This document shows positions 1 to 64,000 of a stretch of 64,000 bases of DNA, piece by piece. The translations under genes and the position numbers were made by a program. Each line of letters opens with the position of its first letter. Positions within the stretch are counted from its first letter, which is position 1. The notes beneath the pieces were generated by a model. It was not told the DNA's origin. It was given only the letters and a program-made list of their open reading frames with translations, and ran no database searches. The stretch is from a virus, in the IMG/VR virus record IMGVR_UViG_3300020048_000029, positions 1 to 64,000 of that record; one strand, given 5' to 3'.

Positions 1-1
1 A

Positions 2-1078
2 GTAAGCTACTCAAATGATGCAGATATGCAAGAGGACATCAACGGCAAATACGCGATGTACGATATCACATTCATAGTAGAAGCTGGTACTTCAACGAGT
101 ATTCTGATAAACGACAGTGTGACAAGGTACATGAACTCTTTCAGATTTACTACGGAAGAATCGTCCATGATCTCGAAAGGTGCGCAAGGATATGTCACGA
201 TCAACAGCTGGACTCTGTGTAAAATGATGGAGCTTGATCATATCAAGTGTACCATCGTAAACCAGACAAGCCCTATGAAGGTGTCAAATTGCATCTTGAT
301 AGATTCTGTTGTTGACAAAGGGTCTTTTATCAATAACACGATAATACACCCGACCTATTTTACCAATGGGTGCCATGAGTTCCTGAACAACATCATAGTG
401 ACAAAATATGCTGAAGGTGGAGATCTGAACTACGACTCGAGCAATACTATCTGGGGACCTTCTGTGACGACACCTCCTCACATGATATTTGAAGATCCGA
501 TGCTTGATTCAGACTATAAAATTTCAGATGATAGCCCGTGTGTAAACACCGGTGTCTACATAAGAGAGGGTAGCTCGTATGATGCGTATGGAAGAAGAAG
601 AGTAGTAAGCGGAACGATTGACCGTGGGGCGTATGAAACAAGCGTCGTTGTCCTGAAAATGACCTCTGATGACCTGCTCTATGTTTACTCGAGCTTGATA
701 ACAAACCGGATCGGCGACGACAACATTTCTTACAGTGCAGATGTCCCTTCAGATTCTGAGTGGGAATATGACACAAAGACGGTTGCCGTTGTAAGAAAAA
801 AAGAAAATCTTATCGAATTTATCGATGACAGAGAGTATCGAAAAGTTACGAGCTACAGAGCTTACTACGATGCGTCAGTGGATAGAATGGTGATAGAGCA
901 GAGGAATGATGCCTTGACAAAACATATATTTAGTGACATCGCGTCAGGCGAATATGTGTTCAAATACCTGAGCAAAGGCAACACTCTCGAAGTGTACAAA
1001 AACCCTGCGCTTGGGATAGTTGGTTCAAAAAATGCAGCCAACACTGTAAGGTATGGCGGAAAGGCTGTTGTTCAATGA
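2..1078 (+). CDS. 5'-truncated virion/tail protein with right-handed beta-helix and choice-of-anchor-Q-like motif
   Basis: Frame open from base 2; contains DPMLDSDYKISDDSPCVNTG...DAYGRRRVVSGTIDRGAYE, a motif typical after parallel beta-helices. Confidence 0.6.
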   Translation, partial: VSYSNDADMQEDINGKYAMYDITFIVEAGTSTSILINDSVTRYMNSFRFTTEESSMISKGAQGYVTINSWTLCKMMELDHIKCTIVNQTSPMKVSNCILIDSVVDKGSFINNTIIHPTYFTNGCHEFLNNIIVTKYAEGGDLNYDSSNTIWGPSVTTPPHMIFEDPMLDSDYKISDDSPCVNTGVYIREGSSYDAYGRRRVVSGTIDRGAYETSVVVLKMTSDDLLYVYSSLITNRIGDDNISYSADVPSDSEWEYDTKTVAVVRKKENLIEFIDDREYRKVTSYRAYYDASVDRMVIEQRNDALTKHIFSDIASGEYVFKYLSKGNTLEVYKNPALGIVGSKNAANTVRYGGKAVVQ

Positions 1079-2742
1079 GCAGATTTATAAATCCAGGAAG
1101 CGTTCATACGGATAAGACTCGTGTTGATGACATGCGGTCTGCAATATATCCGGTGTTCGCACCTGTTATACAGCTTCATAGCGACTTTGCGTCAGAGTCT
1201 GAGGTGAACCTTCACCACAAGACAAAAGGCGACATGGTTAAGAACGAGTCGTCTGGGTTTATTTCGATAGCTGATATTGACGTTGAGATAGGAGATGAAG
1301 TGTCTCCTCACAACACGTCTTTCATAGATGTCTCTTTTAGCGAAGGACTCCTTGAAGCGAAGAGAATGACTTATTACCAGACAAAGTCAAATTGCGTGGT
1401 TGTTGCCGATCAATTGGAGACTGCGAACGTGATCTATGTTGACGGCGGTTTTTACGTCGATGCTGATTGCAAAGTCTTTATCGTTCCTGGTCTCGCATCA
1501 ATGCACAAGTTCTACAAAAAAGGCGAGATACAATTAGAGGGTTGGTCGCCTGAGATCTTCCCTGTAATCACAAGCGAAGACTCGACAGTAAGAATACTTG
1601 AGGACAAGGTTACCGTAGAATCCCTGTCTCGAAACGATGTCACAATACTCCAAAACATGAGCGATTTCGGATACTTCGTATCAAGGGGGAGCTCTGTAAA
1701 TATCATAGAGCAGGCAGCGATGACTGACAATAGCTTGCTTGTTACAGAGCCATACATAAAAATGACAAAGATTGGCAGAGTCAAGTTCCTTCCAGATGGA
1801 GGAATTGTTGCAAGCAAAGATGTGGAGAGGTCCATAATCTCTGGGTCGGCAAGCGGTGTTGTCACAACAGGGTCTGTTGTCGTAAAAACTGAAAGCTCAA
1901 ACATTTTAGTAAAAACAAGCGGAAACACTATGGATGGAGTTTCCGATGTATTCATCGTTAACAGCATTATGCCTGTCGCAGACAGGTTGTACCCGTCTCA
2001 TTTAGATCCGGTTTACAAATTTGCTGCGGACAGAAACAAGACATTGATCAAGAACCCTCACATAACATTCAAAATGTCTGGGGATCTTGAGTATTCTGAC
2101 TATAAGTATGTTGGAGCCATTTTTAATACAGACTCATGGTCTGTGTCTCCTGAAACGATCGTATGGGGAAGAATGTGCGAGACCTCTGCAAGATTCAATT
2201 TCTCAATTCCAAATGGTGCAAAATGGATTTCAGTTGAGTGTGATGCTGAAGCTGTTTCAGACGACGAAGACACAGGCATAGTAATAGACGTTGACGGTGT
2301 AGAGTCGTCCCCTGTACTTGGTGTCGGGAACCATGTGACAGGTGATAAAACACCACTTCAAAGCGTCTCTGTTTACAGTGCTAATGGATGTTATGTGAAC
2401 AGCACAACTCCAGGATGGTTTAACTGGAACAGAGCTGTTTTGCATCAAATAGATGGAAACATTCACAATGTCTATGGCGTTGTTTACCCGGATAAGGAAG
2501 CTCCATCATCATCATCTGTAAGAGTTGACTCTCCGTTGTCTACTTCTTCAGGAAACTGGTACATATCTCATGACGTATCAATGAAGGAGAGAAGAGTTTA
2601 CTCAACATCGATAGTTTCTGATGGCGCATTTGTAAGTAAGTTCACAGACGTGTCAGGAAAGAGCAGTGTAGAGGTTAAGGTAAGGTTTACAACTGAAGTG
2701 GAATCGTTTAGAATTTATTCGATCCGGTTAAGAGTTGCTTAA
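1075..2742 (+). CDS. Hypothetical, probable virion structural protein (555 aa)
   Basis: Long beta-rich ORF, ATGA overlap with upstream gene, structural context. Confidence 0.6.
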   Translation: MSRFINPGSVHTDKTRVDDMRSAIYPVFAPVIQLHSDFASESEVNLHHKTKGDMVKNESSGFISIADIDVEIGDEVSPHNTSFIDVSFSEGLLEAKRMTYYQTKSNCVVVADQLETANVIYVDGGFYVDADCKVFIVPGLASMHKFYKKGEIQLEGWSPEIFPVITSEDSTVRILEDKVTVESLSRNDVTILQNMSDFGYFVSRGSSVNIIEQAAMTDNSLLVTEPYIKMTKIGRVKFLPDGGIVASKDVERSIISGSASGVVTTGSVVVKTESSNILVKTSGNTMDGVSDVFIVNSIMPVADRLYPSHLDPVYKFAADRNKTLIKNPHITFKMSGDLEYSDYKYVGAIFNTDSWSVSPETIVWGRMCETSARFNFSIPNGAKWISVECDAEAVSDDEDTGIVIDVDGVESSPVLGVGNHVTGDKTPLQSVSVYSANGCYVNSTTPGWFNWNRAVLHQIDGNIHNVYGVVYPDKEAPSSSSVRVDSPLSTSSGNWYISHDVSMKERRVYSTSIVSDGAFVSKFTDVSGKSSVEVKVRFTTEVESFRIYSIRLRVA

Positions 2743-2769
2743 ATGTATTTTTAACCAAGAGGTGAAAAC

Positions 2770-3570
2770 ATGAATTTTCGTAAAATGCCATTTTCAGGAT
2801 ATATGACTGATGCTTCTGGTAACGTGATAAGCAATGCCAGTGTCACAATCAAAAGAATTGGGTCAGATGACTCGTTTGAGGTAGATATTGCAAGGGCAGG
2901 TGTCTCAGGATTCTTTGAGACAAAAGCCCTTCCTACTGGTTCGTATGAAGTATTTGAATCTGGTGTTTACTCGAAGACTGTCAAACACCACCTGTTCAAT
3001 TACATTCCATGCTTCAAGTCGTGGAAGCAGCAACCAATTTCGTTCCAGATGGCAGTTGCCGATGGAACACTTCTCGACACCTACAAAGCCTACATTCAAA
3101 TAGATGACAGGGATACGAAAGACTTTTTCCCATCTATCAATGGAGTACTTCTTTCAAAGTTCAATGTTGAGTATTTCAACGGGTCGAGCATAATAAAATT
3201 TGAAAATGTTGGCGGGATTATAGTTGATGGGAAAGCGTGCCTAGAGATTGGGTACAGATCAATATCAACAACACATCCATTCCACTCTTCGGCACCGGTG
3301 TCTTATACTGCAAACACAATTACGATACAAGGTCAGTCTGCGAAGGTGATAAAAGTAGGCGACATTTGCATGAGAACTGTATCGGCAGTAAAGAGCAAGT
3401 TTTATGTAAAATCCGTTTCAACGAATAGTGGCGGGTACACAATAGCTCTCAATGCTGACATTCCTAATGGAGTAAACACTCTGAACGAATTTTACAGTGG
3501 AATGACAGGCATGACTTCGATGTCTGAAAGTTTTATTGCAGACAACTTTACAGTTACAGAGGTGATGTAA
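2770..3570 (+). CDS. Probable structural protein with N-terminal carboxypeptidase-regulatory/transthyretin-like domain
   Basis: GNVISNASVTI...SGFFETKALPTGSYEV pattern; RBS GAGGTG upstream. Confidence 0.55.
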   Translation: MNFRKMPFSGYMTDASGNVISNASVTIKRIGSDDSFEVDIARAGVSGFFETKALPTGSYEVFESGVYSKTVKHHLFNYIPCFKSWKQQPISFQMAVADGTLLDTYKAYIQIDDRDTKDFFPSINGVLLSKFNVEYFNGSSIIKFENVGGIIVDGKACLEIGYRSISTTHPFHSSAPVSYTANTITIQGQSAKVIKVGDICMRTVSAVKSKFYVKSVSTNSGGYTIALNADIPNGVNTLNEFYSGMTGMTSMSESFIADNFTVTEVM

Positions 3571-3791
3571 TGACAGCAAAAGAAGTTTCAGAAGGAATAA
3601 TTTCCGGAGAAATTACAGGTACTGCCGAAGCCATCTATCTTGCTCATCACAATGCCTATGTCAAAATATTAAAGACATGTGAAGAGCTATCCAAAGCTCT
3701 TGATCAAGCTAGAGAGCAGCTTAATGACACAGCGATAAGATGTGAAACTGCACTCGACATAGCAACGGCGGTACAAAATGAAAAGAATTGA
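3570..3791 (+). CDS. Small coiled-coil hypothetical protein
   Basis: TAATG coupling to upstream gene; heptad-like helix. Confidence 0.6.
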   Translation: MTAKEVSEGIISGEITGTAEAIYLAHHNAYVKILKTCEELSKALDQAREQLNDTAIRCETALDIATAVQNEKN

Positions 3792-4458
3792 TGTAAAACA
3801 AGAGCACAAACATTACATGCCTGAGCTTTTGAACTCTATCCAAGATGTTGCAAGTGAGAATCTTAAACGCGCTTTGTCTGGAATTGCAAATGGCAGAGGC
3901 TGTATTTTAAACGGCTTTAAAATATTTCAAGGTGGCGGTCAGTATTCTATAGAGCCAGGCGTTGCAGTGTCTCCTTCAGGGGAGCTTTTAATACTTGAAA
4001 CTTCCATAAATGTAAATGGAATCTTCCCAGTAGATCAGTCTGCCTACATATCATACAAAAAAACTCTCGATCCTACTACCATTGTTGACATGATAGACGG
4101 AACAAGCTCTGAATACATAGAGACCGGAACGAGTGTAGAAGTTCGGTACGGAGTAGCTGCTCAGCCGGGAGAAGTTTGTATCGGAACTCCTGGAGAGCAA
4201 ATGTCAGGACTTCTTGACGACAGAAATATAAAAGCTGCTAATATTTACGCTGAATCAGTAACTGCAGGAAACTTGTCAGTTACAGGTCTTTCTGATTTTG
4301 CAAAAGTTACGTCTACAAGTGCAAGTATATCATCTTTGGAAGTTGCCAAAGTTAAGGTTAGCAGCGCAGAATACCCGCTGAAAACTGAGTCTTTTTCTAT
4401 AATAGCAAACGGTGTATCACAAGTGTTAACTTTCAAGGGCGGAATGCTCGTTCAATAA
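3778..4458 (+). CDS. Probable tail/baseplate-associated protein
   Basis: GCILNGFKI...YSIEPGVAVSPSGELLIL resembles N-termini of phage tail/baseplate proteins. Confidence 0.5.
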   Translation: MKRIDVKQEHKHYMPELLNSIQDVASENLKRALSGIANGRGCILNGFKIFQGGGQYSIEPGVAVSPSGELLILETSINVNGIFPVDQSAYISYKKTLDPTTIVDMIDGTSSEYIETGTSVEVRYGVAAQPGEVCIGTPGEQMSGLLDDRNIKAANIYAESVTAGNLSVTGLSDFAKVTSTSASISSLEVAKVKVSSAEYPLKTESFSIIANGVSQVLTFKGGMLVQ

Positions 4459-4469
4459 AAGGAGAAATC

Positions 4470-5114
4470 ATGTTTCTTATCAGGGGTAAATACCCGATCG
4501 ATACAATTGAGCAAGTAAAGCTTGCCTCAGAATACTTTGAAAACTACCTTTCAAGCTTTTCTCCTTCTGAAAAGATGTTGTCTGCAGCTCGCCTTGAAAA
4601 GCGTGCGGGAGAGCTTGGAACAACTCTTGTTGACAAAGCTTGGATTGTAACTTATTCACGCCCTCTTCTTAAAGAGGCGTCAGAATCTCCTGCTCTTTCG
4701 ACGCACATGAAAATGCGTAAGCTTGCTCTCGATTGCCACGGAGTTACAGAAGTTGAAGTTGACGGCAAAACTGTAAACGCTCTTGAGCTTATGAACAAGA
4801 TCGCTTCATCTGATGAAACAGTTTTTGAAAAGGTTCAAGGTCTTATCGCATTTGATAAGCTTGCTGGTTTAGACAACTCTTACAGCGACAGCTTGCCTGA
4901 CCCTGTAATGACCATTGCTGGATCTGCAATTAACCCGTGGTATGACGGCGTTAAAATGGCTGGAGACCTTACTCAGTACGACCTTAAAAAACTTGCCTGT
5001 GACAAAGATTTTACCGAGAAACTTGCAAGTGAAAATTTTGCCACTGATCCATGCGGTACTGTATATTCAATGAGTCCAGTAGAAAAGGAAAACTTTCTTA
5101 GACTCGTGGAGTAG
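4470..5114 (+). CDS. Hypothetical head-region protein (KYPIDT motif, repeated K[LI]A)
   Basis: RBS AAGGAG; lies just upstream of the portal-like gene. Confidence 0.55.
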   Translation: MFLIRGKYPIDTIEQVKLASEYFENYLSSFSPSEKMLSAARLEKRAGELGTTLVDKAWIVTYSRPLLKEASESPALSTHMKMRKLALDCHGVTEVEVDGKTVNALELMNKIASSDETVFEKVQGLIAFDKLAGLDNSYSDSLPDPVMTIAGSAINPWYDGVKMAGDLTQYDLKKLACDKDFTEKLASENFATDPCGTVYSMSPVEKENFLRLVE

Positions 5115-5116
5115 AC

Positions 5117-5836
5117 ATGAAAAATCTTTCTGAAGAACTTATGCTTGCCGTTTTGAATGATGATAAAAAAGAAGCGGCAAGGATTAAGTCACTCGTAGAA
5201 GCAAGGCACGCTTCTGAAATCAAAAAAAAGCCTGTTGTCATATCGAACCCCTTCCCAACTGAAGTAATGCCGGCAAGACTTGTTATTGGTGTCATGGAGA
5301 ACCTGTTTGGAGAAGACTGGTTCGATCTCGATCAAGACACTATCTGGGAGCTCTTTGCAAGACGCGGAATAACACCTCCGACTTCGAATGTTAAAGACTG
5401 CATACTCGCAGCAAAAGCTTGTCACCATTCAATATCTCCTTGGCAAGACTGGTTTGACTTTTCAAACGTATGCCTCGCATTTTGCGGAGCCATGGCAGAG
5501 CTTGAAATTCTCAGAACTCCTACAATCGCCATGATCATAAGCGGTATTAACACAATGCTCCTGATCAGACCTGATGAATTGATCTCAAAGGATGTTGAGA
5601 ACTTCATCGAGGCCAAGCTTCTCGAAGAAGGAATTTACACACCTCCACCATCTCTTCTTGGTGTAGTCGATCTTGACACAGTTGTAAGACACAACTGGAT
5701 GGACATTTACAAAGCATACAACAAAATAGCAGCCGGCGCATTACTTCACAATGACGACGTTGTATCTATTCAGGCGAATCGTCTGTATAGAATTGAGCAC
5801 GCCGCAAAAGAATTTTATGGAATGGAAGGCTACTAA
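5117..5836 (+). CDS. Hypothetical protein (239 aa)
   Basis: Tightly packed, TAATG-coupled to the next gene. Confidence 0.65.
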   Translation: MKNLSEELMLAVLNDDKKEAARIKSLVEARHASEIKKKPVVISNPFPTEVMPARLVIGVMENLFGEDWFDLDQDTIWELFARRGITPPTSNVKDCILAAKACHHSISPWQDWFDFSNVCLAFCGAMAELEILRTPTIAMIISGINTMLLIRPDELISKDVENFIEAKLLEEGIYTPPPSLLGVVDLDTVVRHNWMDIYKAYNKIAAGALLHNDDVVSIQANRLYRIEHAAKEFYGMEGY

Positions 5837-7944
5837 TGAGCGATACCTGGCAGGCAATTTCTGGAAATTTAAACGGGTCTACTCAGGGTCCTACTCAAGC
5901 TGTAATTCCTTCTGGTGGCGGAGCTCCTGCTGCCAAAAGGAATATTACACAGAGCCCTTACACATACCCAAATCCGGCATACGACATGACGAACACGTTT
6001 ATGCCAAAATCTCTCAAAGAAGTTTTGAAATACGTTGCTGAAGTGGCTTACACCGATCCACTCGTTTCACAAGCTGTTGTCAAGCTGGCCGAATATCCGG
6101 TGACAGACATGCTTTACGATCACAAGAATGGCGGATCAGAGTTCAAGAACGATGAGTTAATCGCTAAGTGGCGCTACATCATGGAAGATTGTATCGACAT
6201 CAGAAGCTCAATGATCCAGTCAGGGATGGACTACCATGGGTTTGGGAATAGCGTAACTTCGGTCCACTTCCCTTTCATAAGAATGCTCAAGTGTAGCAAA
6301 TGTGGAGAGATCCACTCAGCAGATTTGAAAGGTGTTTCGTTCAGAGCATGGGAGTTTCACTCCACATGTCCAAAATGTGGGTACAAAGGAGTGTTCTCAG
6401 CCCAGGACTATCTTGAAAGAAATTTCAAGAAAATCAGAGTGATTCACTGGGACCTTACTCAGCTTGATATCAAGTTCAACAGTATTTCCGGCGATCACTT
6501 CTATTATTACACAGTTCCTTCGCACATCAAGAGTGCGATCGACAGTGGTGACATGGACTTTGTAAAGACTACACGTCTTGAGGTGATCAAGGCTTGCAAG
6601 AGCGGAGCAAAGGTAAAGCTTCTCCCTGAGAACACATTCCACATGAAGAGACAGTCACCGCAGTACATTTTCCCATCGGAAAGAGGCTGGGGTGTATCAA
6701 CTGTTTTCTCTGTTATGAAAGATGTGTTTCACAACAGAATACTAAAAAAAGGAAACGAGATGATCGCTCTTGATCATATCGTTCCACTGCGTATCATAAC
6801 ACCGCAGCCTATGGGCGACATGTCTCCGCACCTTACAATGGATCTGAGTGGCTGGAGAGCAGCTCTCGACAGAGAAATTGGAGCATGGAGAAGAGATGGT
6901 AACCATATCATGTATGCTCCGATCCCGGTCGAAATTGCAAACATGGGTGGAGACGCAAGAGCCCTTATGGTTACTCCAGAGATCAAGGCTAACGAAGAGA
7001 ATATCATCGTTGGTATGGGTATCATCCCTGAGATCTTGAAAGGTGGAGCATCGTGGTCTGGGTCGAGTGTTTCATTGAGAATTATCGAGAACAGTCACTT
7101 GAATCATAGAAGATCTCTTCTTGAGCAGGTGAAGTTTGTGAGAAACTCAATCGCGAACACCTACAACATCCAGAAGGTCGAAATAACAATGACAGACTTC
7201 AAGATGGCTGACGATTCGACTCAGAAGCAGATCTTGCTCAGCGCTTGTCAAGGAAGCCCTACAACAGCTCTTATTTCTAAGAAAACTGTTATCAAAGAGC
7301 TTGGACTTGATCCAGAAGTTGAGTTCAACAATAAACAAGAAGAGCTCCGCAGAAGTATCGAACTCCTTACTCATGAGAAAAAAGGCTTTGCTCATGCTGA
7401 TGGAGAAGCGTCTATTATCAATGCGATCTTCAGCGCCGATGCTCAGTCTGAAAACAACAACCGCATTAAAATGCGTGAGAGAGAAGCTATTGGAGAACAG
7501 AACAAGGCTGACATGGCTCAGAAAGACCAAGAGTCTAATGCTGTTTATGAAGAGTTCTCTGCGCTTGCGAAGAATATTGGAATCGATCCATCAACAGTTG
7601 ATATGTCGAATATCATCTCGAGAATTACAGAGAGACTCCAGCTTATTCAAACAAATGACGGAAACTTGTTTGCCCAGGTTATGCTTAGAATAAAAGGGTC
7701 TTACCCTAATGTCTATGCAGTTGTTTACAATAACTTCAAAGAGATGAACTCTATCAAGGCCGACACAATGCCAGATCTTGCAACAGTTCAGAAGTATACC
7801 CCGGGTGAGATCCCGACCTATAGTCAGGGCGGGTCCACAGGAGATGGTTCAGCAGACCCAATCGAACAGGCTCAGCAGCCTGTAAAGATTAATGCACCAG
7901 CTCCTGTGTCAAACCCACCAAGAAGAGCCGGCGCAGATATGTAA
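5836..7944 (+). CDS. Putative portal protein with CxxC...CxxC insertion
   Basis: 702 aa; PLVSQAVVKLAEYPV, DYHGFGNS, FHMKR...GWGVS, GIIPEIL segments resemble portal proteins; Gln/Pro-rich C-terminal tail. Confidence 0.6.
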   Translation: MSDTWQAISGNLNGSTQGPTQAVIPSGGGAPAAKRNITQSPYTYPNPAYDMTNTFMPKSLKEVLKYVAEVAYTDPLVSQAVVKLAEYPVTDMLYDHKNGGSEFKNDELIAKWRYIMEDCIDIRSSMIQSGMDYHGFGNSVTSVHFPFIRMLKCSKCGEIHSADLKGVSFRAWEFHSTCPKCGYKGVFSAQDYLERNFKKIRVIHWDLTQLDIKFNSISGDHFYYYTVPSHIKSAIDSGDMDFVKTTRLEVIKACKSGAKVKLLPENTFHMKRQSPQYIFPSERGWGVSTVFSVMKDVFHNRILKKGNEMIALDHIVPLRIITPQPMGDMSPHLTMDLSGWRAALDREIGAWRRDGNHIMYAPIPVEIANMGGDARALMVTPEIKANEENIIVGMGIIPEILKGGASWSGSSVSLRIIENSHLNHRRSLLEQVKFVRNSIANTYNIQKVEITMTDFKMADDSTQKQILLSACQGSPTTALISKKTVIKELGLDPEVEFNNKQEELRRSIELLTHEKKGFAHADGEASIINAIFSADAQSENNNRIKMREREAIGEQNKADMAQKDQESNAVYEEFSALAKNIGIDPSTVDMSNIISRITERLQLIQTNDGNLFAQVMLRIKGSYPNVYAVVYNNFKEMNSIKADTMPDLATVQKYTPGEIPTYSQGGSTGDGSADPIEQAQQPVKINAPAPVSNPPRRAGADM

Positions 7945-7977
7945 AAAAATGGACCGGAGAAATCCGGTCCTTCTTTT
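7944..7977. terminator. Bidirectional intrinsic terminator
   Basis: A7-T-GGACCGGA-GAAA-TCCGGTCC-TTCTTTT at the convergent junction. Confidence 0.8.
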
Positions 7978-7981
7978 AGCT

Positions 7982-8015
7982 AAAAAAATGACACCCCTAA
8001 CTAGAGGTGTCATTT
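7982..8015 (-). terminator. Second hairpin terminator for the minus-strand block
   Basis: A-run then AAATGACACC-loop-GGTGTCATTT. Confidence 0.65.
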
Positions 8016-8016
8016 G

Positions 8017-8205
8017 TCATTTTATCAAGATTAGACTATCGAGAAATTCGAATTCAAATTCGAATACAAGTGACAGCTGCATGACTTCATCAACAGCTTC
8101 AAAAGCATTGTCGCCGGATAAATTCATCCCGTCAATGTCAAGTGAGAACTTCTCAGCTATCTTCTCTAATTCAGAGCATAAACTCTTCGCCTTCTTCTCC
8201 GGCAT
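8017..8205 (-). CDS. Small hypothetical protein
   Basis: MPEKKAKSLCSELEKIAE...; ATG preceded by GAGG. Confidence 0.5.
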   Translation of the reverse strand: MPEKKAKSLCSELEKIAEKFSLDIDGMNLSGDNAFEAVDEVMQLSLVFEFEFEFLDSLILIK

Positions 8206-8338
8206 TGTAATCCTCTTCCTCAAAGCACTCGCCACATATTACTAGCGCACTACTACTCTCAACTTCAACTTCTTCTCCGCACACAGAGCAGTAAGCGATA
8301 ATTGTATCCATTTTCTCTTCGTCATCGAACCCGATCAT
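8171..8338 (-). CDS. Small acidic Zn-ribbon protein
   Basis: CSVC...CGEC; ATG preceded by AGGGG. Confidence 0.55.
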   Translation of the reverse strand: MIGFDDEEKMDTIIAYCSVCGEEVEVESSSALVICGECFEEEDYNAGEEGEEFML

Positions 8339-8405
8339 AACATCCCCTGGATTGTGTTGCCGACAGAATATAACTGTTGACAACACATCCTACAAGATAT
8401 TACGA

Positions 8406-9404
8406 TTACTCTTCTTCGCCGTCTTCTTCTTCTTCATCGTCCTCTTCATCAAAGAACAAATCATTGTCATGAAGGTCAGAGCCATCAGGATCGTAAGCCT
8501 TCGCCTCATCTTGGTCTTCGTTCCCTTTGATCATGCCAATTGCATGGATCATCTTGGAAGCGGTTTCACCAGCGATGATTTTTTTGTTGCCATCAACAGT
8601 AACACCGTTGAGCTTGGTGAAGAATTTCCACTTGCCGCCAGGCTTGTAGTGTTCACTCCATCCAGCAGTATCAACGATTTCGTCAATTGTCATGTCGCGC
8701 TCAATCGTAAATTGACGGGTCGTAGACCCAGGAGTGTTGAAGTACACCACCGTGGACTGCAAGTTACCTGCAATTTTGTCGCAAACATACACTGATTCAC
8801 CTTCAGCAATTTCAGGAACCTCATACGCATTTGCGTATGTAACCCCGCGGTACCGATATGAATGATGTTCATGCCCGACACCTTTTGCATCCATAGCTGA
8901 CTTGACAGTACGAGATTCGCAAACAACGCTTTCAGGCTCAGACCCAATGAACACGAGTTTTACTTCGATGCTTTTATGCACAGCCGTATTATGAGCAGCC
9001 GCAGTCGCAGCCGCAGCACGCTTGACCTTCGTAGAAACTTCGTAGTCAAAGTCATTGTCAATTTCATCATCCAGGTTAACAATTCCGCCGTTACACAAGA
9101 TGTTATTTGCTTCGGTGTCGATACCAAGGAACTCAGCAGCATCGAAGAACGAGATAGAACACTCGTCATCATAAAGCATAGTGTGGTCGCCAATACACAC
9201 TTGGGAAAGGCTGTCAGCATCGCGAATGTCGTAGTCTGCACTTTTGTCGATCTCGGTAGTTGTTTTACACGCAATACCGCTTTCGCGAGATACAAGAACA
9301 ACATCGCGACCGAGGAACTGCACTACTTGACCTGCAGTTGTGAACACTGAAAAATTACCTGATACTTCGAAGCCGTTTGAAAAAATACGCATTTTGTTCT
9401 CCAC
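8406..9404 (-). CDS. Tandem multi-ubiquitin-like (beta-grasp) precursor with acidic tail
   Basis: Repeating units of about 65-80 aa with NG..V and termini KVKRA / KIAGN / MIKGN; directly downstream of E1 and JAB; likely start ATG about 9392. Confidence 0.7.
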   Translation of the reverse strand: MENKMRIFSNGFEVSGNFSVFTTAGQVVQFLGRDVVLVSRESGIACKTTTEIDKSADYDIRDADSLSQVCIGDHTMLYDDECSISFFDAAEFLGIDTEANNILCNGGIVNLDDEIDNDFDYEVSTKVKRAAAATAAAHNTAVHKSIEVKLVFIGSEPESVVCESRTVKSAMDAKGVGHEHHSYRYRGVTYANAYEVPEIAEGESVYVCDKIAGNLQSTVVYFNTPGSTTRQFTIERDMTIDEIVDTAGWSEHYKPGGKWKFFTKLNGVTVDGNKKIIAGETASKMIHAIGMIKGNEDQDEAKAYDPDGSDLHDNDLFFDEEDDEEEEDGEEE

Positions 9405-10189
9405 TAAATTAGATTGAAAGTTCTTGTAGTTTGTGATTCAGCTGGATTCTCCCAGTCTGTAATCACAAATTCGTCTGAATACATGAACACATGCATTTCA
9501 TTCCACATTTTTCTGGCGTTAGAAATTGTGTAATTACTCATGAATTGCATCATGTACTGCACCCATCGGCTTGCACCGATTGCTGCAATTCTCATTGCAG
9601 TTGTGATGGCAGTCTGACTTCCACCGCAGGCGGTTTCGGTTTCAATGTCATCATCCGAGAATAGTGTCTTCTCCCATATAGCAACTTGCTTCTGGTCACA
9701 AGGGTTGAAGGCGTGTATCAAGCCACTCTTCAGTCCCATTCTCGTTTCTACGACCAATTGAACCGCAGGGTTGTATTTGAGAAATTTCTCAAACAACTCT
9801 TTCCGGCTCGACATGGTATCAGTCATAAGGAACACAACCTCTGAGGCAACCAAGCCTTTCGGGGTGTCACTTGTAACCATTTGCGGGTAAGAGTTAATCC
9901 TGAAACCCATCTTCTTCTCAATGAGATCGTTTAGGGCGTCAGCCTTGTTCGATCCAATCTGATCAAGGAAGAAAATCTGGTTTGGCAGATTATGCTCTTC
10001 AATGATGTCGCCATCAAATACTTTTAGAACTCCTCCGAACTCCGGGTCTCCAAAGCCATGTTGAGCAAGCTGCATTGCTACAGATGCGCCGGTTGCTCCG
10101 GCGCCTATAACTGTTGCAGAATGCCCATGGTAGTTGGCAGGGTTCAGAAGGTTCAGTTGTCTTGAATAATTCATTAAACCTCCATTCAA
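9404..10189 (-). CDS. E1-like ThiF/MoeB family adenylyltransferase
   Basis: YSRQ, VIGAGATG, DGDIIEEHNLPNQ, GSNKADAL; candidate catalytic Cys in TACGG. Confidence 0.9.
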   Translation of the reverse strand: MNGGLMNYSRQLNLLNPANYHGHSATVIGAGATGASVAMQLAQHGFGDPEFGGVLKVFDGDIIEEHNLPNQIFFLDQIGSNKADALNDLIEKKMGFRINSYPQMVTSDTPKGLVASEVVFLMTDTMSSRKELFEKFLKYNPAVQLVVETRMGLKSGLIHAFNPCDQKQVAIWEKTLFSDDDIETETACGGSQTAITTAMRIAAIGASRWVQYMMQFMSNYTISNARKMWNEMHVFMYSDEFVITDWENPAESQTTRTFNLI

Positions 10190-10200
10190 TATTGTTGTTC

Positions 10201-11160
10201 CTAAAACAGCTCTCGAATAACATCTGCAATCTCACAAATCAGCTTTGCAGAGTATCTTTCTTGAACGCCTTTGCTTTCGCTAAACACGGCCATGAAATCT
10301 TCGTTGAAAATCGAGAACTCGTCATTGAAATTCTCTTCGAACTGAACATTGGAATCAAATAGAGAGCCAGAATAACCCTCATCAAACGGGAAGTCTATCT
10401 CGACTTTACTAGGAAGCAGAGGCGCACTGAATGGCACCTCATACGGCTTCTTGTCCGGCTGGTTAGCGTCAACAGCTGCTTGCATCTCTTTTGACATGTC
10501 AATCGAAAGATTTGTAGTAAATGACCCGACCAACTCTTTAATTTCTTCTACGGTTACGCAGCATGCGACAGTAGTTTTTAGGCACTCAAGTTCTTCCTTC
10601 GTGCCAAGTGTTCCTTTAATTGTATAGGGCAGATTGTCCCAACGAATCATATTAACACTATCCAGAACTGTAAGACCGATCAATCCTGCCTTGTTGAAAA
10701 TACCACGGATAAATAGTCCGCGGTCAGATCTTGTTGCAAGCGTGGTTATTGTTTCCTCATCCTGACTACTTGGTCCAACACCCATCGTATGATGAGAGTG
10801 ACCCCAGAATCTCATTTTGGAAATACCTTCCGGTGATCCGGTCATTTCAAAAAGCTTGTCAACTGCAAGCATCTCATCGAATTCACACGTGCCTCCGTTG
10901 GCAACATGATTCTTCACATAGATGCAATCACTAACAAAGAGTCCTTCATTGGTCTCATTGACCAATGCGTACCACCCTGCTTCGATCGAGTTGTACTTGA
11001 CAATAAACTTCATTCTTTCAAGTGCTTCCATGTCAAAGATAATCTTCGGCGCGGAACTGACGTCTCCAAGAACAAACTTTTTCTTGGAGTTGTTGAGATT
11101 AATCTCGCTCTTTACAATATTACTCATGCGTCTGGGAACTCCAGCAAACAGGCGCCCCAT
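10201..11160 (-). CDS. JAB/MPN+ (JAMM) metalloprotease, deubiquitinase-like
   Basis: N-terminal EAGW glutamate plus WGHSHHTMGVGPSSQD = HxH-x7-S-x2-D. Confidence 0.85.
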   Translation of the reverse strand: MGRLFAGVPRRMSNIVKSEINLNNSKKKFVLGDVSSAPKIIFDMEALERMKFIVKYNSIEAGWYALVNETNEGLFVSDCIYVKNHVANGGTCEFDEMLAVDKLFEMTGSPEGISKMRFWGHSHHTMGVGPSSQDEETITTLATRSDRGLFIRGIFNKAGLIGLTVLDSVNMIRWDNLPYTIKGTLGTKEELECLKTTVACCVTVEEIKELVGSFTTNLSIDMSKEMQAAVDANQPDKKPYEVPFSAPLLPSKVEIDFPFDEGYSGSLFDSNVQFEENFNDEFSIFNEDFMAVFSESKGVQERYSAKLICEIADVIRELF

Positions 11161-11900
11161 GCGTCTGCCATGTTAGGGTTTTTGATACATTCAAGCACGT
11201 CATGTGCAACTGTATCGAAATCGTATGTTTTAAGAGAAATTGTCACCTGGCCTGAAAGATTCCCAAGGCAAACAACCCCGCTAGAAGTTACATGTGGAGC
11301 GTAGAACCCTGCCACATTCATAGACCCTTTTACTGAAATCGCTCTCGTCGCATCGGGCGCAGATCTGAGAGATTCGAGCTTTGTAAGGTTAACCTCAATC
11401 TCAAGATCTCCGATCAGCTTCCCTTGAACTACAAGGTCTTTTTCTGAGTGGATCTTAATTACAACGTCACCAATTGAAGTTGTGTACCCATTGTAGTCAG
11501 CTGCACTGTTAATACAAGCGTCAATGTCAAGGCTGCCTCCGAACATCGATTCTATTTCGTTTCCAACGGTTACAAGCTCTCTGTTGAGCTGATCACGTCT
11601 TCTACGAAGAGAGATTAGCGACGACTCTGCGATCGCAGCAGACTTGTACACAAGAGATCCAATAAGAGCTTTTAAGTGGCTCTTACCAACTTCTTCAACG
11701 TCAGGCTCATTCTGAGTAGGTAAAGCAGCGCCATACTCATTCCCATTAACGTGAAGTCCACTTACACAGGCGTGGAACAGGTTTGCGTACTCTGGATCAA
11801 GCTTCAATTCAATTCTGACTCCTGGCGTGTAGTCAAGAATTTCAACACCGTCCAGCGTCATTACGTCGTCCGATACCGGTCCGTTTACAATGTAAACCAT
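11124..11900 (-). CDS. E2/UBC-like conjugating enzyme (paralog 2)
   Basis: APHVTSSGVVCLGN resembles the UBC HPN...G.ICL active site; preceded by a coiled coil. Confidence 0.7.
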   Translation of the reverse strand: MVYIVNGPVSDDVMTLDGVEILDYTPGVRIELKLDPEYANLFHACVSGLHVNGNEYGAALPTQNEPDVEEVGKSHLKALIGSLVYKSAAIAESSLISLRRRRDQLNRELVTVGNEIESMFGGSLDIDACINSAADYNGYTTSIGDVVIKIHSEKDLVVQGKLIGDLEIEVNLTKLESLRSAPDATRAISVKGSMNVAGFYAPHVTSSGVVCLGNLSGQVTISLKTYDFDTVAHDVLECIKNPNMADAWGACLLEFPDA

Positions 11901-13951
11901 TATCTTCCTCTTTTAATAAAGTTACCAATTGCATTCATTACTTCTTCTCCATTATGCAAAGCCATGTGGCTATCTGCGTTGATACAGTCAAGTTCAACTT
12001 CGATTTTCTTTTGCATATCATCCAAGCTTATCTCAGGCCAATTCTTCACCGTTTTCCCTAGAACGTCAGCCATATTAACTGTTTCAAGGAATGAGATAAC
12101 TATGTTGGAAATCACTGAGACATTACCTTCTTTACAAGCAGGACTAAGGGAGTTTTTCATTGTACCTTGACAAGGTCTTCCATCACTGAACACATGGGGA
12201 GCACTCTTACCTTCAATCTTCCTTGTGAGGTTCAAATACTGCACTGAGTCTGGCTTGTCAATCTCAATTGTGATCTTGAATTTGCCGAGCTCATGCCATT
12301 TAAACGTCTCATAATTCTGAACAAAAAGCGTTCTTGTGTATATCGACAGACTCTTCCCAGAAAGGTGGATGTAAAGCACTCTCTTGTCAGATGTCATGTC
12401 TTCAAACCACATGTCAACCATTTCCTTGTGACCGTTAAGCTCAGCATCAGGATTGAAAGATCTTTTGATCATTTCAGCCTGTCTCAACTTATCAGTTTCA
12501 ATGGCGATCTGCCGATTCAAAGATTCGAGATTTGCAAGAGATGTTGAAACATCTAATTCAATCTTTCTCTTTGTATCATGCACAGACTTTGTCATTGAAA
12601 TGTGCATATCCTCAGATGTCTTTTCCACCGATGACTTGAACAGCATTCTGTTGTACTCAATGGCAGATTCAACACCTTCAAGAAGAAGCTTTCCAACAAG
12701 AGTTATTACCTTGTCAGTATCTCCGCCGAACACCTCGATCTTTTTACTGTCAATAATCATTATTATTGCACCAGTTACAAGATCGCAGTAATGGGCTCTC
12801 CCTCCTGTTACAAGAGGACATGAACACAAAGTTCCAAGTGCATGGATATTCTGTACACCTGCATAGGATTTTTCAATGTAAACAAATTTATGAGTATCTG
12901 TGTAAGTGTCAACTCTTCCTATTGATAAATTAATACCAATGTCGTCAGCTATTGCTTCCAGATACTTTTCAATTTCGTCTTCAACATTGCTGATGTAAAC
13001 GATATTACCTTTTGGCGTAATCGCATACTTTGGATCAACTGACACATACCCATCTTCGCTAATACCTCTTACAGCGTTAACCCTTACAGACGCTGCTCCA
13101 GCCGGGCTTGTAGTGAACTCGCTTATTTCAATTCCAAGACCGGTCACAAACTTATCACCAGACTTGGTGAGAGCAGTACTGGTATTGTTAAGGAAGTAAT
13201 TAATCTTGTTCACATACTCAATAGCTGTGTCAGGAGTTCCGATCCCGAAAAGGTTTGACGGAATAAGAGTTATGTCGTTTCCGAAGTTATGCACAGAGTC
13301 CGGGTAAACAGTTGTAATCCCTCCGTCAATTTCAGCTTTTTTACCAAAGTACACGTCCATTGTATCAAGATCGATATGAACATATTCACCAAGCCTTACA
13401 AGCTTAGTTCCTCTGTCATTGGAGTAACTACACCTTATAGGCATTATCATTTCAACAACGGGAGGAGCGCTGGTATCAATGGTGAATAAGTTCGGGTTTA
13501 CTGTTTTGTACAATCTGTTTCCGTTGGCGAAGTAGAACTCTCCTTCGGAAGATTCTACGATATTCCCAGTGTAAACCCTTGTCATCATGCCGTGGATTTG
13601 CGTAGGAAACTCTTCCGGTTCCGGTTCCGGCTCCTGTTCAGGTTCCGGCTCTGGAGCAGCTACAACCTCTCCTATTACAAAGTCAAGAGCTCCTTCCCGC
13701 AACTCTGGAAGTGCCTCAACCTCGTCGGCAGTGAAAGCATCGTAAATGTTCTCATCGTGCTTCCCAGCATAGAAAACACCATACCCAGACATCCCGATTT
13801 TATTTGGGACTCGGTGTTCTAGGAGAGAGTTGATAACCATCTTGTTAGTTGTCCAGTAGACGGCTCCAAGCTCGAATACTCCAAACTCGCTCACATTAGT
13901 AATCTCGGCTATGTTAAGCCTTTCTGTAACAGTACGGGTCATGCAAATCAT
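11900..13951 (-). CDS. Large protein with C-terminal E2/UBC-like domain (paralog 1)
   Basis: APHVFSDGRPCQGT...NMADVLG matches the neighbour's APHV..G..C.G..NMADAWG; PEPEPE linker; coiled coil. Confidence 0.65.
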   Translation of the reverse strand: MICMTRTVTERLNIAEITNVSEFGVFELGAVYWTTNKMVINSLLEHRVPNKIGMSGYGVFYAGKHDENIYDAFTADEVEALPELREGALDFVIGEVVAAPEPEPEQEPEPEPEEFPTQIHGMMTRVYTGNIVESSEGEFYFANGNRLYKTVNPNLFTIDTSAPPVVEMIMPIRCSYSNDRGTKLVRLGEYVHIDLDTMDVYFGKKAEIDGGITTVYPDSVHNFGNDITLIPSNLFGIGTPDTAIEYVNKINYFLNNTSTALTKSGDKFVTGLGIEISEFTTSPAGAASVRVNAVRGISEDGYVSVDPKYAITPKGNIVYISNVEDEIEKYLEAIADDIGINLSIGRVDTYTDTHKFVYIEKSYAGVQNIHALGTLCSCPLVTGGRAHYCDLVTGAIIMIIDSKKIEVFGGDTDKVITLVGKLLLEGVESAIEYNRMLFKSSVEKTSEDMHISMTKSVHDTKRKIELDVSTSLANLESLNRQIAIETDKLRQAEMIKRSFNPDAELNGHKEMVDMWFEDMTSDKRVLYIHLSGKSLSIYTRTLFVQNYETFKWHELGKFKITIEIDKPDSVQYLNLTRKIEGKSAPHVFSDGRPCQGTMKNSLSPACKEGNVSVISNIVISFLETVNMADVLGKTVKNWPEISLDDMQKKIEVELDCINADSHMALHNGEEVMNAIGNFIKRGR
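13612..13652 (+). repeat. Hexamer tandem repeats encoding a (PE)n linker
   Basis: TCCGGT/TCCGGC/TCAGGT units encoding PEPEPEQEPEPEPEE on the minus strand. Confidence 0.7.
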
Positions 13952-14273
13952 CTAAACCTGCTTCCTTTAAAGATTTTACCGATAATCCAAGATACTTTTT
14001 CAAAGCAACCCAGTCCTTTGTTGTTTCAACAAGGAATGTTTGCAATCCTACTTTTTGAGAGTTTTCTCTCTTCTCTACTTGAGCAGCGCTTACAACTCCG
14101 TCTCCATCAGGCCTTTTGAACTCTATTTGAAATGCACCGGACACTTTTGTGCAACAGAAGAAGTCCGGTATCCCAACATCGTTTGCCTTGATAACCTTGT
14201 AACTATAAGCGTACTGCCCCCATGATCTAACGTCGCGGATTACCGCCGACTGGGTATCAGATTCCAAAGCCAT
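13914..14273 (-). CDS. VRR-NUC / Holliday-junction-resolvase-like PD-(D/E)XK nuclease
   Basis: ESDTQ...GIPDFF...IEFKRP..G.VSAAQ. Confidence 0.8.
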   Translation of the reverse strand: MALESDTQSAVIRDVRSWGQYAYSYKVIKANDVGIPDFFCCTKVSGAFQIEFKRPDGDGVVSAAQVEKRENSQKVGLQTFLVETTKDWVALKKYLGLSVKSLKEAGLDDLHDPYCYRKA

Positions 14274-14286
14274 TTTACCGCCCTAT

Positions 14287-14318
14287 AAAAAAATGGGTAG
14301 GTTGAATACCTACCCATT
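14287..14318 (-). terminator. Intrinsic terminator
   Basis: AATGGGTAGG-loop-CCTACCCATT with a T-run on the minus strand. Confidence 0.7.
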
Positions 14319-14357
14319 GAATCTCTTGGTTGTTTCACTAAATCTCCATCAATATTA

Positions 14358-16100
14358 TTATTCCAAAAAAATCTTTCTGATATCACGGACTCTTGCCCTG
14401 CTTGTAAGCATTTCCGACATGTCACGCTTATCTGTCACAGACTTCAAGACTTTGCCGTCAGCGTAATTGTCAGACTTCAACCTGTAAATTGTAACCTTTT
14501 CAGTTGCACCCTTTCTATGAGATCTTCCAAGCATTTGGTCGTATTTTACATACGAGTGATCTATGAAATAGCACACCTGATATCTTACATACTGCATGTT
14601 CAAACCTGTACCCATCTTGGTCGGGTTTGCAACTGTGAACCGGCCTCTCACTCTGAAAGCTTCGTCAACCTCAAATGCGTCAGTTTTACCGTAGCATGAC
14701 AACACTTCTTTTTTACCGTAAGTGTTCTCAAGGAACTCTATCACCTTTGCAGCAGCTCGCTTCTCGATACACCAAATGAGAACTTTCTCGTCTTCAGGTA
14801 TCTGACTAAGTATCTCGTCCAAAGCTTCAAGCCTAGGGTTGTTGTCAAAACTTATCGTAGCAGAGACATCTTCCTCTTTGCCTTCTTCATCCATCTCGAA
14901 CATCGTCTGAACGTAATACCCAGCCGCAACTTGTTGGAGTTTTCTTCCGAGGACCAATATATGGTTAACCATAACTTTATTTTCAACACACATGTTGTTA
15001 CAAGTGTCTCTTACATTGCACTTTGAGCACATGTTTTCGATTACTGCAACACTATCATTTATGAGTTCTTCAACTACTTTTTTCTGTTCTTTCGACAGAT
15101 CAAATTCGTAGTCGATCTCAACAATTTCAGGAAGGTCAAGGCAGTCTTCTTTCTTGAACCTTAGAGTGTAAGGCGTTATAACCTTTTGGACCGTTGGTAT
15201 CGCTAGACCAGTCGGCTTCCACACTCTCTTTTCATCGTCCACAGCGACCATTATCGTCGATCTGAACGATTCGTATTTTGCATACCCTGTGAGAAAAGGT
15301 CTCAGGAAAAGGTATGGCATAAAAAATGACATTGCATTGTTTCCGTGCATTGTCCCTGTCGCAACAAATTTCTTATTTGTTGACTTGAAAATATCGATGA
15401 TGGCGAGAGTTTGTTTTGACTTGTTTCCGGCAATCCTATGAGCTTCATCGAGGATTACCATATCGTAATGTCCATCTGGGACATCTAAGAATCTCATACC
15501 TTCATAAGAAAGAAGGTGAATATCACTATCATCATTAAAGAACTTTTTGTACTGAGCGGTGCCGTTAATAACCTTTCCTTTGAGATCTGGAGTTATTGCG
15601 TTCATCTCTTTTAGGACGTTCCTCTTTAGCCCTTTCAGAGTTATGATTGCAACTCTCTTGATTTCCCCTTTTTTTATCAAGTGATCGATCGCCCATAAGT
15701 ACGATGCAGTCTTACCGGTACCAGGGTCTGCATCAAGTGCTCCAAAGTCGCAGTAGACCATCATGTTGAACATTGCCTTTTGGTGCTCCATAGGATGAAA
15801 AGATGTCGGGGAGAGCTTGTATTCAAACGGAGCCTTCCCATACACCTCTTTTATCCTTGCGATGATCTTCGCTGCTCTGACAGCCCCGTCTCGCAGCTTA
15901 ATCATCTCTGCCTTGTACTCTTCATCCCAAACAGCATCCTTGTACCTCAAAAGAAGAACTCCAGCCTCCCTCGGGAACGTAAACGCAGGTTGTCTGACGA
16001 CCTTTTTCCCACCGAGCTTTATCTTCAAAGTCTCGGCTTCATAAAGGTTGTTACTGCGACAAAGTGCAGTACTCTTGTTCTTTACGCTTATATGAATCAA
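14358..16100 (-). CDS. SNF2-family SF2 helicase
   Basis: HQK, DPGTGKT, ILDEAHRI, ATGT, GTGLN, QMLGRSHRKG. Confidence 0.85.
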   Translation of the reverse strand: MIHISVKNKSTALCRSNNLYEAETLKIKLGGKKVVRQPAFTFPREAGVLLLRYKDAVWDEEYKAEMIKLRDGAVRAAKIIARIKEVYGKAPFEYKLSPTSFHPMEHQKAMFNMMVYCDFGALDADPGTGKTASYLWAIDHLIKKGEIKRVAIITLKGLKRNVLKEMNAITPDLKGKVINGTAQYKKFFNDDSDIHLLSYEGMRFLDVPDGHYDMVILDEAHRIAGNKSKQTLAIIDIFKSTNKKFVATGTMHGNNAMSFFMPYLFLRPFLTGYAKYESFRSTIMVAVDDEKRVWKPTGLAIPTVQKVITPYTLRFKKEDCLDLPEIVEIDYEFDLSKEQKKVVEELINDSVAVIENMCSKCNVRDTCNNMCVENKVMVNHILVLGRKLQQVAAGYYVQTMFEMDEEGKEEDVSATISFDNNPRLEALDEILSQIPEDEKVLIWCIEKRAAAKVIEFLENTYGKKEVLSCYGKTDAFEVDEAFRVRGRFTVANPTKMGTGLNMQYVRYQVCYFIDHSYVKYDQMLGRSHRKGATEKVTIYRLKSDNYADGKVLKSVTDKRDMSEMLTSRARVRDIRKIFLE

Positions 16101-16552
16101 AATTTCAACCAGTTGAAGTAAACCGTGATAATCAATCCGTCTTTTACAACGATCACTATCTCAGACACTCCGATATTTGAGCTCCAGTTCGCGATCTTAC
16201 TCGAGTACTTATGACCACCTTCGGAGGACGAGAATGTACCAGCAATCTTTGCCGCCATTACAATATCTGTAAGGAACATGAACATGTTCGATGGTATGAA
16301 CAGCGCTCTTCCTCCTTCAGTTATCACATCGTTGTACACCATTGAGTTCTCTGAGCACATTGACTCAATCCTTGTCGCGCACCGGTAGAACGCATGTTCA
16401 GATATCGCAACAGGCATTGACCCATTGTAAACCGTTATTATGTTCTCCGCGAGAGTATCACAGCTTCTGTTTGTTGCATTTGCATTGCTTTCAGGATTGT
16501 TCTTGCTATCAAACATTGATCTGTAAGCTTCATACGTCGATATGTTTTTCAA
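16097..16552 (-). CDS. Hypothetical protein, possible DUF4258/RelE-like RNase fold
   Basis: ISEHAFYRCATRI ... IVIVVKDGLIITVY. Confidence 0.45.
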   Translation of the reverse strand: MKNISTYEAYRSMFDSKNNPESNANATNRSCDTLAENIITVYNGSMPVAISEHAFYRCATRIESMCSENSMVYNDVITEGGRALFIPSNMFMFLTDIVMAAKIAGTFSSSEGGHKYSSKIANWSSNIGVSEIVIVVKDGLIITVYFNWLKF

Positions 16553-17177
16553 TTTTCTTCCTTTCAGAAATCACAAACTTTTTGATACCATTTTCGATCA
16601 TCATTCTTGACTTTGTAGTTTTGGAGTAGTCGAACCCAACAGAGTCAAAGTAACTCTTTGCAACCATGCATCTCAAAGAGCCGTTATGAGACGTTATCTC
16701 AAAAGTGTTCACATGATCTTGGTCGTTGAAAATGTAAACTATTCCGCTCGGCTTGTGGAACTCAATTGAAAGTCTGAAGTCTTTCGCAATGTTGTTAACA
16801 AACCAGCTTGTAACAGAAACATACCCGTACTTTGTTATTGTAACATGGTTCTTTTTAACTCGGCGAGCTCCGCTACCGACAATTCCGAACACTCTTACTC
16901 TGAACAGCTCGCCAGGTACGGCATGGGCGATACTCTTGTACCGCTCACATCTCTCCCCAACAAGCTCTTTACGACCGTGCTGAACACGGTCTCTGAACAC
17001 TTTGAACTTCTCACCGCCGTTATCAATTGACGACACTGATATCACCGGGCCAAGCCCTGGTTCTGGGATCATTTTCACAAAGACATAATCTCTCCCGATG
17101 AGAGATTTGTGTCTAAGGTAGTTACTCAACGTCATCGTCTTCTTCTCCACCGTAAGCAAGTTTTTCAATCTCGACAC
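16530..17177 (-). CDS. Basic hypothetical protein
   Basis: ORF fills the gap in the operon; start uncertain. Confidence 0.55.
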   Translation of the reverse strand: MSRLKNLLTVEKKTMTLSNYLRHKSLIGRDYVFVKMIPEPGLGPVISVSSIDNGGEKFKVFRDRVQHGRKELVGERCERYKSIAHAVPGELFRVRVFGIVGSGARRVKKNHVTITKYGYVSVTSWFVNNIAKDFRLSIEFHKPSGIVYIFNDQDHVNTFEITSHNGSLRCMVAKSYFDSVGFDYSKTTKSRMMIENGIKKFVISERKKIEKHIDV

Positions 17178-18498
17178 TTGTAAGCGCGTCGAATACGTTC
17201 TTATCCTTCATTACAACAGGAATCAATCCTGCAGCTTCCTTTTTCATGGCTCTTGACATTTTCACATCTTCGCCGGCAGGGAGGGCGTACAAATCCTTAA
17301 AGTCCTTCTCTTTTATCTGAAGTCTTGAAAGGATGTCCATTACTCCAACTCCTCTTTCCATGAGGATCCCGAAGCATGCGATACTGTCGATCTTTCGCTC
17401 TCTCTTGTTATGAGTCCCAAGGATTGCTACTTCGTCAATAGTAATCTCTCTCTTTGAAGCAAACGCCTTCACCTGAGAAGTAAGGGATTTAACCTCAGCT
17501 TTATCAGCCTCGATCCTCTTCCAAGCAGCGACACAACTCTCTTCATCAACAACTGTTATGTTCAGTGGGCCGGACTGATTTTTGATGAACAGCTTACAGC
17601 TTGTCTGAGCATAACAATTGCCGCAGTACTCATTCCTTTTAGGGCTGAAGCCTCCTGTGACGATCGCTTCCTCAGCTTTGTCAGCAATGCGCTTCACCCA
17701 TCCTCTTACGTCTTCAACCAATCCTTCGACTTCGCTCGGCAGAATCTCATAGACATCTTCTGTCGCGAACCGCAGATATTTGATAACGATCTTGATCGAT
17801 TCAACTTTTGTCATATCGAAAATTCTCGATGCAAATACAGCGTAAACTCTAAACTGGTAATCTTTTCTGAACTGATCCTTCGACATTTTTGTCCGGCTTG
17901 ACTTGTAGTCAGTAATTCGAATTTCACCGCCTCGGAAGTCGATTCTGTCAATTACACCTCTGAAGAAAACATCTTTCGCATCGTACTTTGTTGGAAGCCA
18001 GTCTTTAGTCATTCCGAATTTAAGCTCGAATGACGATGACTCCCCAGGGAAAGATTCGAAATTGTTCGTGTAAAAGAAAATTCTTGAGAACAACCGGATC
18101 TCGTCGATCAATGCTCCATCTGTTATGAACATGTCATTAAGGACACTGTCAACAATCTTGTTGAATGACGCCTCGTCTGGCATTCCGTAAATATCGTAAT
18201 CCCCGATGTCGGCAGCTTGCCTGATCATCTTGAACTTTTGGATGCCAAAGTATTTTGGGTCAAATTCTTCCGGAGCATCTTCGATATCCTGTGCGCCTAG
18301 CCACATTTTGTAAGCTGATTCAGTTGTCTTCTTCTCGCACCATTTCCCAGAAAGTTCGGCGACACTATGAAGAGCTGATCCAAGGGTGAAGTGAGCCGCC
18401 TCCTCCTTGATTCCGTCAATATAGGTCATCTTCCATTTTAAAGGGCACTGTGCAAACAGTTTCAGTCTGGATACCGAATAGATCATCGTTTCTTGCAT
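17122..18498 (-). CDS. RecB-like PD-(D/E)XK exonuclease
   Basis: YSVSRLKLFAQCP, GSALH, GVIDRID, ITDYKS, Q..VY, CGNC...C. Confidence 0.85.
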   Translation of the reverse strand: MQETMIYSVSRLKLFAQCPLKWKMTYIDGIKEEAAHFTLGSALHSVAELSGKWCEKKTTESAYKMWLGAQDIEDAPEEFDPKYFGIQKFKMIRQAADIGDYDIYGMPDEASFNKIVDSVLNDMFITDGALIDEIRLFSRIFFYTNNFESFPGESSSFELKFGMTKDWLPTKYDAKDVFFRGVIDRIDFRGGEIRITDYKSSRTKMSKDQFRKDYQFRVYAVFASRIFDMTKVESIKIVIKYLRFATEDVYEILPSEVEGLVEDVRGWVKRIADKAEEAIVTGGFSPKRNEYCGNCYAQTSCKLFIKNQSGPLNITVVDEESCVAAWKRIEADKAEVKSLTSQVKAFASKREITIDEVAILGTHNKRERKIDSIACFGILMERGVGVMDILSRLQIKEKDFKDLYALPAGEDVKMSRAMKKEAAGLIPVVMKDKNVFDALTSVEIEKLAYGGEEDDDVE

Positions 18499-19072
18499 TG
18501 TTCATCCCATTCATTGCAACATAACACTCAATACCTTTTAAGACGTCATAGGTTGCCCTGTGAGCCTCTTTTTTGTCAAACTTGATCTTTAGCTTACTGC
18601 AAGTAGAAGCAAGGTTGACGCGCCGCTGGTTGCCAAAAATCTCTCTCGCCATCAACATGGTGTCAAACACTTCAATCCCATTAGGATCAAGCCTGAGCAT
18701 CTCCATATCAAAGCCGATGTAATTATGGCCTCCATGACGCCTTCCATTGATGAACTGGTCAAGCATCTCTCTTATTCCGTCAGATAAGTAATTAGGCTTA
18801 CCTCTCACCATCATATTTGTTATTCCATTAATTGCGCTCGCATCACTAGGGATGTACCCATTTACAGGGCAGCATAGCGTGTAGAACTCTCTTCCAATTC
18901 CACCGCCGGCGTTGAACTCAATTGCAGATATTTCTATGATCTCAGTATCGGTAACCGATATCCCGGTCGTCTCCGAGTCGATGTAAACAAGGTCATACTG
19001 AGTCTCAAACTCTTCAAGAGTAACAAGTTTTTTGGTTCCAATGTTAGTAACAAGAGAGTCATACGATATCAC
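18416..19072 (-). CDS. DEDDh 3'-5' exonuclease (DnaQ-like)
   Basis: IDSETTG, GHNYIGFD, AHRATYDV. Confidence 0.9.
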   Translation of the reverse strand: MISYDSLVTNIGTKKLVTLEEFETQYDLVYIDSETTGISVTDTEIIEISAIEFNAGGGIGREFYTLCCPVNGYIPSDASAINGITNMMVRGKPNYLSDGIREMLDQFINGRRHGGHNYIGFDMEMLRLDPNGIEVFDTMLMAREIFGNQRRVNLASTCSKLKIKFDKKEAHRATYDVLKGIECYVAMNGMNNARNDDLFGIQTETVCTVPFKMEDDLY

Positions 19073-19358
19073 ACTGAACCCCGTTCTTTGACAGTATCTT
19101 ACCTAGCCTAATTATGTAGTAATTTACATAAGGTTCAGCTCCCCAGTCAATGAGTCCTAGGCCTTTTTTAACACTTTCAAATTCTATTACAAACCGAGGC
19201 GAATCTGGCGAGTACCCATTAACAAACTCAATTGCGTCATAGTGAGTCGCCAACCTCTTGTCCCAGTACGGTTTTATGGTTCGATACTCTTCAAGCTTCT
19301 CCCCGCTCAAGATCATGTCGAACCATTTTTTCTTGAGAGTCATTCTCAATATCTTCAA
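19059..19358 (-). CDS. ASCH-domain protein
   Basis: LKKKWFDMILSGEKLEEYR. Confidence 0.85.
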   Translation of the reverse strand: MKILRMTLKKKWFDMILSGEKLEEYRTIKPYWDKRLATHYDAIEFVNGYSPDSPRFVIEFESVKKGLGLIDWGAEPYVNYYIIRLGKILSKNGVQCDIV

Positions 19359-19623
19359 GTAATCCTCCTATAAATTCAAGAAAGACTTCTCTTTCGTCGT
19401 ACAATTTAAACTGTTCATCCGTCATTGGATACTTCTTCCAGATCTCAATGCCGACATGACTTATCTTGCCTTCGACACCACGATCTCCGCCTCTTGCATA
19501 TCCCATTATTCTCATTCGGTCACAAGAAAAAAGAGCATCGAATAGACGCCCTTTTTCTTCGAGAGATATTGAGTTGATATCAGGTATCAGGTGGCGGTTC
19601 TTTTCAGCCTCCTTTATTAGCAT
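19291..19623 (-). CDS. Hypothetical protein
   Basis: MLIKEAEK... within track ORF 19291..19707. Confidence 0.5.
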   Translation of the reverse strand: MLIKEAEKNRHLIPDINSISLEEKGRLFDALFSCDRMRIMGYARGGDRGVEGKISHVGIEIWKKYPMTDEQFKLYDEREVFLEFIGGLLEDIENDSQEKMVRHDLERGEA

Positions 19624-19990
19624 TGATAGCCTCCACAAGTGCTTCAAGCTTACCGATAACCTCATCAATATCTTGTTCAATGATGAGGATTGTCTTTTCT
19701 TTTTCAATTTCTGCGCACAGCTTTTTTATGTGATCGCATCTTGACAGTAGGTTCACATATTTACTGTAAGCTTCAGAGTTGTCAACGCCTTCACGTTTTA
19801 CAGTTAGACCCCCTCCAACCCTCCCGCCATTGCTTTTTCTGTACCCTACATCGCCCAAGTAGAACGTATTCTTCAGCACTTTTGTAACTTCGATTCCAAC
19901 TGTAAATCTTTTTGCATATCTACTGTAAACCGATTATTTTACAAGCTTGTCAACGTACACGATATCGCCAACTTTTACATCTGAAAACAT
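19604..19990 (-). pseudogene. Hypothetical gene interrupted by an in-frame TAA
   Basis: MFSDVKVGDIVYVDKLVK*SVYSRYAKRFTVGIEVTKVLKNTFY...; stop at 19934-19936, in frame with track ORF 19604..19879. Confidence 0.55.
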
Positions 19991-19995
19991 ATAAC

Positions 19996-20190
19996 CTACA
20001 ATTCTGACAATTTGTTCTTGAACTCTCTACCGCAGTCAATGTATTCGGAGAAATTGCTATCTCCAAGCGAGCTGTCCTCCTTCATTCGGACTTCGAAACT
20101 TCTCAGCCCTTCTCCTATAACGGCACCTAAATAGTGCGCTTCAATCTTTGAAAACTCTACATGAAGAGTCTTTATCACATCTGATTTCAT
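19996..20190 (-). CDS. Small hypothetical protein
   Basis: Packed ORF with GGAG RBS. Confidence 0.55.
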   Translation of the reverse strand: MKSDVIKTLHVEFSKIEAHYLGAVIGEGLRSFEVRMKEDSSLGDSNFSEYIDCGREFKNKLSEL

Positions 20191-20192
20191 AA

Positions 20193-20396
20193 TTACTCCA
20201 ATTCATTTATCGAAAAGCCTTGGTCGCGAAGGAACTCCGCGATAATTTCTTTGCGCTCGTTTTTAGGCCTTTTTTTATCAGGAGTGAAAATCTCCTCCAT
20301 GTTTGTGCGGCCATCAACGATGTGCCAAACAATTACTTTTCTGTACGATTGCTTCCCAAGGATGCTGCACGGAAGCTTGTAAGCTTTAGTTTTCAT
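20193..20396 (-). CDS. Small hypothetical protein
   Basis: Packed ORF with GAGG RBS. Confidence 0.55.
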   Translation of the reverse strand: MKTKAYKLPCSILGKQSYRKVIVWHIVDGRTNMEEIFTPDKKRPKNERKEIIAEFLRDQGFSINELE

Positions 20397-20591
20397 TTAT
20401 GCCTCGCTGCTTAATTCATTGATCTTTCTTAATAGATCTGCTTTTTCTCGCAGGCGCTGTTCCAACATTGCAATAGCCTCTCTGTCATCCATTGCCTCCG
20501 CTTTCAAGCGTCTAACTTCCCTTTGAAGCTCATCTCTCTCGCGAAGGTATTTCTGCTCTTTTGTTTCTTTTGACATGTCGAATCCCTTTCG

Positions 20592-20777
20592 CTACTTTAA
20601 TTTCCAACCATATATTGTGTCTCCAAATGCAGTCACACCGTCTTTTGTCAGCACCCCAACATCAGTTATATCAAGCACTTTTCGCCACCCGTTAGCGGTT
20701 TTTATTTTTTGGCCAATAGCTACTGTTTTTCCAAGCTTGAACGTCACAATAAACTCCATTGTTATTTTCCACCACAT
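20592..20777 (-). CDS. Small hypothetical protein (cassette-associated)
   Basis: Begins in or just after repeat element R1. Confidence 0.5.
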   Translation of the reverse strand: MWWKITMEFIVTFKLGKTVAIGQKIKTANGWRKVLDITDVGVLTKDGVTAFGDTIYGWKLK

Positions 20778-20822
20778 AACTGTGGCGACGATCGGTAATA
20801 CCGACCGCCACCTTAATCTTTA
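20772..20822 (-). repeat. attC-like intergenic element R1 (shortened)
   Basis: TAA-AGATTAAGGTGGCGGTCGGTATTACCGATCGTCGCCACA-GTTATGT. Confidence 0.6.
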
Positions 20823-21221
20823 TTTTGATTTAATCACAAAATCCACAAAATCACGAAAAGCATCGCTGTAGGCAACAGCGTTTACCGGATCACAATACCA
20901 CCAGCTTTTGTGTTGGTGAATGACCTCGGGAACGTAAACGAGCTTATTGCATCGTTCAAGATCTCGATCAAAATCGTGTGTGTTTTTGTCATACGGGATA
21001 GGATCAGTTGAAGAAAAAATATCAGAAAGCAGATTGAACCATAGAATACAATACAATTTGTATTCTGTTCGTTCCGTACCCTTCATTTTTTCATAATCCA
21101 TTGGTTCCAATTCATTTTCAAATTTTGCGTATTGCAATGACATCATGTTCAAAGTGAACAATTTTTTAGAAACACCACTAGAGTGTTTTTTCATTCTACT
21201 CATACTACCTCTTTCTGCCAC
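20820..21221 (-). CDS. Hypothetical cassette gene
   Basis: Between R2 and R1; likely start MSRMKK about 21203. Confidence 0.6.
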   Translation of the reverse strand: MAERGSMSRMKKHSSGVSKKLFTLNMMSLQYAKFENELEPMDYEKMKGTERTEYKLYCILWFNLLSDIFSSTDPIPYDKNTHDFDRDLERCNKLVYVPEVIHQHKSWWYCDPVNAVAYSDAFRDFVDFVIKSK

Positions 21222-21278
21222 ATAACCGTGGCGGTTGGTGATGATCAGAAATACCGACCACCACCTTAATCGTTACTT
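21220..21278 (-). repeat. attC-like intergenic element R2
   Basis: AAGTAAC-GATTAAGGTGGTGGTCGGTATTTCTGATCATCACCAACCGCCACG-GTTATGT; upstream stop codon lies inside TAAC. Confidence 0.7.
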
Positions 21279-21548
21279 TGATTCTACAATTTTACACGCA
21301 TAAAAATACGCATTCAAATAATCCTTCATCATCACGACATCGTCTTCGTCTTCCATAAATATTTCATTACAGAAAGATGTCACATTCGCTTCAGAGTTAA
21401 GTATCTCAATGATGATCTCATATTGCCGATCATACTCTTCTCGATCCTCACATTCGCTCCGTGGAACAATATGGATCGTGAGCAATTTTGCGATCTTTTT
21501 GATCTGTGCATTTGTAAAATCTGATCGTTTAAATTTCTTTAGTTTCAT
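21273..21548 (-). CDS. Hypothetical cassette gene
   Basis: Between R3 and R2; RBS AAGGA. Confidence 0.6.
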   Translation of the reverse strand: MKLKKFKRSDFTNAQIKKIAKLLTIHIVPRSECEDREEYDRQYEIIIEILNSEANVTSFCNEIFMEDEDDVVMMKDYLNAYFYACKIVESK

Positions 21549-21552
21549 GTTT

Positions 21553-21837
21553 TCATCCTTTCTTTACAACCTGCTGTTTGGCGGTGGCTTTCGCACCACT
21601 CAACCACACTAACAGGTCGTTATAACCCCATGAAATTTCTTCTAAACCACGGAAGAAAATCACCCTTAATTTCAGTTTCAATGAAAACGCTTCTGGCTTC
21701 TTTAATAAGCTCATCTTTGTTTTCAATTCTGTCAAAATAACTCTAATATCTGACGGCAAAAGAATCGAACAAACATCATCACGTCTTGCCAATTCTTGAA
21801 TTTCACTTATCGTTTTTTCGCCAATACTAAGTACCAT
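21553..21837 (-). CDS. Hypothetical cassette gene (reads through R3)
   Basis: MVLSIGEK... after RBS AGGTAGGAAG. Confidence 0.5.
   Translation of the reverse strand: MVLSIGEKTISEIQELARRDDVCSILLPSDIRVILTELKTKMSLLKKPEAFSLKLKLRVIFFRGLEEISWGYNDLLVWLSGAKATAKQQVVKKG
21564..21625 (-). repeat. attC-like element R3
   Basis: TTATAAC-GACCTGTTAG...GCGAAAGC...AAACAGCAG-GTTGTAA. Confidence 0.6.
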
Positions 21838-21854
21838 ACTTCCTACCTTCTGCC

Positions 21855-21909
21855 ACATAACCGTGGCGGCTGCGGTGGCTGAATACAGCCCCACACCTTG
21901 CTGTTATAC
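21855..21909 (-). repeat. attC-like element R4
   Basis: GTATAAC-AGCAAGGTGTGGGGCTGTATTCAGCCACCGCAGCCGCCACG-GTTATGT; 22 nt identical to R2. Confidence 0.7.
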
Positions 21910-21923
21910 TTGAATCAAATTAT

Positions 21924-22103
21924 TTACGGAATACGACCTTCATCCCATCCGTAAGTTTCCTTAAGTCCATCCCATTCTGAATTGCTGTCAATTAGTTTTG
22001 ACAGAATTTCATTCAAAAACCACTGTTTGTGATGTGCTCCATCAGTAGTAAGCCCATCAAGTGCGAGAGAAACTATCTCTTTTTGAGTTCTTCGCTCATA
22101 CAT
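21924..22103 (-). CDS. 59-aa phage protein with DGAHHKQW motif (not in ORF track)
   Basis: MYERRTQKEIVSLALDGLTTDGAHHKQWFLNEIL...WDEGRIP; ATG embedded in the GTTATG of R5. Confidence 0.7.
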   Translation of the reverse strand: MYERRTQKEIVSLALDGLTTDGAHHKQWFLNEILSKLIDSNSEWDGLKETYGWDEGRIP

Positions 22104-22159
22104 AACCTGTTTCGTTGGGTGGTGACGGGAAATACCCGCACACCACGCAGTTGTTATTT
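22100..22159 (-). repeat. attC-like element R5
   Basis: AAATAAC-AACTG-CGTGGTGTGCGGGTATTTCCCGTCACCACCCAACG-AAACAG-GTTATGT. Confidence 0.7.
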
Positions 22160-22372
22160 AAGACCTCTTAATTGTTCACGACTCACATGTTCCCAGTTTT
22201 CGGGATAGTGATTTTCCTCTTTGTTAAATCGTCTTACCCACTGTTCAACGAGTTTCTTTCTGCCAATTGTTGTTCGCTTGTATTCATTCCAGCATTTAGG
22301 GCATCGCACAAATTCCCAAAAATACCAAAACTCATTATTCCCGCATTCGCATGTCATTGATTCTTCCATCAA
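22154..22372 (-). CDS. Small Zn-ribbon cassette protein
   Basis: CECG...CPKC; stop inside the TAAC of R5. Confidence 0.6.
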   Translation of the reverse strand: MMEESMTCECGNNEFWYFWEFVRCPKCWNEYKRTTIGRKKLVEQWVRRFNKEENHYPENWEHVSREQLRGLK

Positions 22373-22524
22373 TCTTCTCCTCTTTCTTGCTCTCCACTTT
22401 GATTCATTAGTTCGTTCACCTTAAACATCAGATAGCCAACTGCTTCTGCGTTGGTCATTTCCATTCTGCTATACTTCTCTACAAGATCAGTCAGATCGTC
22501 GTAGAACTGATCACCTAATACCAT
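22369..22524 (-). CDS. Small hypothetical cassette protein
   Basis: MVLGDQFYDDL... after R6 and RBS AAGGTGG; track ORF 22369..22602 overextends through R6. Confidence 0.55.
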   Translation of the reverse strand: MVLGDQFYDDLTDLVEKYSRMEMTNAEAVGYLMFKVNELMNQSGEQERGED

Positions 22525-22538
22525 TGTTCCACCTTCCC

Positions 22539-22594
22539 ACATAACAAGTTTGGTTCGTGTGACCGAGTACGGCACACGAACCAGGTCGTTATAA
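22539..22594 (-). repeat. attC-like element R6
   Basis: TTATAAC-GACCT-GGTTCGTGTGCCG-TACT-CGGTCACACGAACC-AAACTT-GTTATGT. Confidence 0.75.
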
Positions 22595-22705
22595 TTTTGC
22601 ATCTATCACTTTGATAAGCCAATCAATTTCGTCTTTCGACAAATTTCCACCTTGATAAAACCTTCTCTGAATTTCTCTGAATTTTTCCCAGTCTGCTTTT
22701 TGCAT
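22589..22705 (-). CDS. 38-aa cassette micro-protein (not in ORF track)
   Basis: MQKADWEKFREIQRRFYQGGNLSKDEIDWLIKVIDAKL; RBS AGGTAGGA; stop in R6. Confidence 0.55.
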   Translation of the reverse strand: MQKADWEKFREIQRRFYQGGNLSKDEIDWLIKVIDAKL

Positions 22706-22720
22706 ACTATCCTACCTTCT

Positions 22721-22779
22721 GCTCCATAATGGAGCGTTTGGGGATGACGGGAATACCGCTCACCAACTTAATACTATAA
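22721..22779 (-). repeat. Degenerate attC-like element R7
   Basis: TTATAG-TATTAAGTTGGTGAGCGGTATTCCCGTCATCCCCAAACGCTCC-ATTATGG; alignable to R2. Confidence 0.55.
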
Positions 22780-23091
22780 CCCTTTGTATATCATAACTTT
22801 GTCATTTTCGAGTATAACATCTGATTTTTCGCAATTGTGTCTTCTTGCCACACTCGAAATATACCCGTCAAGCTCCTTTTTAGTGTCACTCAATTCTTCT
22901 TCAAGACGCTCGCATTTTGATTTGTAATCAATACTTTCCTCTGATCTTCCGCCGATCATGTCAAATCCCATTCCTGACAATGCGTCAGAATTTTCTTTGA
23001 TCGCTTTTGCAAACTCAGTAGTTTTTTCTCTGTCTAAGCATATCCCAAAGTGCGGAAAAACTTCTTCGCAAAAAATTACCCATTCATCCAT
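22774..23091 (-). CDS. Hypothetical protein
   Basis: 105-aa ORF ending at R7. Confidence 0.6.
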   Translation of the reverse strand: MDEWVIFCEEVFPHFGICLDREKTTEFAKAIKENSDALSGMGFDMIGGRSEESIDYKSKCERLEEELSDTKKELDGYISSVARRHNCEKSDVILENDKVMIYKGL

Positions 23092-23093
23092 CG

Positions 23094-23363
23094 TTATCCA
23101 ACCTTTTCTAAAAATTTATCAAAATTGCCCCAATTAATTTCACAGATAGCTATAAACAGTTGCTGGTTTTCCTGCTCTCCCCAAGCGTGATGAGTTAATG
23201 CGTCTCCGCATAAAGACCCCTTCATTTGCTCTTCAAGAAAGAGGACGACATCTTTTTCACTGTATTTTATCTCTTCCGACAATTCTCTTTTGATATGCCG
23301 ACTTCTCATATTTCCTTCTTTCTGACTGGCTACATCCAGCCATATTACAGTGGTCTTCGGCAC
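23094..23363 (-). CDS. Hypothetical protein
   Basis: Packed ORF. Confidence 0.5.
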   Translation of the reverse strand: MPKTTVIWLDVASQKEGNMRSRHIKRELSEEIKYSEKDVVLFLEEQMKGSLCGDALTHHAWGEQENQQLFIAICEINWGNFDKFLEKVG

Positions 23364-23375
23364 TGAATCTGTTTC

Positions 23376-23681
23376 TTATTTTGATTTAAAGTGATCTTCA
23401 GATACTAATACTTGTGAATCTTCTCTGTATCGAAGGCTTTCACCTATTAAATTAGCAATATCTTCTCTAATACACTCATCAGAACTTTGCTTACCATCAG
23501 ACAAGTACCAGTCGATTAAGTGACCTATTTCGTGAAAAATACTTTCGCTTAACTCAATAGTATTTAATCCTTTAGTTATTACAATCTTATTACACTCATT
23601 AGGATAATACACTGTAGCAAGAACATCTTTATTATGCAAAGATTCTTTTATTTCTATATCTATTTCAAGACTAAGTTTCAT
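23376..23681 (-). CDS. Small HExxH metallopeptidase-like protein
   Basis: IFHEIGHL...EDIAN; visibly AT-rich. Confidence 0.55.
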   Translation of the reverse strand: MKLSLEIDIEIKESLHNKDVLATVYYPNECNKIVITKGLNTIELSESIFHEIGHLIDWYLSDGKQSSDECIREDIANLIGESLRYREDSQVLVSEDHFKSK

Positions 23682-23691
23682 TGTACACCTT

Positions 23692-23750
23692 TCATAACAG
23701 CATGTGTTGGTGAAGATGTCGCACCTCCACTCACCACGCGGCTGTTATTT
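23692..23750 (-). repeat. attC-like element R8
   Basis: AAATAAC-AGCCGCGTGGTGAGTGGAGGTGCGACATCTTCACCAACACATGCT-GTTATGA. Confidence 0.7.
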
Positions 23751-23954
23751 TTATGTTTCTAATTTCAAATTGTCCTCAGAAAACGGTCTTGTTTCGCCAC
23801 TTCCGAGAGTAACGGCAAAAACAGAACAGTCATCATTGTGTCCAATAGTCGAAAGAATGTTTACTATAGTCCCATGGTCAAACACTTTCTTTTTTATTTT
23901 ACCCTTTTTAACTTTATGATCACGAAGTACTGCTACCCGATCTCCAATTTCCAT
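23751..23954 (-). CDS. Small SH3/KOW-like hypothetical protein
   Basis: MEIGDRVAV...GTIV...; RBS GAGGAG. Confidence 0.55.
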   Translation of the reverse strand: MEIGDRVAVLRDHKVKKGKIKKKVFDHGTIVNILSTIGHNDDCSVFAVTLGSGETRPFSEDNLKLET

Positions 23955-24143
23955 AGTCGTCTCCTCTGGTTATGATGCCGTGTACAAACAACGGGATCGT
24001 TATTTTGAAAGTTCATTAATAATAAGTATTATAACCCCTAATATGACACCTCCAGAAGACCCGCTCTGAGGCAGCCAGAACTGATACCGCTTTGCTTCTT
24101 TTGAAAACCACTTTTTTAACATAGCTACTCTCATTGCTTCGCA

Positions 24144-24365
24144 TCACTCGCACAATTCATGTGAGCGTTGTAATTCCACCCATATAATTCCATCGCAGCT
24201 GTGATCAGTTGCTTCGTCTATCTCTTCTGGGGATATGCATCCGCCAGAGCCATCGGTAAACGAACAGCCTTTGCAGCAACCATTTGTAGCAACAGACTTG
24301 TACTGCTTGTCTTTGTATGTTGCTACAACTCCTACTATATTAACCATGTCGTTTCTTTCTCCCAT
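24144..24365 (-). CDS. Small Cys-rich hypothetical protein
   Basis: CCKGCSF...C...C; starts at R10. Confidence 0.55.
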   Translation of the reverse strand: MGERNDMVNIVGVVATYKDKQYKSVATNGCCKGCSFTDGSGGCISPEEIDEATDHSCDGIIWVELQRSHELCE

Positions 24366-24426
24366 AACAGTCTCCGCTTGCTATGATCTCCTGGCGCCTC
24401 GTAAGCACGCAGCGGTCAAGTTATAA
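24361..24426 (-). repeat. attC-like element R10
   Basis: TTATAAC-TTGACCGCTGC...GCAAGCGGAGACT-GTTATGG; stop in TAAC. Confidence 0.65.
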
Positions 24427-24648
24427 TCGTTGATTCCATTTTTCTGATATGCTAAACTGCAACCATTCAACATCATACCTAACAGTACTTTGCGACATTT
24501 TAACTTTACACTCTTGACATTCGATTTCAATTATTCTCTTTTTTGCGTGATTGTTTCCTATCTGCGTAATAGTTGGTTCATTACCACAAAAAGGGCATAC
24601 ATCCAAAACTACGAAATCCGACAACTCAGAGCCTTGGTATACAGCCAT
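24421..24648 (-). CDS. Lar-like (restriction alleviation-type) Zn-finger protein
   Basis: CPFCGNEP...CQEC...WNQR. Confidence 0.6.
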   Translation of the reverse strand: MAVYQGSELSDFVVLDVCPFCGNEPTITQIGNNHAKKRIIEIECQECKVKMSQSTVRYDVEWLQFSISEKWNQRL

Positions 24649-24714
24649 TTATAACCTTTCCGTTTGGTGCTGATGTGCTCGCATTACTCGCAAACACACC
24701 AACTATCCATTATC
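24649..24714 (-). repeat. attC-like element R11
   Basis: GATAAT-GGATAGTTGGTGTG...CAGCACCAAACGGAAAG-GTTATAA. Confidence 0.55.
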
Positions 24715-24955
24715 ATTTGCTTCTATTATTTTTTATATCCACATGAACTACAACGCTGCCATCGTTATATATCATGCGATAGATGTTAGTCACCATGTAG
24801 CTATCGATTCTTGCTGTAACGGACAATATATCTTCACGATTATCACAATTCTTAAAACAGACATCTTTCCCGATACTTGGTAATAACGATTCTCGATATT
24901 CGCACTCAAAAATTGTTTTTATATTTGAGGTGTCGAAGAACTTTATAATATCCAT
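24713..24955 (-). CDS. Hypothetical protein
   Basis: RBS AAGGA; ends at R11. Confidence 0.55.
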   Translation of the reverse strand: MDIIKFFDTSNIKTIFECEYRESLLPSIGKDVCFKNCDNREDILSVTARIDSYMVTNIYRMIYNDGSVVVHVDIKNNRSK

Positions 24956-25004
24956 AATTCCTTCTTTCTGCTATTACTGTTGGAGATGTCACGCGCATCG
25001 CTAT

Positions 25005-27635
25005 TTACACATACTCCCAGTGGTCACTGTTTTCTAAATATCCAATTTCACCATTACTAAGACTAACGGCGACAAGCATCCCGTAAAAAGATCTCGGGTC
25101 CTTGCTCCGCCAGTCTACACTCAACACTTTCCCTGTTAGGCTTACGTACTGACCTTTTACAAACAGCAATTCATCGCCTACTGACACACTTGATTTTTGT
25201 TTCATTGATATTTTCCTGTCGATCTAACTTATCAATTCTTTATTGACCTTTTTAATTTCATCTTTCGATAAACCCCACTGATCAAAAATTTCATGTTTTC
25301 TTTCCGCAACTTGGTGTACAGACTCACAAAACTGCGAGCAAGATCCGCGGCATGATTTGTCAACTCCAACACCATTGCTGCCACCACAATGCTCAAAGTC
25401 AGCTCCCCATACTATGCGCCCGATGTATGTCTTTAAGCAATGCACGACACTTCACCGGTAGTGGCAGCTTGATCAAATTCTGTTGCCAACAAAAACGAGT
25501 CATTCCTTTTAATTATCGCAGTACCCCAAGGAACCATCATTACGATCCCGTCAATGCACAGGACTACACCCTCTTTTGGTTTTGATATCCACTTTTCGTA
25601 AATACCATCAGTGTCTTTAGTACCGGTAAATTCCATAGCTCTTTTTACGCTATGAGAGCTCATTTTGAGCACTACAAACTTATTATTGTCTATACCTAAC
25701 ATTATCTCTCCATTGCTCCTGTTTTAAAGTTGTCCATGCTTTCAATGTATTCGCTTAGCGTGCTATAAATCTTATCCTTAACAGTGTCGCAGTCGCGCAT
25801 GTATTCCTCAATGTCATCCTGAGAAGCACTTGCAGCCTTCTCGAATTCGTCATAGTAACGCGACGCTTTTGTTATGGCCTCAAGCGTGCAGTCAGATACT
25901 TGAACAGCCGTAAATCTCAGGTTTTCATTTACGAATATTCCTGCATCGTACCATGTAAAATTTATGTCTCTTTTTATCGAGTTAATGTAGCCAATTGTCA
26001 CTTCTGAGTAATGAATAGGGAGTACTATAAATTCTTCAGATGTGTGAGTTGACTTATTCACTCCGTCAATTTTCATAGATAGATCGACAGAAACTCTTAC
26101 AAGCGATAGATCGCCATCGTCATTAATGTCGTGGTCAATTTCTTTTGCAGCTTCAACGAAATCCATCGATTTATATCTACCAAGTGGTATACTTCTAACC
26201 CTTCCAAACAATTCAAAGCAGAATTGTTTATTAAGCCCTTTTAAAAAGTTGTAGTATGTTTTGAACCACTCCATTTTAAACATCTCGCGATTCTCTTCTA
26301 AGAACGCATCAAGATCCGATTTAAGATCTTCTTCAATCATCATAACCCCTTTTTACAATTTTATGTTGTACCGCTCAGCAACTTCATGAATAAAATCTTC
26401 TAAGCCTACAATCTCCCACAGCTCGTTAATATCGCCAACATTGTGGACGATTCTAATCGCTTGTTCATTTGTAACGCCGAACTTATCGGCAAATTCTGAA
26501 ATTCTTTCTGCTATGAATTGATCACGCCTCGACATGATCTTCGCACTGCTTCAGAATCAACTGCACTTGTTCATACCGCTTAACCGCCTCTTTGTAGAGC
26601 CGCTCCTTTTGATCCATATTGCTCCATGCCAATGTTGATTGAAGCTTGTAAAATGCTTTTCGAGCTTCATTCTTTGACGTGAAATAATCGCCTTTAACAA
26701 AGTCCTGCAGCCCTGATGAGTGTTCAATGAAATCTTCGTCAACAAGCTCAACGAACACTATTGACGATCTTCTGACATCAAGAACACACTCAATCCTTCC
26801 GCAGGATCCGACACTATGCGTCGCCTTTGTTGTAATCTGAGAATACCCATCATATTGATGAACTCCGACAACTTTGTGCTCAATAATATCAAGAGAGCAC
26901 GGGTGCCATACTAAGTCTCCAACTTTTATTTTACTCATTCTTTTGAATCCTTAAAATTTAGGTTGATATACTGTCTTTCAGATTCGTAATCATCGTCCCG
27001 CACGACCTGGCTTAGCGTGTCAGTTCCTTCATACTCATTCTTATTGTGGTCAAACAATGCCTGGACAGCAGCCTGGTGCTCTGGGCGATCACTTAATGAC
27101 TTGAGCATCCTGTCGAACATAGATAGATACGTGTCATCTCTGTTAATCTCAAAATTGAAAAGTTCAGAAACATGTTGAAGGTAATCTCTGTGATTTTTCG
27201 GCTCTGTTGAGCTGCCCAATACTATGCAAACTTTCATTGTTTACTCCACTTCTTCAAATTCAAGGAACGCATTAGTTTTTGAATTAAAAACGGTTGGCTT
27301 AATGCCGATACCAAACCCGTGATTTACTGGCAGGTCAGCAGGCAGCTTTTGCAATTCAATAATCAACTCTCCTACTGTTTCGCATTCTTTCAGCTCTAGT
27401 ACATTTTCAAGTTTCATCATCTTGCCTTTGTTAAAAAATTGACATCACTTTTTGATCCGTTTGAGATTGCAAAACAAATCGATTCGCTAATTGACAGGCT
27501 CTTTAAGTGTCTGCCATCAGTATTTGAGATTAGTCTCGGAGCCCCTTTGTATGGCAGCATAAGTAACGACTCACTGTTCCCGCAGATGTAATTTGCACTG
27601 GTTGACAGTAGAACTTTTTGGTTTGGAACGAACAT
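25005..27635 (-). other. Run of small hypothetical genes (25005-25205, 25224-25445, 25433-25702, 25702-26343, 26353-26535, 26522-26938, 26935-27237, about 27241-27420, 27417-27635)
   Basis: Abutting or overlapping co-oriented ORFs with RBS-like sequences; no recognisable motifs. Confidence 0.6.
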
Positions 27636-27690
27636 AACTTCCTCCTTTGTCCGTACACACTTGTTATTACAGAATGTGTACGGATGTAAC

Positions 27691-27930
27691 TTATATCAAG
27701 TCAATGTCTTTGTATCCTGCATAGACATAAAGATCGTGCCCTGCATTTTCAAAGACAAGAGCGGTTGAATTCTGTCTTATCGTTGAGCCAATCACAATAT
27801 CTTTCTCTGGAAGATATGTCCCGTGGACAAATTCAGCCAAAGACTCAGAAGATCCTTCCCAGTAATCGCCAACACTAAAGCAGCTTGCAAAGTTACCTTG
27901 CCAACCCTGTTGAGTAATCCGCTTATTTAT
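27691..27930 (-). CDS. 79-codon ORF in frame with rtcB, lacking an ATG start
   Basis: Frame stays open after the rtcB TGA: (S)INKRITQQGWQGNF...AGYKDIDLI. Confidence 0.4.
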   Translation of the reverse strand: MNKRITQQGWQGNFASCFSVGDYWEGSSESLAEFVHGTYLPEKDIVIGSTIRQNSTALVFENAGHDLYVYAGYKDIDLI

Positions 27931-27933
27931 ACT

Positions 27934-29034
27934 TCACCCCTTGATGTTAATAATCGGCTTGACATGACAAACAACTTCAACAAGATCCTCCTGAAGTCTC
28001 ATGACTTCAAAGATGTCCTTGTAAGCCTTCGGCGACTCGTCAAGAAGTTCGACGCCAGTTCTCGCAGTAATGCCAGCCATCATATCCTGGAACTCACCGT
28101 AGTTCAAATCCTTTGCAGCTTGAGCTCGGCTCATAACTCTTCCGGCCCCATGAGAGCTTGAGTAAAGCGAGTCAGGATTCCCCTTTCCTTTTACAATGAA
28201 GCTTCCGTCACGCATATTTCCTGGAATTACTCCCATCATACCTTCTTCGGCGTGAGTAGCGCCCTTGCGGTGAATCCACAGCCCATCCTTGAGTTCGGCA
28301 TGGTTGTGGTTTCGATTTATCATGTCTCCGCTTATCGGATAATCATCCCCAATAATATCTCCGATAGATACCATTACAGAGACTATAATCTTAACTCTGT
28401 TCTCAAGAGCAAAATCAAGAGTGAAGTTCAAGTCGTTAATGTAATTTTTTCCATTTTCACTATCGACATCGAACCCGTAGAAACCTTCAGAAGCTTTTCC
28501 GTTAGGAGAGGCAAGCTTCATGTAATGTTCGGCGATACCATGGCCAAATCCGCGAGATCCGGAGTGAACAATTATCCAGACGCGATCGCTTTCATCACAC
28601 CCTATCTCGACAAAGTGATTGCCTCCACCGAGCGTTCCAAGCTGTGTCAAAGCCTTCTTCTCTTCTGCTATCGCTAGACCTTCAGGAGTTAGTCGTGAAA
28701 AGTCAAGTTTTGATATGCAAGGCTCAGCATGGTGCTTGAATCCAACCGGGAGATTTTTATAGATCTGATTCATGATGCTTAGAGAGTTTTCTCTTATCGC
28801 ATCAGCATCGTAAGATGTTGCTACTGCACACATTCCACAGCCTATGTCGAATCCTATATATGATGGGAACACATGGTTTTTAGTTGCTATTACAGATCCG
28901 ATAGGGATCGTGTACCCAGTATGAGCATCTGGCATTAATGCTCCTTTTACTGTGTACTCGTTGTCCATAGCTTCCATGAACTGCTGAAGAGCTTTTGGCT
29001 CGAGCACTTCCGCGTAAATTTTATAATCTTTCAT
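27934..29034 (-). CDS. rtcB: RtcB-family RNA ligase
   Basis: LMPDAH, DIGCG, LGTLGGGNHF, HSGSRG, HNH, HRKGAT, SHGAGR, DESPKAYK. Confidence 0.95.
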   Translation of the reverse strand: MKDYKIYAEVLEPKALQQFMEAMDNEYTVKGALMPDAHTGYTIPIGSVIATKNHVFPSYIGFDIGCGMCAVATSYDADAIRENSLSIMNQIYKNLPVGFKHHAEPCISKLDFSRLTPEGLAIAEEKKALTQLGTLGGGNHFVEIGCDESDRVWIIVHSGSRGFGHGIAEHYMKLASPNGKASEGFYGFDVDSENGKNYINDLNFTLDFALENRVKIIVSVMVSIGDIIGDDYPISGDMINRNHNHAELKDGLWIHRKGATHAEEGMMGVIPGNMRDGSFIVKGKGNPDSLYSSSHGAGRVMSRAQAAKDLNYGEFQDMMAGITARTGVELLDESPKAYKDIFEVMRLQEDLVEVVCHVKPIINIKG

Positions 29035-30969
29035 TTTTTCTCCTTCAAGTATTCATTGCACATCTCTGCTATCTTTTCAACGCTTGTGCAGTGAGCAGCG
29101 TTTCTCACATGTTTCAAGCCCTCTTCTAGTCTCAAGATTCTCTTTTTGAGTTTATCGATTTCATCGCTTGGCATTTTCAGCCCCACATTCTTTGCAAAAT
29201 TTGAATGGAACCATTTCATCAATGCTGCGACCTTGATCAACATCATACTCTGTAATAAGCTCTCCATATATAATCCCTATCGTATGACCGCCAACATTAT
29301 GAGGGCAACTATACTTCTTCTTGCCAATCGCATCTTCGCAAAGTTTTACAATACCTGGCCGGTTGTTGAGGGTTGCAAACTCATTGATTTCCTCAATAGT
29401 TTCAATCAGTCTATCAGCCAATAAAGACCTTGCTTGTAAATACTCATTATCTCTGAAAATGCACTCAACACTTTCAAGTGTGAACTTCGTGTAGATGGTG
29501 TACCCATCTTCATTTACATAGCACAACTTTCTCATGACCTAAGTCCTTTCTCAAACTCTTCTGTGAGAGCTATCTTTGTTCTTACATAATTATGGATCTC
29601 GTCAGGTAGCGGTTGATAGGTTATCCATGTACCATCATTGCATACCCAAATGACTGTTTCACCTTTGTTGTAACCCTTGCAAGCTTCTTCAAGGTACTCA
29701 GGGATCTCCAGCTTATGATTAATGAACATCTCCATTAGGTCCGCAGGAGAAGCATTTGAGCAGTGCCGGCCCTTGCATGCCAACTCCACCTCATACATGT
29801 ACTTGATATCATGCAGGAGGTCGAAGCTGTAAGGGAGAGGAGTCATATCATACTCACGGTTCTGTTCTGCGATCTGTTCTTCCATAAACTCTTCCCAATC
29901 CTCAATGATACGTATAAGCAGTATACCCTCATAAGTATAGAGCTCAGGCTGACCACCGAATGTATTCATCTTAGCCGCAACAGAGTTGGACTCGTATCTG
30001 TAGGAAATTTTCTCCTCAGGATGCTTTTCTGCCCAAGCCTTTGCTCTTGCAATAAAGTTCTCGTATTGATCTTTCATCTAACGTACCCGACGAGTTGATA
30101 GGACTCGACCCAAGCCTTTTCGCAACTGTAACACGAACATTGATTATACAAAGACGATCCAGAGATGGTATGTTCGCCTTCAGAACTTATGTTTAGTGAT
30201 CCACAGAATGGACATTCATCCGGCGATTCGACATACTTTTCATTGCTGCGAGGGAACTCATGTTTAATCGCGTCGAAAGTTGAGAGAGGTTTGAAGATTG
30301 GTATAAAGCCATTTTCTTCAACACCTGTCGCCACCAGTATTTCGCTCCAAAAGTTTCCGAATAGGTATTCCACATTCATCTTTTCCGCAGGAGAAATAAA
30401 TGAACATTCGCAGTCCCTTTTAACTAATGCTCCTGGGTTAGCATTAGCCCAATCGATAGCCTGTTCACCATTGCTTATTTTAGACATTTTTGCTCCTCGT
30501 ATTCTGCTATTTGTCTGGATATTGCGCTCAGCGCAGCATTGCGAACTTCGTATGAAGCTCTTAGGGAAGTCATGACAATATCAAGTTGTCTTTCAACAGG
30601 AAGACCCTTGATTGATTCGTGCATCCTTTCGCACATAAGCTTTATGTCAAGGATGAATTCATCACTAAGCTGCATGTTACTGAGTAGAGAGCTTTCCACT
30701 GCGTACACGTAAGATGCGACTCCACCTTCTTTGCTGATGCTACCACCCAATACTTCTCTCATGTTAAGTATCCTGTAGTCTATGATCATGTGAATGTCGT
30801 TTTTATCCATCAAACTTGTTTTACCCATGTCGTCTATTAGGTGCATATAATAGCTCTCCGGGTTTTTCAGGTTGCTTCCAGCCTTCTTCACGTTATACGA
30901 ATGCATTACAGTTCCAACTCTGCTGTCATGGAAAAGAACCTGAAATTCAACGTCTAATTTTACCTTCAT
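29031..30969 (-). other. Small hypothetical genes (29031-29267, 29161-29535, 29532-30077, 30074-30487 with CPFC..CYSC Zn finger, 30475-30969)
   Basis: Translationally coupled ORFs. Confidence 0.6.
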
Positions 30970-30981
30970 GAAATCTCCAGA

Positions 30982-30999
30982 GCGGGAATTTCTTCCCGC
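30982..30999 (-). other. GAAA-tetraloop hairpin upstream of an RBS
   Basis: GCGGGAA-GAAA-TTCCCGC on the minus strand; no U-tract. Confidence 0.5.
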
Positions 31000-31010
31000 G
31001 GATTGAGTTG

Positions 31011-31520
31011 TTAAGAAAGCTTTAGCTCATCGCCTTCTTTTATTTCTTTCAAATCTGATTCGAGCTTCGCAATTATTTCCATTGCGCTCTTCATGTCGTC
31101 GAAGCGTAGTCTTGCTCCTGAGACTGCCATTTTCAGATACATTACAACAGCCATTTGCACGGCTGGCGGCATCGTAAGACTTACCTCCCGAACTTCTTTT
31201 CGAACCGTTACTGTAGGGTTCTCTTTCATAAGAACATCTTCAACTTCAACGATCCTTGCCTTGTATCTCTCCTCAATATCGATAAGCATCTTGTCTTGCT
31301 TTTCGACATCTTCTTGCATTTTTCCCATGGTGTACCTGACAGCAGACAACTCGTCTCTGGCTTCATGCAGCTGACTAGATACCAAATTGAAGGTCAACTG
31401 TCTTGATCTCTCTTCTCTTTCGTAAGAGCTGCGCTCATCTTTAAGGCTGACCGATTTCTCGTACAGCTTAAACGCAAGGATTACCACTAAACAAAAAAGG
31501 AACACAATAGCGCTATACAT
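31011..31520 (-). CDS. N-terminally membrane-anchored coiled-coil protein
   Basis: Hydrophobic AIVFLFCLVVILAF followed by a heptad region; RBS AGGAG. Confidence 0.65.
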   Translation of the reverse strand: MYSAIVFLFCLVVILAFKLYEKSVSLKDERSSYEREERSRQLTFNLVSSQLHEARDELSAVRYTMGKMQEDVEKQDKMLIDIEERYKARIVEVEDVLMKENPTVTVRKEVREVSLTMPPAVQMAVVMYLKMAVSGARLRFDDMKSAMEIIAKLESDLKEIKEGDELKLS

Positions 31521-31530
31521 ACAAACTCCT

Positions 31531-31560
31531 AAAAAAATGGGAGCGCGATTAAGCGCCCCC
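31531..31560 (-). terminator. Intrinsic terminator
   Basis: GGGGCGC-TTAATC-GCGCTCCC-ATTTTTTT on the minus strand. Confidence 0.75.
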
Positions 31561-31565
31561 TGTAA

Positions 31566-32654
31566 TTACAATTCTTCCATCGGATTGAATGGCTCTTCGA
31601 CATCGCCTTTTGACTCGGCGATACCTTTTAGAGTTTCTTCAATCTTTTCTGTGTCCACAGGCTCCTCTTGAGGCTCGCGAAGGTTTTCTTTGACATAGTC
31701 AATCTCTTCATCGCTCATCTCTTCAAATTCAATAGCCTTTGGAATTTCTGACACATTCCCAATCAGTCCGTATGCCGCAGCTTGCATCTGATTCATCTCG
31801 ATTTCACCGGTACCAGATTTTACAGCCACCGTATTGGTGAAAGATTTTCCGATTCCAAGCATCAATCTCGCTGACTCTTCGCTGTTAAGCGACATGGTAA
31901 CCACATGCACATTTCTCTCTCCGACCTTTCTGAGGTTAACAGTAAGGTTAACACGGATTCCAAAGAGCCCCATGAAAGGGGTTTCTGAACCTGTGTTATG
32001 CTGAGAGATCATGTGAGAATACTTTGTCAGTTCATACAGCCGATTAAGCGTGTGACTGATCTCAAGTATTGTAGTCTGAGAGGTTGTATCAAACTTGAAC
32101 GGGTGTAGGAAGTCATCAAACTCTTCACCAAGGTTCAGGAAGACCATAAGAGAGCCGTGCGGTTTACACAGCTTGTTCTTAAAGTCTTTGCAATCCTTAT
32201 ACTTGCAAAGAGTTGTACCATCTTCAAACTTACGAGGCTCGTAAGAGTAGAAGTCGGACACCTTAACCTTTTCTTCTGCAACTGTTCCAACGCCGTTTGA
32301 TCTGCACATCAATCCATTGTCAGTGAATTTCCCAAGGAATGCTGAAAATACTTCTTCGGGATTTGAATGGAGCAATCTGCACGGAAGAATCGTCGGTTTG
32401 TCAACACGGTTGAGCTGAACAAGTCTCGCCTGAAGTCGGTTATCAACTTCCCACTTTGGCGTGATCTTCTCGATATTGCCAACTTTTGTAACGGACGTTT
32501 TCAGCTTTCTAATTTCCCAATACCCAAGAGATTTTGGGATCCCATCCTTTGTTTTGGCACCAATAGCAACTTTTCCCGCTACTTTGCGTTCAAGCTCAAT
32601 TGGAGCACCATCTGGCGTATGGGTGATGCCAACGATCATAGAATTAACCATCAT
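31566..32654 (-). CDS. Gp3-like / recombination-directionality-factor-like protein
   Basis: GKVAIGAK...GIPKSLGYW, Cys cluster CKYKDC...CKPHGSL, FDTTS. Confidence 0.55.
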   Translation of the reverse strand: MMVNSMIVGITHTPDGAPIELERKVAGKVAIGAKTKDGIPKSLGYWEIRKLKTSVTKVGNIEKITPKWEVDNRLQARLVQLNRVDKPTILPCRLLHSNPEEVFSAFLGKFTDNGLMCRSNGVGTVAEEKVKVSDFYSYEPRKFEDGTTLCKYKDCKDFKNKLCKPHGSLMVFLNLGEEFDDFLHPFKFDTTSQTTILEISHTLNRLYELTKYSHMISQHNTGSETPFMGLFGIRVNLTVNLRKVGERNVHVVTMSLNSEESARLMLGIGKSFTNTVAVKSGTGEIEMNQMQAAAYGLIGNVSEIPKAIEFEEMSDEEIDYVKENLREPQEEPVDTEKIEETLKGIAESKGDVEEPFNPMEEL

Positions 32655-32672
32655 AACAACTTTCTTAAAATG

Positions 32673-32700
32673 AAAAGGCCCAGCAACATAATTGCCGGGC
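32673..32700 (-). terminator. Probable intrinsic terminator
   Basis: GCCCGGCAA-loop-TTGCTGGGC-CTTTT on the minus strand. Confidence 0.6.
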
Positions 32701-32723
32701 CAGGTACGGTATCTGCATTAAGA

Positions 32724-33500
32724 CTAGAACGGAAGATCGTCCTCTACAGGTGTTCCACCAGCTTCGTTAGAACTACTTTCAGTCTTTGGTGCATCACCGA
32801 ATCCAGAACTACTTGAAGAGCCGTCGTTTTCAGCTTCGGCTTTTTCACGAGTTTTGAACTCATTGTAAGAAATCATGTCAACAACAGATTTGGAGTCGGC
32901 GGTCGCGCGAACAATTTTGCTCATGTTTACTTCAGGGTCACCACTTTTACTGATGCCATCGGTAAGAGTCACAAGAACTGTTTCGGTCAAGCCATGGCTC
33001 GAAACGATTTCAACGGTGTCAGCAGTAGGCTTTTTCAGTTTAGACTGGAGTTTTGACAAAACCCATTCTTGATCTGTAAGCTTAATTTCTGCACCTTCTG
33101 GGAGCATAGCCATGATACGCGGCTTTGCCATGTTCATGAGTTTTTCCTGATCAACCTGTGAAGATCCGGCTTTCGCAATGAAAGGGATATAAACAGTAAA
33201 TGTTGATCCAGCGCGAATGTCAAGCACATCTTCAACCAGTTCAAGCCGAACTACAACCATGAGGTTGTCATTCTTTGAAAGCTTTACTTCTGGGTATCGA
33301 ACGAGCTTGTTGTTATCTTTCTTGACGATGTATGCCTCGTCGATGGCACGCATCAAGAAATTACCAGCGCATTTAATCTGAGAACGTTTAGTAAATCCAC
33401 CTTCATCAACTTCTTTTGCAGCAGTTTGTGCAGCAGCAGCAGCTTTTACGTCTTCTTCACTAAGCGTACCGAAAAACCCATTAACGTCACTTGTAGCCAT
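32724..33500 (-). CDS. Putative single-stranded DNA-binding protein
   Basis: Ser/Gly-rich disordered tail ending EDDLPF; next to the primase-helicase. Confidence 0.55.
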   Translation of the reverse strand: MATSDVNGFFGTLSEEDVKAAAAAQTAAKEVDEGGFTKRSQIKCAGNFLMRAIDEAYIVKKDNNKLVRYPEVKLSKNDNLMVVVRLELVEDVLDIRAGSTFTVYIPFIAKAGSSQVDQEKLMNMAKPRIMAMLPEGAEIKLTDQEWVLSKLQSKLKKPTADTVEIVSSHGLTETVLVTLTDGISKSGDPEVNMSKIVRATADSKSVVDMISYNEFKTREKAEAENDGSSSSSGFGDAPKTESSSNEAGGTPVEDDLPF

Positions 33501-34149
33501 TTTGTCTCCTCATTTTTAACACTGGGTACTTTTTTAAGAAATCCACAATAGAAACATTCACATTCACATGCCAACGGGTGTCAATAACCTCGCACGGCTG
33601 TTTACGGAAATCATCTTTGGGATACAGACAAAATGCAACACGGACAGGTTCGACGTCAACCTTTATTTCATCCGCATTAAACATTTTTAAAAATACACCA
33701 ACTCCCTCTTTTGGGAGCAGGAGAAAATCAATATCCTCTTGATCCGGAGTGAGAGCGCCTGCCACGGCTCTCTCAAGTGGATCAAAAGATTTACACATAA
33801 AACAAGAGTGAAACATAAGGAATCTCTTGACTTCCCTATTCGCATTCAAGTTCTTTTCCATCACCTTATTAAGGTTCAATTCATAATAAGATGCAAGCGT
33901 AAGCAACCTGCTTATCTTGAGTCGGATAGTGGGCTCTTTCGAGCACCACCCTTCAGCATCCAACTCAAGAACAAAAGCATAAGTGTACTTTACACTATCG
34001 TTATTACACAAATCATGGTCCGATATCACCGTGTCAGGCTTATTCCAAAGACGAAGCAGCTCTCGCAATTTCTTCTGCCGTCTTATCAGATTTCCTATCA
34101 GGTTGACTTGCCTTGACCACTCCTGCATCAAGTTTATTGTTCGGTTCAA
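33487..34149 (-). CDS. Hypothetical protein (220 aa)
   Basis: ORF between primase-helicase and SSB-like gene. Confidence 0.55.
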   Translation of the reverse strand: MNRTINLMQEWSRQVNLIGNLIRRQKKLRELLRLWNKPDTVISDHDLCNNDSVKYTYAFVLELDAEGWCSKEPTIRLKISRLLTLASYYELNLNKVMEKNLNANREVKRFLMFHSCFMCKSFDPLERAVAGALTPDQEDIDFLLLPKEGVGVFLKMFNADEIKVDVEPVRVAFCLYPKDDFRKQPCEVIDTRWHVNVNVSIVDFLKKYPVLKMRRQNGYK

Positions 34150-37100
34150 ATGAGTCCCCTACCTCTTTGTAGTAAGTCCTCAGCCATTCAGAGAACGCTT
34201 TTGTCTTTATGTACTTCCGTCTGAGCGGTTGGAAACATCTTGCAAGAAGCAAGGTGTTAAACAATAGTCCGCCGCTGTCCGCCATTCTGATAGCAGTCTT
34301 GTACTTACACGAGAACGGGTCGTACATGTACTTTTCAGAAGACTGGACTTCAAGAAGATATGTAGAGAACATGCGAATGATATCCTTTTCGGAAAAGTCA
34401 TTCGTATTCATAAGCATCTTCAAAAGTTGAGGGTTCAATATAGATTTAAGGAATTCAATGTTGCCGACACTCGACTCCTCGATTTTCATCTTGGAGAACT
34501 CGTCAAGCTTCATGTTAGGAGAAGAGTAAAGCTTATCGATGTACAAAGCCATGTATTCAACAAAGACCTTCCTTACGTAGATCTTGTTGCAATCCTCTGT
34601 TGTAGAGTAAAGCATACCGGCAAGAGATAGAGGAAGCCTTATCAGCTTCGACATCATCTCAATGTTCACCATCAAAGTTTCAGACACATACTTTCCTGTA
34701 AGCCACGTTACCCATTTATCGACCTCTTCACGATATCCTTCTTCGTAAACAACATCAGAAACGCTTCTGGACCAAGCCCATTTAATAAGCGTTCTACACT
34801 GGTAAGAAGTGTACTCGGTACCAATGGGTCTGTAAACGCTTTTGGGGGCGTCAACGTCTCCCTGTCGAATCAGAATACCAATATCAAACCTGGTAATAAC
34901 TCGGTCAGATACGAACAAGTCTCTTGCAAACGGTATCAGCCCAACATCGGAGTTTGTTCCATGGTCAGAGTCGTCTCTTGCATTTGATATGAAAATCTTT
35001 CTAACTCTCGCAAGAGTCTTTCCTGATTTGATCGTATCAACAGCAACTTCTCCACCACTTCTCATCTCTGTCATGTCAGACATCACCTCTGGATGGATCT
35101 TGGACGCTTCGTCGAGTGTAATTATGCTTCCGTGGTTCTTTGGGAGTTTACCCCAAACAACTACAGACTTACCATTCGACGCTTTACCCATACCACCGAG
35201 AAGCCCTGATCGAGTCATAGCAGATGATCCTCCAGCAATCTCTCCAACTTGATAATGCTTGTGCATCCATCTTGTCGCTTGAGATTTTCCGCATCGAGAG
35301 TCACCAAGGATAAATATCTCAACCCACCCTCTACTAACACCAGGAGCCACAACAGGATTGTCAATGACAAGCTGGGAGTGGAAAGCTAGGTCACTCAAAA
35401 AGAACAGGTCGTCTCGACTCACAATTCCGGCGTCCCCCGAAAGGATCGCGTACTTATGATCAAGCTTTTCCTTTATCGCATTAACTGTCCACTCTTCTGG
35501 ACTGAATATGTCAGAAAGCATCTCGTCATACTGTGCATTCATCTTGAACTTCTCAGTGCTTGTTTCAAGAGCTCTTACGTTGTTCGTGAAAATCACATTA
35601 TGTCCGAAATCCCATGACTTAACGATGTTCCCGGTTATAACGTATGACTTGTTTTCCTTGATGTCAGGACTGTCATCGTTATGAACGTAAACAACATCCA
35701 TCGAACAGTCAGTGAAAGATGTCACCTCAGACTCAGACTTTTCACTTGGAGCCGTATCCTTGTAGCCGGTAGTATCATTTGACACAGACATAATCGTTAT
35801 CCGTCTGATATCATTTTCAACAAAGCTACATCTTGTACAGTGCTGCGGTATGTCCATTATCATCTTGATATTGTCCATATATGCTCGCTGGCGCTGACCA
35901 ATGAGGCCCATTATCTCACCTGGCTTTATCACGGTGCGCTCAATGGTACTCTTCCCGAAACCAACTGTGAAGTTTATAATAAGACTGCTCGCGTCCGGAT
36001 CTGTAAACTCAGATCTTTTCAGCATTGAACACTCTTTACACTTCGCGTTGTTGTAATCGTCGTCTTCAAGCTTTGGGCAAGTAAACGTGACACTGTCAGG
36101 GATGTTGTAGGAAGTAGGATCCATAGATGTAACCTGAGCAATAATCTCAAGAGTTTTTGTCCCATCACTTGTAAAGTACGTGCTCTTGTTAGCTTCAACG
36201 AGAGACACCTTATAAGTCATGTCTGACGCTCTATCCTCATTTTCAGAGTAGACATCAGTAAGCTCTATGAGCTCCTCAAAAGCTTTTGTTGCACGCTCTC
36301 CGAACCCTTGCTTTTTAAACCAGTCAGTCAAGTCTGATTCAACTCGCTTAGTTTTCTTTGTACCTGCAATTTTTTCGACATTTTCAGGATCGAGACCGTT
36401 CGGGTTTATTTCAGATTTGTCAAAGTCAATGATCTTAATCTGCTTCGCATACTTGTAGAGATTCCCTGCAAGTTTTAAAGCTCCTTCTCTTCCGGCTTTA
36501 TCCGGGTCAAAGGCTATGACTATGCTCTTCCCAGAGAATATCTGGTCAGCTTCATACTCACCAAAAATCTTATCAATATCAACATTTGAACATGACCCAA
36601 AAGTTCCTATGCCACCAATATTGTGAGAGTATGCGGTTATCATGTCTGGCTCGCCCTCGGTGATAATTATCCTGTCACAAGAAAAGCTTTCCATCGGTAT
36701 CGGGTACATAGTCTTGTAACCAGCATAAGGATACACCCATTTTTCGGCCTTATTGACCGCAACAGGATTGTAGTGCTTTATGTTCATTACTTTTCCGGTT
36801 CCGTCGAGAAGAGGTATTGTAAAACACTTCAAATCTTCGGTTATTCCGATTCCAAGACGGCTCAAATGCTGAGGCGTAGCGTGCCGGTTTTCCTTCCAGT
36901 ACGAAAGCCCAAGCTCGTAGTTCATAAGTCTTTCACAAGCGTCTTTTACAATCTCTTCGCCATTTGGAATTGGCGTGTCAGATGCATTTCCTGAGAATTT
37001 CGCGTAATCCTCAAACTCTTTTTTCTTTTTAGACAAGATTGCAGCGATTGCCCCGTCAGCCTTGTAAGTCTCAGGGTCAGTGTACATGCTCTTGCTTATT

Positions 37101-37411
37101 CCAACATGAGTTTCAATGAAATCATAGATCTTCATGTTAGGATATTTGGTTGCAACAAACTTATAAAAAAAAGATTCTAAGTGACCGCGTGTTCCGCAGG
37201 TGTGACACTTGTAAGCCCCTGTGTAATTATCCACGCTGCATGAAGGGTGGACATCTTTTCCGCCAAGATGCTCTCCGTCATTAGGACAAGGAATGTTGCC
37301 TGATGGCTTAGCTCCTACGATCCCCGCATGCTGAATGTAGAAATCTCTAAACCGCCCGGACAGCATTGCTTTGGCATCTTCGCACATCCGTGCTATTTGC
37401 TCATTAGTCAT
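34040..37411 (-). CDS. Primase-helicase: CHC2 Zn finger + TOPRIM (DnaG-type) + MCM-like AAA+ helicase
   Basis: CP..H..CHTCG; ITEGEPD; FDPDKAG; Walker A GDSRCGKS; LDEASK; ISNAR; TRFDI. Confidence 0.85.
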   Translation of the reverse strand: MTNEQIARMCEDAKAMLSGRFRDFYIQHAGIVGAKPSGNIPCPNDGEHLGGKDVHPSCSVDNYTGAYKCHTCGTRGHLESFFYKFVATKYPNMKIYDFIETHVGISKSMYTDPETYKADGAIAAILSKKKKEFEDYAKFSGNASDTPIPNGEEIVKDACERLMNYELGLSYWKENRHATPQHLSRLGIGITEDLKCFTIPLLDGTGKVMNIKHYNPVAVNKAEKWVYPYAGYKTMYPIPMESFSCDRIIITEGEPDMITAYSHNIGGIGTFGSCSNVDIDKIFGEYEADQIFSGKSIVIAFDPDKAGREGALKLAGNLYKYAKQIKIIDFDKSEINPNGLDPENVEKIAGTKKTKRVESDLTDWFKKQGFGERATKAFEELIELTDVYSENEDRASDMTYKVSLVEANKSTYFTSDGTKTLEIIAQVTSMDPTSYNIPDSVTFTCPKLEDDDYNNAKCKECSMLKRSEFTDPDASSLIINFTVGFGKSTIERTVIKPGEIMGLIGQRQRAYMDNIKMIMDIPQHCTRCSFVENDIRRITIMSVSNDTTGYKDTAPSEKSESEVTSFTDCSMDVVYVHNDDSPDIKENKSYVITGNIVKSWDFGHNVIFTNNVRALETSTEKFKMNAQYDEMLSDIFSPEEWTVNAIKEKLDHKYAILSGDAGIVSRDDLFFLSDLAFHSQLVIDNPVVAPGVSRGWVEIFILGDSRCGKSQATRWMHKHYQVGEIAGGSSAMTRSGLLGGMGKASNGKSVVVWGKLPKNHGSIITLDEASKIHPEVMSDMTEMRSGGEVAVDTIKSGKTLARVRKIFISNARDDSDHGTNSDVGLIPFARDLFVSDRVITRFDIGILIRQGDVDAPKSVYRPIGTEYTSYQCRTLIKWAWSRSVSDVVYEEGYREEVDKWVTWLTGKYVSETLMVNIEMMSKLIRLPLSLAGMLYSTTEDCNKIYVRKVFVEYMALYIDKLYSSPNMKLDEFSKMKIEESSVGNIEFLKSILNPQLLKMLMNTNDFSEKDIIRMFSTYLLEVQSSEKYMYDPFSCKYKTAIRMADSGGLLFNTLLLARCFQPLRRKYIKTKAFSEWLRTYYKEVGDSFEPNNKLDAGVVKASQPDRKSDKTAEEIARAASSLE

Positions 37412-37427
37412 TACTTTTTTCTCCGGT

Positions 37428-37457
37428 TAAAGGGGGCGGTACTTTCGTACCACCCCC
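37428..37457 (-). terminator. Intrinsic terminator
   Basis: GGGGGTGGTAC-GAAA-GTACCGCCCCC-TTT on the minus strand. Confidence 0.7.
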
Positions 37458-37463
37458 ATAGTT

Positions 37464-37820
37464 TTAGAGCTCTTCTTCAGCTTCTTCATCGGCAGCGACA
37501 TCTTCAGACCATGCTGGAGAATCGTCTTCTTCAGTAGCCGGAGTAGCCGGAGTAGCCTTAGCAGCAGGAGCAGCAGGAGCAGCTTCTTCCGCAGCAACTG
37601 GTTCTGTTACGATTGTGCTTACAACAGGTTTAATTACAGTTGCTTTCACAACACTAGGGCGGATCGCAATGGCACCAGTTTTCTTCGCTGTAAGTGTAGC
37701 TCCACACACAACATCTTCACCGATCATGAAAGCGACATCTTTGTTTCCGCTGATGCCTGACGACTGTTCAACAATAGTAATTTCGTGGCCGTGGAACTGG
37801 GTTTTAGCAAGAACGTTCAT
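37464..37820 (-). CDS. Small protein with Ala/Pro linker and acidic tail
   Basis: MNVLAKTQF... after GGAGG; 9-nt tandem repeats encoding APAAPAAKATPATPAT. Confidence 0.65.
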   Translation of the reverse strand: MNVLAKTQFHGHEITIVEQSSGISGNKDVAFMIGEDVVCGATLTAKKTGAIAIRPSVVKATVIKPVVSTIVTEPVAAEEAAPAAPAAKATPATPATEEDDSPAWSEDVAADEEAEEEL

Positions 37821-37906
37821 TTTTCCTCCAAAGGAAATAGTTGTTAAGGAAGAGCTCACCTCTTGGTAAACTCTCTATCAATATTGTTATTACATTTTGA
37901 TGCGCG

Positions 37907-38230
37907 TTATAACTTAGATTTTATCGCATTGAACAGAGATTTCAAAGAACCTCTAACTCCGAGAGGTTTTGCCTCTTTGATAAAATCTCCTGTGACTGCT
38001 CTGGTCAAGTAGTTTATCGATTTCTGAAGCTCTTTGCGCCAGTCCTCTCCAGCTTTCTCGCCAGCTCTGTTCATGTGTTTCATTGCAAGAACCACATTTG
38101 TCCGAGGGATTGTTGGGATTGCAGTGTTGAGAGCAATCGATTCCATCATCTTGATGGTTTCAATTTTTCCACTTCCAGCAGCCTCAGCAGCTCTTTGAGC
38201 TGCATAGTGGTCGTCACTCTTATTCATCAT
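37907..38230 (-). CDS. DUF3310-like (T7 gp1.7-type) protein
   Basis: HY...IETI...KHMNRAGEK...ELQKSINYL. Confidence 0.55.
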   Translation of the reverse strand: MMNKSDDHYAAQRAAEAAGSGKIETIKMMESIALNTAIPTIPRTNVVLAMKHMNRAGEKAGEDWRKELQKSINYLTRAVTGDFIKEAKPLGVRGSLKSLFNAIKSKL

Positions 38231-39549
38231 TCTGGCTCAGCCTTTCCGAGTATTATGTACTCACCAATGTTAAAACCTTCTTTAGCGTAAATTCTGTCAA
38301 TAAGACTAGATGCAACTCTTGTCATAATGTCAGAGTACACAAAGTGTGCTCCGAGACCTGTACGAAGTTCGATCTCATAAATGATCTTATCAAGGGATGA
38401 CATGTGTGTAAAGTCAACAGTATTCCCAAGAAGTCTCGTGTAAACACTGTGAACTTTTTCATTAAACAGTGACAGTCTTTCGATAAAGTCTTCACTGAAC
38501 GAAACTTCTTCCGGTACGTAGAATCCATTAGAATATGAGAACTCAGCTATCTTAGATCCGCTTCTGTGCCGGTTAAGATCGCGAAGCTCAGCTATTGGAA
38601 GTCCTGTAATCTTGTACGACGCTGTTGAAAGAGAAAGAGATCTTTCTGTAAAGCTGTATCTGTCTTTCTTCCCTACAAACGACGCATGCACCAATGGGAA
38701 GAATGGGGAGTTGAAATCGGTGTCGATTTCAATGTCTTTCGTATCAACCTTATGTGTAGCCATGTGGTCGCTATAGTCTGAAGTTTCACCTTCTGCAACA
38801 GTAAGAGACGCTTCGTCTGGGAACGTGTGCTTAACAAGGCGAGGAGCGAACTTAGAAAGCTCTTTGCGACATTCATCCGCGATTTGAACAAGCTCTGGGA
38901 ACTCTGTAAAAGACGCCAACATCTTGATAACTCTCGACCATTCACGGGCGTTCATTATGTAAGCCGCAGATGTTTTTGTAGCGAAAGGAATGTAGTACCT
39001 GGCACGGTCAAGTGCGTAGTTCTTAAGCATTCTCTCTCTGACCTTAGGACTTACATCTTCAGGAATTCTTGTGAGCTCAGGATGGTTTGTCGCAAGCCTG
39101 TCGAGCTTGTTGTACTCATTGTTGTAAATCGAGAACGCCTCTGTCATAAGAGAGGTCCACTCTTCACAATGCTCTTCAGGAATTCCGATCTCTCTCGGGT
39201 CAGGAAGCGATGTTGCATCAAGTTTGATGTAACGAGTGCTTGATTCCTGTCCGTCAACGAGCTGGGCAATATCGAAGATTTTGTAAGCAGCGAACATTGT
39301 CAACCCATCGATCGCGATCGGAATTGACCCCGTCAAACCTCCGATTGAAGCATGGCCATAATCGATCATTTTGAAAATCGCGTCAACTGACTTATCCGGG
39401 TTATCCCAGTCGATTTTACCCATGATTGTTTCGAGGCCTTCGTTTGATCTGCTGTACTTGGCAAGGCAGCTTGCAAGGAGCTCTGGCGTGGCCTTTGGGG
39501 AGTCCTCAGCAGATGTTGGTGGCACGATAGCAATTGCTGTAATTTTCAT
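38227..39549 (-). CDS. thyX: Flavin-dependent thymidylate synthase, long form
   Basis: YGHASIG, QESSTRY, ARYYIPFAT, RDLNRHR. Confidence 0.8.
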   Translation of the reverse strand: MKITAIAIVPPTSAEDSPKATPELLASCLAKYSRSNEGLETIMGKIDWDNPDKSVDAIFKMIDYGHASIGGLTGSIPIAIDGLTMFAAYKIFDIAQLVDGQESSTRYIKLDATSLPDPREIGIPEEHCEEWTSLMTEAFSIYNNEYNKLDRLATNHPELTRIPEDVSPKVRERMLKNYALDRARYYIPFATKTSAAYIMNAREWSRVIKMLASFTEFPELVQIADECRKELSKFAPRLVKHTFPDEASLTVAEGETSDYSDHMATHKVDTKDIEIDTDFNSPFFPLVHASFVGKKDRYSFTERSLSLSTASYKITGLPIAELRDLNRHRSGSKIAEFSYSNGFYVPEEVSFSEDFIERLSLFNEKVHSVYTRLLGNTVDFTHMSSLDKIIYEIELRTGLGAHFVYSDIMTRVASSLIDRIYAKEGFNIGEYIILGKAEPE

Positions 39550-39605
39550 TTTTCCTCCGAGTTTGGAATATAGGTTGGGTTACATTATAACCGCAACCCA
39601 CTTGT

Positions 39606-42035
39606 TTATTTGATACGTTTTTTGAATTCTTCAGAGTTTCCGTACTTTGCTGTAATCAAAGACTTAACTCTGATATTGTCCTTGAAAATAATAGCTCTGA
39701 TGAGCTCTTCACAGAACTCTTTGAGATCGAGATTATCTGCCGGAAACAGCATTGTATTTTCGCACTTTAGATAGAGAGTAACTATCTCATCAAAATGGTC
39801 TTCTCTTTTAGAATCGACGCATTTATTGAAATAGTCCATTACAAGTCTGACCCTATGCAGGGTCTCAAATTTCCCTTTGTCATGTTGCATTTTATCTCCT
39901 TAAAAGAATCACAGTTCTGTCATCATAATCAATCCAAAATTTGTTGCCATCTCCAACAACTTTGAATGCTTTTGTGTATCTGAAAATATCTCTCAAATCA
40001 AGATTAATTGAATTGAAATTGTACTCGGTATCTGACACTTTGTACCCGTTAATTCTAACTTCATTGTTTGAAATAACGACGTAGTAATTTGAGTTCTCCC
40101 ACAAATCATATCTTCCAGTTGCGTCAATACTAAAAGACATATCTTCAACTCTTTTAGGTATGTGGCGCATCTCAAACGAAAGGCTTGACTCCTTGTTCTC
40201 AAAAGTAAACCCTTTTGTGGTGTATAAGCTCCCATCAAATTTACCTTCGCAAGACACTACCTGAACTATGCCATTTGGCATCCAGACATCTTCATAAAGC
40301 TCAAGGCCGTGCTTGAAAATCTTTACGAAGTAATCAGATGCTGCGTAAGCATATCCATCGGTGTTGAAGATAATTCCTCTTTCAGTATCGCGACACCACC
40401 TAATGTTCTTCGCAGCTCTCTTTGAAATTTGGATATTCAACTTCACCATCCTCCCACTTTATCACAGGGACGCCTTTTTTCCATGACAGAATCCCTTTTA
40501 CGCCGTCAATTTCGAACAACCCGGTAGGTTCATCAACTTCAAAGTCTTCATCAACGATGTAGTCGCTGCACAGCTTTTCGAGATCTTCGTCCTTCATAGA
40601 AGGGAAAATCTCTCTTGCGCTGTGAATAAGGTTTGAGAGCCTTAGGGCTCTCTTGCCTTCTGAGTTGTTAAAGTAGACTGCATTGTAAATCCTATTCTTC
40701 AATAGCCCTCCAGAATAATCCAAACTTACTTGCCATCTTGTGACCTCCACTGTACTCAACAACTTTGTCTGCCGGTCTGATAGTGTTCATCACATTGTGA
40801 AGTCCAGTACTTCTTATCCCGTTGTACCCGTAAACATGTCTACTGCTAGACCAGTTTATCACAATCCTGATATCAAAGCTGTATATGTCAACCCAGAAGC
40901 AAATTCCTTTGTACATAAACCTGATGTAAACCCAGTCTTTTTGGACCGACATTTTTAACAGGAGGCCTTTGAAACTCTTTCCGTCTAAACTGTCTTTAGG
41001 AAACTCTTCTGCATTCAAAAGAGCCCAATTGACAATATCCTCTGGCTTTGATAATGTCTTACAGTTGACGTACCAAGGATCTGCTCCTGGCCTGATATCA
41101 GTTACGAAAGGAACATTGTAAGATCTTGCGATTTTAGCCTGCTCCTCCTTTTTAATATCAAGCTCCTTAGCTTTCTCAGCTCGGCTTACTATCACATCGA
41201 GTTCTTCACTTGTCAGGATGGAATTTCCATTCATTGCCAACTACCTTGTAATATCCGTTTATGTTTCCAAAACCTTTTACAGGAATAACTTCTCCTGTGG
41301 CGAATTCAACGAAAGCTGTGCCATTTCTTCCTTCTACTCGGATAACTTTGCAGTTAAACATGTCAAGAAATTCTCCGAGCTTCCGGTTGACATGGATGAA
41401 CTTCTTGTTGAACTCATCTACGTCTCTGACGTAGTATTTACCATCTCTTTCGTAGATAACCATTTTCGAACTTTCGTCCAAGTTAACAATTCTGTACAAA
41501 GAGTTGTTTTTGATATTCATTGCGCAGCCTGCTATTAGGCTCTTAAGGAATTTCTTTGATATGATGGCAGAGTAGCAAGTGTCAACTTCAACTTCAACTT
41601 CTCTGTTGCGATCATTGTACACGATCGTTACAAGTTCTCCGCAGCCATTCGTAGCATTTATAGCATCATCTGCAATAAGGTAATTCATGAGCATCTCCAA
41701 ATCATTCCGGTTGAAAGTTCGATTAAGTACTTTGTTTTGACATGTCTTATTTCAATATCAGCAGACACGAATCCGTTTATCTCAGGGCCCCACTCAATAT
41801 CCCACAGCTCTCTGAGAGTTACCATTGCATCTTCATGCCCGATGCATTCAACCCACGCTTGATACGCACTGGTAAAAACGTCCTTTGTGTAGACAAGTTT
41901 TATGAGTGAGTCATTGCAGATCACGCTTGTGTTGTAGTACTCTTCAGGGCTGTTTCCGTGTTTTTCTTTAAAGGCTTCCTCTGACATTGAGAGGAAGTCT
42001 TTCATGATTGATTCGCTATGCAAATAATTATTCAT
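39606..42035 (-). other. Hypothetical genes (39606-39890, 39892-40449, 40400-40762, 40692-41240, 41206-41700, 41685-42035)
   Basis: Overlapping co-oriented ORFs. Confidence 0.6.
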
Positions 42036-42562
42036 TTTAAGCCTAATTTCTTATTGAGTTCATTATTGTTAAGTGCAGGCAAGTACGGGTTTGGAGCGTC
42101 TTTGTCGCAGATTGATTTTACAACGTCAGATATTTCTGGCCACGCATCGATAAGAGATTTGTCAGTTTGGAAGGCGTTAAGTCTCGATCTTACTTCTTGC
42201 CTTGTTCTTATAATTTCTTGGTTAAGATTATCGATATGAAGAGTTATTGCTTCAAGCTCTTTTGTAAGAGCTTTGTTGCATCTTATTACAGTTACATTTC
42301 TTGGGAGCAAGAGGCCTTTTGAAACTGTAATTGTGAACCCTCTATTGCCATGCTCGTCTCTTATCTGAATGCCGCGGAGAACTGAGTACCACTTGTCACC
42401 GATAGCTTCAACAGCTTCGGTTTCACTTTTAGGATACACCGACTCGTAGACTTTTATCGCGAACTTATCTTTAATTCCATCGATAATCCGCTCGTTCTCT
42501 TCTACAATAGGACTCATTAACTTTTTCTGTATCAAGTCTTTTTTCACTTGAGAAATTTTCAT
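42032..42562 (-). CDS. Nmad5-like phage protein
   Basis: Coiled coil followed by TDKSLIDAWPE motif. Confidence 0.5.
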   Translation of the reverse strand: MKISQVKKDLIQKKLMSPIVEENERIIDGIKDKFAIKVYESVYPKSETEAVEAIGDKWYSVLRGIQIRDEHGNRGFTITVSKGLLLPRNVTVIRCNKALTKELEAITLHIDNLNQEIIRTRQEVRSRLNAFQTDKSLIDAWPEISDVVKSICDKDAPNPYLPALNNNELNKKLGLK

Positions 42563-45500
42563 CTATTCAACCATTCTGTAGTATTCTACTCTTAAACCAA
42601 CAACTTCTTTTTCAACTTTTACAATTTGCCCACTTCGAAAGACTCTTGCGACTGAGTACAGCGTGTCATCGATTGCAACCAAGTCCCATTCAGGCAGATC
42701 GATTTTGCATGTGTGAATGAGCTTTGACTTTACACATCTTTCAAGTATTTCATCAGCTCTTTCCATCAGGTCTGTGTCCATGTGGGAACCAACAATTCTT
42801 ACGATGTAATCAACAGCGTCTTGAATTATTGGGATGCCTTTACTCTCGACTCTAAGCTCTAATCCTGAAGCGAATTTAACGTCATGGAATGATCTTAGTA
42901 TCTCCATGGTACACCTCCAGATTGTCCTTATTGGAGAGGTTGATATAACTCTCGTCTACACACCCCATAGGCTTTCTTCCGCTTGAAACGAAAGATGCGT
43001 ATCTGAACGCGGAAAGGACATTGTAAATGTCAGTATCAAGCCTGGTGTTAACCTCTACATCCGACTTGATTATGTCATACTGCCCCATTTGGGCTCGCAT
43101 GTATATATCAAGAGCCTTCGCGACTATTGCCGATTGACCAGGAGTCATTTTTACTGTTATCAATTTCATACTTTTCCATCTCCTTCTTTGTCTTCTTGAA
43201 CACCCTGCCCTTCTCTGAGACTATTGTGTAAACTCCACTAAGGATGCTTGTCACCTTGAACTTAGCTGTTTTACTCTTTACAATAGATCCTATAGGGAAC
43301 TCGTCGTATGGTATCACGACAAGCTTAACGGTACCGGTCTGCTGACCACCTTTGTCGAATTTGAAGTCGTACCACTTGCTCAAATTATCAACTTCAGGAT
43401 TTACCGAAGTCTCATAATCCCACCCGATAGATTCGCAGATGATCTTGAACTTCTCCTTCTCTTCCCCGAGTCTTCCTAACTCTGCCGCAGCCTCGAGCAG
43501 TAGCTGGGCAAACAGAACTTTAAACCAGTTATCCGCGAGTCTGTACCCAGGGATTATGTCTCTGCTGTGCTTTGAGAACTTCGTAGCTTTCGCATCACAT
43601 TCAACAAGTGAATCGAAGCTTCGGTACTTAAAAAAGTCCGCTGCCATATCGTATCCCATCTCATTACAAGCATACTGAATACTATGCTTTTTTAACATAG
43701 CAAGATATCCACTAACCTTCTTCATGTTTCTCCTTTTAAAAAGCCCGGATTTTACACCGGGCAATATTACAGTTCAGACGCAAACTCAGACAATGCAGTT
43801 AACTCTGCCGGAGTGAAAAAGTTTTTCATATCGATATACGACTTGTTGACAACTCTATAAAGATCAAGGTGCTTTATCGAGTCATTATCGTACCCGAACT
43901 CTGAGCAGAAGTCTTCGAATTTACCGGGATCCAAGTACTGTAAGCACGACACAATATCTCTAAGGCCTGGCGTCTTAGGCGGTATTCTGACCATCTCTCC
44001 AATCGCTGTACCCCAGTTTCTCAACCTCTTATTTGAGTCACAGAGCATATCTCCATTAAGCTTGAAGATCTTTCCGAAGTACCTGCTTTTTCTGAATTTC
44101 CCAGCATCAATAAGTCTTCTGATCGCTGAGCCATCGAAAAGATCAATCATCTTCATGTAGAACAAGCTACCATCATTAATACTTTGCCCAAATTCAATCG
44201 AGAAGGTCTTTGTGTTACCTCTCGTGAACCTTATGTGAAAAATATCTCGGAACGTTTCCTCTTCCCTCCTAAGAAAAGGGCTGCTTATGTCAATATTGAC
44301 ATCAGGCGGCATTGGAACTGTTTGGTCCATGTCTTTGCATTTCATCGACAACTTCCTTTACGAAACAAATTACTTGCCCACACTTATGCTTGTGGCCAGC
44401 CCAGTCGTCCCAGTCTCTTATATCGTTCGAGTAATACGATGCGAACCCGTCACAACTTGTGTACCGCTCTTTAATAAAAAAAGACCAAGCACTTTCGTGC
44501 TCGGCCAATATTTTATCAATAGCTTCTTCATCAAATCTTACCGTAACATAGATCTCATCTCCACAAACGCTATAATCCTTTGATCGGACTATCTTTTCGA
44601 GTCTAACTGATATCAGGCCAGGGATTGAAGCCTGGCTACAAGCTTCTACCGCCTGCCTTCTCGTTACCTGCAGCCCATAATCCCCTGGCAGCCAGGTTTT
44701 CAATACTGGACCAAGCATGTGACACCTCCATGTCGCTACAATCAACAACTGAACCATCTGGGCAAATGACCTTGTCTTCACCCTTTTTAGCTATGTACAT
44801 TCCTTTTCCAACTCTTAGAAGGTCGAGGAAGAACGAGAGTGATCCACCGAGTTCGGCACGCTTCTTTACCAGGTAAAGCCGCGCTTTGATGTTCGGGATT
44901 ATCGACATTATTTCGTCATGGTGCATTACCATGTCTGGGTACAAAAGGTAGTCTTTACCTGTGTAACCTTCAGGTCGCTTGATACGGGTTAGCTCCATAT
45001 AATTTCCTCGTAGTCTTCCTCGATATGGGATTTTACCTTTCCATGAAGTGGAAGAGGGCTTGACTCTAATTCTTCAATACAATCTTCTTCTTCGACTATG
45101 ATTGCATTTGAGTGAATGACGATATTCATCGGAAGCCCATCTCTGTAGAACTTCTTTCCGAAAAGGAAACATTTTTTTGTTGTTGTAAATGCTCTCGTTC
45201 TTATCACTGCCTCATCAGTGTGAAGTACGGAGTTGACACCATTCATCGTTACAATAACATTCATCTTAATCCTCCATGGATTTTTTTAATAGTTTAAAAA
45301 GTAGCCTTCATAATAGTTATTCCTGCATATTGCTTTCAATAACAGAAACCACATTTCTTGCAGAGTATGATAGATTGTTCAAAGTTCTCAAAAGCTCCTC
45401 ATTTTCCTTGAGGAGTCTTTCGTTTTCAGTCGTAAGCATTGCTATCGATTCCATGTAAATTGCATAGTCTTTATCGACCATCTTGATAGCATTCGCCGAT

Positions 45501-46170
45501 CTCTTTGTAAGGATTTCTTCGGCAGCGTCAGGGTTAAGGATTAGGCCTACGAATAGATCTCGCAATCCACCTGATGTGTCGATAGTAATCGAAAGGAACG
45601 GGAGTGTTATCATTCTGTAGTTAACTCCGTACACATTTGTGAAGACTCTGTTGTTGAACGCTATCTTCGGGATGAATTCAAAGAAGACCTTCTTACCCAA
45701 AGATAACCTCATTGAATAAGTGAATTTGCATACAAGTGTCAAGCACCTCAGAGTCCCAACTACAAGGGTCTTCGTAGTCATAATTTCCGTACAAGAAGAT
45801 TTGGTCTGTTTCCACCATCTCAATGAACTTTTCAACTGTTTTTGCAAACTCTTTAGCAGTAACTGTTGCGTCTACAATAACACCTTCCCGGTTTTCGTGA
45901 CGGAAATCGTAAGAGCCATTTTCGTAATCGTAACCAACGCACCGGATCCAATGGCTTGAATATTCCGGGTAGTTTTGCAAAACCTCAGTAGCAAGTGATA
46001 TGGTATCCATCTTCATCCACCTCATCATTAAGTAAAAGTTTTTCGTAAATGTGCTCAGGTAAAATATCTTTCAACTGTGTCAAGCTGAAGTCACCACACG
46101 AGTCAGGACAATCATAGTCATCGTGCCATGTGTATGTCAGCCAACAATCCTTGTCAAACTCGCCCAACAT
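42563..46170 (-). other. Hypothetical genes (42563-42907, 42882-43169, 43108-43764, 43767-44351, 44302-44781, 44636-44998, 44989-45264, 45317-45847, 45693-46028, 45985-46170)
   Basis: Overlapping co-oriented ORFs; several starts uncertain. Confidence 0.55.
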
Positions 46171-46505
46171 ACGTCCTCTATCTTTTCGTAGTACTTCTTA
46201 CCCTCGATACCGAAGTTCGGGTCAAACACTTTTATCTCGGAATCTCTAGCATCGATCGCGATACAATGAAGGCCTCCATGATTGTTCAATGAAGGAACAG
46301 TGGCAACGTACTTGTAGCCATAGTTAAGTTCATTGTATTCCTCTTGCTGACTGAAGAACCCAAGTTTGTCAAGAGCTTCAACTTCATCACGCTTGTTTGC
46401 CGGAGACGGGCAGATCTTTAGAACTGTCTCAATATCTTTACCGGTTACCATTGCAATGCTTGCTGCAACACATGATGAGTCACAGATTTGATTTACAAGT
46501 CTCAT
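46137..46505 (-). CDS. Peptidase C39-like papain-fold protein
   Basis: Q..DSSCVAASIAMV ... LHCIAID ... VFDPN. Confidence 0.65.
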   Translation of the reverse strand: MRLVNQICDSSCVAASIAMVTGKDIETVLKICPSPANKRDEVEALDKLGFFSQQEEYNELNYGYKYVATVPSLNNHGGLHCIAIDARDSEIKVFDPNFGIEGKKYYEKIEDVCWASLTRIVG

Positions 46506-47416
46506 ACTCTTTCCATCCAGTGATAAAGGTCGATAAAAAGCTGTCCTCTCTGCAATCCGGGAACACTTTTGCAGATGTTGAAGTCGTAATCCTCATCTAC
46601 AATAAAGCTAGAGCATAGCGTCTCTATCTTGTTTGAGCCTTCTCTTTTTACAACAAGGAATGGAGCAGTTTTAACATCTCCTGCTATCCCAACAATAGTC
46701 AGACCATCACTTGTAACCGCACCTCTGAATGCATCCATGACCCCAACTGATTGAGGGCAGATATCAATCTTAACCATTCACTTCCTCTACTTTCGCTCCG
46801 TTTTTATTTAGGCACACAGCATTCGCTGATTCAACATCATCAAACCTGTGTGCCTCGCCTTTGTTCAAAGTTACAACTGTAAAATTTCTTTCGCTTGTTA
46901 CATAATAAGGGCCGATGCTTACAATGTGCTTCATTCAAGCCACCTTTTTACAAATCCATTAGAAGTCTTTTTAACGTGCTTTCCGCAGAATGGACAGAAC
47001 GAAATAGGAACTGTTTCAATAGAATCCTGTTGAGATCCATCGAACAAAGTTCCTTCCAATGTAACAGTTGACAAGAACCCGAGTTTTTCAAATTCATCGC
47101 AAGAACAGTATTCTGTTCTGTGAATCTCTTTACCGCAATCAGGACAGAATTTCCACTGTTTATCACTATGTCCATGACTTGTGCATTTGAAAGCTTTTAT
47201 GTTGTTGGCTTCGATCTCACTGTCACTAACGCCGTCTTCAATGTACTTGTAAATAAGGCCTCTTTCGTCTATGAACATATCTGACGAAGCTATTTTAATC
47301 TTAGTTCCGTCAGAAGTCTTGTATCCAGACTTAAGAACACAAGCTATCCTTACCTTGCACACTGGGAGGTCTTTTGACATCAGATATATAACGCTTCCAA
47401 CTTTTAGTTCCATCAC
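46502..47416 (-). other. Hypothetical genes 46502-46777 and 46931-47416 (double Zn-ribbon FCPDCG/FCPFCG)
   Basis: ORF track and Cys motifs. Confidence 0.55.
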
Positions 47417-47475
47417 TAACCTCGTATCTCTTTCTTAATCTTTTGTCTCTTATTACGAATACTTCGTGAGACATT

Positions 47476-47655
47476 TTAACTGCGTTTTCGCTTAACATTC
47501 TTCCTTCTCAACACCCAATACTTTACTGTTAAATCGTTTGGCGCTTTGTATACCTATGGAATTGCACCACTCAGAAAAAACTCGCCCTTTTTTGGTAGCC
47601 CGAAGCGATCCACAACATACTCAATACCTTTGGCGTCTTTGTACGTCTTATACAT
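47476..47655 (-). pseudogene. Small phage gene interrupted by an in-frame TAG
   Basis: MYKTYKD...PKKGEFFLSGAIP*VYKAPNDLTVKY...; TAG at 47554-47556. Confidence 0.5.
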
Positions 47656-48940
47656 GCTCAAGCTCTCCAGGGTAAATAGTTCCGATGGTATCAACAAGCA
47701 CCATCATACCTCTTACATCTACAACAGTGCCTTCTGTGTCACTGTTTCTGCAAAGTACTTTATCACCAACTTTAAATGTTGTAAAAATTGCATGTTTATC
47801 GATAGTGTCTCTTATCAATCTCTCTGCAAATTCTACGGAGTTGGCCTTCATATAAACAACAGTGACGCTATCTAAAACTGCCATTTGTTCACATCTCTTT
47901 CCATCATAGATTTAATGTTGTGCTTAGTGTAATACGGAGTAGAACACTCCTTCTCAAGAGCCATGTGAATAGCCGCGGTTATCGAGTGGCCGATAGCCTT
48001 TGGCCTTTCACCTACCCATGAGTCTCCGTCAAACACGACTTCGAGAGTAAAGTCGCTTTCCAACCTGTAGACAACCACTTTGTACCCGTCACTTGCTGTA
48101 ACATGGAACCCAGGGTTGAAAGGAAGAAGAGCGTGCCTACCATTAACACTATCGAACACAGAAATGGCAGGCAGCGCGAAGCCGCCTCCATTCGATATTA
48201 TGATTGCCTGGCCATTGCCACCAAATTCATAAGCGGCAGACCCGCCATTATGAGTTTGGATTATCTCTAAGCGCATTTATGATAGACCTTCCCAGCCCTT
48301 CGACCATTTCAATGTCTTTAAAAGGAGGCAAGAGACTTGCGCCGGCACCTCCAGGAAGAGTAAGGAAATTTTCACACACTCTTGGACCAATTGACGACGT
48401 TATCATACATTTTGCAATGTAACCAGCGCTCTCAACCGGTGAAATCCCGTACTCCATAACCATGCTGTTAAGGAACTCTTCAATTACAGCTTCAATCGAC
48501 TCGACTGCTTCATCATAGTTAGTGGAAGGGCCTTCTGGTTTAGTCTTAGACACAAAATCGAGCAGCTTCTCGTTAATGAACTTCTGATCTCTGTATCTTG
48601 TTATCTTCTTCCCAATCTCTGTATTAACCGGGAAGTTAGAATCCTTGCTTGACATAAGATCAGTAAGCATAGTATGGTTATCAGAAGCTATGTAAGATGC
48701 CATTCTAACGAGCTCGATTGGTCTAACGCTGCCTAATTGTGGAATCTCTGATGCTATGAATAACATCGCAGCACACTCATCAGACATAGCTTCTACATTC
48801 CAGTCAACTATCGCGTTGGCGTTTCTTCCATCGAGCAACATCATTTCACAGACATACTCAGTCTGGTCGATCATTAGTGCATTAGCAATAGCAGCTCTAA
48901 CGCTAAGATCTTCTTTAAGTTTTCCAATAAACTCTTTCAT
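47648..48940 (-). other. Hypothetical genes 47648-47884, 47872-48276, 48248-48940
   Basis: Coupled ORFs. Confidence 0.6.
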
Positions 48941-51237
48941 ACCAAACCCTCCATAAAATACTTGAGATTAAATTTTTTAATAAACTCAGGATCCTTGCTC
49001 TTCTTAATCAAATCAATGAGCTTGACATCCTGTATAATTGTAAGACCACTATCATCATCTGACCGCATCACACGACCGTACATCTGAATCACATTCATCC
49101 AGATTATCCTGTCAAGGAATGTTGGATCATTCGATAGACGCTTCTTCACATACGGATCGCCCATATAAGGTATCGGGCTTTTAACTATGATCTGGGCTCT
49201 CGCGCGATCGCCTTTGAAGTCAACTCCCTCGGTAAGAGACGGAGAGAATATCACAACACCTTTACCGAGCGACTGGTTCAGAGCAGCCTCTTTTGTAAAA
49301 GGCTTTATGAACTGCTTAGTCGGGCCATTTCTCAATGGAGAGTTGTCGTTCAAGTGGAAGACAAATTTACCTGGAACATAGTTAGGTAAATTCTCCGCGA
49401 GCAGCTTCACGATTTTAAAACTATTGCAGTGAACAAGCACGTTGCCATGTGTCATAGCTTCGTCAATGTTTCCGGCAGTAATTTCTGCGAACTTTTTACA
49501 GTTCGACTCGTAAAGATACCTTCCATTCTGGCCCTTCCTTGACATGTCAAACGTCTTGTCCGCGGCTTTGATCGGTCGCTTTGCCTTGTCGAATGTAGAT
49601 TCGATTTTGACAACACCAATCTTCTCGCGGCTATCATCTCCGTAGAGTACGCCGATCTCTCTCAAAGTGCTCTCCCACCCAATCCAAGTACCAGTGCTTA
49701 ACACAATGATCTTTGAGCTCGAGTAGAAGAACTTGTTCATCAGCTTCCCAATATTGTAAGGAGTAAACCTAATACAATCCACCAGGTCACCACGCTTACC
49801 GCTAAGATAATTGAGTCTGAGCTCTTCATACTTTGCTTTGTTATGGCTGACAATGTAATCCCCTTTGTCTGAGTAATTGAAAATCGTTTTGCTCATCGAT
49901 TCAAACACTTCGTTAATGTGAGGAAGGTTGTCCATCTCAACATGGTGAAGCATTTTAGAAATCTCTTTTCTATGAATAGGTTCGACACCATCGAAGAACG
50001 CTTTACTGAACATGTTCGGGCTACCGTTCAAATGATCCTCGATATACTCTCTTGGCATTTTCCCGTTAAGAGTTCCCGCAAGCTTTGCATCGCCAGAAAG
50101 CAGGTTCATCAGAAGAGACCCTTGATCTTTTGCTGTGAACAGCTTGTACATTGCTGCCTCAGCCATTCTCGATGTCACCTTGTAAAGCTCTGTTGCAAGC
50201 TCAGGATGGATTGACCCATGGAAAACATCTACACCAAGCTTTTCAGTGAACTCCTTGTAAGGAACGTCAACTGTGAAGATTCTATGAATCACGTCAGTTA
50301 TCTTATGAGCTTCGTCATAAACGAGAATCTCATGATTTCTTACCTCATCATACACCTTTCCAAGAAGCAGCATGACATCAGGATTCATCACCTTCACATT
50401 AGAGTTTCTCAGGATCGCACGATGAGATTTGATAGGACATTCGCACTCAGAGTGAGAGCACCCAATCTCGGCGTAAAGATCGTTGTCACCTGACAATATC
50501 TCCTTGAAAATGTCTGGCCGCTCTTTAATGAGCTTGTCCGAGAATCCGCTCACTTTTTCAAGCTCGACCGGATTGAACCCATACTTCTTGATAACACCTT
50601 TTATGATGTTCTCAAGCTCTTTCGAATCGCCCACTGTTTTCGTCGTGTCATCGTTTCTACACATTTGAATATCGTACCCATCATACCCGCAAGAGATATC
50701 AGGACGACCAAGACTCTTCGCGTGATTACATGTATAGGCATTTCTGCCTTTAATGTTGTGGAGAGTTGGCCACTCCTCACGCATTAACTGGTCTTGTAGC
50801 TGTTTGAATGGGGTGATATAAGCACCGCCGCCAAACGTTTTGAGAAGAGCGTAGTTAATAGCTGACTTACCTGATCCTACAGGGCCATCTATAATGATGA
50901 ACTTCTTACCTTTGTAAACAAGGTCGATCGCCTCATTAATAGCCTTTACCTGGTTCGGTCTAGGAGTGTGCTTAGGGAAACTCTTTAGAGCAAGCTCCTT
51001 TGCTTCTTCTATAGGGATTCTTTCCTGCTCATCCTTTACCTGCCTTTTGCTTTCGATAAACTTCTGAAAAGCATTTTTTTGGCCTTCTTCTTTTGACACT
51101 ATTACCCTCAATCCTGGTCTTTCAGACCCGTAAATTTTGTAAACCTTATCATTGTTGTTGTTCCAATAAACTTCAAAAAAGAACATGTGTGACCTAATGT
51201 AACTATTGTACAATTGAAAGTGTGATTGTAATATCAC
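48937..51237 (-). CDS. DinG/XPD-like SF2 helicase
   Basis: PRPNQ, GPVGSGKS, KGRNAYTC, YDEAH, LSTGT, EGVDFKGD, QMYGRVMRSDDD. Confidence 0.85.
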   Translation of the reverse strand: MILQSHFQLYNSYIRSHMFFFEVYWNNNNDKVYKIYGSERPGLRVIVSKEEGQKNAFQKFIESKRQVKDEQERIPIEEAKELALKSFPKHTPRPNQVKAINEAIDLVYKGKKFIIIDGPVGSGKSAINYALLKTFGGGAYITPFKQLQDQLMREEWPTLHNIKGRNAYTCNHAKSLGRPDISCGYDGYDIQMCRNDDTTKTVGDSKELENIIKGVIKKYGFNPVELEKVSGFSDKLIKERPDIFKEILSGDNDLYAEIGCSHSECECPIKSHRAILRNSNVKVMNPDVMLLLGKVYDEVRNHEILVYDEAHKITDVIHRIFTVDVPYKEFTEKLGVDVFHGSIHPELATELYKVTSRMAEAAMYKLFTAKDQGSLLMNLLSGDAKLAGTLNGKMPREYIEDHLNGSPNMFSKAFFDGVEPIHRKEISKMLHHVEMDNLPHINEVFESMSKTIFNYSDKGDYIVSHNKAKYEELRLNYLSGKRGDLVDCIRFTPYNIGKLMNKFFYSSSKIIVLSTGTWIGWESTLREIGVLYGDDSREKIGVVKIESTFDKAKRPIKAADKTFDMSRKGQNGRYLYESNCKKFAEITAGNIDEAMTHGNVLVHCNSFKIVKLLAENLPNYVPGKFVFHLNDNSPLRNGPTKQFIKPFTKEAALNQSLGKGVVIFSPSLTEGVDFKGDRARAQIIVKSPIPYMGDPYVKKRLSNDPTFLDRIIWMNVIQMYGRVMRSDDDSGLTIIQDVKLIDLIKKSKDPEFIKKFNLKYFMEGLV

Positions 51238-51295
51238 GCAAATTGAGTGATATTACCGTCACACTTTTTAAGTATACCAAAATAGTGTCGGTTAT

Positions 51296-51720
51296 AAAAA
51301 GTACTGTACAGGTAAAAATTGGGTATACTGTACAATACTGTACAAGCAAAAATAAATGACCGAAAACGGGGTTTTTCAAAAATAGGAAAAACGCAAAAAG
51401 TACTGTACATTTGTATAGAAAAATCTTTTTTGGCCATTTTTTCAATAAAATCGAGAAAATGGACACCGAGAAGGTTAAGTGTTTTAATAGAAAAAAGTCG
51501 TTTTCAAATCACAAAACAGCACCTAAGTCGTTGATTATTTTTTTGGCATGGATTTTGCTATAGACATCATAAGAAGTTCTTATATATAATATATAGATAT
51601 CTACATAGTAATATATAATATATAATATATACTGTATATCTATGCTTACATGGTGCATAACATTACACATCCGCATCGCCTCACACACATACACACCCAT
51701 CCACACACCGCCACACAAAC
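51296..51720. repeat. Non-coding origin-like region: TACTGTACA repeats, AT-rich tract, CACAC tract
   Basis: TACTGTACA at 51302, 51326, 51336 and 51401; (AT)-rich 51580-51640; CACAC repeats 51682-51718. Confidence 0.6.
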
Positions 51721-51791
51721 TTTTAAAAACCGTGCACACGATAAGCAGATAAACTGTATGTTTCGTAATTTACGCCTTCATTGACAGCGCA

Positions 51792-52094
51792 TTAGCTATA
51801 AAACATTTTTAGGTAATCAACAAAATCGCCACTCAGACCGTCAAAATCGGATTCGACAAACCCAAACAGGATCGCTGACTTGACCATCTCGTAAAAATCG
51901 AAATGTTCTCCAGACGCAATCGACTGCATGATCGTTGCGGCGTTGAACAGGTCTGCCGGGCTCATGATGGCCTCGTTCGTTGCCAAGCAGTGTCGAACTA
52001 GCTCTGTGACCTGTTCACGAGTTCCTGACAACGATACGAGCTCTGCGTATTTCTTTTTAAAATTCATTTTGTCCATCCCTTGAGACACTCGCAA
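51792..52094 (-). CDS. Hypothetical protein
   Basis: ORF with RBS AAGGGA before MDKMNF. Confidence 0.55.
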   Translation of the reverse strand: MRVSQGMDKMNFKKKYAELVSLSGTREQVTELVRHCLATNEAIMSPADLFNAATIMQSIASGEHFDFYEMVKSAILFGFVESDFDGLSGDFVDYLKMFYS

Positions 52095-52240
52095 ACACTC
52101 TCAGGCTTCGAGAGAGGGCCGTGAGCATCGGTTAAAGTAAAAACACATACCTAGGCAGCAAAAAATAAAATCAAGGGCCTTAAACAGCCTCTTTCGCGTT
52201 CGAAACTAAAATCAAATACTGTTTCTCATTTTTTGAATAT

Positions 52241-52423
52241 TTAGTAATTAAACCTGTTCCCAACACTGTTAAAAAACTTGTATTCAGGAACTTTTGGAAC
52301 CGGTTCAAAAACCTTTGCAACGACACGTTTATTGAACGCATCTTCAACCAAAACTTTATCGATGTCAACTCCGTACTTCTCGTACAAAGAAAGTATCTCT
52401 TTTCTCACTGGCAACAATCTCAT
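52241..52423 (-). CDS. Small hypothetical protein
   Basis: 60-aa ORF. Confidence 0.4.
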   Translation of the reverse strand: MRLLPVRKEILSLYEKYGVDIDKVLVEDAFNKRVVAKVFEPVPKVPEYKFFNSVGNRFNY

Positions 52424-52431
52424 TTACGGGT

Positions 52432-52466
52432 AAAAAAATAGCGCCACACGATTAAGTGTGACGCTG
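52432..52466 (-). terminator. Intrinsic terminator
   Basis: AGCGTCACAC-TTAATC-GTGTGGCGCT-ATTTTTTT on the minus strand. Confidence 0.75.
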
Positions 52467-52556
52467 TTTGAGTGCGGTGATGTTGCCTTAGTTAATCGCA
52501 ATTGCGATATCCTCTAGTGGCATAGCATCACCTCCTTTTCTGTTGGGAAACACGCT

Positions 52557-52978
52557 CTAATCATTGGTACAAAACTCAGTTTGGTAGTATTTTTCAGCGT
52601 CCTTTTTGTACATGAATATTGCAATCCCGGAACTATGTGGAACCGGATCTGTACCCCAGTCACCAGCCCCAAACACACCGTCGAAACCGACTGACCACCA
52701 CTTCTCCTCTTCAGAATGGAGCTTGAACATCTCTCTTACCGCATCTCTTAGCGTGGCAGCGTCAAGATTACCAGGGTCTGTCATTTCGCTACAACCACTC
52801 TTCCGGTCTATCTCCCCAAGGACGCTCCACCAATCTTTGTCGAACAGTGGCGTGCTCTTGGTTGTCCACGAGTACAATCGTGGTTGTAATCCGTCAAGGA
52901 AAAGCTGGCAAAAAGTGCCATCATATTTCAATGTGACATTAATTTTCCGGTTCGGTAATGCTACTACTGCTGTATTCA
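52557..52978 (-). CDS. Hypothetical protein
   Basis: MNTAVVALPN... after AAGGAG. Confidence 0.6.
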
Positions 52979-53067
52979 TACAAGCTCCTTGATAGAAGAA
53001 TAACACCATGTAATCCCTCTTCATTGTAGTTATACCAGAAATTCGAGAAACATAACGCTTATGCAGA

Positions 53068-56000
53068 TTGTATTTTAGGTCATACTTGGAGGTAAATATG
53101 CAAGATAAGATCTTAGCGCAACTCGCCCAGATGAGCTACGACAAGCGTCAGAACACAATGATGAACGCTACAGTGTCAACCACTGTTAATCATGTTTTAA
53201 ATAATGTTGAAAATGATAAAATTAAGCTTGTTGCAGATAATGTAGAAGTAGTTAAAAAATACGAGCATGACGATCTGGCTAAGCAAAAAGACATCGCAGA
53301 CAAGCAGCAAGTTTTTTCTGACGAAATCAGAGCTGACCTGAAGCTTATCAGCAAAGAGACCGGTGAAGTTATTGACACTGCACTCGGCGTTAAGATCGCA
53401 GAAATACCGAAGGTGACCGATCGAATGACTTACTTGATCAAAGGTAACGAATACCAGACAAGTATGCAGCCTCGACTCAAGTCCGGAGTTTATACAAAGA
53501 CTCAAAGCAATGGTGAGATCAGTTCTTATTTCAACGTTGATAAAACCGTTGACTTTGACCGCGGTTTCAATAACGACTTCAGAATCGACTTTGAACCAGA
53601 GTCGAAGATTTTCAGCATGAGATACGGCGGGAAGAAGATACCCCTTCTGAGCACGTTAAAAGCTCTAGGCGTATCATCGCGTGACCTTGAGGCTAAATGG
53701 GGCAAGGAAGTGCTAGATGAGAACGAGAGAATGTACGGACGCCATGAAGAGAGAGATATCAAAAAGCTTTACAGCGCGGTGTTCGGGAAAGAGCCTGGTA
53801 AAGACGAAAAGCTTGCCGACCTTTCAGCCACAATAAAAGAGCGACTTTTTGACACGAGACTCAATCCAGAGGTAACATCGATCACTCTTGGAAAAGCTTA
53901 TGACAAAGTGAACGGAAGCGCAATACTCGATGCGTCAAAGAAAATCATCGATATCAACCGCGGTGTTGAAGATGAAGACGACCGCGAGTCTCTCATGTTC
54001 AAGAACATCGTAGGGATCGAAACTCATATCAAAGAGCGACTCGTAAAAAGCTCGAAACAAATCGCGAATAATATCGCTCACAAGCTCGGGAAGACAGGGA
54101 AGATCAACTCTTCCATCTCATCTCAGATGTTCCGCCCTTACATCGAGGGAGTGATCACAGGGTCTCAGATCTCCAACCCGCCAAACCAGACGAACATCAT
54201 GTCGATCATTGGCGAGTCAACTAAAATCACTCCTATGGGAGAAGGCGGTATTGGATCGGCAAACGCGATCACAGATAGTATGCGTGTTCTGTCGAACACC
54301 GAAGCCGGATTTGTCGATCCTTTGCACACACCTGAAGGTGGAGGAATCGGTATTTCTAAGCACCTTTCCAATGGTACTGTCGTTGTAGAAGGTACACCTT
54401 ACAGTACTTTTATCAACCGCAAGAGCGGGAAGAAAGAGATGAAATCTCCTTCTGAGTTGTACAGCAAGTACCTCTCATTCCCGGACCAGTTCGACTCTAA
54501 TGGTAAGCCGAAGAATAAAAAAGTGTCTGTAATCCATAAGGGTAAAATGACCACTGTTGACGCTTCTGAAGTTGACTACGTGATCCCTTCATCTGAGTTC
54601 ATGTTTGATACCGCTGCCGCATCCATCCCTTTCCTTGACTCAATCCAAGGTAACCGTGGTCTTACCGCTTCGAAAATGCAGGAGCAGTCAGTGTCTCTTA
54701 CGAACAGAGAGAAACCACTGTTCAACATCATGGCAGGGAACGGGAAGTCGCTTTCAAAAGCTCTCGGATCTTCGATAGCGGTCCCAAAGTCTCCGGTTGA
54801 TGGAGTCGTAGAGAACTTGACTGATGAGCTTATGGTGATAAAAGGAAAAGACGGTAAGAGTCATGAGATTCAACTGTACCACAACTTCTCACTTAACTCA
54901 GAGTCGTTCCTGAACAATGATCCACTCGTTAAGATTGGTGACAAAGTTGAAAAGGGCCAGATCCTTGCAGACAATAACTTCACGAAAGATGGTCACGTTG
55001 CCCTTGGAGCAAACCTTCGAGTTGCTTACATGCCTTACCGCGGATGGAACTATGAAGACTCAGCAGTGATAAGTGAGTCTGGAGCTAAAAAGCTTCAGTC
55101 GCAGCACATGTATGACTTCAAAGCAAGAAGAAGCTCTGGTGGTACTTTTGACAAGAAGAAATTTGCAGCTTACTATCCTGAAGAGACTTCTTCAAAGACA
55201 ATGGCAAAGCTCGATGCAAACGGAATTATCAAAGTAGGCCAAAAGGTTGAACACGGAGACATTCTCATTGCTCACATGGAACCAGTAGCTCCAACTGCTG
55301 ACGATATCGCTGTAGGAAGACTTGATAAGCAGCTCAAAAGAGACATGGCCAACAACTCAGTAAAATGGGATAAAGGCCACGTTGGAATTGTTACAAGCGT
55401 GACCAAGCACGGTAACAATGTCGTTGTGAACGTAAAGACAAAAGAGGATATGAAGAAGGCTGACAAGATCGCCGGACTCCACGGTAACAAGCACATCATC
55501 TCGGAAATTCTTCCTGATGACCAGATGCCTTTTGATCCGGTTACCGGTAAGCACATTGAGCTTACAATGTCACCGATCGGGGTGTCTAACCGAATTAACA
55601 CCTCTCAGCTCCTTGAGAATGCTGCTGGTAAAATTGCCGAGAAAACCGGTAAGCAGTATGAGATTCACAACTTCGAAGACACAGATAACTCAAGAAAAGT
55701 TATGAGAGCTCTAAAGGCGAACGGTCTTTCAGATAAAGACAAGTTGATCAACCCAGAGACAGGGAAACCTTTCAAGAGTGAGATCGCTAATGGTGTGTCT
55801 CACATCCTCAAGCTTGAACACACTATCGATCACAAGTTCTCATCTCGATACAGAGGTGGGTACGACTCAAATGAACAGGCATCAAGCGGAGGGCATCATG
55901 GTGGTAAAAACGTCGGAAGAATGGAATCAGCGGCTCTCCTTGCCCGAGGTGCAACTGCAAACCTTGAGGAGATATTCGGAGTTAAAGGACAGCGGAATGA

Positions 56001-59000
56001 TGAGTATTGGCGAAACATGGAAATGGGCATACCTACCCCTACTCCTAAGAGCCCTGCTTTCGTATGGGATAAATTCCTTGCGATGTCGAAAGGTGCGGGG
56101 GTAAATATCGAGCGTAAAGGCAAGTCTTTCACGATGAAGCCTATGACCGACGAAGATATCATGAAGATCTCTGCCGGCGAGCTTACTCGTCCAACTGAGA
56201 CTTATCGTAAAAAGAACTTTGAACCTGTAAATGGCGGATTGTTCGATCCGAAAATTGTAGGGGGTATGAGAGGTGACAAGTATTCTCACATCCAACTTCC
56301 TGAGAGTATTCTTAATCCGATAACAGCGAAAGCAGTTGCCGGGATTCTTGAGATGCCAGAGAGCAGACTCGAAGCAATCGCTGAAGGAACTCAGTTCATA
56401 AGCAAGAAGACCGGTGAAAATGTCTCAAAAGGACACGCTGATGGGTACACTGCAAACGAAGCTATTAAGAGCTTGTTGAAAAACATAGATCTTGATAAGG
56501 AGTATGAACAGGCTAAAAAACAGTCTGAGTTAACCCATAGCACTGCTGATCTCAATAAGCTCAACCGTAAGATGAATTACATCAAAGGGCTTAAAAAGAA
56601 CGGTCTTGAAGCAAAAGACCTTATGATAAGCAAAGTGCTTGTCACTCCTTCAAAGTTCAGACCAATGATCCAGATGGGAGCGGATGGTACCGTTATCATC
56701 GCTGATGAGAATGAACTGTACCAGCAGGTTGCTCAGACTTCTAAAGCTCTCGAAGACCATAAAGATGCTATGAATGATCTACCTAAAAGCGTTCTTGGTA
56801 TTACAGCAGCTGAAGGACGCGGACAACTGTACAAAGACGTTCGCGCTCTTCAAGGGTTGTCTGAGCCAACTGCATACCTTCACAAGATCAAAAAGAAAAA
56901 AGGGTTCCTTGCTCAGATTGACGGTGGAGACAAGCAGACAAAAGAAGGGTACTACCAGAACAAGGTGATGGAGCGTCGTCAAGACTTGGTTGGCCGTTCT
57001 ACTATCACTCTTAACCCATCTCTTGGTGGTGACCAGATGGGTATTCCAGAAGAAATGGCGACAGACATTTTCCGTCCATTTATCATGCAGAAACTCGTAT
57101 CTTGGGGGTACAAGCCTCTTGATGCTAAAAAACAAGTTGACGATGATAGCAGTGTGTTCAAAAAGGCTCGCGAAGTTGTCGCTGGAGAGAGACTGATAAT
57201 TGCAAACAGAGCTCCTTCTCTTCACAAATGGAACATGACAGCTTTCCATCCTGTTCTTACAAAAGGAAAGTCAATTGAGACTCCAGCTGTTGTGATCTCA
57301 AAGAACTTTGATGGTGACTTTGATGGTGACACATTTCAGATCCATGTCCCTGTAAGCAAGAAAGCCCTTGAAGAAGCCTACACAATGCTTCCGTCTGTAA
57401 ACATGCTTAAGACCGGGTACGGATCTGTTCTTAACATGCCTGACATGGACATGATTGCAGGAGCGTACCTTGCATCAAAAGGCGAGGGTAGCGACGGGAA
57501 AGTTCACGAGTTCAAAACTCTTGAAGAGATGCAGAAGGCTATAAAAAGCCATAAGATCGATCACTCTGACATGGTAAAAATAGGAAAGAGAACCGACAAT
57601 GCAATCATGCATGATATCAACAGCACTCTTCCTGAAAAATTCCATAAATGGGGCCATGATCTCAACAAGAAAAATGTTGAGAAGTGGATTGCCGATGTCA
57701 GTGAGAACGGACCAAAAGGAACAGGCTTAGACCTTGCGGACAAGATTAAGGAAGTCGGTAATGATTACATTACGAAATTCGGACTCACACTTGGCGTCTC
57801 AGACACGCTTGTTGACACTGAAAAGAGAGACGATATTGTCAAAAAAGCATGGGAGAAAGCAAAAACAGAAGGTGTGGTATCTGCATTCTCATGGGCAAAA
57901 GAAGAAGCTAAAAATGAACTTGCTTCTAAGCACGGGATCAAGTCGCAAGTTGGGATTCCACTTATCTCAGGAGCAGGTAAAGGCATTGGAAACACGTCTG
58001 ACATCGCAATGTTCCCAGGAATCCTTGCCGACGCAAATGACAATCCTATCGAAATACCGATCCTTCGTTCTTATTCTGAAGGTCTCGATACTTTTGGTTA
58101 CTGGGCGGCTGCTCACGGAGCACGAGGTGGTAACATCAAAAAATCTGTCCAATCGTTCAAGCCAGGGTACCTGACAAAGAAGATGATCAACACAATGTAC
58201 GAAACTCGTATCGCGAGCGAAGTTCCGATGGATACTGAAGGTGTTGAGTACAAAGTGTCAGATAAGAAAGGTATTGTAAACAGATACCTTGCTCAGGATG
58301 CAGTTGATAAAAAAGGCAAAGTTGTTGCGAAGAGAAACGATCTGATCGATGCTGCTCTTATCAATAAATTCCACATTACAGGAACGAAGAAGATCTATGT
58401 TCAGTCACCTTTAACAGACCCTACTCCTGGAGAAGGGTTCTCAGCTTGGTCGTATGGAGTTTCTGACAACAATCGTAGAATGAACCGCGGTGACCATGTC
58501 GGGGTGATATCTGCACACACAATCACGCAGCCATCTCTTAACCTTGCGATGAAATCGTTCCACTCAGGTGGTAAGATAGATGCAAAAAGCGCGAAGAGAA
58601 AGGTGAATACCGGTTCTGCGTTTGACGAGATGGACAGAGTATTCAGCTTTGTTCAAACACCTCCAGACAAAGCAACTTTGGCAAAAATTGACGGTGTTGT
58701 CGAAAGTGTGAACCAGTCCGGAGTTGGCGGATTTGATGTCGTGATAAGTGGCACCAAACACTACGTTTCTAAAAATGTTGACACCGAAGTAAAAGTTGGT
58801 GACAAAGTTAAGAAAGGCCAGCAGATATCAACTGGCACTCCTAACCCTCACGAAGTTCTAAGCCTTCGTGGAATGAAAGAGACCCAGAAGTATCTCGTTG
58901 AAAAGCTTAGTGATATTAACGAAGGGAACCTCGATAAGAGAAACATCGAGACGATCGTAAGAAGTATCACGAATACAACAAGAATTACCGATCCAGGTAA

Positions 59001-59265
59001 AAGTGATTACGTTAAAGGTGACACAGTAGCTCTTACAACTGTTGAGCATCTCAATAAGAATGGACTTGGGATTAAACACTCTCCATTCCTTGTTGCGATG
59101 GGTATCGGTGGTAAGCCAGCGTTGTCAAAAGACTTTATTGGAAGACTTGGCCACAACAGACTTAAAGACGTGTTCCAAGACGGTTCTGTGATGGGTTACG
59201 AAAGCAAAATTGATAGAGACTCTGGCAACCCTATGACAAGACTTGTCAGCGGCGTTTACGAATAA
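53068..59265 (+). CDS. Single-chain DNA-directed RNA polymerase, fused beta and beta' subunits
   Basis: beta motifs MQEQSV, GWNYEDS, DKIAGLHGNKH, LKLEH..HKFSSR, GRME; beta' motifs GGLFD, GRSTI, NRAPSLH, DFDGD, HGARGG, GYLTKK, MKSFHSGG; likely start ATG 53098 after GGAGG. Confidence 0.95.
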   Translation: MYFRSYLEVNMQDKILAQLAQMSYDKRQNTMMNATVSTTVNHVLNNVENDKIKLVADNVEVVKKYEHDDLAKQKDIADKQQVFSDEIRADLKLISKETGEVIDTALGVKIAEIPKVTDRMTYLIKGNEYQTSMQPRLKSGVYTKTQSNGEISSYFNVDKTVDFDRGFNNDFRIDFEPESKIFSMRYGGKKIPLLSTLKALGVSSRDLEAKWGKEVLDENERMYGRHEERDIKKLYSAVFGKEPGKDEKLADLSATIKERLFDTRLNPEVTSITLGKAYDKVNGSAILDASKKIIDINRGVEDEDDRESLMFKNIVGIETHIKERLVKSSKQIANNIAHKLGKTGKINSSISSQMFRPYIEGVITGSQISNPPNQTNIMSIIGESTKITPMGEGGIGSANAITDSMRVLSNTEAGFVDPLHTPEGGGIGISKHLSNGTVVVEGTPYSTFINRKSGKKEMKSPSELYSKYLSFPDQFDSNGKPKNKKVSVIHKGKMTTVDASEVDYVIPSSEFMFDTAAASIPFLDSIQGNRGLTASKMQEQSVSLTNREKPLFNIMAGNGKSLSKALGSSIAVPKSPVDGVVENLTDELMVIKGKDGKSHEIQLYHNFSLNSESFLNNDPLVKIGDKVEKGQILADNNFTKDGHVALGANLRVAYMPYRGWNYEDSAVISESGAKKLQSQHMYDFKARRSSGGTFDKKKFAAYYPEETSSKTMAKLDANGIIKVGQKVEHGDILIAHMEPVAPTADDIAVGRLDKQLKRDMANNSVKWDKGHVGIVTSVTKHGNNVVVNVKTKEDMKKADKIAGLHGNKHIISEILPDDQMPFDPVTGKHIELTMSPIGVSNRINTSQLLENAAGKIAEKTGKQYEIHNFEDTDNSRKVMRALKANGLSDKDKLINPETGKPFKSEIANGVSHILKLEHTIDHKFSSRYRGGYDSNEQASSGGHHGGKNVGRMESAALLARGATANLEEIFGVKGQRNDEYWRNMEMGIPTPTPKSPAFVWDKFLAMSKGAGVNIERKGKSFTMKPMTDEDIMKISAGELTRPTETYRKKNFEPVNGGLFDPKIVGGMRGDKYSHIQLPESILNPITAKAVAGILEMPESRLEAIAEGTQFISKKTGENVSKGHADGYTANEAIKSLLKNIDLDKEYEQAKKQSELTHSTADLNKLNRKMNYIKGLKKNGLEAKDLMISKVLVTPSKFRPMIQMGADGTVIIADENELYQQVAQTSKALEDHKDAMNDLPKSVLGITAAEGRGQLYKDVRALQGLSEPTAYLHKIKKKKGFLAQIDGGDKQTKEGYYQNKVMERRQDLVGRSTITLNPSLGGDQMGIPEEMATDIFRPFIMQKLVSWGYKPLDAKKQVDDDSSVFKKAREVVAGERLIIANRAPSLHKWNMTAFHPVLTKGKSIETPAVVISKNFDGDFDGDTFQIHVPVSKKALEEAYTMLPSVNMLKTGYGSVLNMPDMDMIAGAYLASKGEGSDGKVHEFKTLEEMQKAIKSHKIDHSDMVKIGKRTDNAIMHDINSTLPEKFHKWGHDLNKKNVEKWIADVSENGPKGTGLDLADKIKEVGNDYITKFGLTLGVSDTLVDTEKRDDIVKKAWEKAKTEGVVSAFSWAKEEAKNELASKHGIKSQVGIPLISGAGKGIGNTSDIAMFPGILADANDNPIEIPILRSYSEGLDTFGYWAAAHGARGGNIKKSVQSFKPGYLTKKMINTMYETRIASEVPMDTEGVEYKVSDKKGIVNRYLAQDAVDKKGKVVAKRNDLIDAALINKFHITGTKKIYVQSPLTDPTPGEGFSAWSYGVSDNNRRMNRGDHVGVISAHTITQPSLNLAMKSFHSGGKIDAKSAKRKVNTGSAFDEMDRVFSFVQTPPDKATLAKIDGVVESVNQSGVGGFDVVISGTKHYVSKNVDTEVKVGDKVKKGQQISTGTPNPHEVLSLRGMKETQKYLVEKLSDINEGNLDKRNIETIVRSITNTTRITDPGKSDYVKGDTVALTTVEHLNKNGLGIKHSPFLVAMGIGGKPALSKDFIGRLGHNRLKDVFQDGSVMGYESKIDRDSGNPMTRLVSGVYE

Positions 59266-59279
59266 TTAAGGAGGATTGT

Positions 59280-60539
59280 ATGAATGATATTGATGAAGCA
59301 GCGCTTGGATTTACACTTGGGGTTGCACCTATGGGGTACATTGCTGCAAAAAAGGTTCCTGAGTTTATCCATTCAAGACAAAGGCTTGCGCTTGAAGAGG
59401 CCAGATTACCTAAGGCAAAATCATTTGCAGCAAAATCTAAAGCGACTGCTGCAGTTATGATGGCTGCCGCAGGATTAGGCACTGTAAATTTGCTTAAAAA
59501 ATATGCAAATGACGACGCTTTTGTAGGCGCTGGAATTGCTGGAGCTGCTGGAGCTATAGGAGCAAATGAATACATTAAAAGAAAGACGAAAGCAAATGAT
59601 ATTCAAGCTAGTGCGATAGCAGATAAGCTTAAGTATGTTGACAGATCGAGAAGGGCTATTGGATTAGGTATGGCATCACTTTTAGCTTATGGTGCGATTT
59701 CTAAGGTGGAACCATTCGCAAGATTACTCCTGAAGAAGGCGTCAGACAACACTCCTGCTTCTCCTAGCATAATTCTTGGAGCCGCTGCCGCTGGAGCCGC
59801 AGGGTCAGCATACGCAGTGAAAAGCGTAAATAATGAGGTGAAATCAATAATAGACAAGTACAACAGCGACTATTCAAAAAAGCTAAGCGGTTCCGAAAGA
59901 AGAGCAGTTAACAAGGTTCTAAAGAGTGAGGGCTTGAAAATTTACAATGATGCACACAAGCAGTTTAAGGCGTCAAAAGCCAAAGACGTCAGCATTTCAG
60001 ATATCATAAAAGACAACAAGCTTAATATGAGAAACAATTTTGCAACAGATATACCGAGCAAATTCGGAACGGGCCCAGCTCAAGTTGTGCAAGGTGGTAT
60101 TATGCTTGTTCCTAAAAAAGTACCAGTTGCAGTTTTTGCGCATGAGTTCGGACATTATCTTAGTGGGGAAAGAGGGACAGGAGGACCTGTAGATTTCGCT
60201 AAAAGGCAACGTAAAAACTCAAGCCCAGAGGGAACGCTTAAGGAAGAGTTTAGAGCCTCTTTTAGTAAAGAAAGTAGAAATGCAATACCTTTGCACAAAA
60301 GAGGTGTAGAAGGTCTTAAGCTAGACTTGCACGCAAAAAGGACTTATATAGGTTCATATCTTGCTAAAGGAAGAATTAAAGGATCAAAAGGTGTAGCACT
60401 GCTAAATGCTCATAATAGCGTAATCGGCATTAAGCCTAGACTTGTATCCATTGCAAAAAGATCTGGAGTAATAGGTGCTGGAGCAGGCTTAGGTGCCGGT
60501 GCATTATCTGCAGTAATGTTTGCCAAAAACAATTCTTGA
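59280..60539 (+). CDS. Basic Gly/Ala-rich protein with hydrophobic helices and HExxH motif
   Basis: GAGIAGAAGAIG-type segments; AHEFGHY...EEFRAS. Confidence 0.65.
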   Translation: MNDIDEAALGFTLGVAPMGYIAAKKVPEFIHSRQRLALEEARLPKAKSFAAKSKATAAVMMAAAGLGTVNLLKKYANDDAFVGAGIAGAAGAIGANEYIKRKTKANDIQASAIADKLKYVDRSRRAIGLGMASLLAYGAISKVEPFARLLLKKASDNTPASPSIILGAAAAGAAGSAYAVKSVNNEVKSIIDKYNSDYSKKLSGSERRAVNKVLKSEGLKIYNDAHKQFKASKAKDVSISDIIKDNKLNMRNNFATDIPSKFGTGPAQVVQGGIMLVPKKVPVAVFAHEFGHYLSGERGTGGPVDFAKRQRKNSSPEGTLKEEFRASFSKESRNAIPLHKRGVEGLKLDLHAKRTYIGSYLAKGRIKGSKGVALLNAHNSVIGIKPRLVSIAKRSGVIGAGAGLGAGALSAVMFAKNNS

Positions 60540-60574
60540 GCGCAATATATTTTTGCTTAAAAGGCTGGTGAAAT

Positions 60575-61111
60575 ATGAATAGTTTTGTTTCCGGGGCTCT
60601 CCCCGGTTTTTACACATACGATGATGCAAAAGACAACCCGTACTCTAGCAGGGCTGGGAATGTTGCAGGAGCGTTCGTATCTGGGGCTGTAGTGCCTGTT
60701 GCAACAACCGGATTAATAGCAGCGGCAGCAGCTAAAATGCTAAAAGATAAGAATCCTGTAGTAGCCAAAAACCTGAAAGACGCAGCTCTTTCTCAGGTTG
60801 ATATTCTCAACCCTTCAATGATGACTAAGCATGTCAAAAGTATTCCACTGATGACTAAGGCGACATTAAACATGAGCAAGGCTGAGACAGCTAAGAATAT
60901 CTTCGCCAAAGCTCACGCCTACTCAAAAACAATGAAGAGCGCGAAAGACATTTCCAAACTCTACGGCATTGGTATTACGAAAGTAGCTCCAATGTCGGCA
61001 AGAAGTATCGGTGCTCTCACCGGAGTAGTCGGAGGAGTTTCTGCTGGAGTTGCCAACGCAATGCTGGTTAATGGAAATTACACCCGCGGAAAAAGAGATG
61101 GGATGTTATAA
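60575..61111 (+). CDS. Basic Gly/Ala-rich hypothetical protein
   Basis: Two GxxxG-rich hydrophobic segments. Confidence 0.65.
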   Translation: MNSFVSGALPGFYTYDDAKDNPYSSRAGNVAGAFVSGAVVPVATTGLIAAAAAKMLKDKNPVVAKNLKDAALSQVDILNPSMMTKHVKSIPLMTKATLNMSKAETAKNIFAKAHAYSKTMKSAKDISKLYGIGITKVAPMSARSIGALTGVVGGVSAGVANAMLVNGNYTRGKRDGML

Positions 61112-62436
61112 TGGAATTGCAAGATCACCAAAAGGAAGCTATAAAGAGACTTGATGGTGGAATGATCTATTACCATGGTCTCGGAACAGGTAAGACCTTT
61201 ACGTCTATTGCGGCGACAGGCAAGTACGACAAAGTGAATGTTGTAACTCCTGCATCTCTTCGAGAGAACTACAAAAAAGAGATCGTAAAAGCCGGTGTAA
61301 AAGCTGAAAACTACAATGTCGGGTCATACGACCAGGCGCAGAAAAAAGCTCCTCCAACAGCCGACGCGATCATAGTTGATGAGGTTCACAGAATTTCTGA
61401 GCCTTCAAGCAAAAGATCGAGAGCGATACTTGACATAGCAAAATCGCACAAAACAAGAATCGGTCTTACAGCGACTCCAATCGTGAACAGGCCATCAGAC
61501 CTCGCCCCGCTTGCCCACTTCGTTGACCCGAACTCCGACATCCCAATGTCAAGAAAAGAGTTTGACAAGCGGTACATTGGGACGCACAAGCCTAATGTTG
61601 TTGCAAAGCTATTTGGAGCGAGAGACTCTAATTTTGTAAGCAACAAAAAGGAGTTGAAGAAGGCGTTCAAAGGAAGAATGCACTACGTTCCAGGTGGAGA
61701 GAAAGACTTTCCTGAAGTGAAGACTGAGTATGTTGATGTTAGAATGACAAAGCCTCAAGAGCGTCTTTACAAGACACTTGCTCACACGGCAAACCCGTTG
61801 GTAGCATTCAAAGTAAGGCACATGATCCCTCTGTCTTCACAAGAGCTCAAGACTGCAAACTCTTTCATGTCTGCAACAAGACAGGCATCGAATGACCCTC
61901 AGAAATTCGGGAATCATGGAGAAGGGTCGAAAGTCAAAAGAGCTGTAAGAGACATGGTTGAAGCGAGTAAAAAGGATCCTAACTACAAAGGTCTTGTCTA
62001 CTCGAATTACATCAAAAGTGGTACGTCTCTCATGACTAAAGAGCTTGATGCAAATGGGATTCCGTATCGAATATTCAACGGATCTCTCGGAGATGAAGTT
62101 CGTAAAAAGGCTGTTGCTGACTACAATAGCGGAGCCGCTAAAGCCTTGTTGATTTCATCTGCCGGAGCAGAAGGACTTGACTTGAAAGGCACCAAGATGG
62201 TTCAGGTTCTTGAGCCTCACTGGAACAATAACCGTATCAGACAGGTTATCGGAAGAGCTGCTCGATACAAGTCTCACGATGCTCTCCCGGAAAAAGAGCG
62301 TAAAGTTGTTGTAAGAAGATACCAAAGCACACTCCGTAGAGGTGCAAGTGCTGATGTATATTTGAACGACATGGCGAAGAAAAAAGACGAGCTTAATGAT
62401 AAGTTCCTCGAAGTTTTGAAAGAGGTTGGCAAATGA
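61111..62436 (+). CDS. SNF2-like SF2 helicase, poxviral D6/D11-like signature
   Basis: HQ, HGLGTGKT, DEVH, TATP..N, GAEGLDL, EPHWN, QVIGRAARYKSH..LP. Confidence 0.85.
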   Translation: MELQDHQKEAIKRLDGGMIYYHGLGTGKTFTSIAATGKYDKVNVVTPASLRENYKKEIVKAGVKAENYNVGSYDQAQKKAPPTADAIIVDEVHRISEPSSKRSRAILDIAKSHKTRIGLTATPIVNRPSDLAPLAHFVDPNSDIPMSRKEFDKRYIGTHKPNVVAKLFGARDSNFVSNKKELKKAFKGRMHYVPGGEKDFPEVKTEYVDVRMTKPQERLYKTLAHTANPLVAFKVRHMIPLSSQELKTANSFMSATRQASNDPQKFGNHGEGSKVKRAVRDMVEASKKDPNYKGLVYSNYIKSGTSLMTKELDANGIPYRIFNGSLGDEVRKKAVADYNSGAAKALLISSAGAEGLDLKGTKMVQVLEPHWNNNRIRQVIGRAARYKSHDALPEKERKVVVRRYQSTLRRGASADVYLNDMAKKKDELNDKFLEVLKEVGK

Positions 62437-62903
62437 GTAAGGCGTCTGAATATATTCTCCAAAAGATTGCCGAAGACAGGGAGTACACTTACAGAGGTGA
62501 GATTGTAAGAAGTGTTCCATTTGTTGGCGCTGGAGTCGCAGGAGGAGCTGTTGCTGAGTGGGCAAAGACTCATGTTCCAGTTAAAGCTGTTGGAAGAAAA
62601 GCAGTTCTTGGAGCTGCTGCTGCCATCGGAGGTTACGGTGTGTCAAATGCGGTTGTAGGTGGAAAATTCGACAACAACACAATTCCAGTTGCAATAGGCC
62701 TCGGTACCGGAGCTATAGGAAACGGAGTTTATGAAGCTGTAAATATGAAGCAGTATGTCAAGAAGCACCCGCTTATTTTGCCTAAAAACGTACCAGTCAA
62801 TAATTATCACAAGGGGATAGCTGGTGCGACATCAGCTCTTCTTGGAGGCCTTGCGTCAGTTGCAGTAATGAAAGGAATTAAAAAAGATGAACGAGAATCT
62901 TGA
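62433..62903 (+). CDS. Glycine-zipper-like membrane-active protein
   Basis: Four GxxxG/AxxxG helices; N-terminal LQKIA. Confidence 0.65.
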   Translation: MSKASEYILQKIAEDREYTYRGEIVRSVPFVGAGVAGGAVAEWAKTHVPVKAVGRKAVLGAAAAIGGYGVSNAVVGGKFDNNTIPVAIGLGTGAIGNGVYEAVNMKQYVKKHPLILPKNVPVNNYHKGIAGATSALLGGLASVAVMKGIKKDERES

Positions 62904-63531
62904 AAACACGATCGCTTTAACAGGCGCTGGAGCACTTGGGTACGGAGCGTACAAAACCGATGGCTTTAAAAATGTCAGAGACAGAGCGTCTGTGTTGATG
63001 AACAACATGGCTAATACCGTTGAATCAAACCAACTGTTCAAGAGCAGACAAGCCGCAATAGCAGCGCAAGAACTCAAAAGAGCATCTGCTCAAAAGATTG
63101 CGTCAAGAGCAATTGCTGCGGCGTCTATCCTTGGCACAATAGGAGCCGGCAACAGTCTCTACAGAAGTGTTGCAGCAACCAAAGACACTGTAGCTGCCAA
63201 CAAGTCGAACATCAATAATATCTTCAGTAATGTGTCGTCTGCAACTGGAGCCGTCAAGGATATGGCTGCAAACGCAGGTGCTGGGTCAAGGAAGATTTTT
63301 GACAACCTTGTGTCAGCAAGTGACGCTGTAGTTGAAGCGGCTAAAGATACAAAAACCGGAGTTGGCAGCATTGTTGACAATGCTATCGGAGCGTCTAAAA
63401 ATGTTGCTGACACGACTGGAAGTGTCGCTTCAGGCGCCAAAAGCGTAGCAGGAGTCATGTCCAAAGGCTCAAGCCTTGCCGGAATTGTTAAAATGGTAAA
63501 CGGGGTCGCAAGACCTATGTTCAGAAAGTAG
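62887..63531 (+). CDS. Ala/Gly/Ser-rich helical-repeat protein
   Basis: Quasi-repeats FSNVSSATGAV / FDNLVSASDAV / VDNAIGASKNV. Confidence 0.65.
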   Translation: MNENLENTIALTGAGALGYGAYKTDGFKNVRDRASVLMNNMANTVESNQLFKSRQAAIAAQELKRASAQKIASRAIAAASILGTIGAGNSLYRSVAATKDTVAANKSNINNIFSNVSSATGAVKDMAANAGAGSRKIFDNLVSASDAVVEAAKDTKTGVGSIVDNAIGASKNVADTTGSVASGAKSVAGVMSKGSSLAGIVKMVNGVARPMFRK

Positions 63532-63538
63532 GAATACT

Positions 63539-64000
63539 ATGGAAGCTATGTTTTATGAATCTCTCAAGGATGTCCTGGCGTTTGAAGGAGGGTATTCAAA
63601 CGACCCTAAAGACCCAGGTGGAGAGACGAACCTTGGAATTACAAAAGCTGTTTACGATGCGTACCGTAAAAGCAAAAAGATTGCGGTAAGATCTGTTAAG
63701 TTCATCGATAAAAAAGAGGTTGAAGACATTTACTACAACCTCTACTGGTTGAAAACTGGATGTGACAAGGTGCCTGCAAAATGGGGATACATGATGTTTG
63801 ACACTGCTGTTAACTGCGGAGTGTCAAGATCTGTCAAAATTGCTCAAGAATCACTGGTTCGTCTAGGTGTAAAAACTACTGTTGATGGCAAGATTGGTCC
63901 AAATACGATCAAAAGCATTAACTCTGTAGTTGACGTTGATAACTCATCGGTGAAGACTTATATTAAGGTCAGAAACGAATTTTATGACTCGATTTGCGTT
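63539..64000 (+). CDS. Glycoside hydrolase family 108 lysozyme (3'-truncated; not in ORF track)
   Basis: EGGYSNDPKDPGGETNLGIT, YW, FDTAVNCG, VDGKIGPNT. Confidence 0.9.
   Translation, partial: MEAMFYESLKDVLAFEGGYSNDPKDPGGETNLGITKAVYDAYRKSKKIAVRSVKFIDKKEVEDIYYNLYWLKTGCDKVPAKWGYMMFDTAVNCGVSRSVKIAQESLVRLGVKTTVDGKIGPNTIKSINSVVDVDNSSVKTYIKVRNEFYDSICV

Follow-up and report, generated by a model that had tools for sequence, protein, structure and literature searches.

A conserved phage gene for a probable precursor of ubiquitin-like tags, with two candidate processing sites, in a putative conjugation operon

The window, the whole 64,000-nucleotide stretch of viral DNA analyzed here (positions 1 to 64,000 of the IMG/VR record IMGVR_UViG_3300020048_000029), carries on its minus strand a conserved, real gene that is best read, from its sequence, as a two-site precursor of ubiquitin-like (Ubl) tags in a phage conjugation operon. 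We give a probability of roughly 55% to the reading that its product is the modifier precursor of a phage-borne Ubl conjugation system, cut at both of its Gly-Asn sites into two modifiers. In this model, a JAB protease would remove the non-conserved acidic tail at Gly294-Asn295 and would also cut the exposed linker at Gly213-Asn214. The products, units 1–3 (~210 aa) and unit 4 (~80 aa), would be two different modifiers. The E1 would adenylate the new C-termini and hand the modifiers to two E2-like proteins, which would conjugate them to phage or host targets.

The listed open reading frame (ORF) spans positions 8406–9404 of the minus strand, with 332 codons from a GTG at 9404. The true start is probably the ATG at 9392, four codons downstream (ORF residue 5), which gives a gene at 8406..9392 encoding 328 aa, with its stop codon at 8406–8408. 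This start is favored by a GGAG 7 nt upstream, directly past the stop of the preceding gene, and by the closest homolog, P0002 (96% identity), which begins at that Met. The precursor had no match at threshold in Pfam, PADLOC or NCBIfam, and one weak match of unknown function in PHROGs.

The protein is made up of four beta-grasp-like units, a linker rich in Ala and an acidic tail of 37 residues (ORF residue numbers are used throughout; all features are on the minus strand). Unit 1 (residues 5–66, 9207..9392) is a ThiS-like beta-grasp candidate with no Gly-Asn end, and unit 2 (residues 67–130, 9015..9206), a ThiS/MoaD-like candidate, ends in KVKRA, with no Gly. The linker (residues 131–145, 8970..9014; Ala-rich from about residue 130) leads to unit 3, or domain D1 (residues 146–214, 8763..8969), a beta-grasp with the tail K-I-A-G-N. 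Its Gly213-Asn214 (8763..8768) is the candidate internal processing site, marked by invariance and by low model pLDDT. Unit 4, or domain D2 (residues 215–295, 8520..8762), is a beta-grasp into which a short helix is inserted, and its tail is M-I-K-G-N. Here Gly294-Asn295 (8520..8525) is the candidate C-terminal processing site, which is invariant and is the point at which the homolog P0005 and many other relatives end. The acidic tail (residues 296–332, 8409..8519), a presumed propeptide, is not conserved in homologs and consists of Asp and Glu to 59% (11 Asp and 11 Glu, 22 of 37 residues). An earlier note on this DNA had described the KIAG213-N214 and MIKG294-N295 ends, KVKRA130 without Gly, the Ala linker and the length of the acidic tail, and all of these were confirmed. 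Because units 1 and 2 lack the motif, at most two modifiers can be released, and the protein differs from a plain chain of units that could each be set free. A conserved S-G-N at residues 15–17 was considered as a third processing site and dropped, the unit alignment having a G-T/S turn there; it is probably the turn between strand 2 and helix 1 of unit 1, with the Asn as helix cap.

Units 3 and 4 were modeled with AlphaFold2 on a 16-sequence alignment (A4, residues 140–300), with a pLDDT of 85.6. The model had two beta-beta-alpha-beta-beta-beta domains, with secondary structure at residues 146–209 and 218–290. The pLDDT dropped below 50 only at 212–214 (A-G-N) and 295–300, and the low pTM (0.51) is consistent with two beads on a flexible string. 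In favor of an internal cut, Gly213-Asn214 falls in the sole disordered linker of this model. By Foldseek, its best solved matches were linear di-ubiquitin (E 1.9e-8), Naegleria polyubiquitin, ISG15 and FAT10. By hhalign, the profile of the phage single-unit Ubls matched unit 3 with a probability of 90% and unit 4 with 96%. From these models, we assign units 3 and 4 with confidence as tandem ubiquitin-like beta-grasp domains with flexible Gly-Asn tails. In place of the Gly-Gly or Gly tail activated by E1 in the Ubl superfamily, the tails are flexible but end in Gly-Asn; Gly-Gly variants were found in three relatives (L038, L043 and L065).

For units 1 and 2 there was no hhalign signal against the single-unit profile (probability 1.4% or less), and a single-sequence AlphaFold model of the whole protein was unusable (pLDDT 35). 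In an ESM Atlas model, unit 1 matched ThiS clusters (TM 0.57–0.66), and unit 2 (residues 67–130) a 66-aa MoaD/ThiS cluster (TM 0.71 by target), making both of them candidate ThiS/MoaD-like beta-grasp domains. A first alignment, in which long and short proteins were mixed, placed the first half of D1 on unit 1 and was excluded from folding. The parsing into domains suggested by the earlier note thus held for units 3 and 4, which fold at the boundaries predicted, and stays at the level of a lead for units 1 and 2, where the ESM Atlas model is the support.

Four close relatives were obtained by an exhaustive HMMER search over 1.8 billion representatives together with word-indexed protein searches, and a metagenome scan added one further locus, L008, as the fifth. 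All are in phage-like contigs with the same operon arrangement. The genes follow the same order in L001, L004, L006 and L008, and L003 shows JAB-E1-Ubl, its contig ending there. A tblastn search with the Ubl against 50,697 phage records gave no match, and viral contigs scanned for a pattern drawn from the alignment of the long family yielded no hit; alignment A4 proved too divergent to supply such a pattern. Searching viral contigs with an E1 alignment retrieved 52 loci. In about half of these, the gene after E1 encoded a small beta-grasp protein ending in K-G-N; other loci were ordered Ubl-E1-JAB, with the Ubl upstream of E1 and likewise ending in KGN. Overall, E1-JAB cassettes related to that of the window were found in more than 50 viral contigs, many with an adjacent Ubl. 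Cultured phages with a related E1 (Xanthomonas phage PhiXhv-15 and Flavobacterium phage FpV4) had no obvious KGN Ubl directly after this gene.

The Ubls of these loci came in three architectures. Single units of 67–76 aa, ending in KGN, adjoined the same E1 family in many loci. Proteins of 155–178 aa with two different domains had a KGN at about residue 68 and another at the end (L009–L017, L069, L072, L073 and L075). Head-to-tail repeats were found with two units in L020 and L034 and with three in L033 (triple repeat at 6734–7402), each unit ending in KGN, and with two units in L065, both ending in KVKGG. Alignment A4 shows homology between units 3 and 4 of the window protein and the two-domain type, so that the window protein corresponds to that module plus ~145 N-terminal residues and a tail. 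Repeats 2 and 3 of L033 differed in 30 of 204 nucleotides and in a single residue, with 28 synonymous codon changes against one non-synonymous. The same synonymous divergence between units is known from eukaryotic polyubiquitin genes, and it would be expected if all units gave rise to one and the same free protein. The analogy with polyubiquitin, which the earlier note had drawn for the window protein, is a better fit for the relatives with identical repeats (L020, L033, L034 and L065), where copies of one unit follow each other head to tail. In the window protein the four units differ, and the motif closes units 3 and 4 only.

By sequence comparison, the Gly-Asn motif is conserved far beyond chance. 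In relatives at 22–29% identity, few alignment columns are invariant, and G213, N214, G294 and N295 belong to these. Internal and terminal Gly-Asn were both kept in 18 of 18 GN-type proteins with the two-domain module (six long and 12 two-domain homologs), a strongly positive outcome at both sites for the KxGN conservation that the earlier note had proposed to check. Both sites are Ala-Ala in L018 and L019, which form one clade and represent essentially a single evolutionary event, and both are Gly-Gly (KVKGG) in L065. Discordance between internal and terminal motifs was found in none of 24 multi-unit proteins, which suggests that one machinery reads all sites.

What follows the last Gly-Asn is variable. 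Across the family, the stretch measured 0, 1–4, 15–22 or 22–37 residues and was acidic or basic. P0005 had no residue after the motif, as seen on two independent contigs; P0003, P0004 and L008 had 22–36 mostly basic residues, and P0002 and the window protein 33–37 acidic ones. Such a pattern, in which a fixed dipeptide precedes a tail that varies freely, is the hallmark of a processing site, and the tail that the earlier note had called cleavable behaves like a disposable propeptide.

Among the large genes of a minus-strand operon, the precursor gene comes last, after the genes for E1, JAB and two E2-like proteins. The ThiF-type E1 (9404..10189) consists of the adenylation domain only, with an invariant cysteine in the motif T-A-C-G-x-S-Q-T and a match to Pfam ThiF (4.7e-13). 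A profile built from five E1 homologs matched MccB, Uba1, UBA6, PaaA, ThiF and Cap2 in the PDB. In the JAB/JAMM metalloprotease (10201..11160), the Glu, H-S-H, Ser and Asp are invariant (E60, H121, H123, S131 and D134; alignment A6). This catalytic motif, together with the profile similarity to Rpn11/JAMM1 (Rpn11 at 2.9e-8 against the PDB), places it with the JAMM/MPN+ proteases. Prok-JAB was matched by six of 11 homologs; the window JAB alone stayed below every Pfam, NCBIfam and PADLOC threshold. Even L043, with a Ubl whose C-terminus is a free RGG, has a JAB, so the presence of JAB has no discriminating power over the motif type.

The second E2-like protein (258 aa, 11124..11900) carries the motif A-P-H-V-x5-C-L-G, with invariant His, Cys and Gly (alignment A7). 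A large protein of 683 aa (11900..13951) has a C-terminal E2-like domain, preceded by ~450 N-terminal residues. The E2-like profile matched solved E2s weakly (E 0.18 or worse), and the E2 assignment, based on the motif and on sub-threshold profile matches, is a well-motivated lead. The partner genes named in the earlier note (JAB and two E2s) are in place beside the precursor, together with an E1, as recognized by Pfam ThiF, by the JAB and E2 alignments and by profile matches, and the Ubl shows the genomic association with an E1, an E2 and a processing or deconjugating peptidase that marks its superfamily. A portal-like gene converges on the operon, and an SNF2 helicase and nucleases are encoded upstream, in keeping with a phage setting. 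At 7951–8015, the convergent units are separated by terminator-like hairpins.

All 16 loci in which the Ubl has two different domains had two adjacent E2-like genes, as detected with the E2-like profile. Most loci with single or homo-repeat Ubls had one, the exceptions being L026 (whose second copy lacks the Cys), L028, L034, L042 and L043. The earlier suggestion of two modifiers for two E2s fits this distribution, but the two-E2, two-domain loci form one clade and may go back to a single evolutionary event.

Processing by a JAB next to the C-terminal Gly has precedents in bacteria. In Bil, the JAB protein BilC cleaves BilA at G97|A98, a single residue short of the C-terminus (PMC10557695); in Bub, the JAB domain of BubCD acts on a Ubl-E2 fusion, which it cleaves after G229 (PMC11601596). 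The interpretation given in the earlier note gains from the fold of units 3 and 4, from the conservation of the sites, from the disposable tail and from the partner genes. The part that we question is the scissile bond, placed by the earlier note after Gly213 and Gly294: the Bil precedent and a four-residue spacing to Gly support it, and the ends of the family members and the GG-type relatives point past the Asn.

In the alternative, the cut would fall after Asn, or proteins already ending in Gly-Asn would need no cut, and Asn would be the reactive C-terminal residue; we regard this as possible, though it falls short of even odds. Release would be by JAB or by Asn cyclization, and activation could go via a succinimide, as in the action of MccB on microcin C7. 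In about half of the relatives, Gly-Asn is the very C-terminus. The GG-type relatives end in RGG (L043), in KGG plus R (L038) and in KGG plus Q or K (L065), and the Asn aligns with the last Gly of ubiquitin. The position of the Asn is occupied by N, G or A only, and the next position by at least a dozen different residues. Asn is the best stand-in for Gly in left-handed backbone conformations. Given the restriction to N, G or A, the free next position and the ends of the family members, K-G-N looks like the counterpart of R-G-G in ubiquitin. The Asn is fixed here, whereas in BilA homologs whatever follows the conserved Gly is absent or variable (10.1101/2023.09.04.556158). MccB was also the best solved match of the E1 profile, but by only ~1 bit over Uba1.

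Against a C-terminal Asn stands the sole experimental precedent for a bacterial JAB and its Ubl, in which cleavage follows the Gly and takes off a single cap residue (PMC10557695). The model has four residues between the last strand and Gly, as in ubiquitin, and five to Asn, which is a weak argument. An adenylate of a C-terminal Asn cyclizes readily, as in MccB chemistry, and this would compete with thioester formation. Such cyclization may be taken either as an argument against the C-terminal Asn or as a hint of unusual chemistry. Repeat lengths in L020, L033, L034 and L065 gave no discrimination between a cut before and a cut after Asn. A mature C-terminal Asn appears at least as likely as a C-terminal Gly, and we lean slightly toward a cut after Asn. 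The fuller version, in which the mature tags, produced from polyprotein precursors, would end in Gly-Asn as a novel reactive terminus, the E1 would activate Asn and not Gly, perhaps via a succinimide, and the two tags would have two dedicated E2-like enzymes, is tentative, and we hold it to be rather doubtful.

A further alternative concerns the internal site. Only the tail would be removed, and the protein would act as one four-domain modifier, like ISG15, FAT10 or Ubl2/Ubl3, with the internal Gly-Asn as, for example, a hinge or a secondary contact for E1 or E2; we consider this unlikely. The number of beta-grasp domains in Bil and Bub Ubls ranges from one to three, with N-terminal domains of various kinds, and the multi-domain Ubls among them (Ubl2/Ubl3) are described as intact proteins, which is the main counterpoint to an internal cut (PMC11601603). 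ISG15 and FAT10, both among the Foldseek matches, stay intact too, and units 1 and 2, having no motif, are clearly not released singly. The N-terminal domains of ISG15 and FAT10 have, however, lost their di-Gly. In the family studied here, the internal motif equals the terminal one in all 18 proteins mentioned above, and the two change in step (AA/AA in L018 and L019, GG/GG in L065). Near-identical repeats under strong purifying selection would also be hard to explain if only the last unit worked.

It is highly improbable that there is no protein conjugation, the Ubl being a ThiS/MoaD-type sulfur carrier or an assembly chaperone (of the type of lambda tail assembly protein I) and the E1 an adenylase only: L033 (29.9 bits) and L020 (27.9 bits) pass the Pfam ThiS cut-off of 22.5, with others near threshold, the related E1s of cultured phages are annotated as thiamine biosynthesis proteins, and a Ubl and a JAB occur in phage tail assembly (Iyer et al. 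2006, PMC1779556), but the operon has two conserved E2-like genes whose His and Cys are invariant, ThiG, ThiH, MoaE and desulfurase genes were not seen in the neighborhood, the C-terminus is not Gly-Gly, and the operon is among replication and portal genes, not tail genes. The window protein itself had no Pfam match and has Gly-Asn ends, and its neighbors are E2-like, JAB, helicase and portal genes.

Read as a precursor cut at both Gly-Asn sites, the window protein shares features with several known systems. As in type II Bil (BilA/BilC; Chambers et al., PMC10557695), the Ubl is in an operon with E1, E2 and JAB, and there the JAB pre-processes the Ubl, BilC removing a cap as small as one residue. 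Bil, however, is a bacterial defense, whereas the window operon is phage-borne and has two E2-like genes, and its Ubl has four domains, a near-invariant Asn after the Gly and another such site inside the protein. In PADLOC, the E1 matched CBASS-type E1-E2 models only, and the Ubl, JAB and E2s had no match; no protein of the window came up to threshold for the Bil, CBASS, PRTRC or ThiS models. In Bub (BubAB pre-protein and BubCD JAB; Ye et al., PMC11601596), a JAB cut just past the end of the beta-grasp likewise frees a functional Ubl, but the part downstream is an E2, not a Ubl, and the Bub E1 and E2 lack catalytic cysteines, both of which are invariant in the window family.

Tandem Ubls beside E1-, E2- and JAB-like genes were called reminiscent of polyubiquitin already in 2006 (Iyer, Burroughs and Aravind, PMC1779556). 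In prokaryotes, two or three tandem beta-grasp domains beside E1, E2 or JAB genes are found in such operons, in PRTRC and in Ubl2/Ubl3 (Gong et al., PMC11601603); unlike the window protein, these are bacterial or plasmid-borne, and where studied they are described as intact. The window operon did not fall into PRTRC or operon type 6d: its E1 scored 42.1 bits against PRTRC_ThiF (TIGR03736), with a cut-off of 144.75, and its JAB, E2s and Ubl had no match to PRTRC models. With the eukaryotic polyubiquitin and ubiquitin fusions (UBI4, UBB and UBC), the precursor has in common that units are joined directly, that units carry a conjugation tail and that the last is capped. The fold match to linear di-ubiquitin and the identical, synonymously diverged units of the L033 type add to this likeness. 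The differences are that the window units are four different domains, two of them with the motif, that the motif is Gly-Asn and not Gly-Gly, and that the presumed protease is a JAMM encoded next door. Microcin C7 offers a parallel in MccB, an E1-like adenylating enzyme acting on the C-terminal Asn of MccA, and this speculative parallel holds only if Asn is the mature C-terminus. MccA is a heptapeptide, there is no E2 or JAB, and the similarity is confined to the nucleotide-binding region. In the literature searched, no phage-encoded cassette of this kind, no Gly-Asn hallmark and no internal processing site were described.

Bacterial Ubl conjugation has so far been studied as anti-phage defense (CBASS, Bil and Bub). 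Here, the complete putative conjugation kit is the phage's own. It comes with three testable hallmarks: the near-invariant Gly-Asn end, its second internal copy, and relatives whose build resembles that of polyubiquitin genes. A cut at the internal site would mean that prokaryotic viruses make ubiquitin-like tags in polyprotein style. Should the tags keep their Asn, ideas about the chemistry by which an E1 activates them would have to be revised for the Gly-Asn family. Either outcome would steer the search for the targets of a phage tagging system, be they virion proteins or host defenses.

The tripeptide S-G-N near the N-terminus of the Ubl precursor (window 9354-9362, residues 15-17 of the ORF counted from the GTG at 9404) was kept in six of six long homologs, being found at the equivalent position in P0003, P0004, P0005 and L008. 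It was considered as a third processing site, and this was set aside in favor of reading it as the turn preceding helix 1 of unit 1, the N-terminal ThiS-like beta-grasp candidate.

In the related viral contig L020 (4837-5983), and likewise in L021, the JAB protease gene of the Ubl operon was interrupted within its H-x-H motif. The first ORF terminated in ...LWGH and the second started with SHISGGVGPSGQD, ~250 nt downstream; the split could reflect a frameshift, or an insertion such as an intron. Where the JAB gene followed the E1 gene (L052:6669-7568, L050:6657-7409, L041:6627-7406 and L042:6668-7570), the JAB C-termini looked like conjugation ends, the tails seen among them including ...LTGGNS, ...YEGGY and ...MGN plus 12 basic residues. 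L026, a locus with a single Ubl, had a second E2-like gene (3757-5118) without the catalytic Cys (APHVELSGYPVAG), whose product may be an inactive, UEV-like partner.

E1 relatives with 28-34% identity were found in two cultured phages, Xanthomonas phage PhiXhv-15 (PV764602.1, 84889-85572) and Flavobacterium phage FpV4 (KT876724.1, 63878-64564). No obvious Ubl with a KGN end directly followed the E1 in either phage. Both proteins were annotated as thiamine biosynthesis proteins, which is probably misleading.

Downstream of the window's Ubl gene, small minus-strand ORFs (8017-8386) were followed by two terminator-like hairpins (7951-8015), of which one can be read on either strand. The hairpins lay between the Ubl operon and a convergent portal-like gene ending at 7944. 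Related phages had a series of small genes separating the Ubl gene from the portal gene (L003:3445-6099 and L004:9798-13870). Precomputed Pfam matches within this series included Tad6, Tad2-like (weak) and N_methyl, and it may represent an anti-defence gene cluster adjoining the Ubl operon.

Follow-up and report, generated by a model that had tools for sequence, protein, structure and literature searches.

What separates the small genes in the variable region of a phage genome, and does the separator act in DNA or in RNA? The question arises from the window analyzed here, a 64-kb stretch of the 152.7-kb record (~153 kb) of an uncultured phage (G000, ~84% complete). Between 20.77 and 25.0 kb it contains 12 related hairpin elements of 50–65 bases, ten of them good and two decayed, which lie between small minus-strand genes. 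An earlier note had described ten elements and two remnants as an integron-like array with attC-like palindromes, and each of them is present. On the sense strand, the elements read (A)TAAC, followed by 0–7 nt, an imperfect G/T-rich hairpin of 8–16 pairs that is also rich in G:U, and a tail that mostly contains CCAA(A)C just ahead of GTTATG. This layout on the coding strand is real and exceeds chance. A simple genome-wide filter (TAAC..GTTAT plus fold) gave 13 hits, which cover six loci on both strands, and ten of these hits fall within 3.2 kb, where ~0.15 would be expected from shuffling. With an nhmmer profile of 14 copies, the array was the sole match site in the G000 record, and Rfam gave no match at gathering score in the 64-kb window. 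A T-run is absent from every element of the array, as the earlier note had remarked. Since G000 carries ordinary hairpin-plus-T-run terminators at other places in its genome, the elements represent a distinct class and are not terminators.

Anatomy of the array

The gene array (20592..25205, minus strand) comprises ~17 small genes, one to three per unit between elements, nearly all without a known family. Exceptions are a gene for a Lar-like Zn-ribbon protein (24421-24648) and one for an HExxH metalloprotease-like protein (23376-23681). Elements sit only between co-directional genes, and genes without an element between them abut or overlap. The array makes up 4 kb of a lineage-specific (hyperplastic) stretch of 12.5 kb and ~40 genes (19059..31520, minus strand) that has core genes on either side. 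Among 75 loci of distant relatives, neither homologues of the genes in this stretch nor any copy of the element family were found; the flanking genes were found in 32–74 of these loci.

The elements, all on the minus strand, differ in how well their terminal words are kept. E4 (21856..21908) has ATAAC, a hairpin with a TATT loop, and a mini-hairpin that holds GTTATG, and E6 (22540..22593) consists of ATAAC, 4 nt, a 14-bp hairpin, 5 nt, and GTTATG. In E8 (23693..23749), ATAAC and GTTATG enclose a bulged 15-bp hairpin, and the Shine-Dalgarno sequence (SD) and ATG lie 12 nt further. The genes join most closely at E5 (22101..22158), where the upstream stop is the TAA of ATAAC and the only start of the next gene is the ATG of GTTATG, and at E9 (24363..24425), where the Lar-like gene ends at this TAA and the next gene starts with GGAG and the ATG of GTTATG. 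E10 (24648..24709) has a 14–16-bp hairpin, a CCAAAC tail, and GTTATA. E1 (20773..20822) carries the variant 5' word TAAAG, a 13-bp hairpin including three G:U pairs, and GTTATG; E2 (21221..21277) begins with GTAAC, whose TAA terminates the upstream gene, and has a 12-bp hairpin and a 5-bp mini-hairpin that includes the tail and GTTATG. E2 is a mosaic: its 5' half is 91% identical to E1, and its final 21 nt are exactly those of E4. Decay is visible in E3 (21565..21624), a long, almost unbroken hairpin with the 3' word GTTGTA through which the upstream ORF runs, and in E7 (22723..22782), where the words are ATAG and ATTATG and the mini-hairpin encloses ATTAT. E11 (23954..24003) matches the profile weakly and is a shortened copy of an element of a second phage (G001:64541-64604). 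In E12 (about 24956-25004) the hairpin is nearly gone, and the tail resembles those of E2 and E4.

Over 17 elements from both phages, the real upstream stop is the TAA of TAAC in 11, which bears out the earlier remark that this is often so; in the window, 11 elements were scored (E12 excluded), with E2, E5, E6, and E9 (TAAC) as well as E1 (TAAAG) as positives. Directly downstream of GTTATG, or overlapping with it, there is an SD or ATG, also as described earlier: the start region is GGAG plus the ATG of GTTATG in about seven of the 17 elements, and in the others SD and ATG lie within 12–24 nt downstream. The words ATAAC and GTTAT are retained even where the start codon is 12–24 nt beyond. A role in RNA has no obvious need for them at this distance and a recombination core would need them, which counts against the reading as mRNA connectors that is preferred below.

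Shared elements and module boundaries in two phages

The element family is also present in G001, an unrelated complete phage of 65.8 kb that has just two weak protein matches in common with G000. Homologous elements of the two phages are 78–81% identical, and the homology is confined to the element. E9 and the G001 element at 54046-54107 share 81% identity over 63 nt, E2 and another G001 element share 78%, and several sequence subtypes are common to both phages. In four cross-phage element pairs, no homologous flanking protein was detected on either side at E<=1. One G001 element lies between two genes that are linked in function and encode RecT and its exonuclease. RecT was not found in G000, an observation that counts against a connector view with exchange by ordinary recombination.

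The sole close pair of relatives compared is G001 and G002, which are 99% identical. G002 has an extra 432-nt unit of one hairpin and two genes between two ATAAC words, and the body of E5 is related to this extra element. Both junctions of the indel lie inside ATAAC beside the preceding stop, and of the hairpin bodies it is the downstream one that survives. The case stands alone and comes from the second phage, with none from G000. The earlier note had asked whether breakpoints between relatives fall at the GTT; the indel does fall at an element, but the junction lies inside the 5' ATAAC. A junction inside this 5-nt word is the exact prediction of a site-specific cut, and homology-driven exchange predicts it with moderate odds, a point that weighs against the connector view. 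Other places at which G001 and G002 vary have a repeated ribosome-site word at their edges; in that phage, short and conserved words between genes are therefore general sites of exchange.

Because the family recurs in the unrelated G001 and the indel between G001 and G002 ends at ATAAC, the sequences support the view that the elements mark the boundaries of swappable gene modules and move between phages. The cassette shuffling proposed earlier thus holds as far as bounded gene modules are concerned, given the indel and the elements shared without flanking genes, but not with regard to an integron mechanism. The discrete homology limited to the element in otherwise unrelated phages, the conserved inverted ends, and the several subtypes in both phages would also fit an origin as small repeats, selfish or derived from a host, which would resemble REP or MITE sequences, have terminal inverted repeats of 5 bp, and insert at TAA sites between genes in any phage of one host. 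This origin is very improbable, however, as there is no case of an element gained or lost by itself, no transposase was found, and a search of 185,579 species genomes for the exact 19-mer of the most frequent tail gave just two chance coding matches. Moreover, the elements interlock with stop codons, SD, and start codons, and their strand bias always tracks gene direction.

Folding and the comparison with attC sites

The elements consist of two nested inverted repeats with AAC and GTT ends. Comparison of homologous elements revealed ten double and 11 single changes that keep pairing; the stems vary through compensatory changes, consistent with the earlier description. In alignment A6, both sides change in four of the seven pairs of the long-range helix, and 88% of its cells are paired versus 25–44% when the strands are slid. 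The helix of ATAAC and GTTAT has just 5 bp and is invariant, and hence lacks support from covariation; in four or five copies (E2, E4, E7, and one of G001) GTTAT forms part of the loop of a local mini-hairpin, which in E7 differs from E2 and E4 by two compensatory pairs. The invariance of this helix and the position of GTTAT in a local loop in some copies also count against the connector view. Over 17 elements of both phages, folding favors the sense over the antisense strand, with a mean difference of -3.5 kcal/mol under RNA parameters (p=0.004) and of just -1.06 under DNA parameters. E10 is an example (sense -21 versus antisense -8 kcal/mol). The sense strand has 30 G:U pairs and the antisense strand 14. 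Real attC bottom strands likewise have an excess of G:T pairs and lower folding energy (PMC5027507), and therefore the strand bias alone is no proof of a role in RNA.

The resemblance to integron attC sites (Nivina et al. 2016, PMC5027507), which also occur in clusters without integrase (CALINs), including in virulent phages (Qi et al. 2023, PMC9892861), extends to inverted AAC...GTT cores, unpaired spacers, a second helix, a variable top, a length of 50–65 nt, the stop codon within the AAC word, the G:T excess of one strand, and the small co-directional gene units. Whether the elements obey the attC rules is a different matter. With respect to the core words (RYYYAAC/GTTRRRY), most copies contain ATAAC and GTTAT, but the RYYY and RRRY parts are not matched (e.g., WWAT before AAC). 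The central spacer of ~5–6 nt per arm has a counterpart in E4, E6, E7, E8, and the CCGT..ACGG subfamily (4–7 nt in each arm) but not in E2, E5, and E10 (3–6 nt versus 10–12 nt). In an attC site, the arm that faces the cleaved AAC is expected to carry two extrahelical bases, a G and a T separated by six pairs. The elements have no regular extrahelical G/T: five or six related copies have a bulged A on the 3' arm, and in others the 5' arm is bulged or there is no bulge at all. With its nested inverted repeats and its AAC and GTT ends, the layout noted earlier comes nearer to attC than a first look suggests, but spacer lengths and bulges break the rule in many copies. Furthermore, attC sites recombine through the bottom strand, which is antisense to the cassette genes, whereas here the gene-sense strand is the one that folds better. 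The indel junction is located at the 5' AAC instead of between G and TT of the R' word, beside the following gene, and the linkage between site and gene is lacking in the four cross-phage pairs.

As stated earlier, the window encodes no integrase, and the whole G000 record has none either. The tyrosine recombinase family PF00589 (and with it IntI) is absent from G000 (~84% complete), the complete G001, and G002, and the control genomes all matched. Searches for a Y1 HUH enzyme found none in the three phages, so that the suggestion of a tyrosine recombinase or HUH enzyme elsewhere in the genome found no support. A search for serine recombinases, which covered G000, was negative as well. Together with the fold of the sense strand, the junction at the 5' AAC, the missing gene-site linkage, and the mosaic elements, this speaks against the integron-type recombination that the earlier note had envisaged.

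These differences might be accommodated if the elements were attC-type recombination sites in folded single-stranded DNA, with reversed polarity and served by a recombinase encoded outside these phages by a host or another element. The gene-sense strand would then be recombined, the cut would lie between ATAA and C beside the upstream stop, and a cassette would consist of the site followed by its genes. We regard this as unlikely. It would explain the indel junction within ATAAC, the order of TAAC, 4–6 nt, helix, variable top, a helix ending in A(A)C, 4–7 nt, and GTTA, which is that of attC, and the G:T excess and lower energy of the 5'-AAC strand (PMC5027507). Similar sites beside unrelated genes in two unrelated phages would fit a common cassette pool, and attC clusters without integrase are documented in virulent phages (PMC9892861). 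However, the polarity is the reverse of that in every described integron, the deviating spacers, bulges, and consensus parts remain, and a single cut site should retain linkage with the gene on one flank. Complementarity does not extend beyond the 5-nt core, neither inside an element nor across the gene, the mosaic breakpoints lie between hairpin and tail, and the covarying mini-hairpin places GTTAT in a loop. Moreover, a single indel bears on such a cut.

Elements as possible parts of the message

The closest known analogue is found in the PeSL (promoter-early stem-loop) cassettes of T4-type phages (Arbiol et al. 2010, PMC2839356; Comeau et al. 2014, PMC4122927). Like the elements described here, PeSLs are composite intergenic motifs that lead from an upstream stop through a stem-loop with G:T pairs to SD and start, cluster among ORFans in a hyperplastic or variable region (PMC2839356, PMC4122927), and lack a dedicated recombinase. 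Where one phage has a unit between two motifs, a close relative has a single motif, as in the one case of G001 and G002. Unlike PeSLs, the elements have neither a sigma-70-type promoter nor a terminator T-run, and possess the conserved 5-nt inverted words ATAAC and GTTAT and the covarying long-range helix. In addition, their phages are not T4-like, and the family is common to two phages without common genes. If the elements were strict PeSL-type transcription punctuation, each would combine a promoter with a terminator or attenuator hairpin, every gene unit would therefore be its own transcription unit, and the shared sequence would drive homologous exchange. Position, composition, and setting (stop, G:T stem-loop, SD/start, ORFan-rich variable region, element-bounded indels) match this scenario (PMC2839356). 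It nevertheless appears quite improbable, because sigma-70-like promoters are neither enriched nor tied to the elements (18 promoter-like sites versus 22 expected) and the T-run is missing in a genome that uses T-run terminators elsewhere. As the gene contents of G000 and G001 differ, a shared promoter would also have to be a host's.

The best explanation, to which we give about an even chance, is that the elements are mRNA connectors between small early or accessory gene units, which were reused as exchange sites by ordinary recombination. The pair-keeping changes, the stops within ATAAC, and the SD and ATG at GTTATG favor this view, as do the better fold and G:U excess of the sense strand, the confinement to gaps between co-directional genes, the lack of T-runs, the element between the genes for RecT and exonuclease, the mosaic elements, the exchange at ribosome-site words in G001, the negative searches for recombinases, and the lineage-specific setting of the array, which resembles that of PeSLs. 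The connector would act in the minus-strand mRNA. It would begin at the stop of the preceding gene (TAA in ATAAC), fold at once into the G:U-rich hairpin without T-run, and end in a single-stranded or weakly paired tract that contains the ribosome-binding site and, in many cases, the ATG of GTTATG as start codon. The covarying long-range helix of one subfamily would join the strand after the stop to the strand with GGAG and ATG. Translation of consecutive genes would therefore be coupled, since a ribosome that reaches the end of the first gene would make the start site of the second accessible. In addition, the stable apical hairpin might shield the 3' end of the preceding message or serve as its mark, as do the RNase III processing sites that Dunn and Studier reportedly described in 1983 between the early genes of the coliphages T7 and T3. 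Those sites, too, are homologous two-helix hairpins of 50–60 nt with coaxial helices, an internal loop, and no T-run, and they separate a stop from the following ribosome site within an early polycistronic mRNA. In contrast, the lower helix of the elements has only 5 bp, their cleavage is putative, and no phage-encoded RNase III was found. We know of no T7 RNase III sites that form module boundaries common to unrelated phages. An RNA-level element, which the earlier note had named as the alternative that would overturn its reading, is at least equally well supported, while the module boundaries stand.

If RNA is the active form of the connectors, with a role in coupling or protection, their part in exchange could follow from their similarity: because connectors are alike, they would also serve as places of exchange, and because each unit has the same words at both ends, units could be deleted, inserted, or swapped. 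General or short-homology recombination between connectors may achieve this within one genome or between co-infecting phages. Such exchange would account for the mosaic elements, for the occurrence of the family in an unrelated phage, and for the indel of two genes.

Hairpin elements in the cassette-like array of G000

In the phage of the window (G000; a single virus record of 152,686 bp with a CheckV completeness of about 84%), every gene from 14 to 52 kb of the window is on the minus strand, and the hairpin elements E1-E12 lie between such genes at 20.77-25.0 kb. All ten elements listed in the earlier note, together with the two copies regarded there as remnants (E11 and E12), are found at their places when this strand is read. 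In the gene sense, an element consists of a 5' word, (A)TAAC, 0-7 nt, an imperfect hairpin with a G/T-rich 5' arm and frequently TATT as its loop, a tail that contains CCAA(A)C in most copies, and the 3' word GTTATG. A filter combining words and fold, applied to the whole genome, placed 10 of its 13 matches inside 3.2 kb, where shuffled sequences would be expected to yield about 0.15. Neither an nhmmer profile of 14 copies nor BLAST of the elements detected a further copy in the G000 record outside the array, and a search of the window against Rfam gave no match. That the elements are a REP/MITE-like repeat is considered very improbable.

The end words are closely tied to the ends of the adjoining genes. 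Among 17 elements from this and a second phage, the upstream gene actually terminates at the TAA of the 5' word in 11, in keeping with the earlier observation that the upstream stop is often part of TAAC, and the ATG of GTTATG following a GGAG is the likely start in about 7. The remaining elements have a Shine-Dalgarno (SD) sequence and an ATG 12-24 nt further downstream; where such a later start exists, the ATG of GTTATG is in frame in four of nine cases, which is no excess over chance. At E3 (21565-21624), the 5' word provides no stop for the upstream 94-aa ORF (window 21553-21837, minus strand), which spans the whole element and stops 2 nt short of the next start; the 3' word of E3 has decayed to GTTGTA. 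E2 is a mosaic within G000, its 5' half being E1-like and its 3' 21-mer identical to E4. The units between elements comprise one to three abutting small genes, and the family is known for almost none of them. Exceptions of recognisable type in G000 are the genes for a Lar-like Zn-ribbon and an HExxH protein, named before as accessory genes of the array and both recovered between elements. Among genes next to the elements, a curated family could be assigned only to the Lar-like gene and to a DUF7446 gene of G002, a close relative of the second phage.

Homologues of the genes at 19,059-31,520 are absent from 75 loci of distant relatives, which share the neighbouring exonuclease (about 30% identity), the RNase T-like gene, the helicase, and a 362-aa gene. 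Thus, the array occupies a lineage-specific, hyperplastic stretch. These 75 loci contain neither a copy of the family nor, upstream of the exonuclease, an array of this kind. A contig of 70,997 nt is nearly identical to G000, with 99% identical flank proteins; near-identity and protein searches of GenBank phages gave no near match, the helicase being <28% identical to any record. The PD-(D/E)XK and RNase T-like exonucleases of G000 are encoded by two overlapping genes (window 17122-19072, minus strand), and in most relatives they are fused into one protein of 670-720 aa. Several distant relatives have, in the gap just after the exonuclease gene, a hairpin with the common loop word CCCCGAGG or CCCGAGG (loci L011:11471-11515, L050/L067/L068:11459-11530, L051:841-899, L053:512-566, and L056:564-624), which may be a protein-binding structure conserved in that clade.

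Ordinary terminators, each a perfect GC-rich hairpin with a T-run, are located outside the array between co-directional genes of G000, both in the window (37412-37463, 31521-31565, 14274-14357, and 32655-32723) and beyond it (75648-75697, 106945-106991, and 107265-107326 of G000). Because these occur elsewhere in the same genome, the array elements represent a separate class, and G000 has two distinct kinds of intergenic hairpin. The lack of U-tracts reported in the earlier note applies to every element, and no sigma-70-like promoters are associated with them. A strict terminator-promoter unit, for which both the T-run and an element-linked promoter would thus be missing, is improbable.

The element family in G001 and G002

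An exact 18-mer from E2/E4 matched one IMG/VR record, G001, a complete phage of 65,795 bp that encodes RecT, an exonuclease, and a polymerase. Besides the elements, G000 and G001 have only two weak protein matches in common, one of them (window 43108-43764 and G001:3837-4592) to a protein without a Pfam family. The six G001 copies are on the early or replication strand, and one sits between the RecT and exonuclease genes. Similarity of element bodies across the two phages is well above a shuffled null: E9 pairs with the copy at 54.0 kb of G001 (81% over 63 nt), E2/E4 with that at 64.9 kb, E11 with that at 64.5 kb, and E5/E7 with an additional copy in G002, a close relative of G001. The proteins flanking these pairs on either side show no similarity at E<=1. 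In exact-word scans of viral contigs, only G001 and G002 carried the family; a word match in L093/L096 and two coding matches in a scan of genome contigs were due to chance. An inverted copy of E4 at G001:5861-5913 is only apparent, as a loop difference in a palindromic stem accounts for the match. A search with the G001 DNA polymerase revealed no additional close relative. G001 also encodes a protein of 2912 aa without a PHROG match (L086:7624-16362, minus strand), whose size and position we take to be reminiscent, as a resemblance only, of the virion RNA polymerases of N4-like phages.

Over shared blocks, G002 (30,318 nt) and G001 are 98.7-99.7% identical, and the two differ in three places. 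At 54.05 kb, G002 has 432 additional bases. They contain one hairpin body with GTTATG and SD and two overlapping genes, of which the first encodes 55 aa and the second is a DUF7446 gene (L092:2484-2690, minus strand; Pfam E 2.6e-20), whose TAA is inside a second ATAAC. The 5-nt ATAAC contains both junctions of this indel, and G001 retains the downstream hairpin. The earlier note had suggested checking whether breakpoints of gene gain and loss fall at the GTT of the elements. In the single informative case, which comes from the second phage, the indel is indeed bounded by elements, but its junctions are in the 5' ATAAC. At each of the other two places, genes have been replaced, and the replacement is delimited by a repeated ribosome-site word or a start codon. 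In both, homology resumes at the same ribosome-site word, AAAGGGGGATAGTATG (G001 48545-48565 and 52213-52228; L088), which therefore constitutes another recombination boundary. As these replacements also end at a ribosome-site word or start codon, exchange at short conserved intergenic words seems to be general in the G001-type phage. Just past the left edge of the first replacement (G001 46674), where homology to G001 ends, a stretch of about 70 nt in G002 contains TGCAAC words in close succession (reverse-complement coordinates about 21970-22040, L094/L095), which are candidate iterons or part of a candidate origin or promoter region.

Folding, strand bias, and likeness to attC sites

The gene-sense strand of the 17 elements folds better than its complement, by -3.5 kcal/mol with RNA parameters (p=0.004) and by -1.06 with DNA parameters (p=0.04). 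G:U pairs number 30 in the sense versus 14 in the antisense fold, and the single-base mismatches of the latter are for the most part C/A. In comparisons of homologous elements, pairing was preserved through two-sided changes at 10 pairs and through one-sided changes at 11, versus 16 pairs that were broken, which bears out the earlier remark that stem sequences vary while pairing is kept. A subfamily of six copies has a long-range helix, CCGT...A(A)CGG, with two-sided changes in four of seven pairs; with the structure given by hand, this helix is 88% paired versus 25-44% with partners slid, and no shuffle reached the observed value. The outer ATAAC/GTTAT helix is invariant across copies, and its pairing is therefore only putative. 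In E2, E4, E7, and one G001 copy, a local hairpin of 5 bp has GTTAT in its loop instead, and E7 shows two compensatory pairs in this hairpin. MAFFT and RNAalifold runs on 10, 14, and 8 copies gave no consensus fold because the stems are out of register, and hence an nhmmer profile, a descriptor scan, pairwise mapping, and the hand-given structure were used instead of a covariance model.

The comparison with attC, the cassette recombination site of integrons, was only partly borne out. When re-parsed as TAAC, 4-7 nt, helix, variable top, helix ending in A(A)C, 4-7 nt, and GTTA, the elements are nearer to attC than a plain hairpin would be, and a bulged A is present on the 3' arm of five or six related copies. 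Were recombination to use the gene-sense strand, a folded-DNA recombination site would be consistent with the strand bias, with the bulge, and also with the indel junction. The bottom strands of real attC sites likewise have an excess of G:T pairs, fold with lower energy, and are cut in a 5' AAC (PMC5027507), and attC clusters without an integrase are functional in virulent phages (PMC9892861). However, such a polarity would be opposite to that of all described integrons, the spacers are very unequal in several copies, the bulges are inconsistent, and the degenerate attC consensus positions are not obeyed. Moreover, pairing beyond the core is absent within the element and across the gene, and the elements are mosaic and unlinked to either neighbouring gene. 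The absence of an integrase from the window extends to the whole G000 record. A tyrosine recombinase or HUH enzyme elsewhere in the genome, for which the earlier note had suggested a search, was not found: searches for a tyrosine recombinase and a Y1 HUH enzyme were negative in G000 (about 84% complete), the complete G001, and G002, as was a search for a serine recombinase in G000. A folded-DNA recombination site of reversed polarity is thus unlikely. Slightly more doubtful is the broader scenario that unrelated lytic phages with a common host draw accessory genes from a shared cassette pool. In such an integron-like system of reversed polarity, a folded ssDNA site would stand at the head of each cassette and double as its translation-start region, and a recombinase not encoded by the phages would cut the gene-sense strand of the site at ATAA|C.

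Proposed role as messenger connectors and in modular exchange

We give an even chance to the explanation that the elements are messenger-RNA connectors whose shared words and bodies also serve general recombination. In this reading, the hairpin directly follows the upstream stop codon, and the region that starts the next gene occupies the other strand of the covarying helix or lies just beyond, so that a terminating ribosome would open the next start. The stable top of the hairpin could protect or mark the upstream message. Shared words and bodies would then act as patches at which general recombination deletes, inserts, or swaps units, including between co-infecting phages. Promoter-early stem-loop cassettes (PeSLs) of T4-type phages act as recombination patches for unit exchange (PMC2839356, PMC4122927), and the elements would resemble them in being exchange patches between gene units. 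Unlike PeSLs, the elements have neither a promoter nor a T-run, but they do have a long-range helix, and their two inverted words are fixed.

To our knowledge, the gain and loss of small accessory and anti-defence genes in the variable regions of phages is understood in mechanistic detail for very few lineages; known examples are a handful of attC clusters and, in T4-type phages, the PeSLs. In the present case, a compact and well-defined family of connectors with fixed end words is common to two phages with essentially no genes in common, and is located exactly at a natural gain or loss of two genes. In this concrete case, 'linker'-mediated exchange of modules becomes testable outside the T4 group, and the question arises whether the fixed AAC/GTT words clamp stop and start codons together in the RNA or are the cut site of an enzyme. 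In the former case, structure-based translational coupling would have been reused as a recombination handle; in the latter, the integron concept would be widened.
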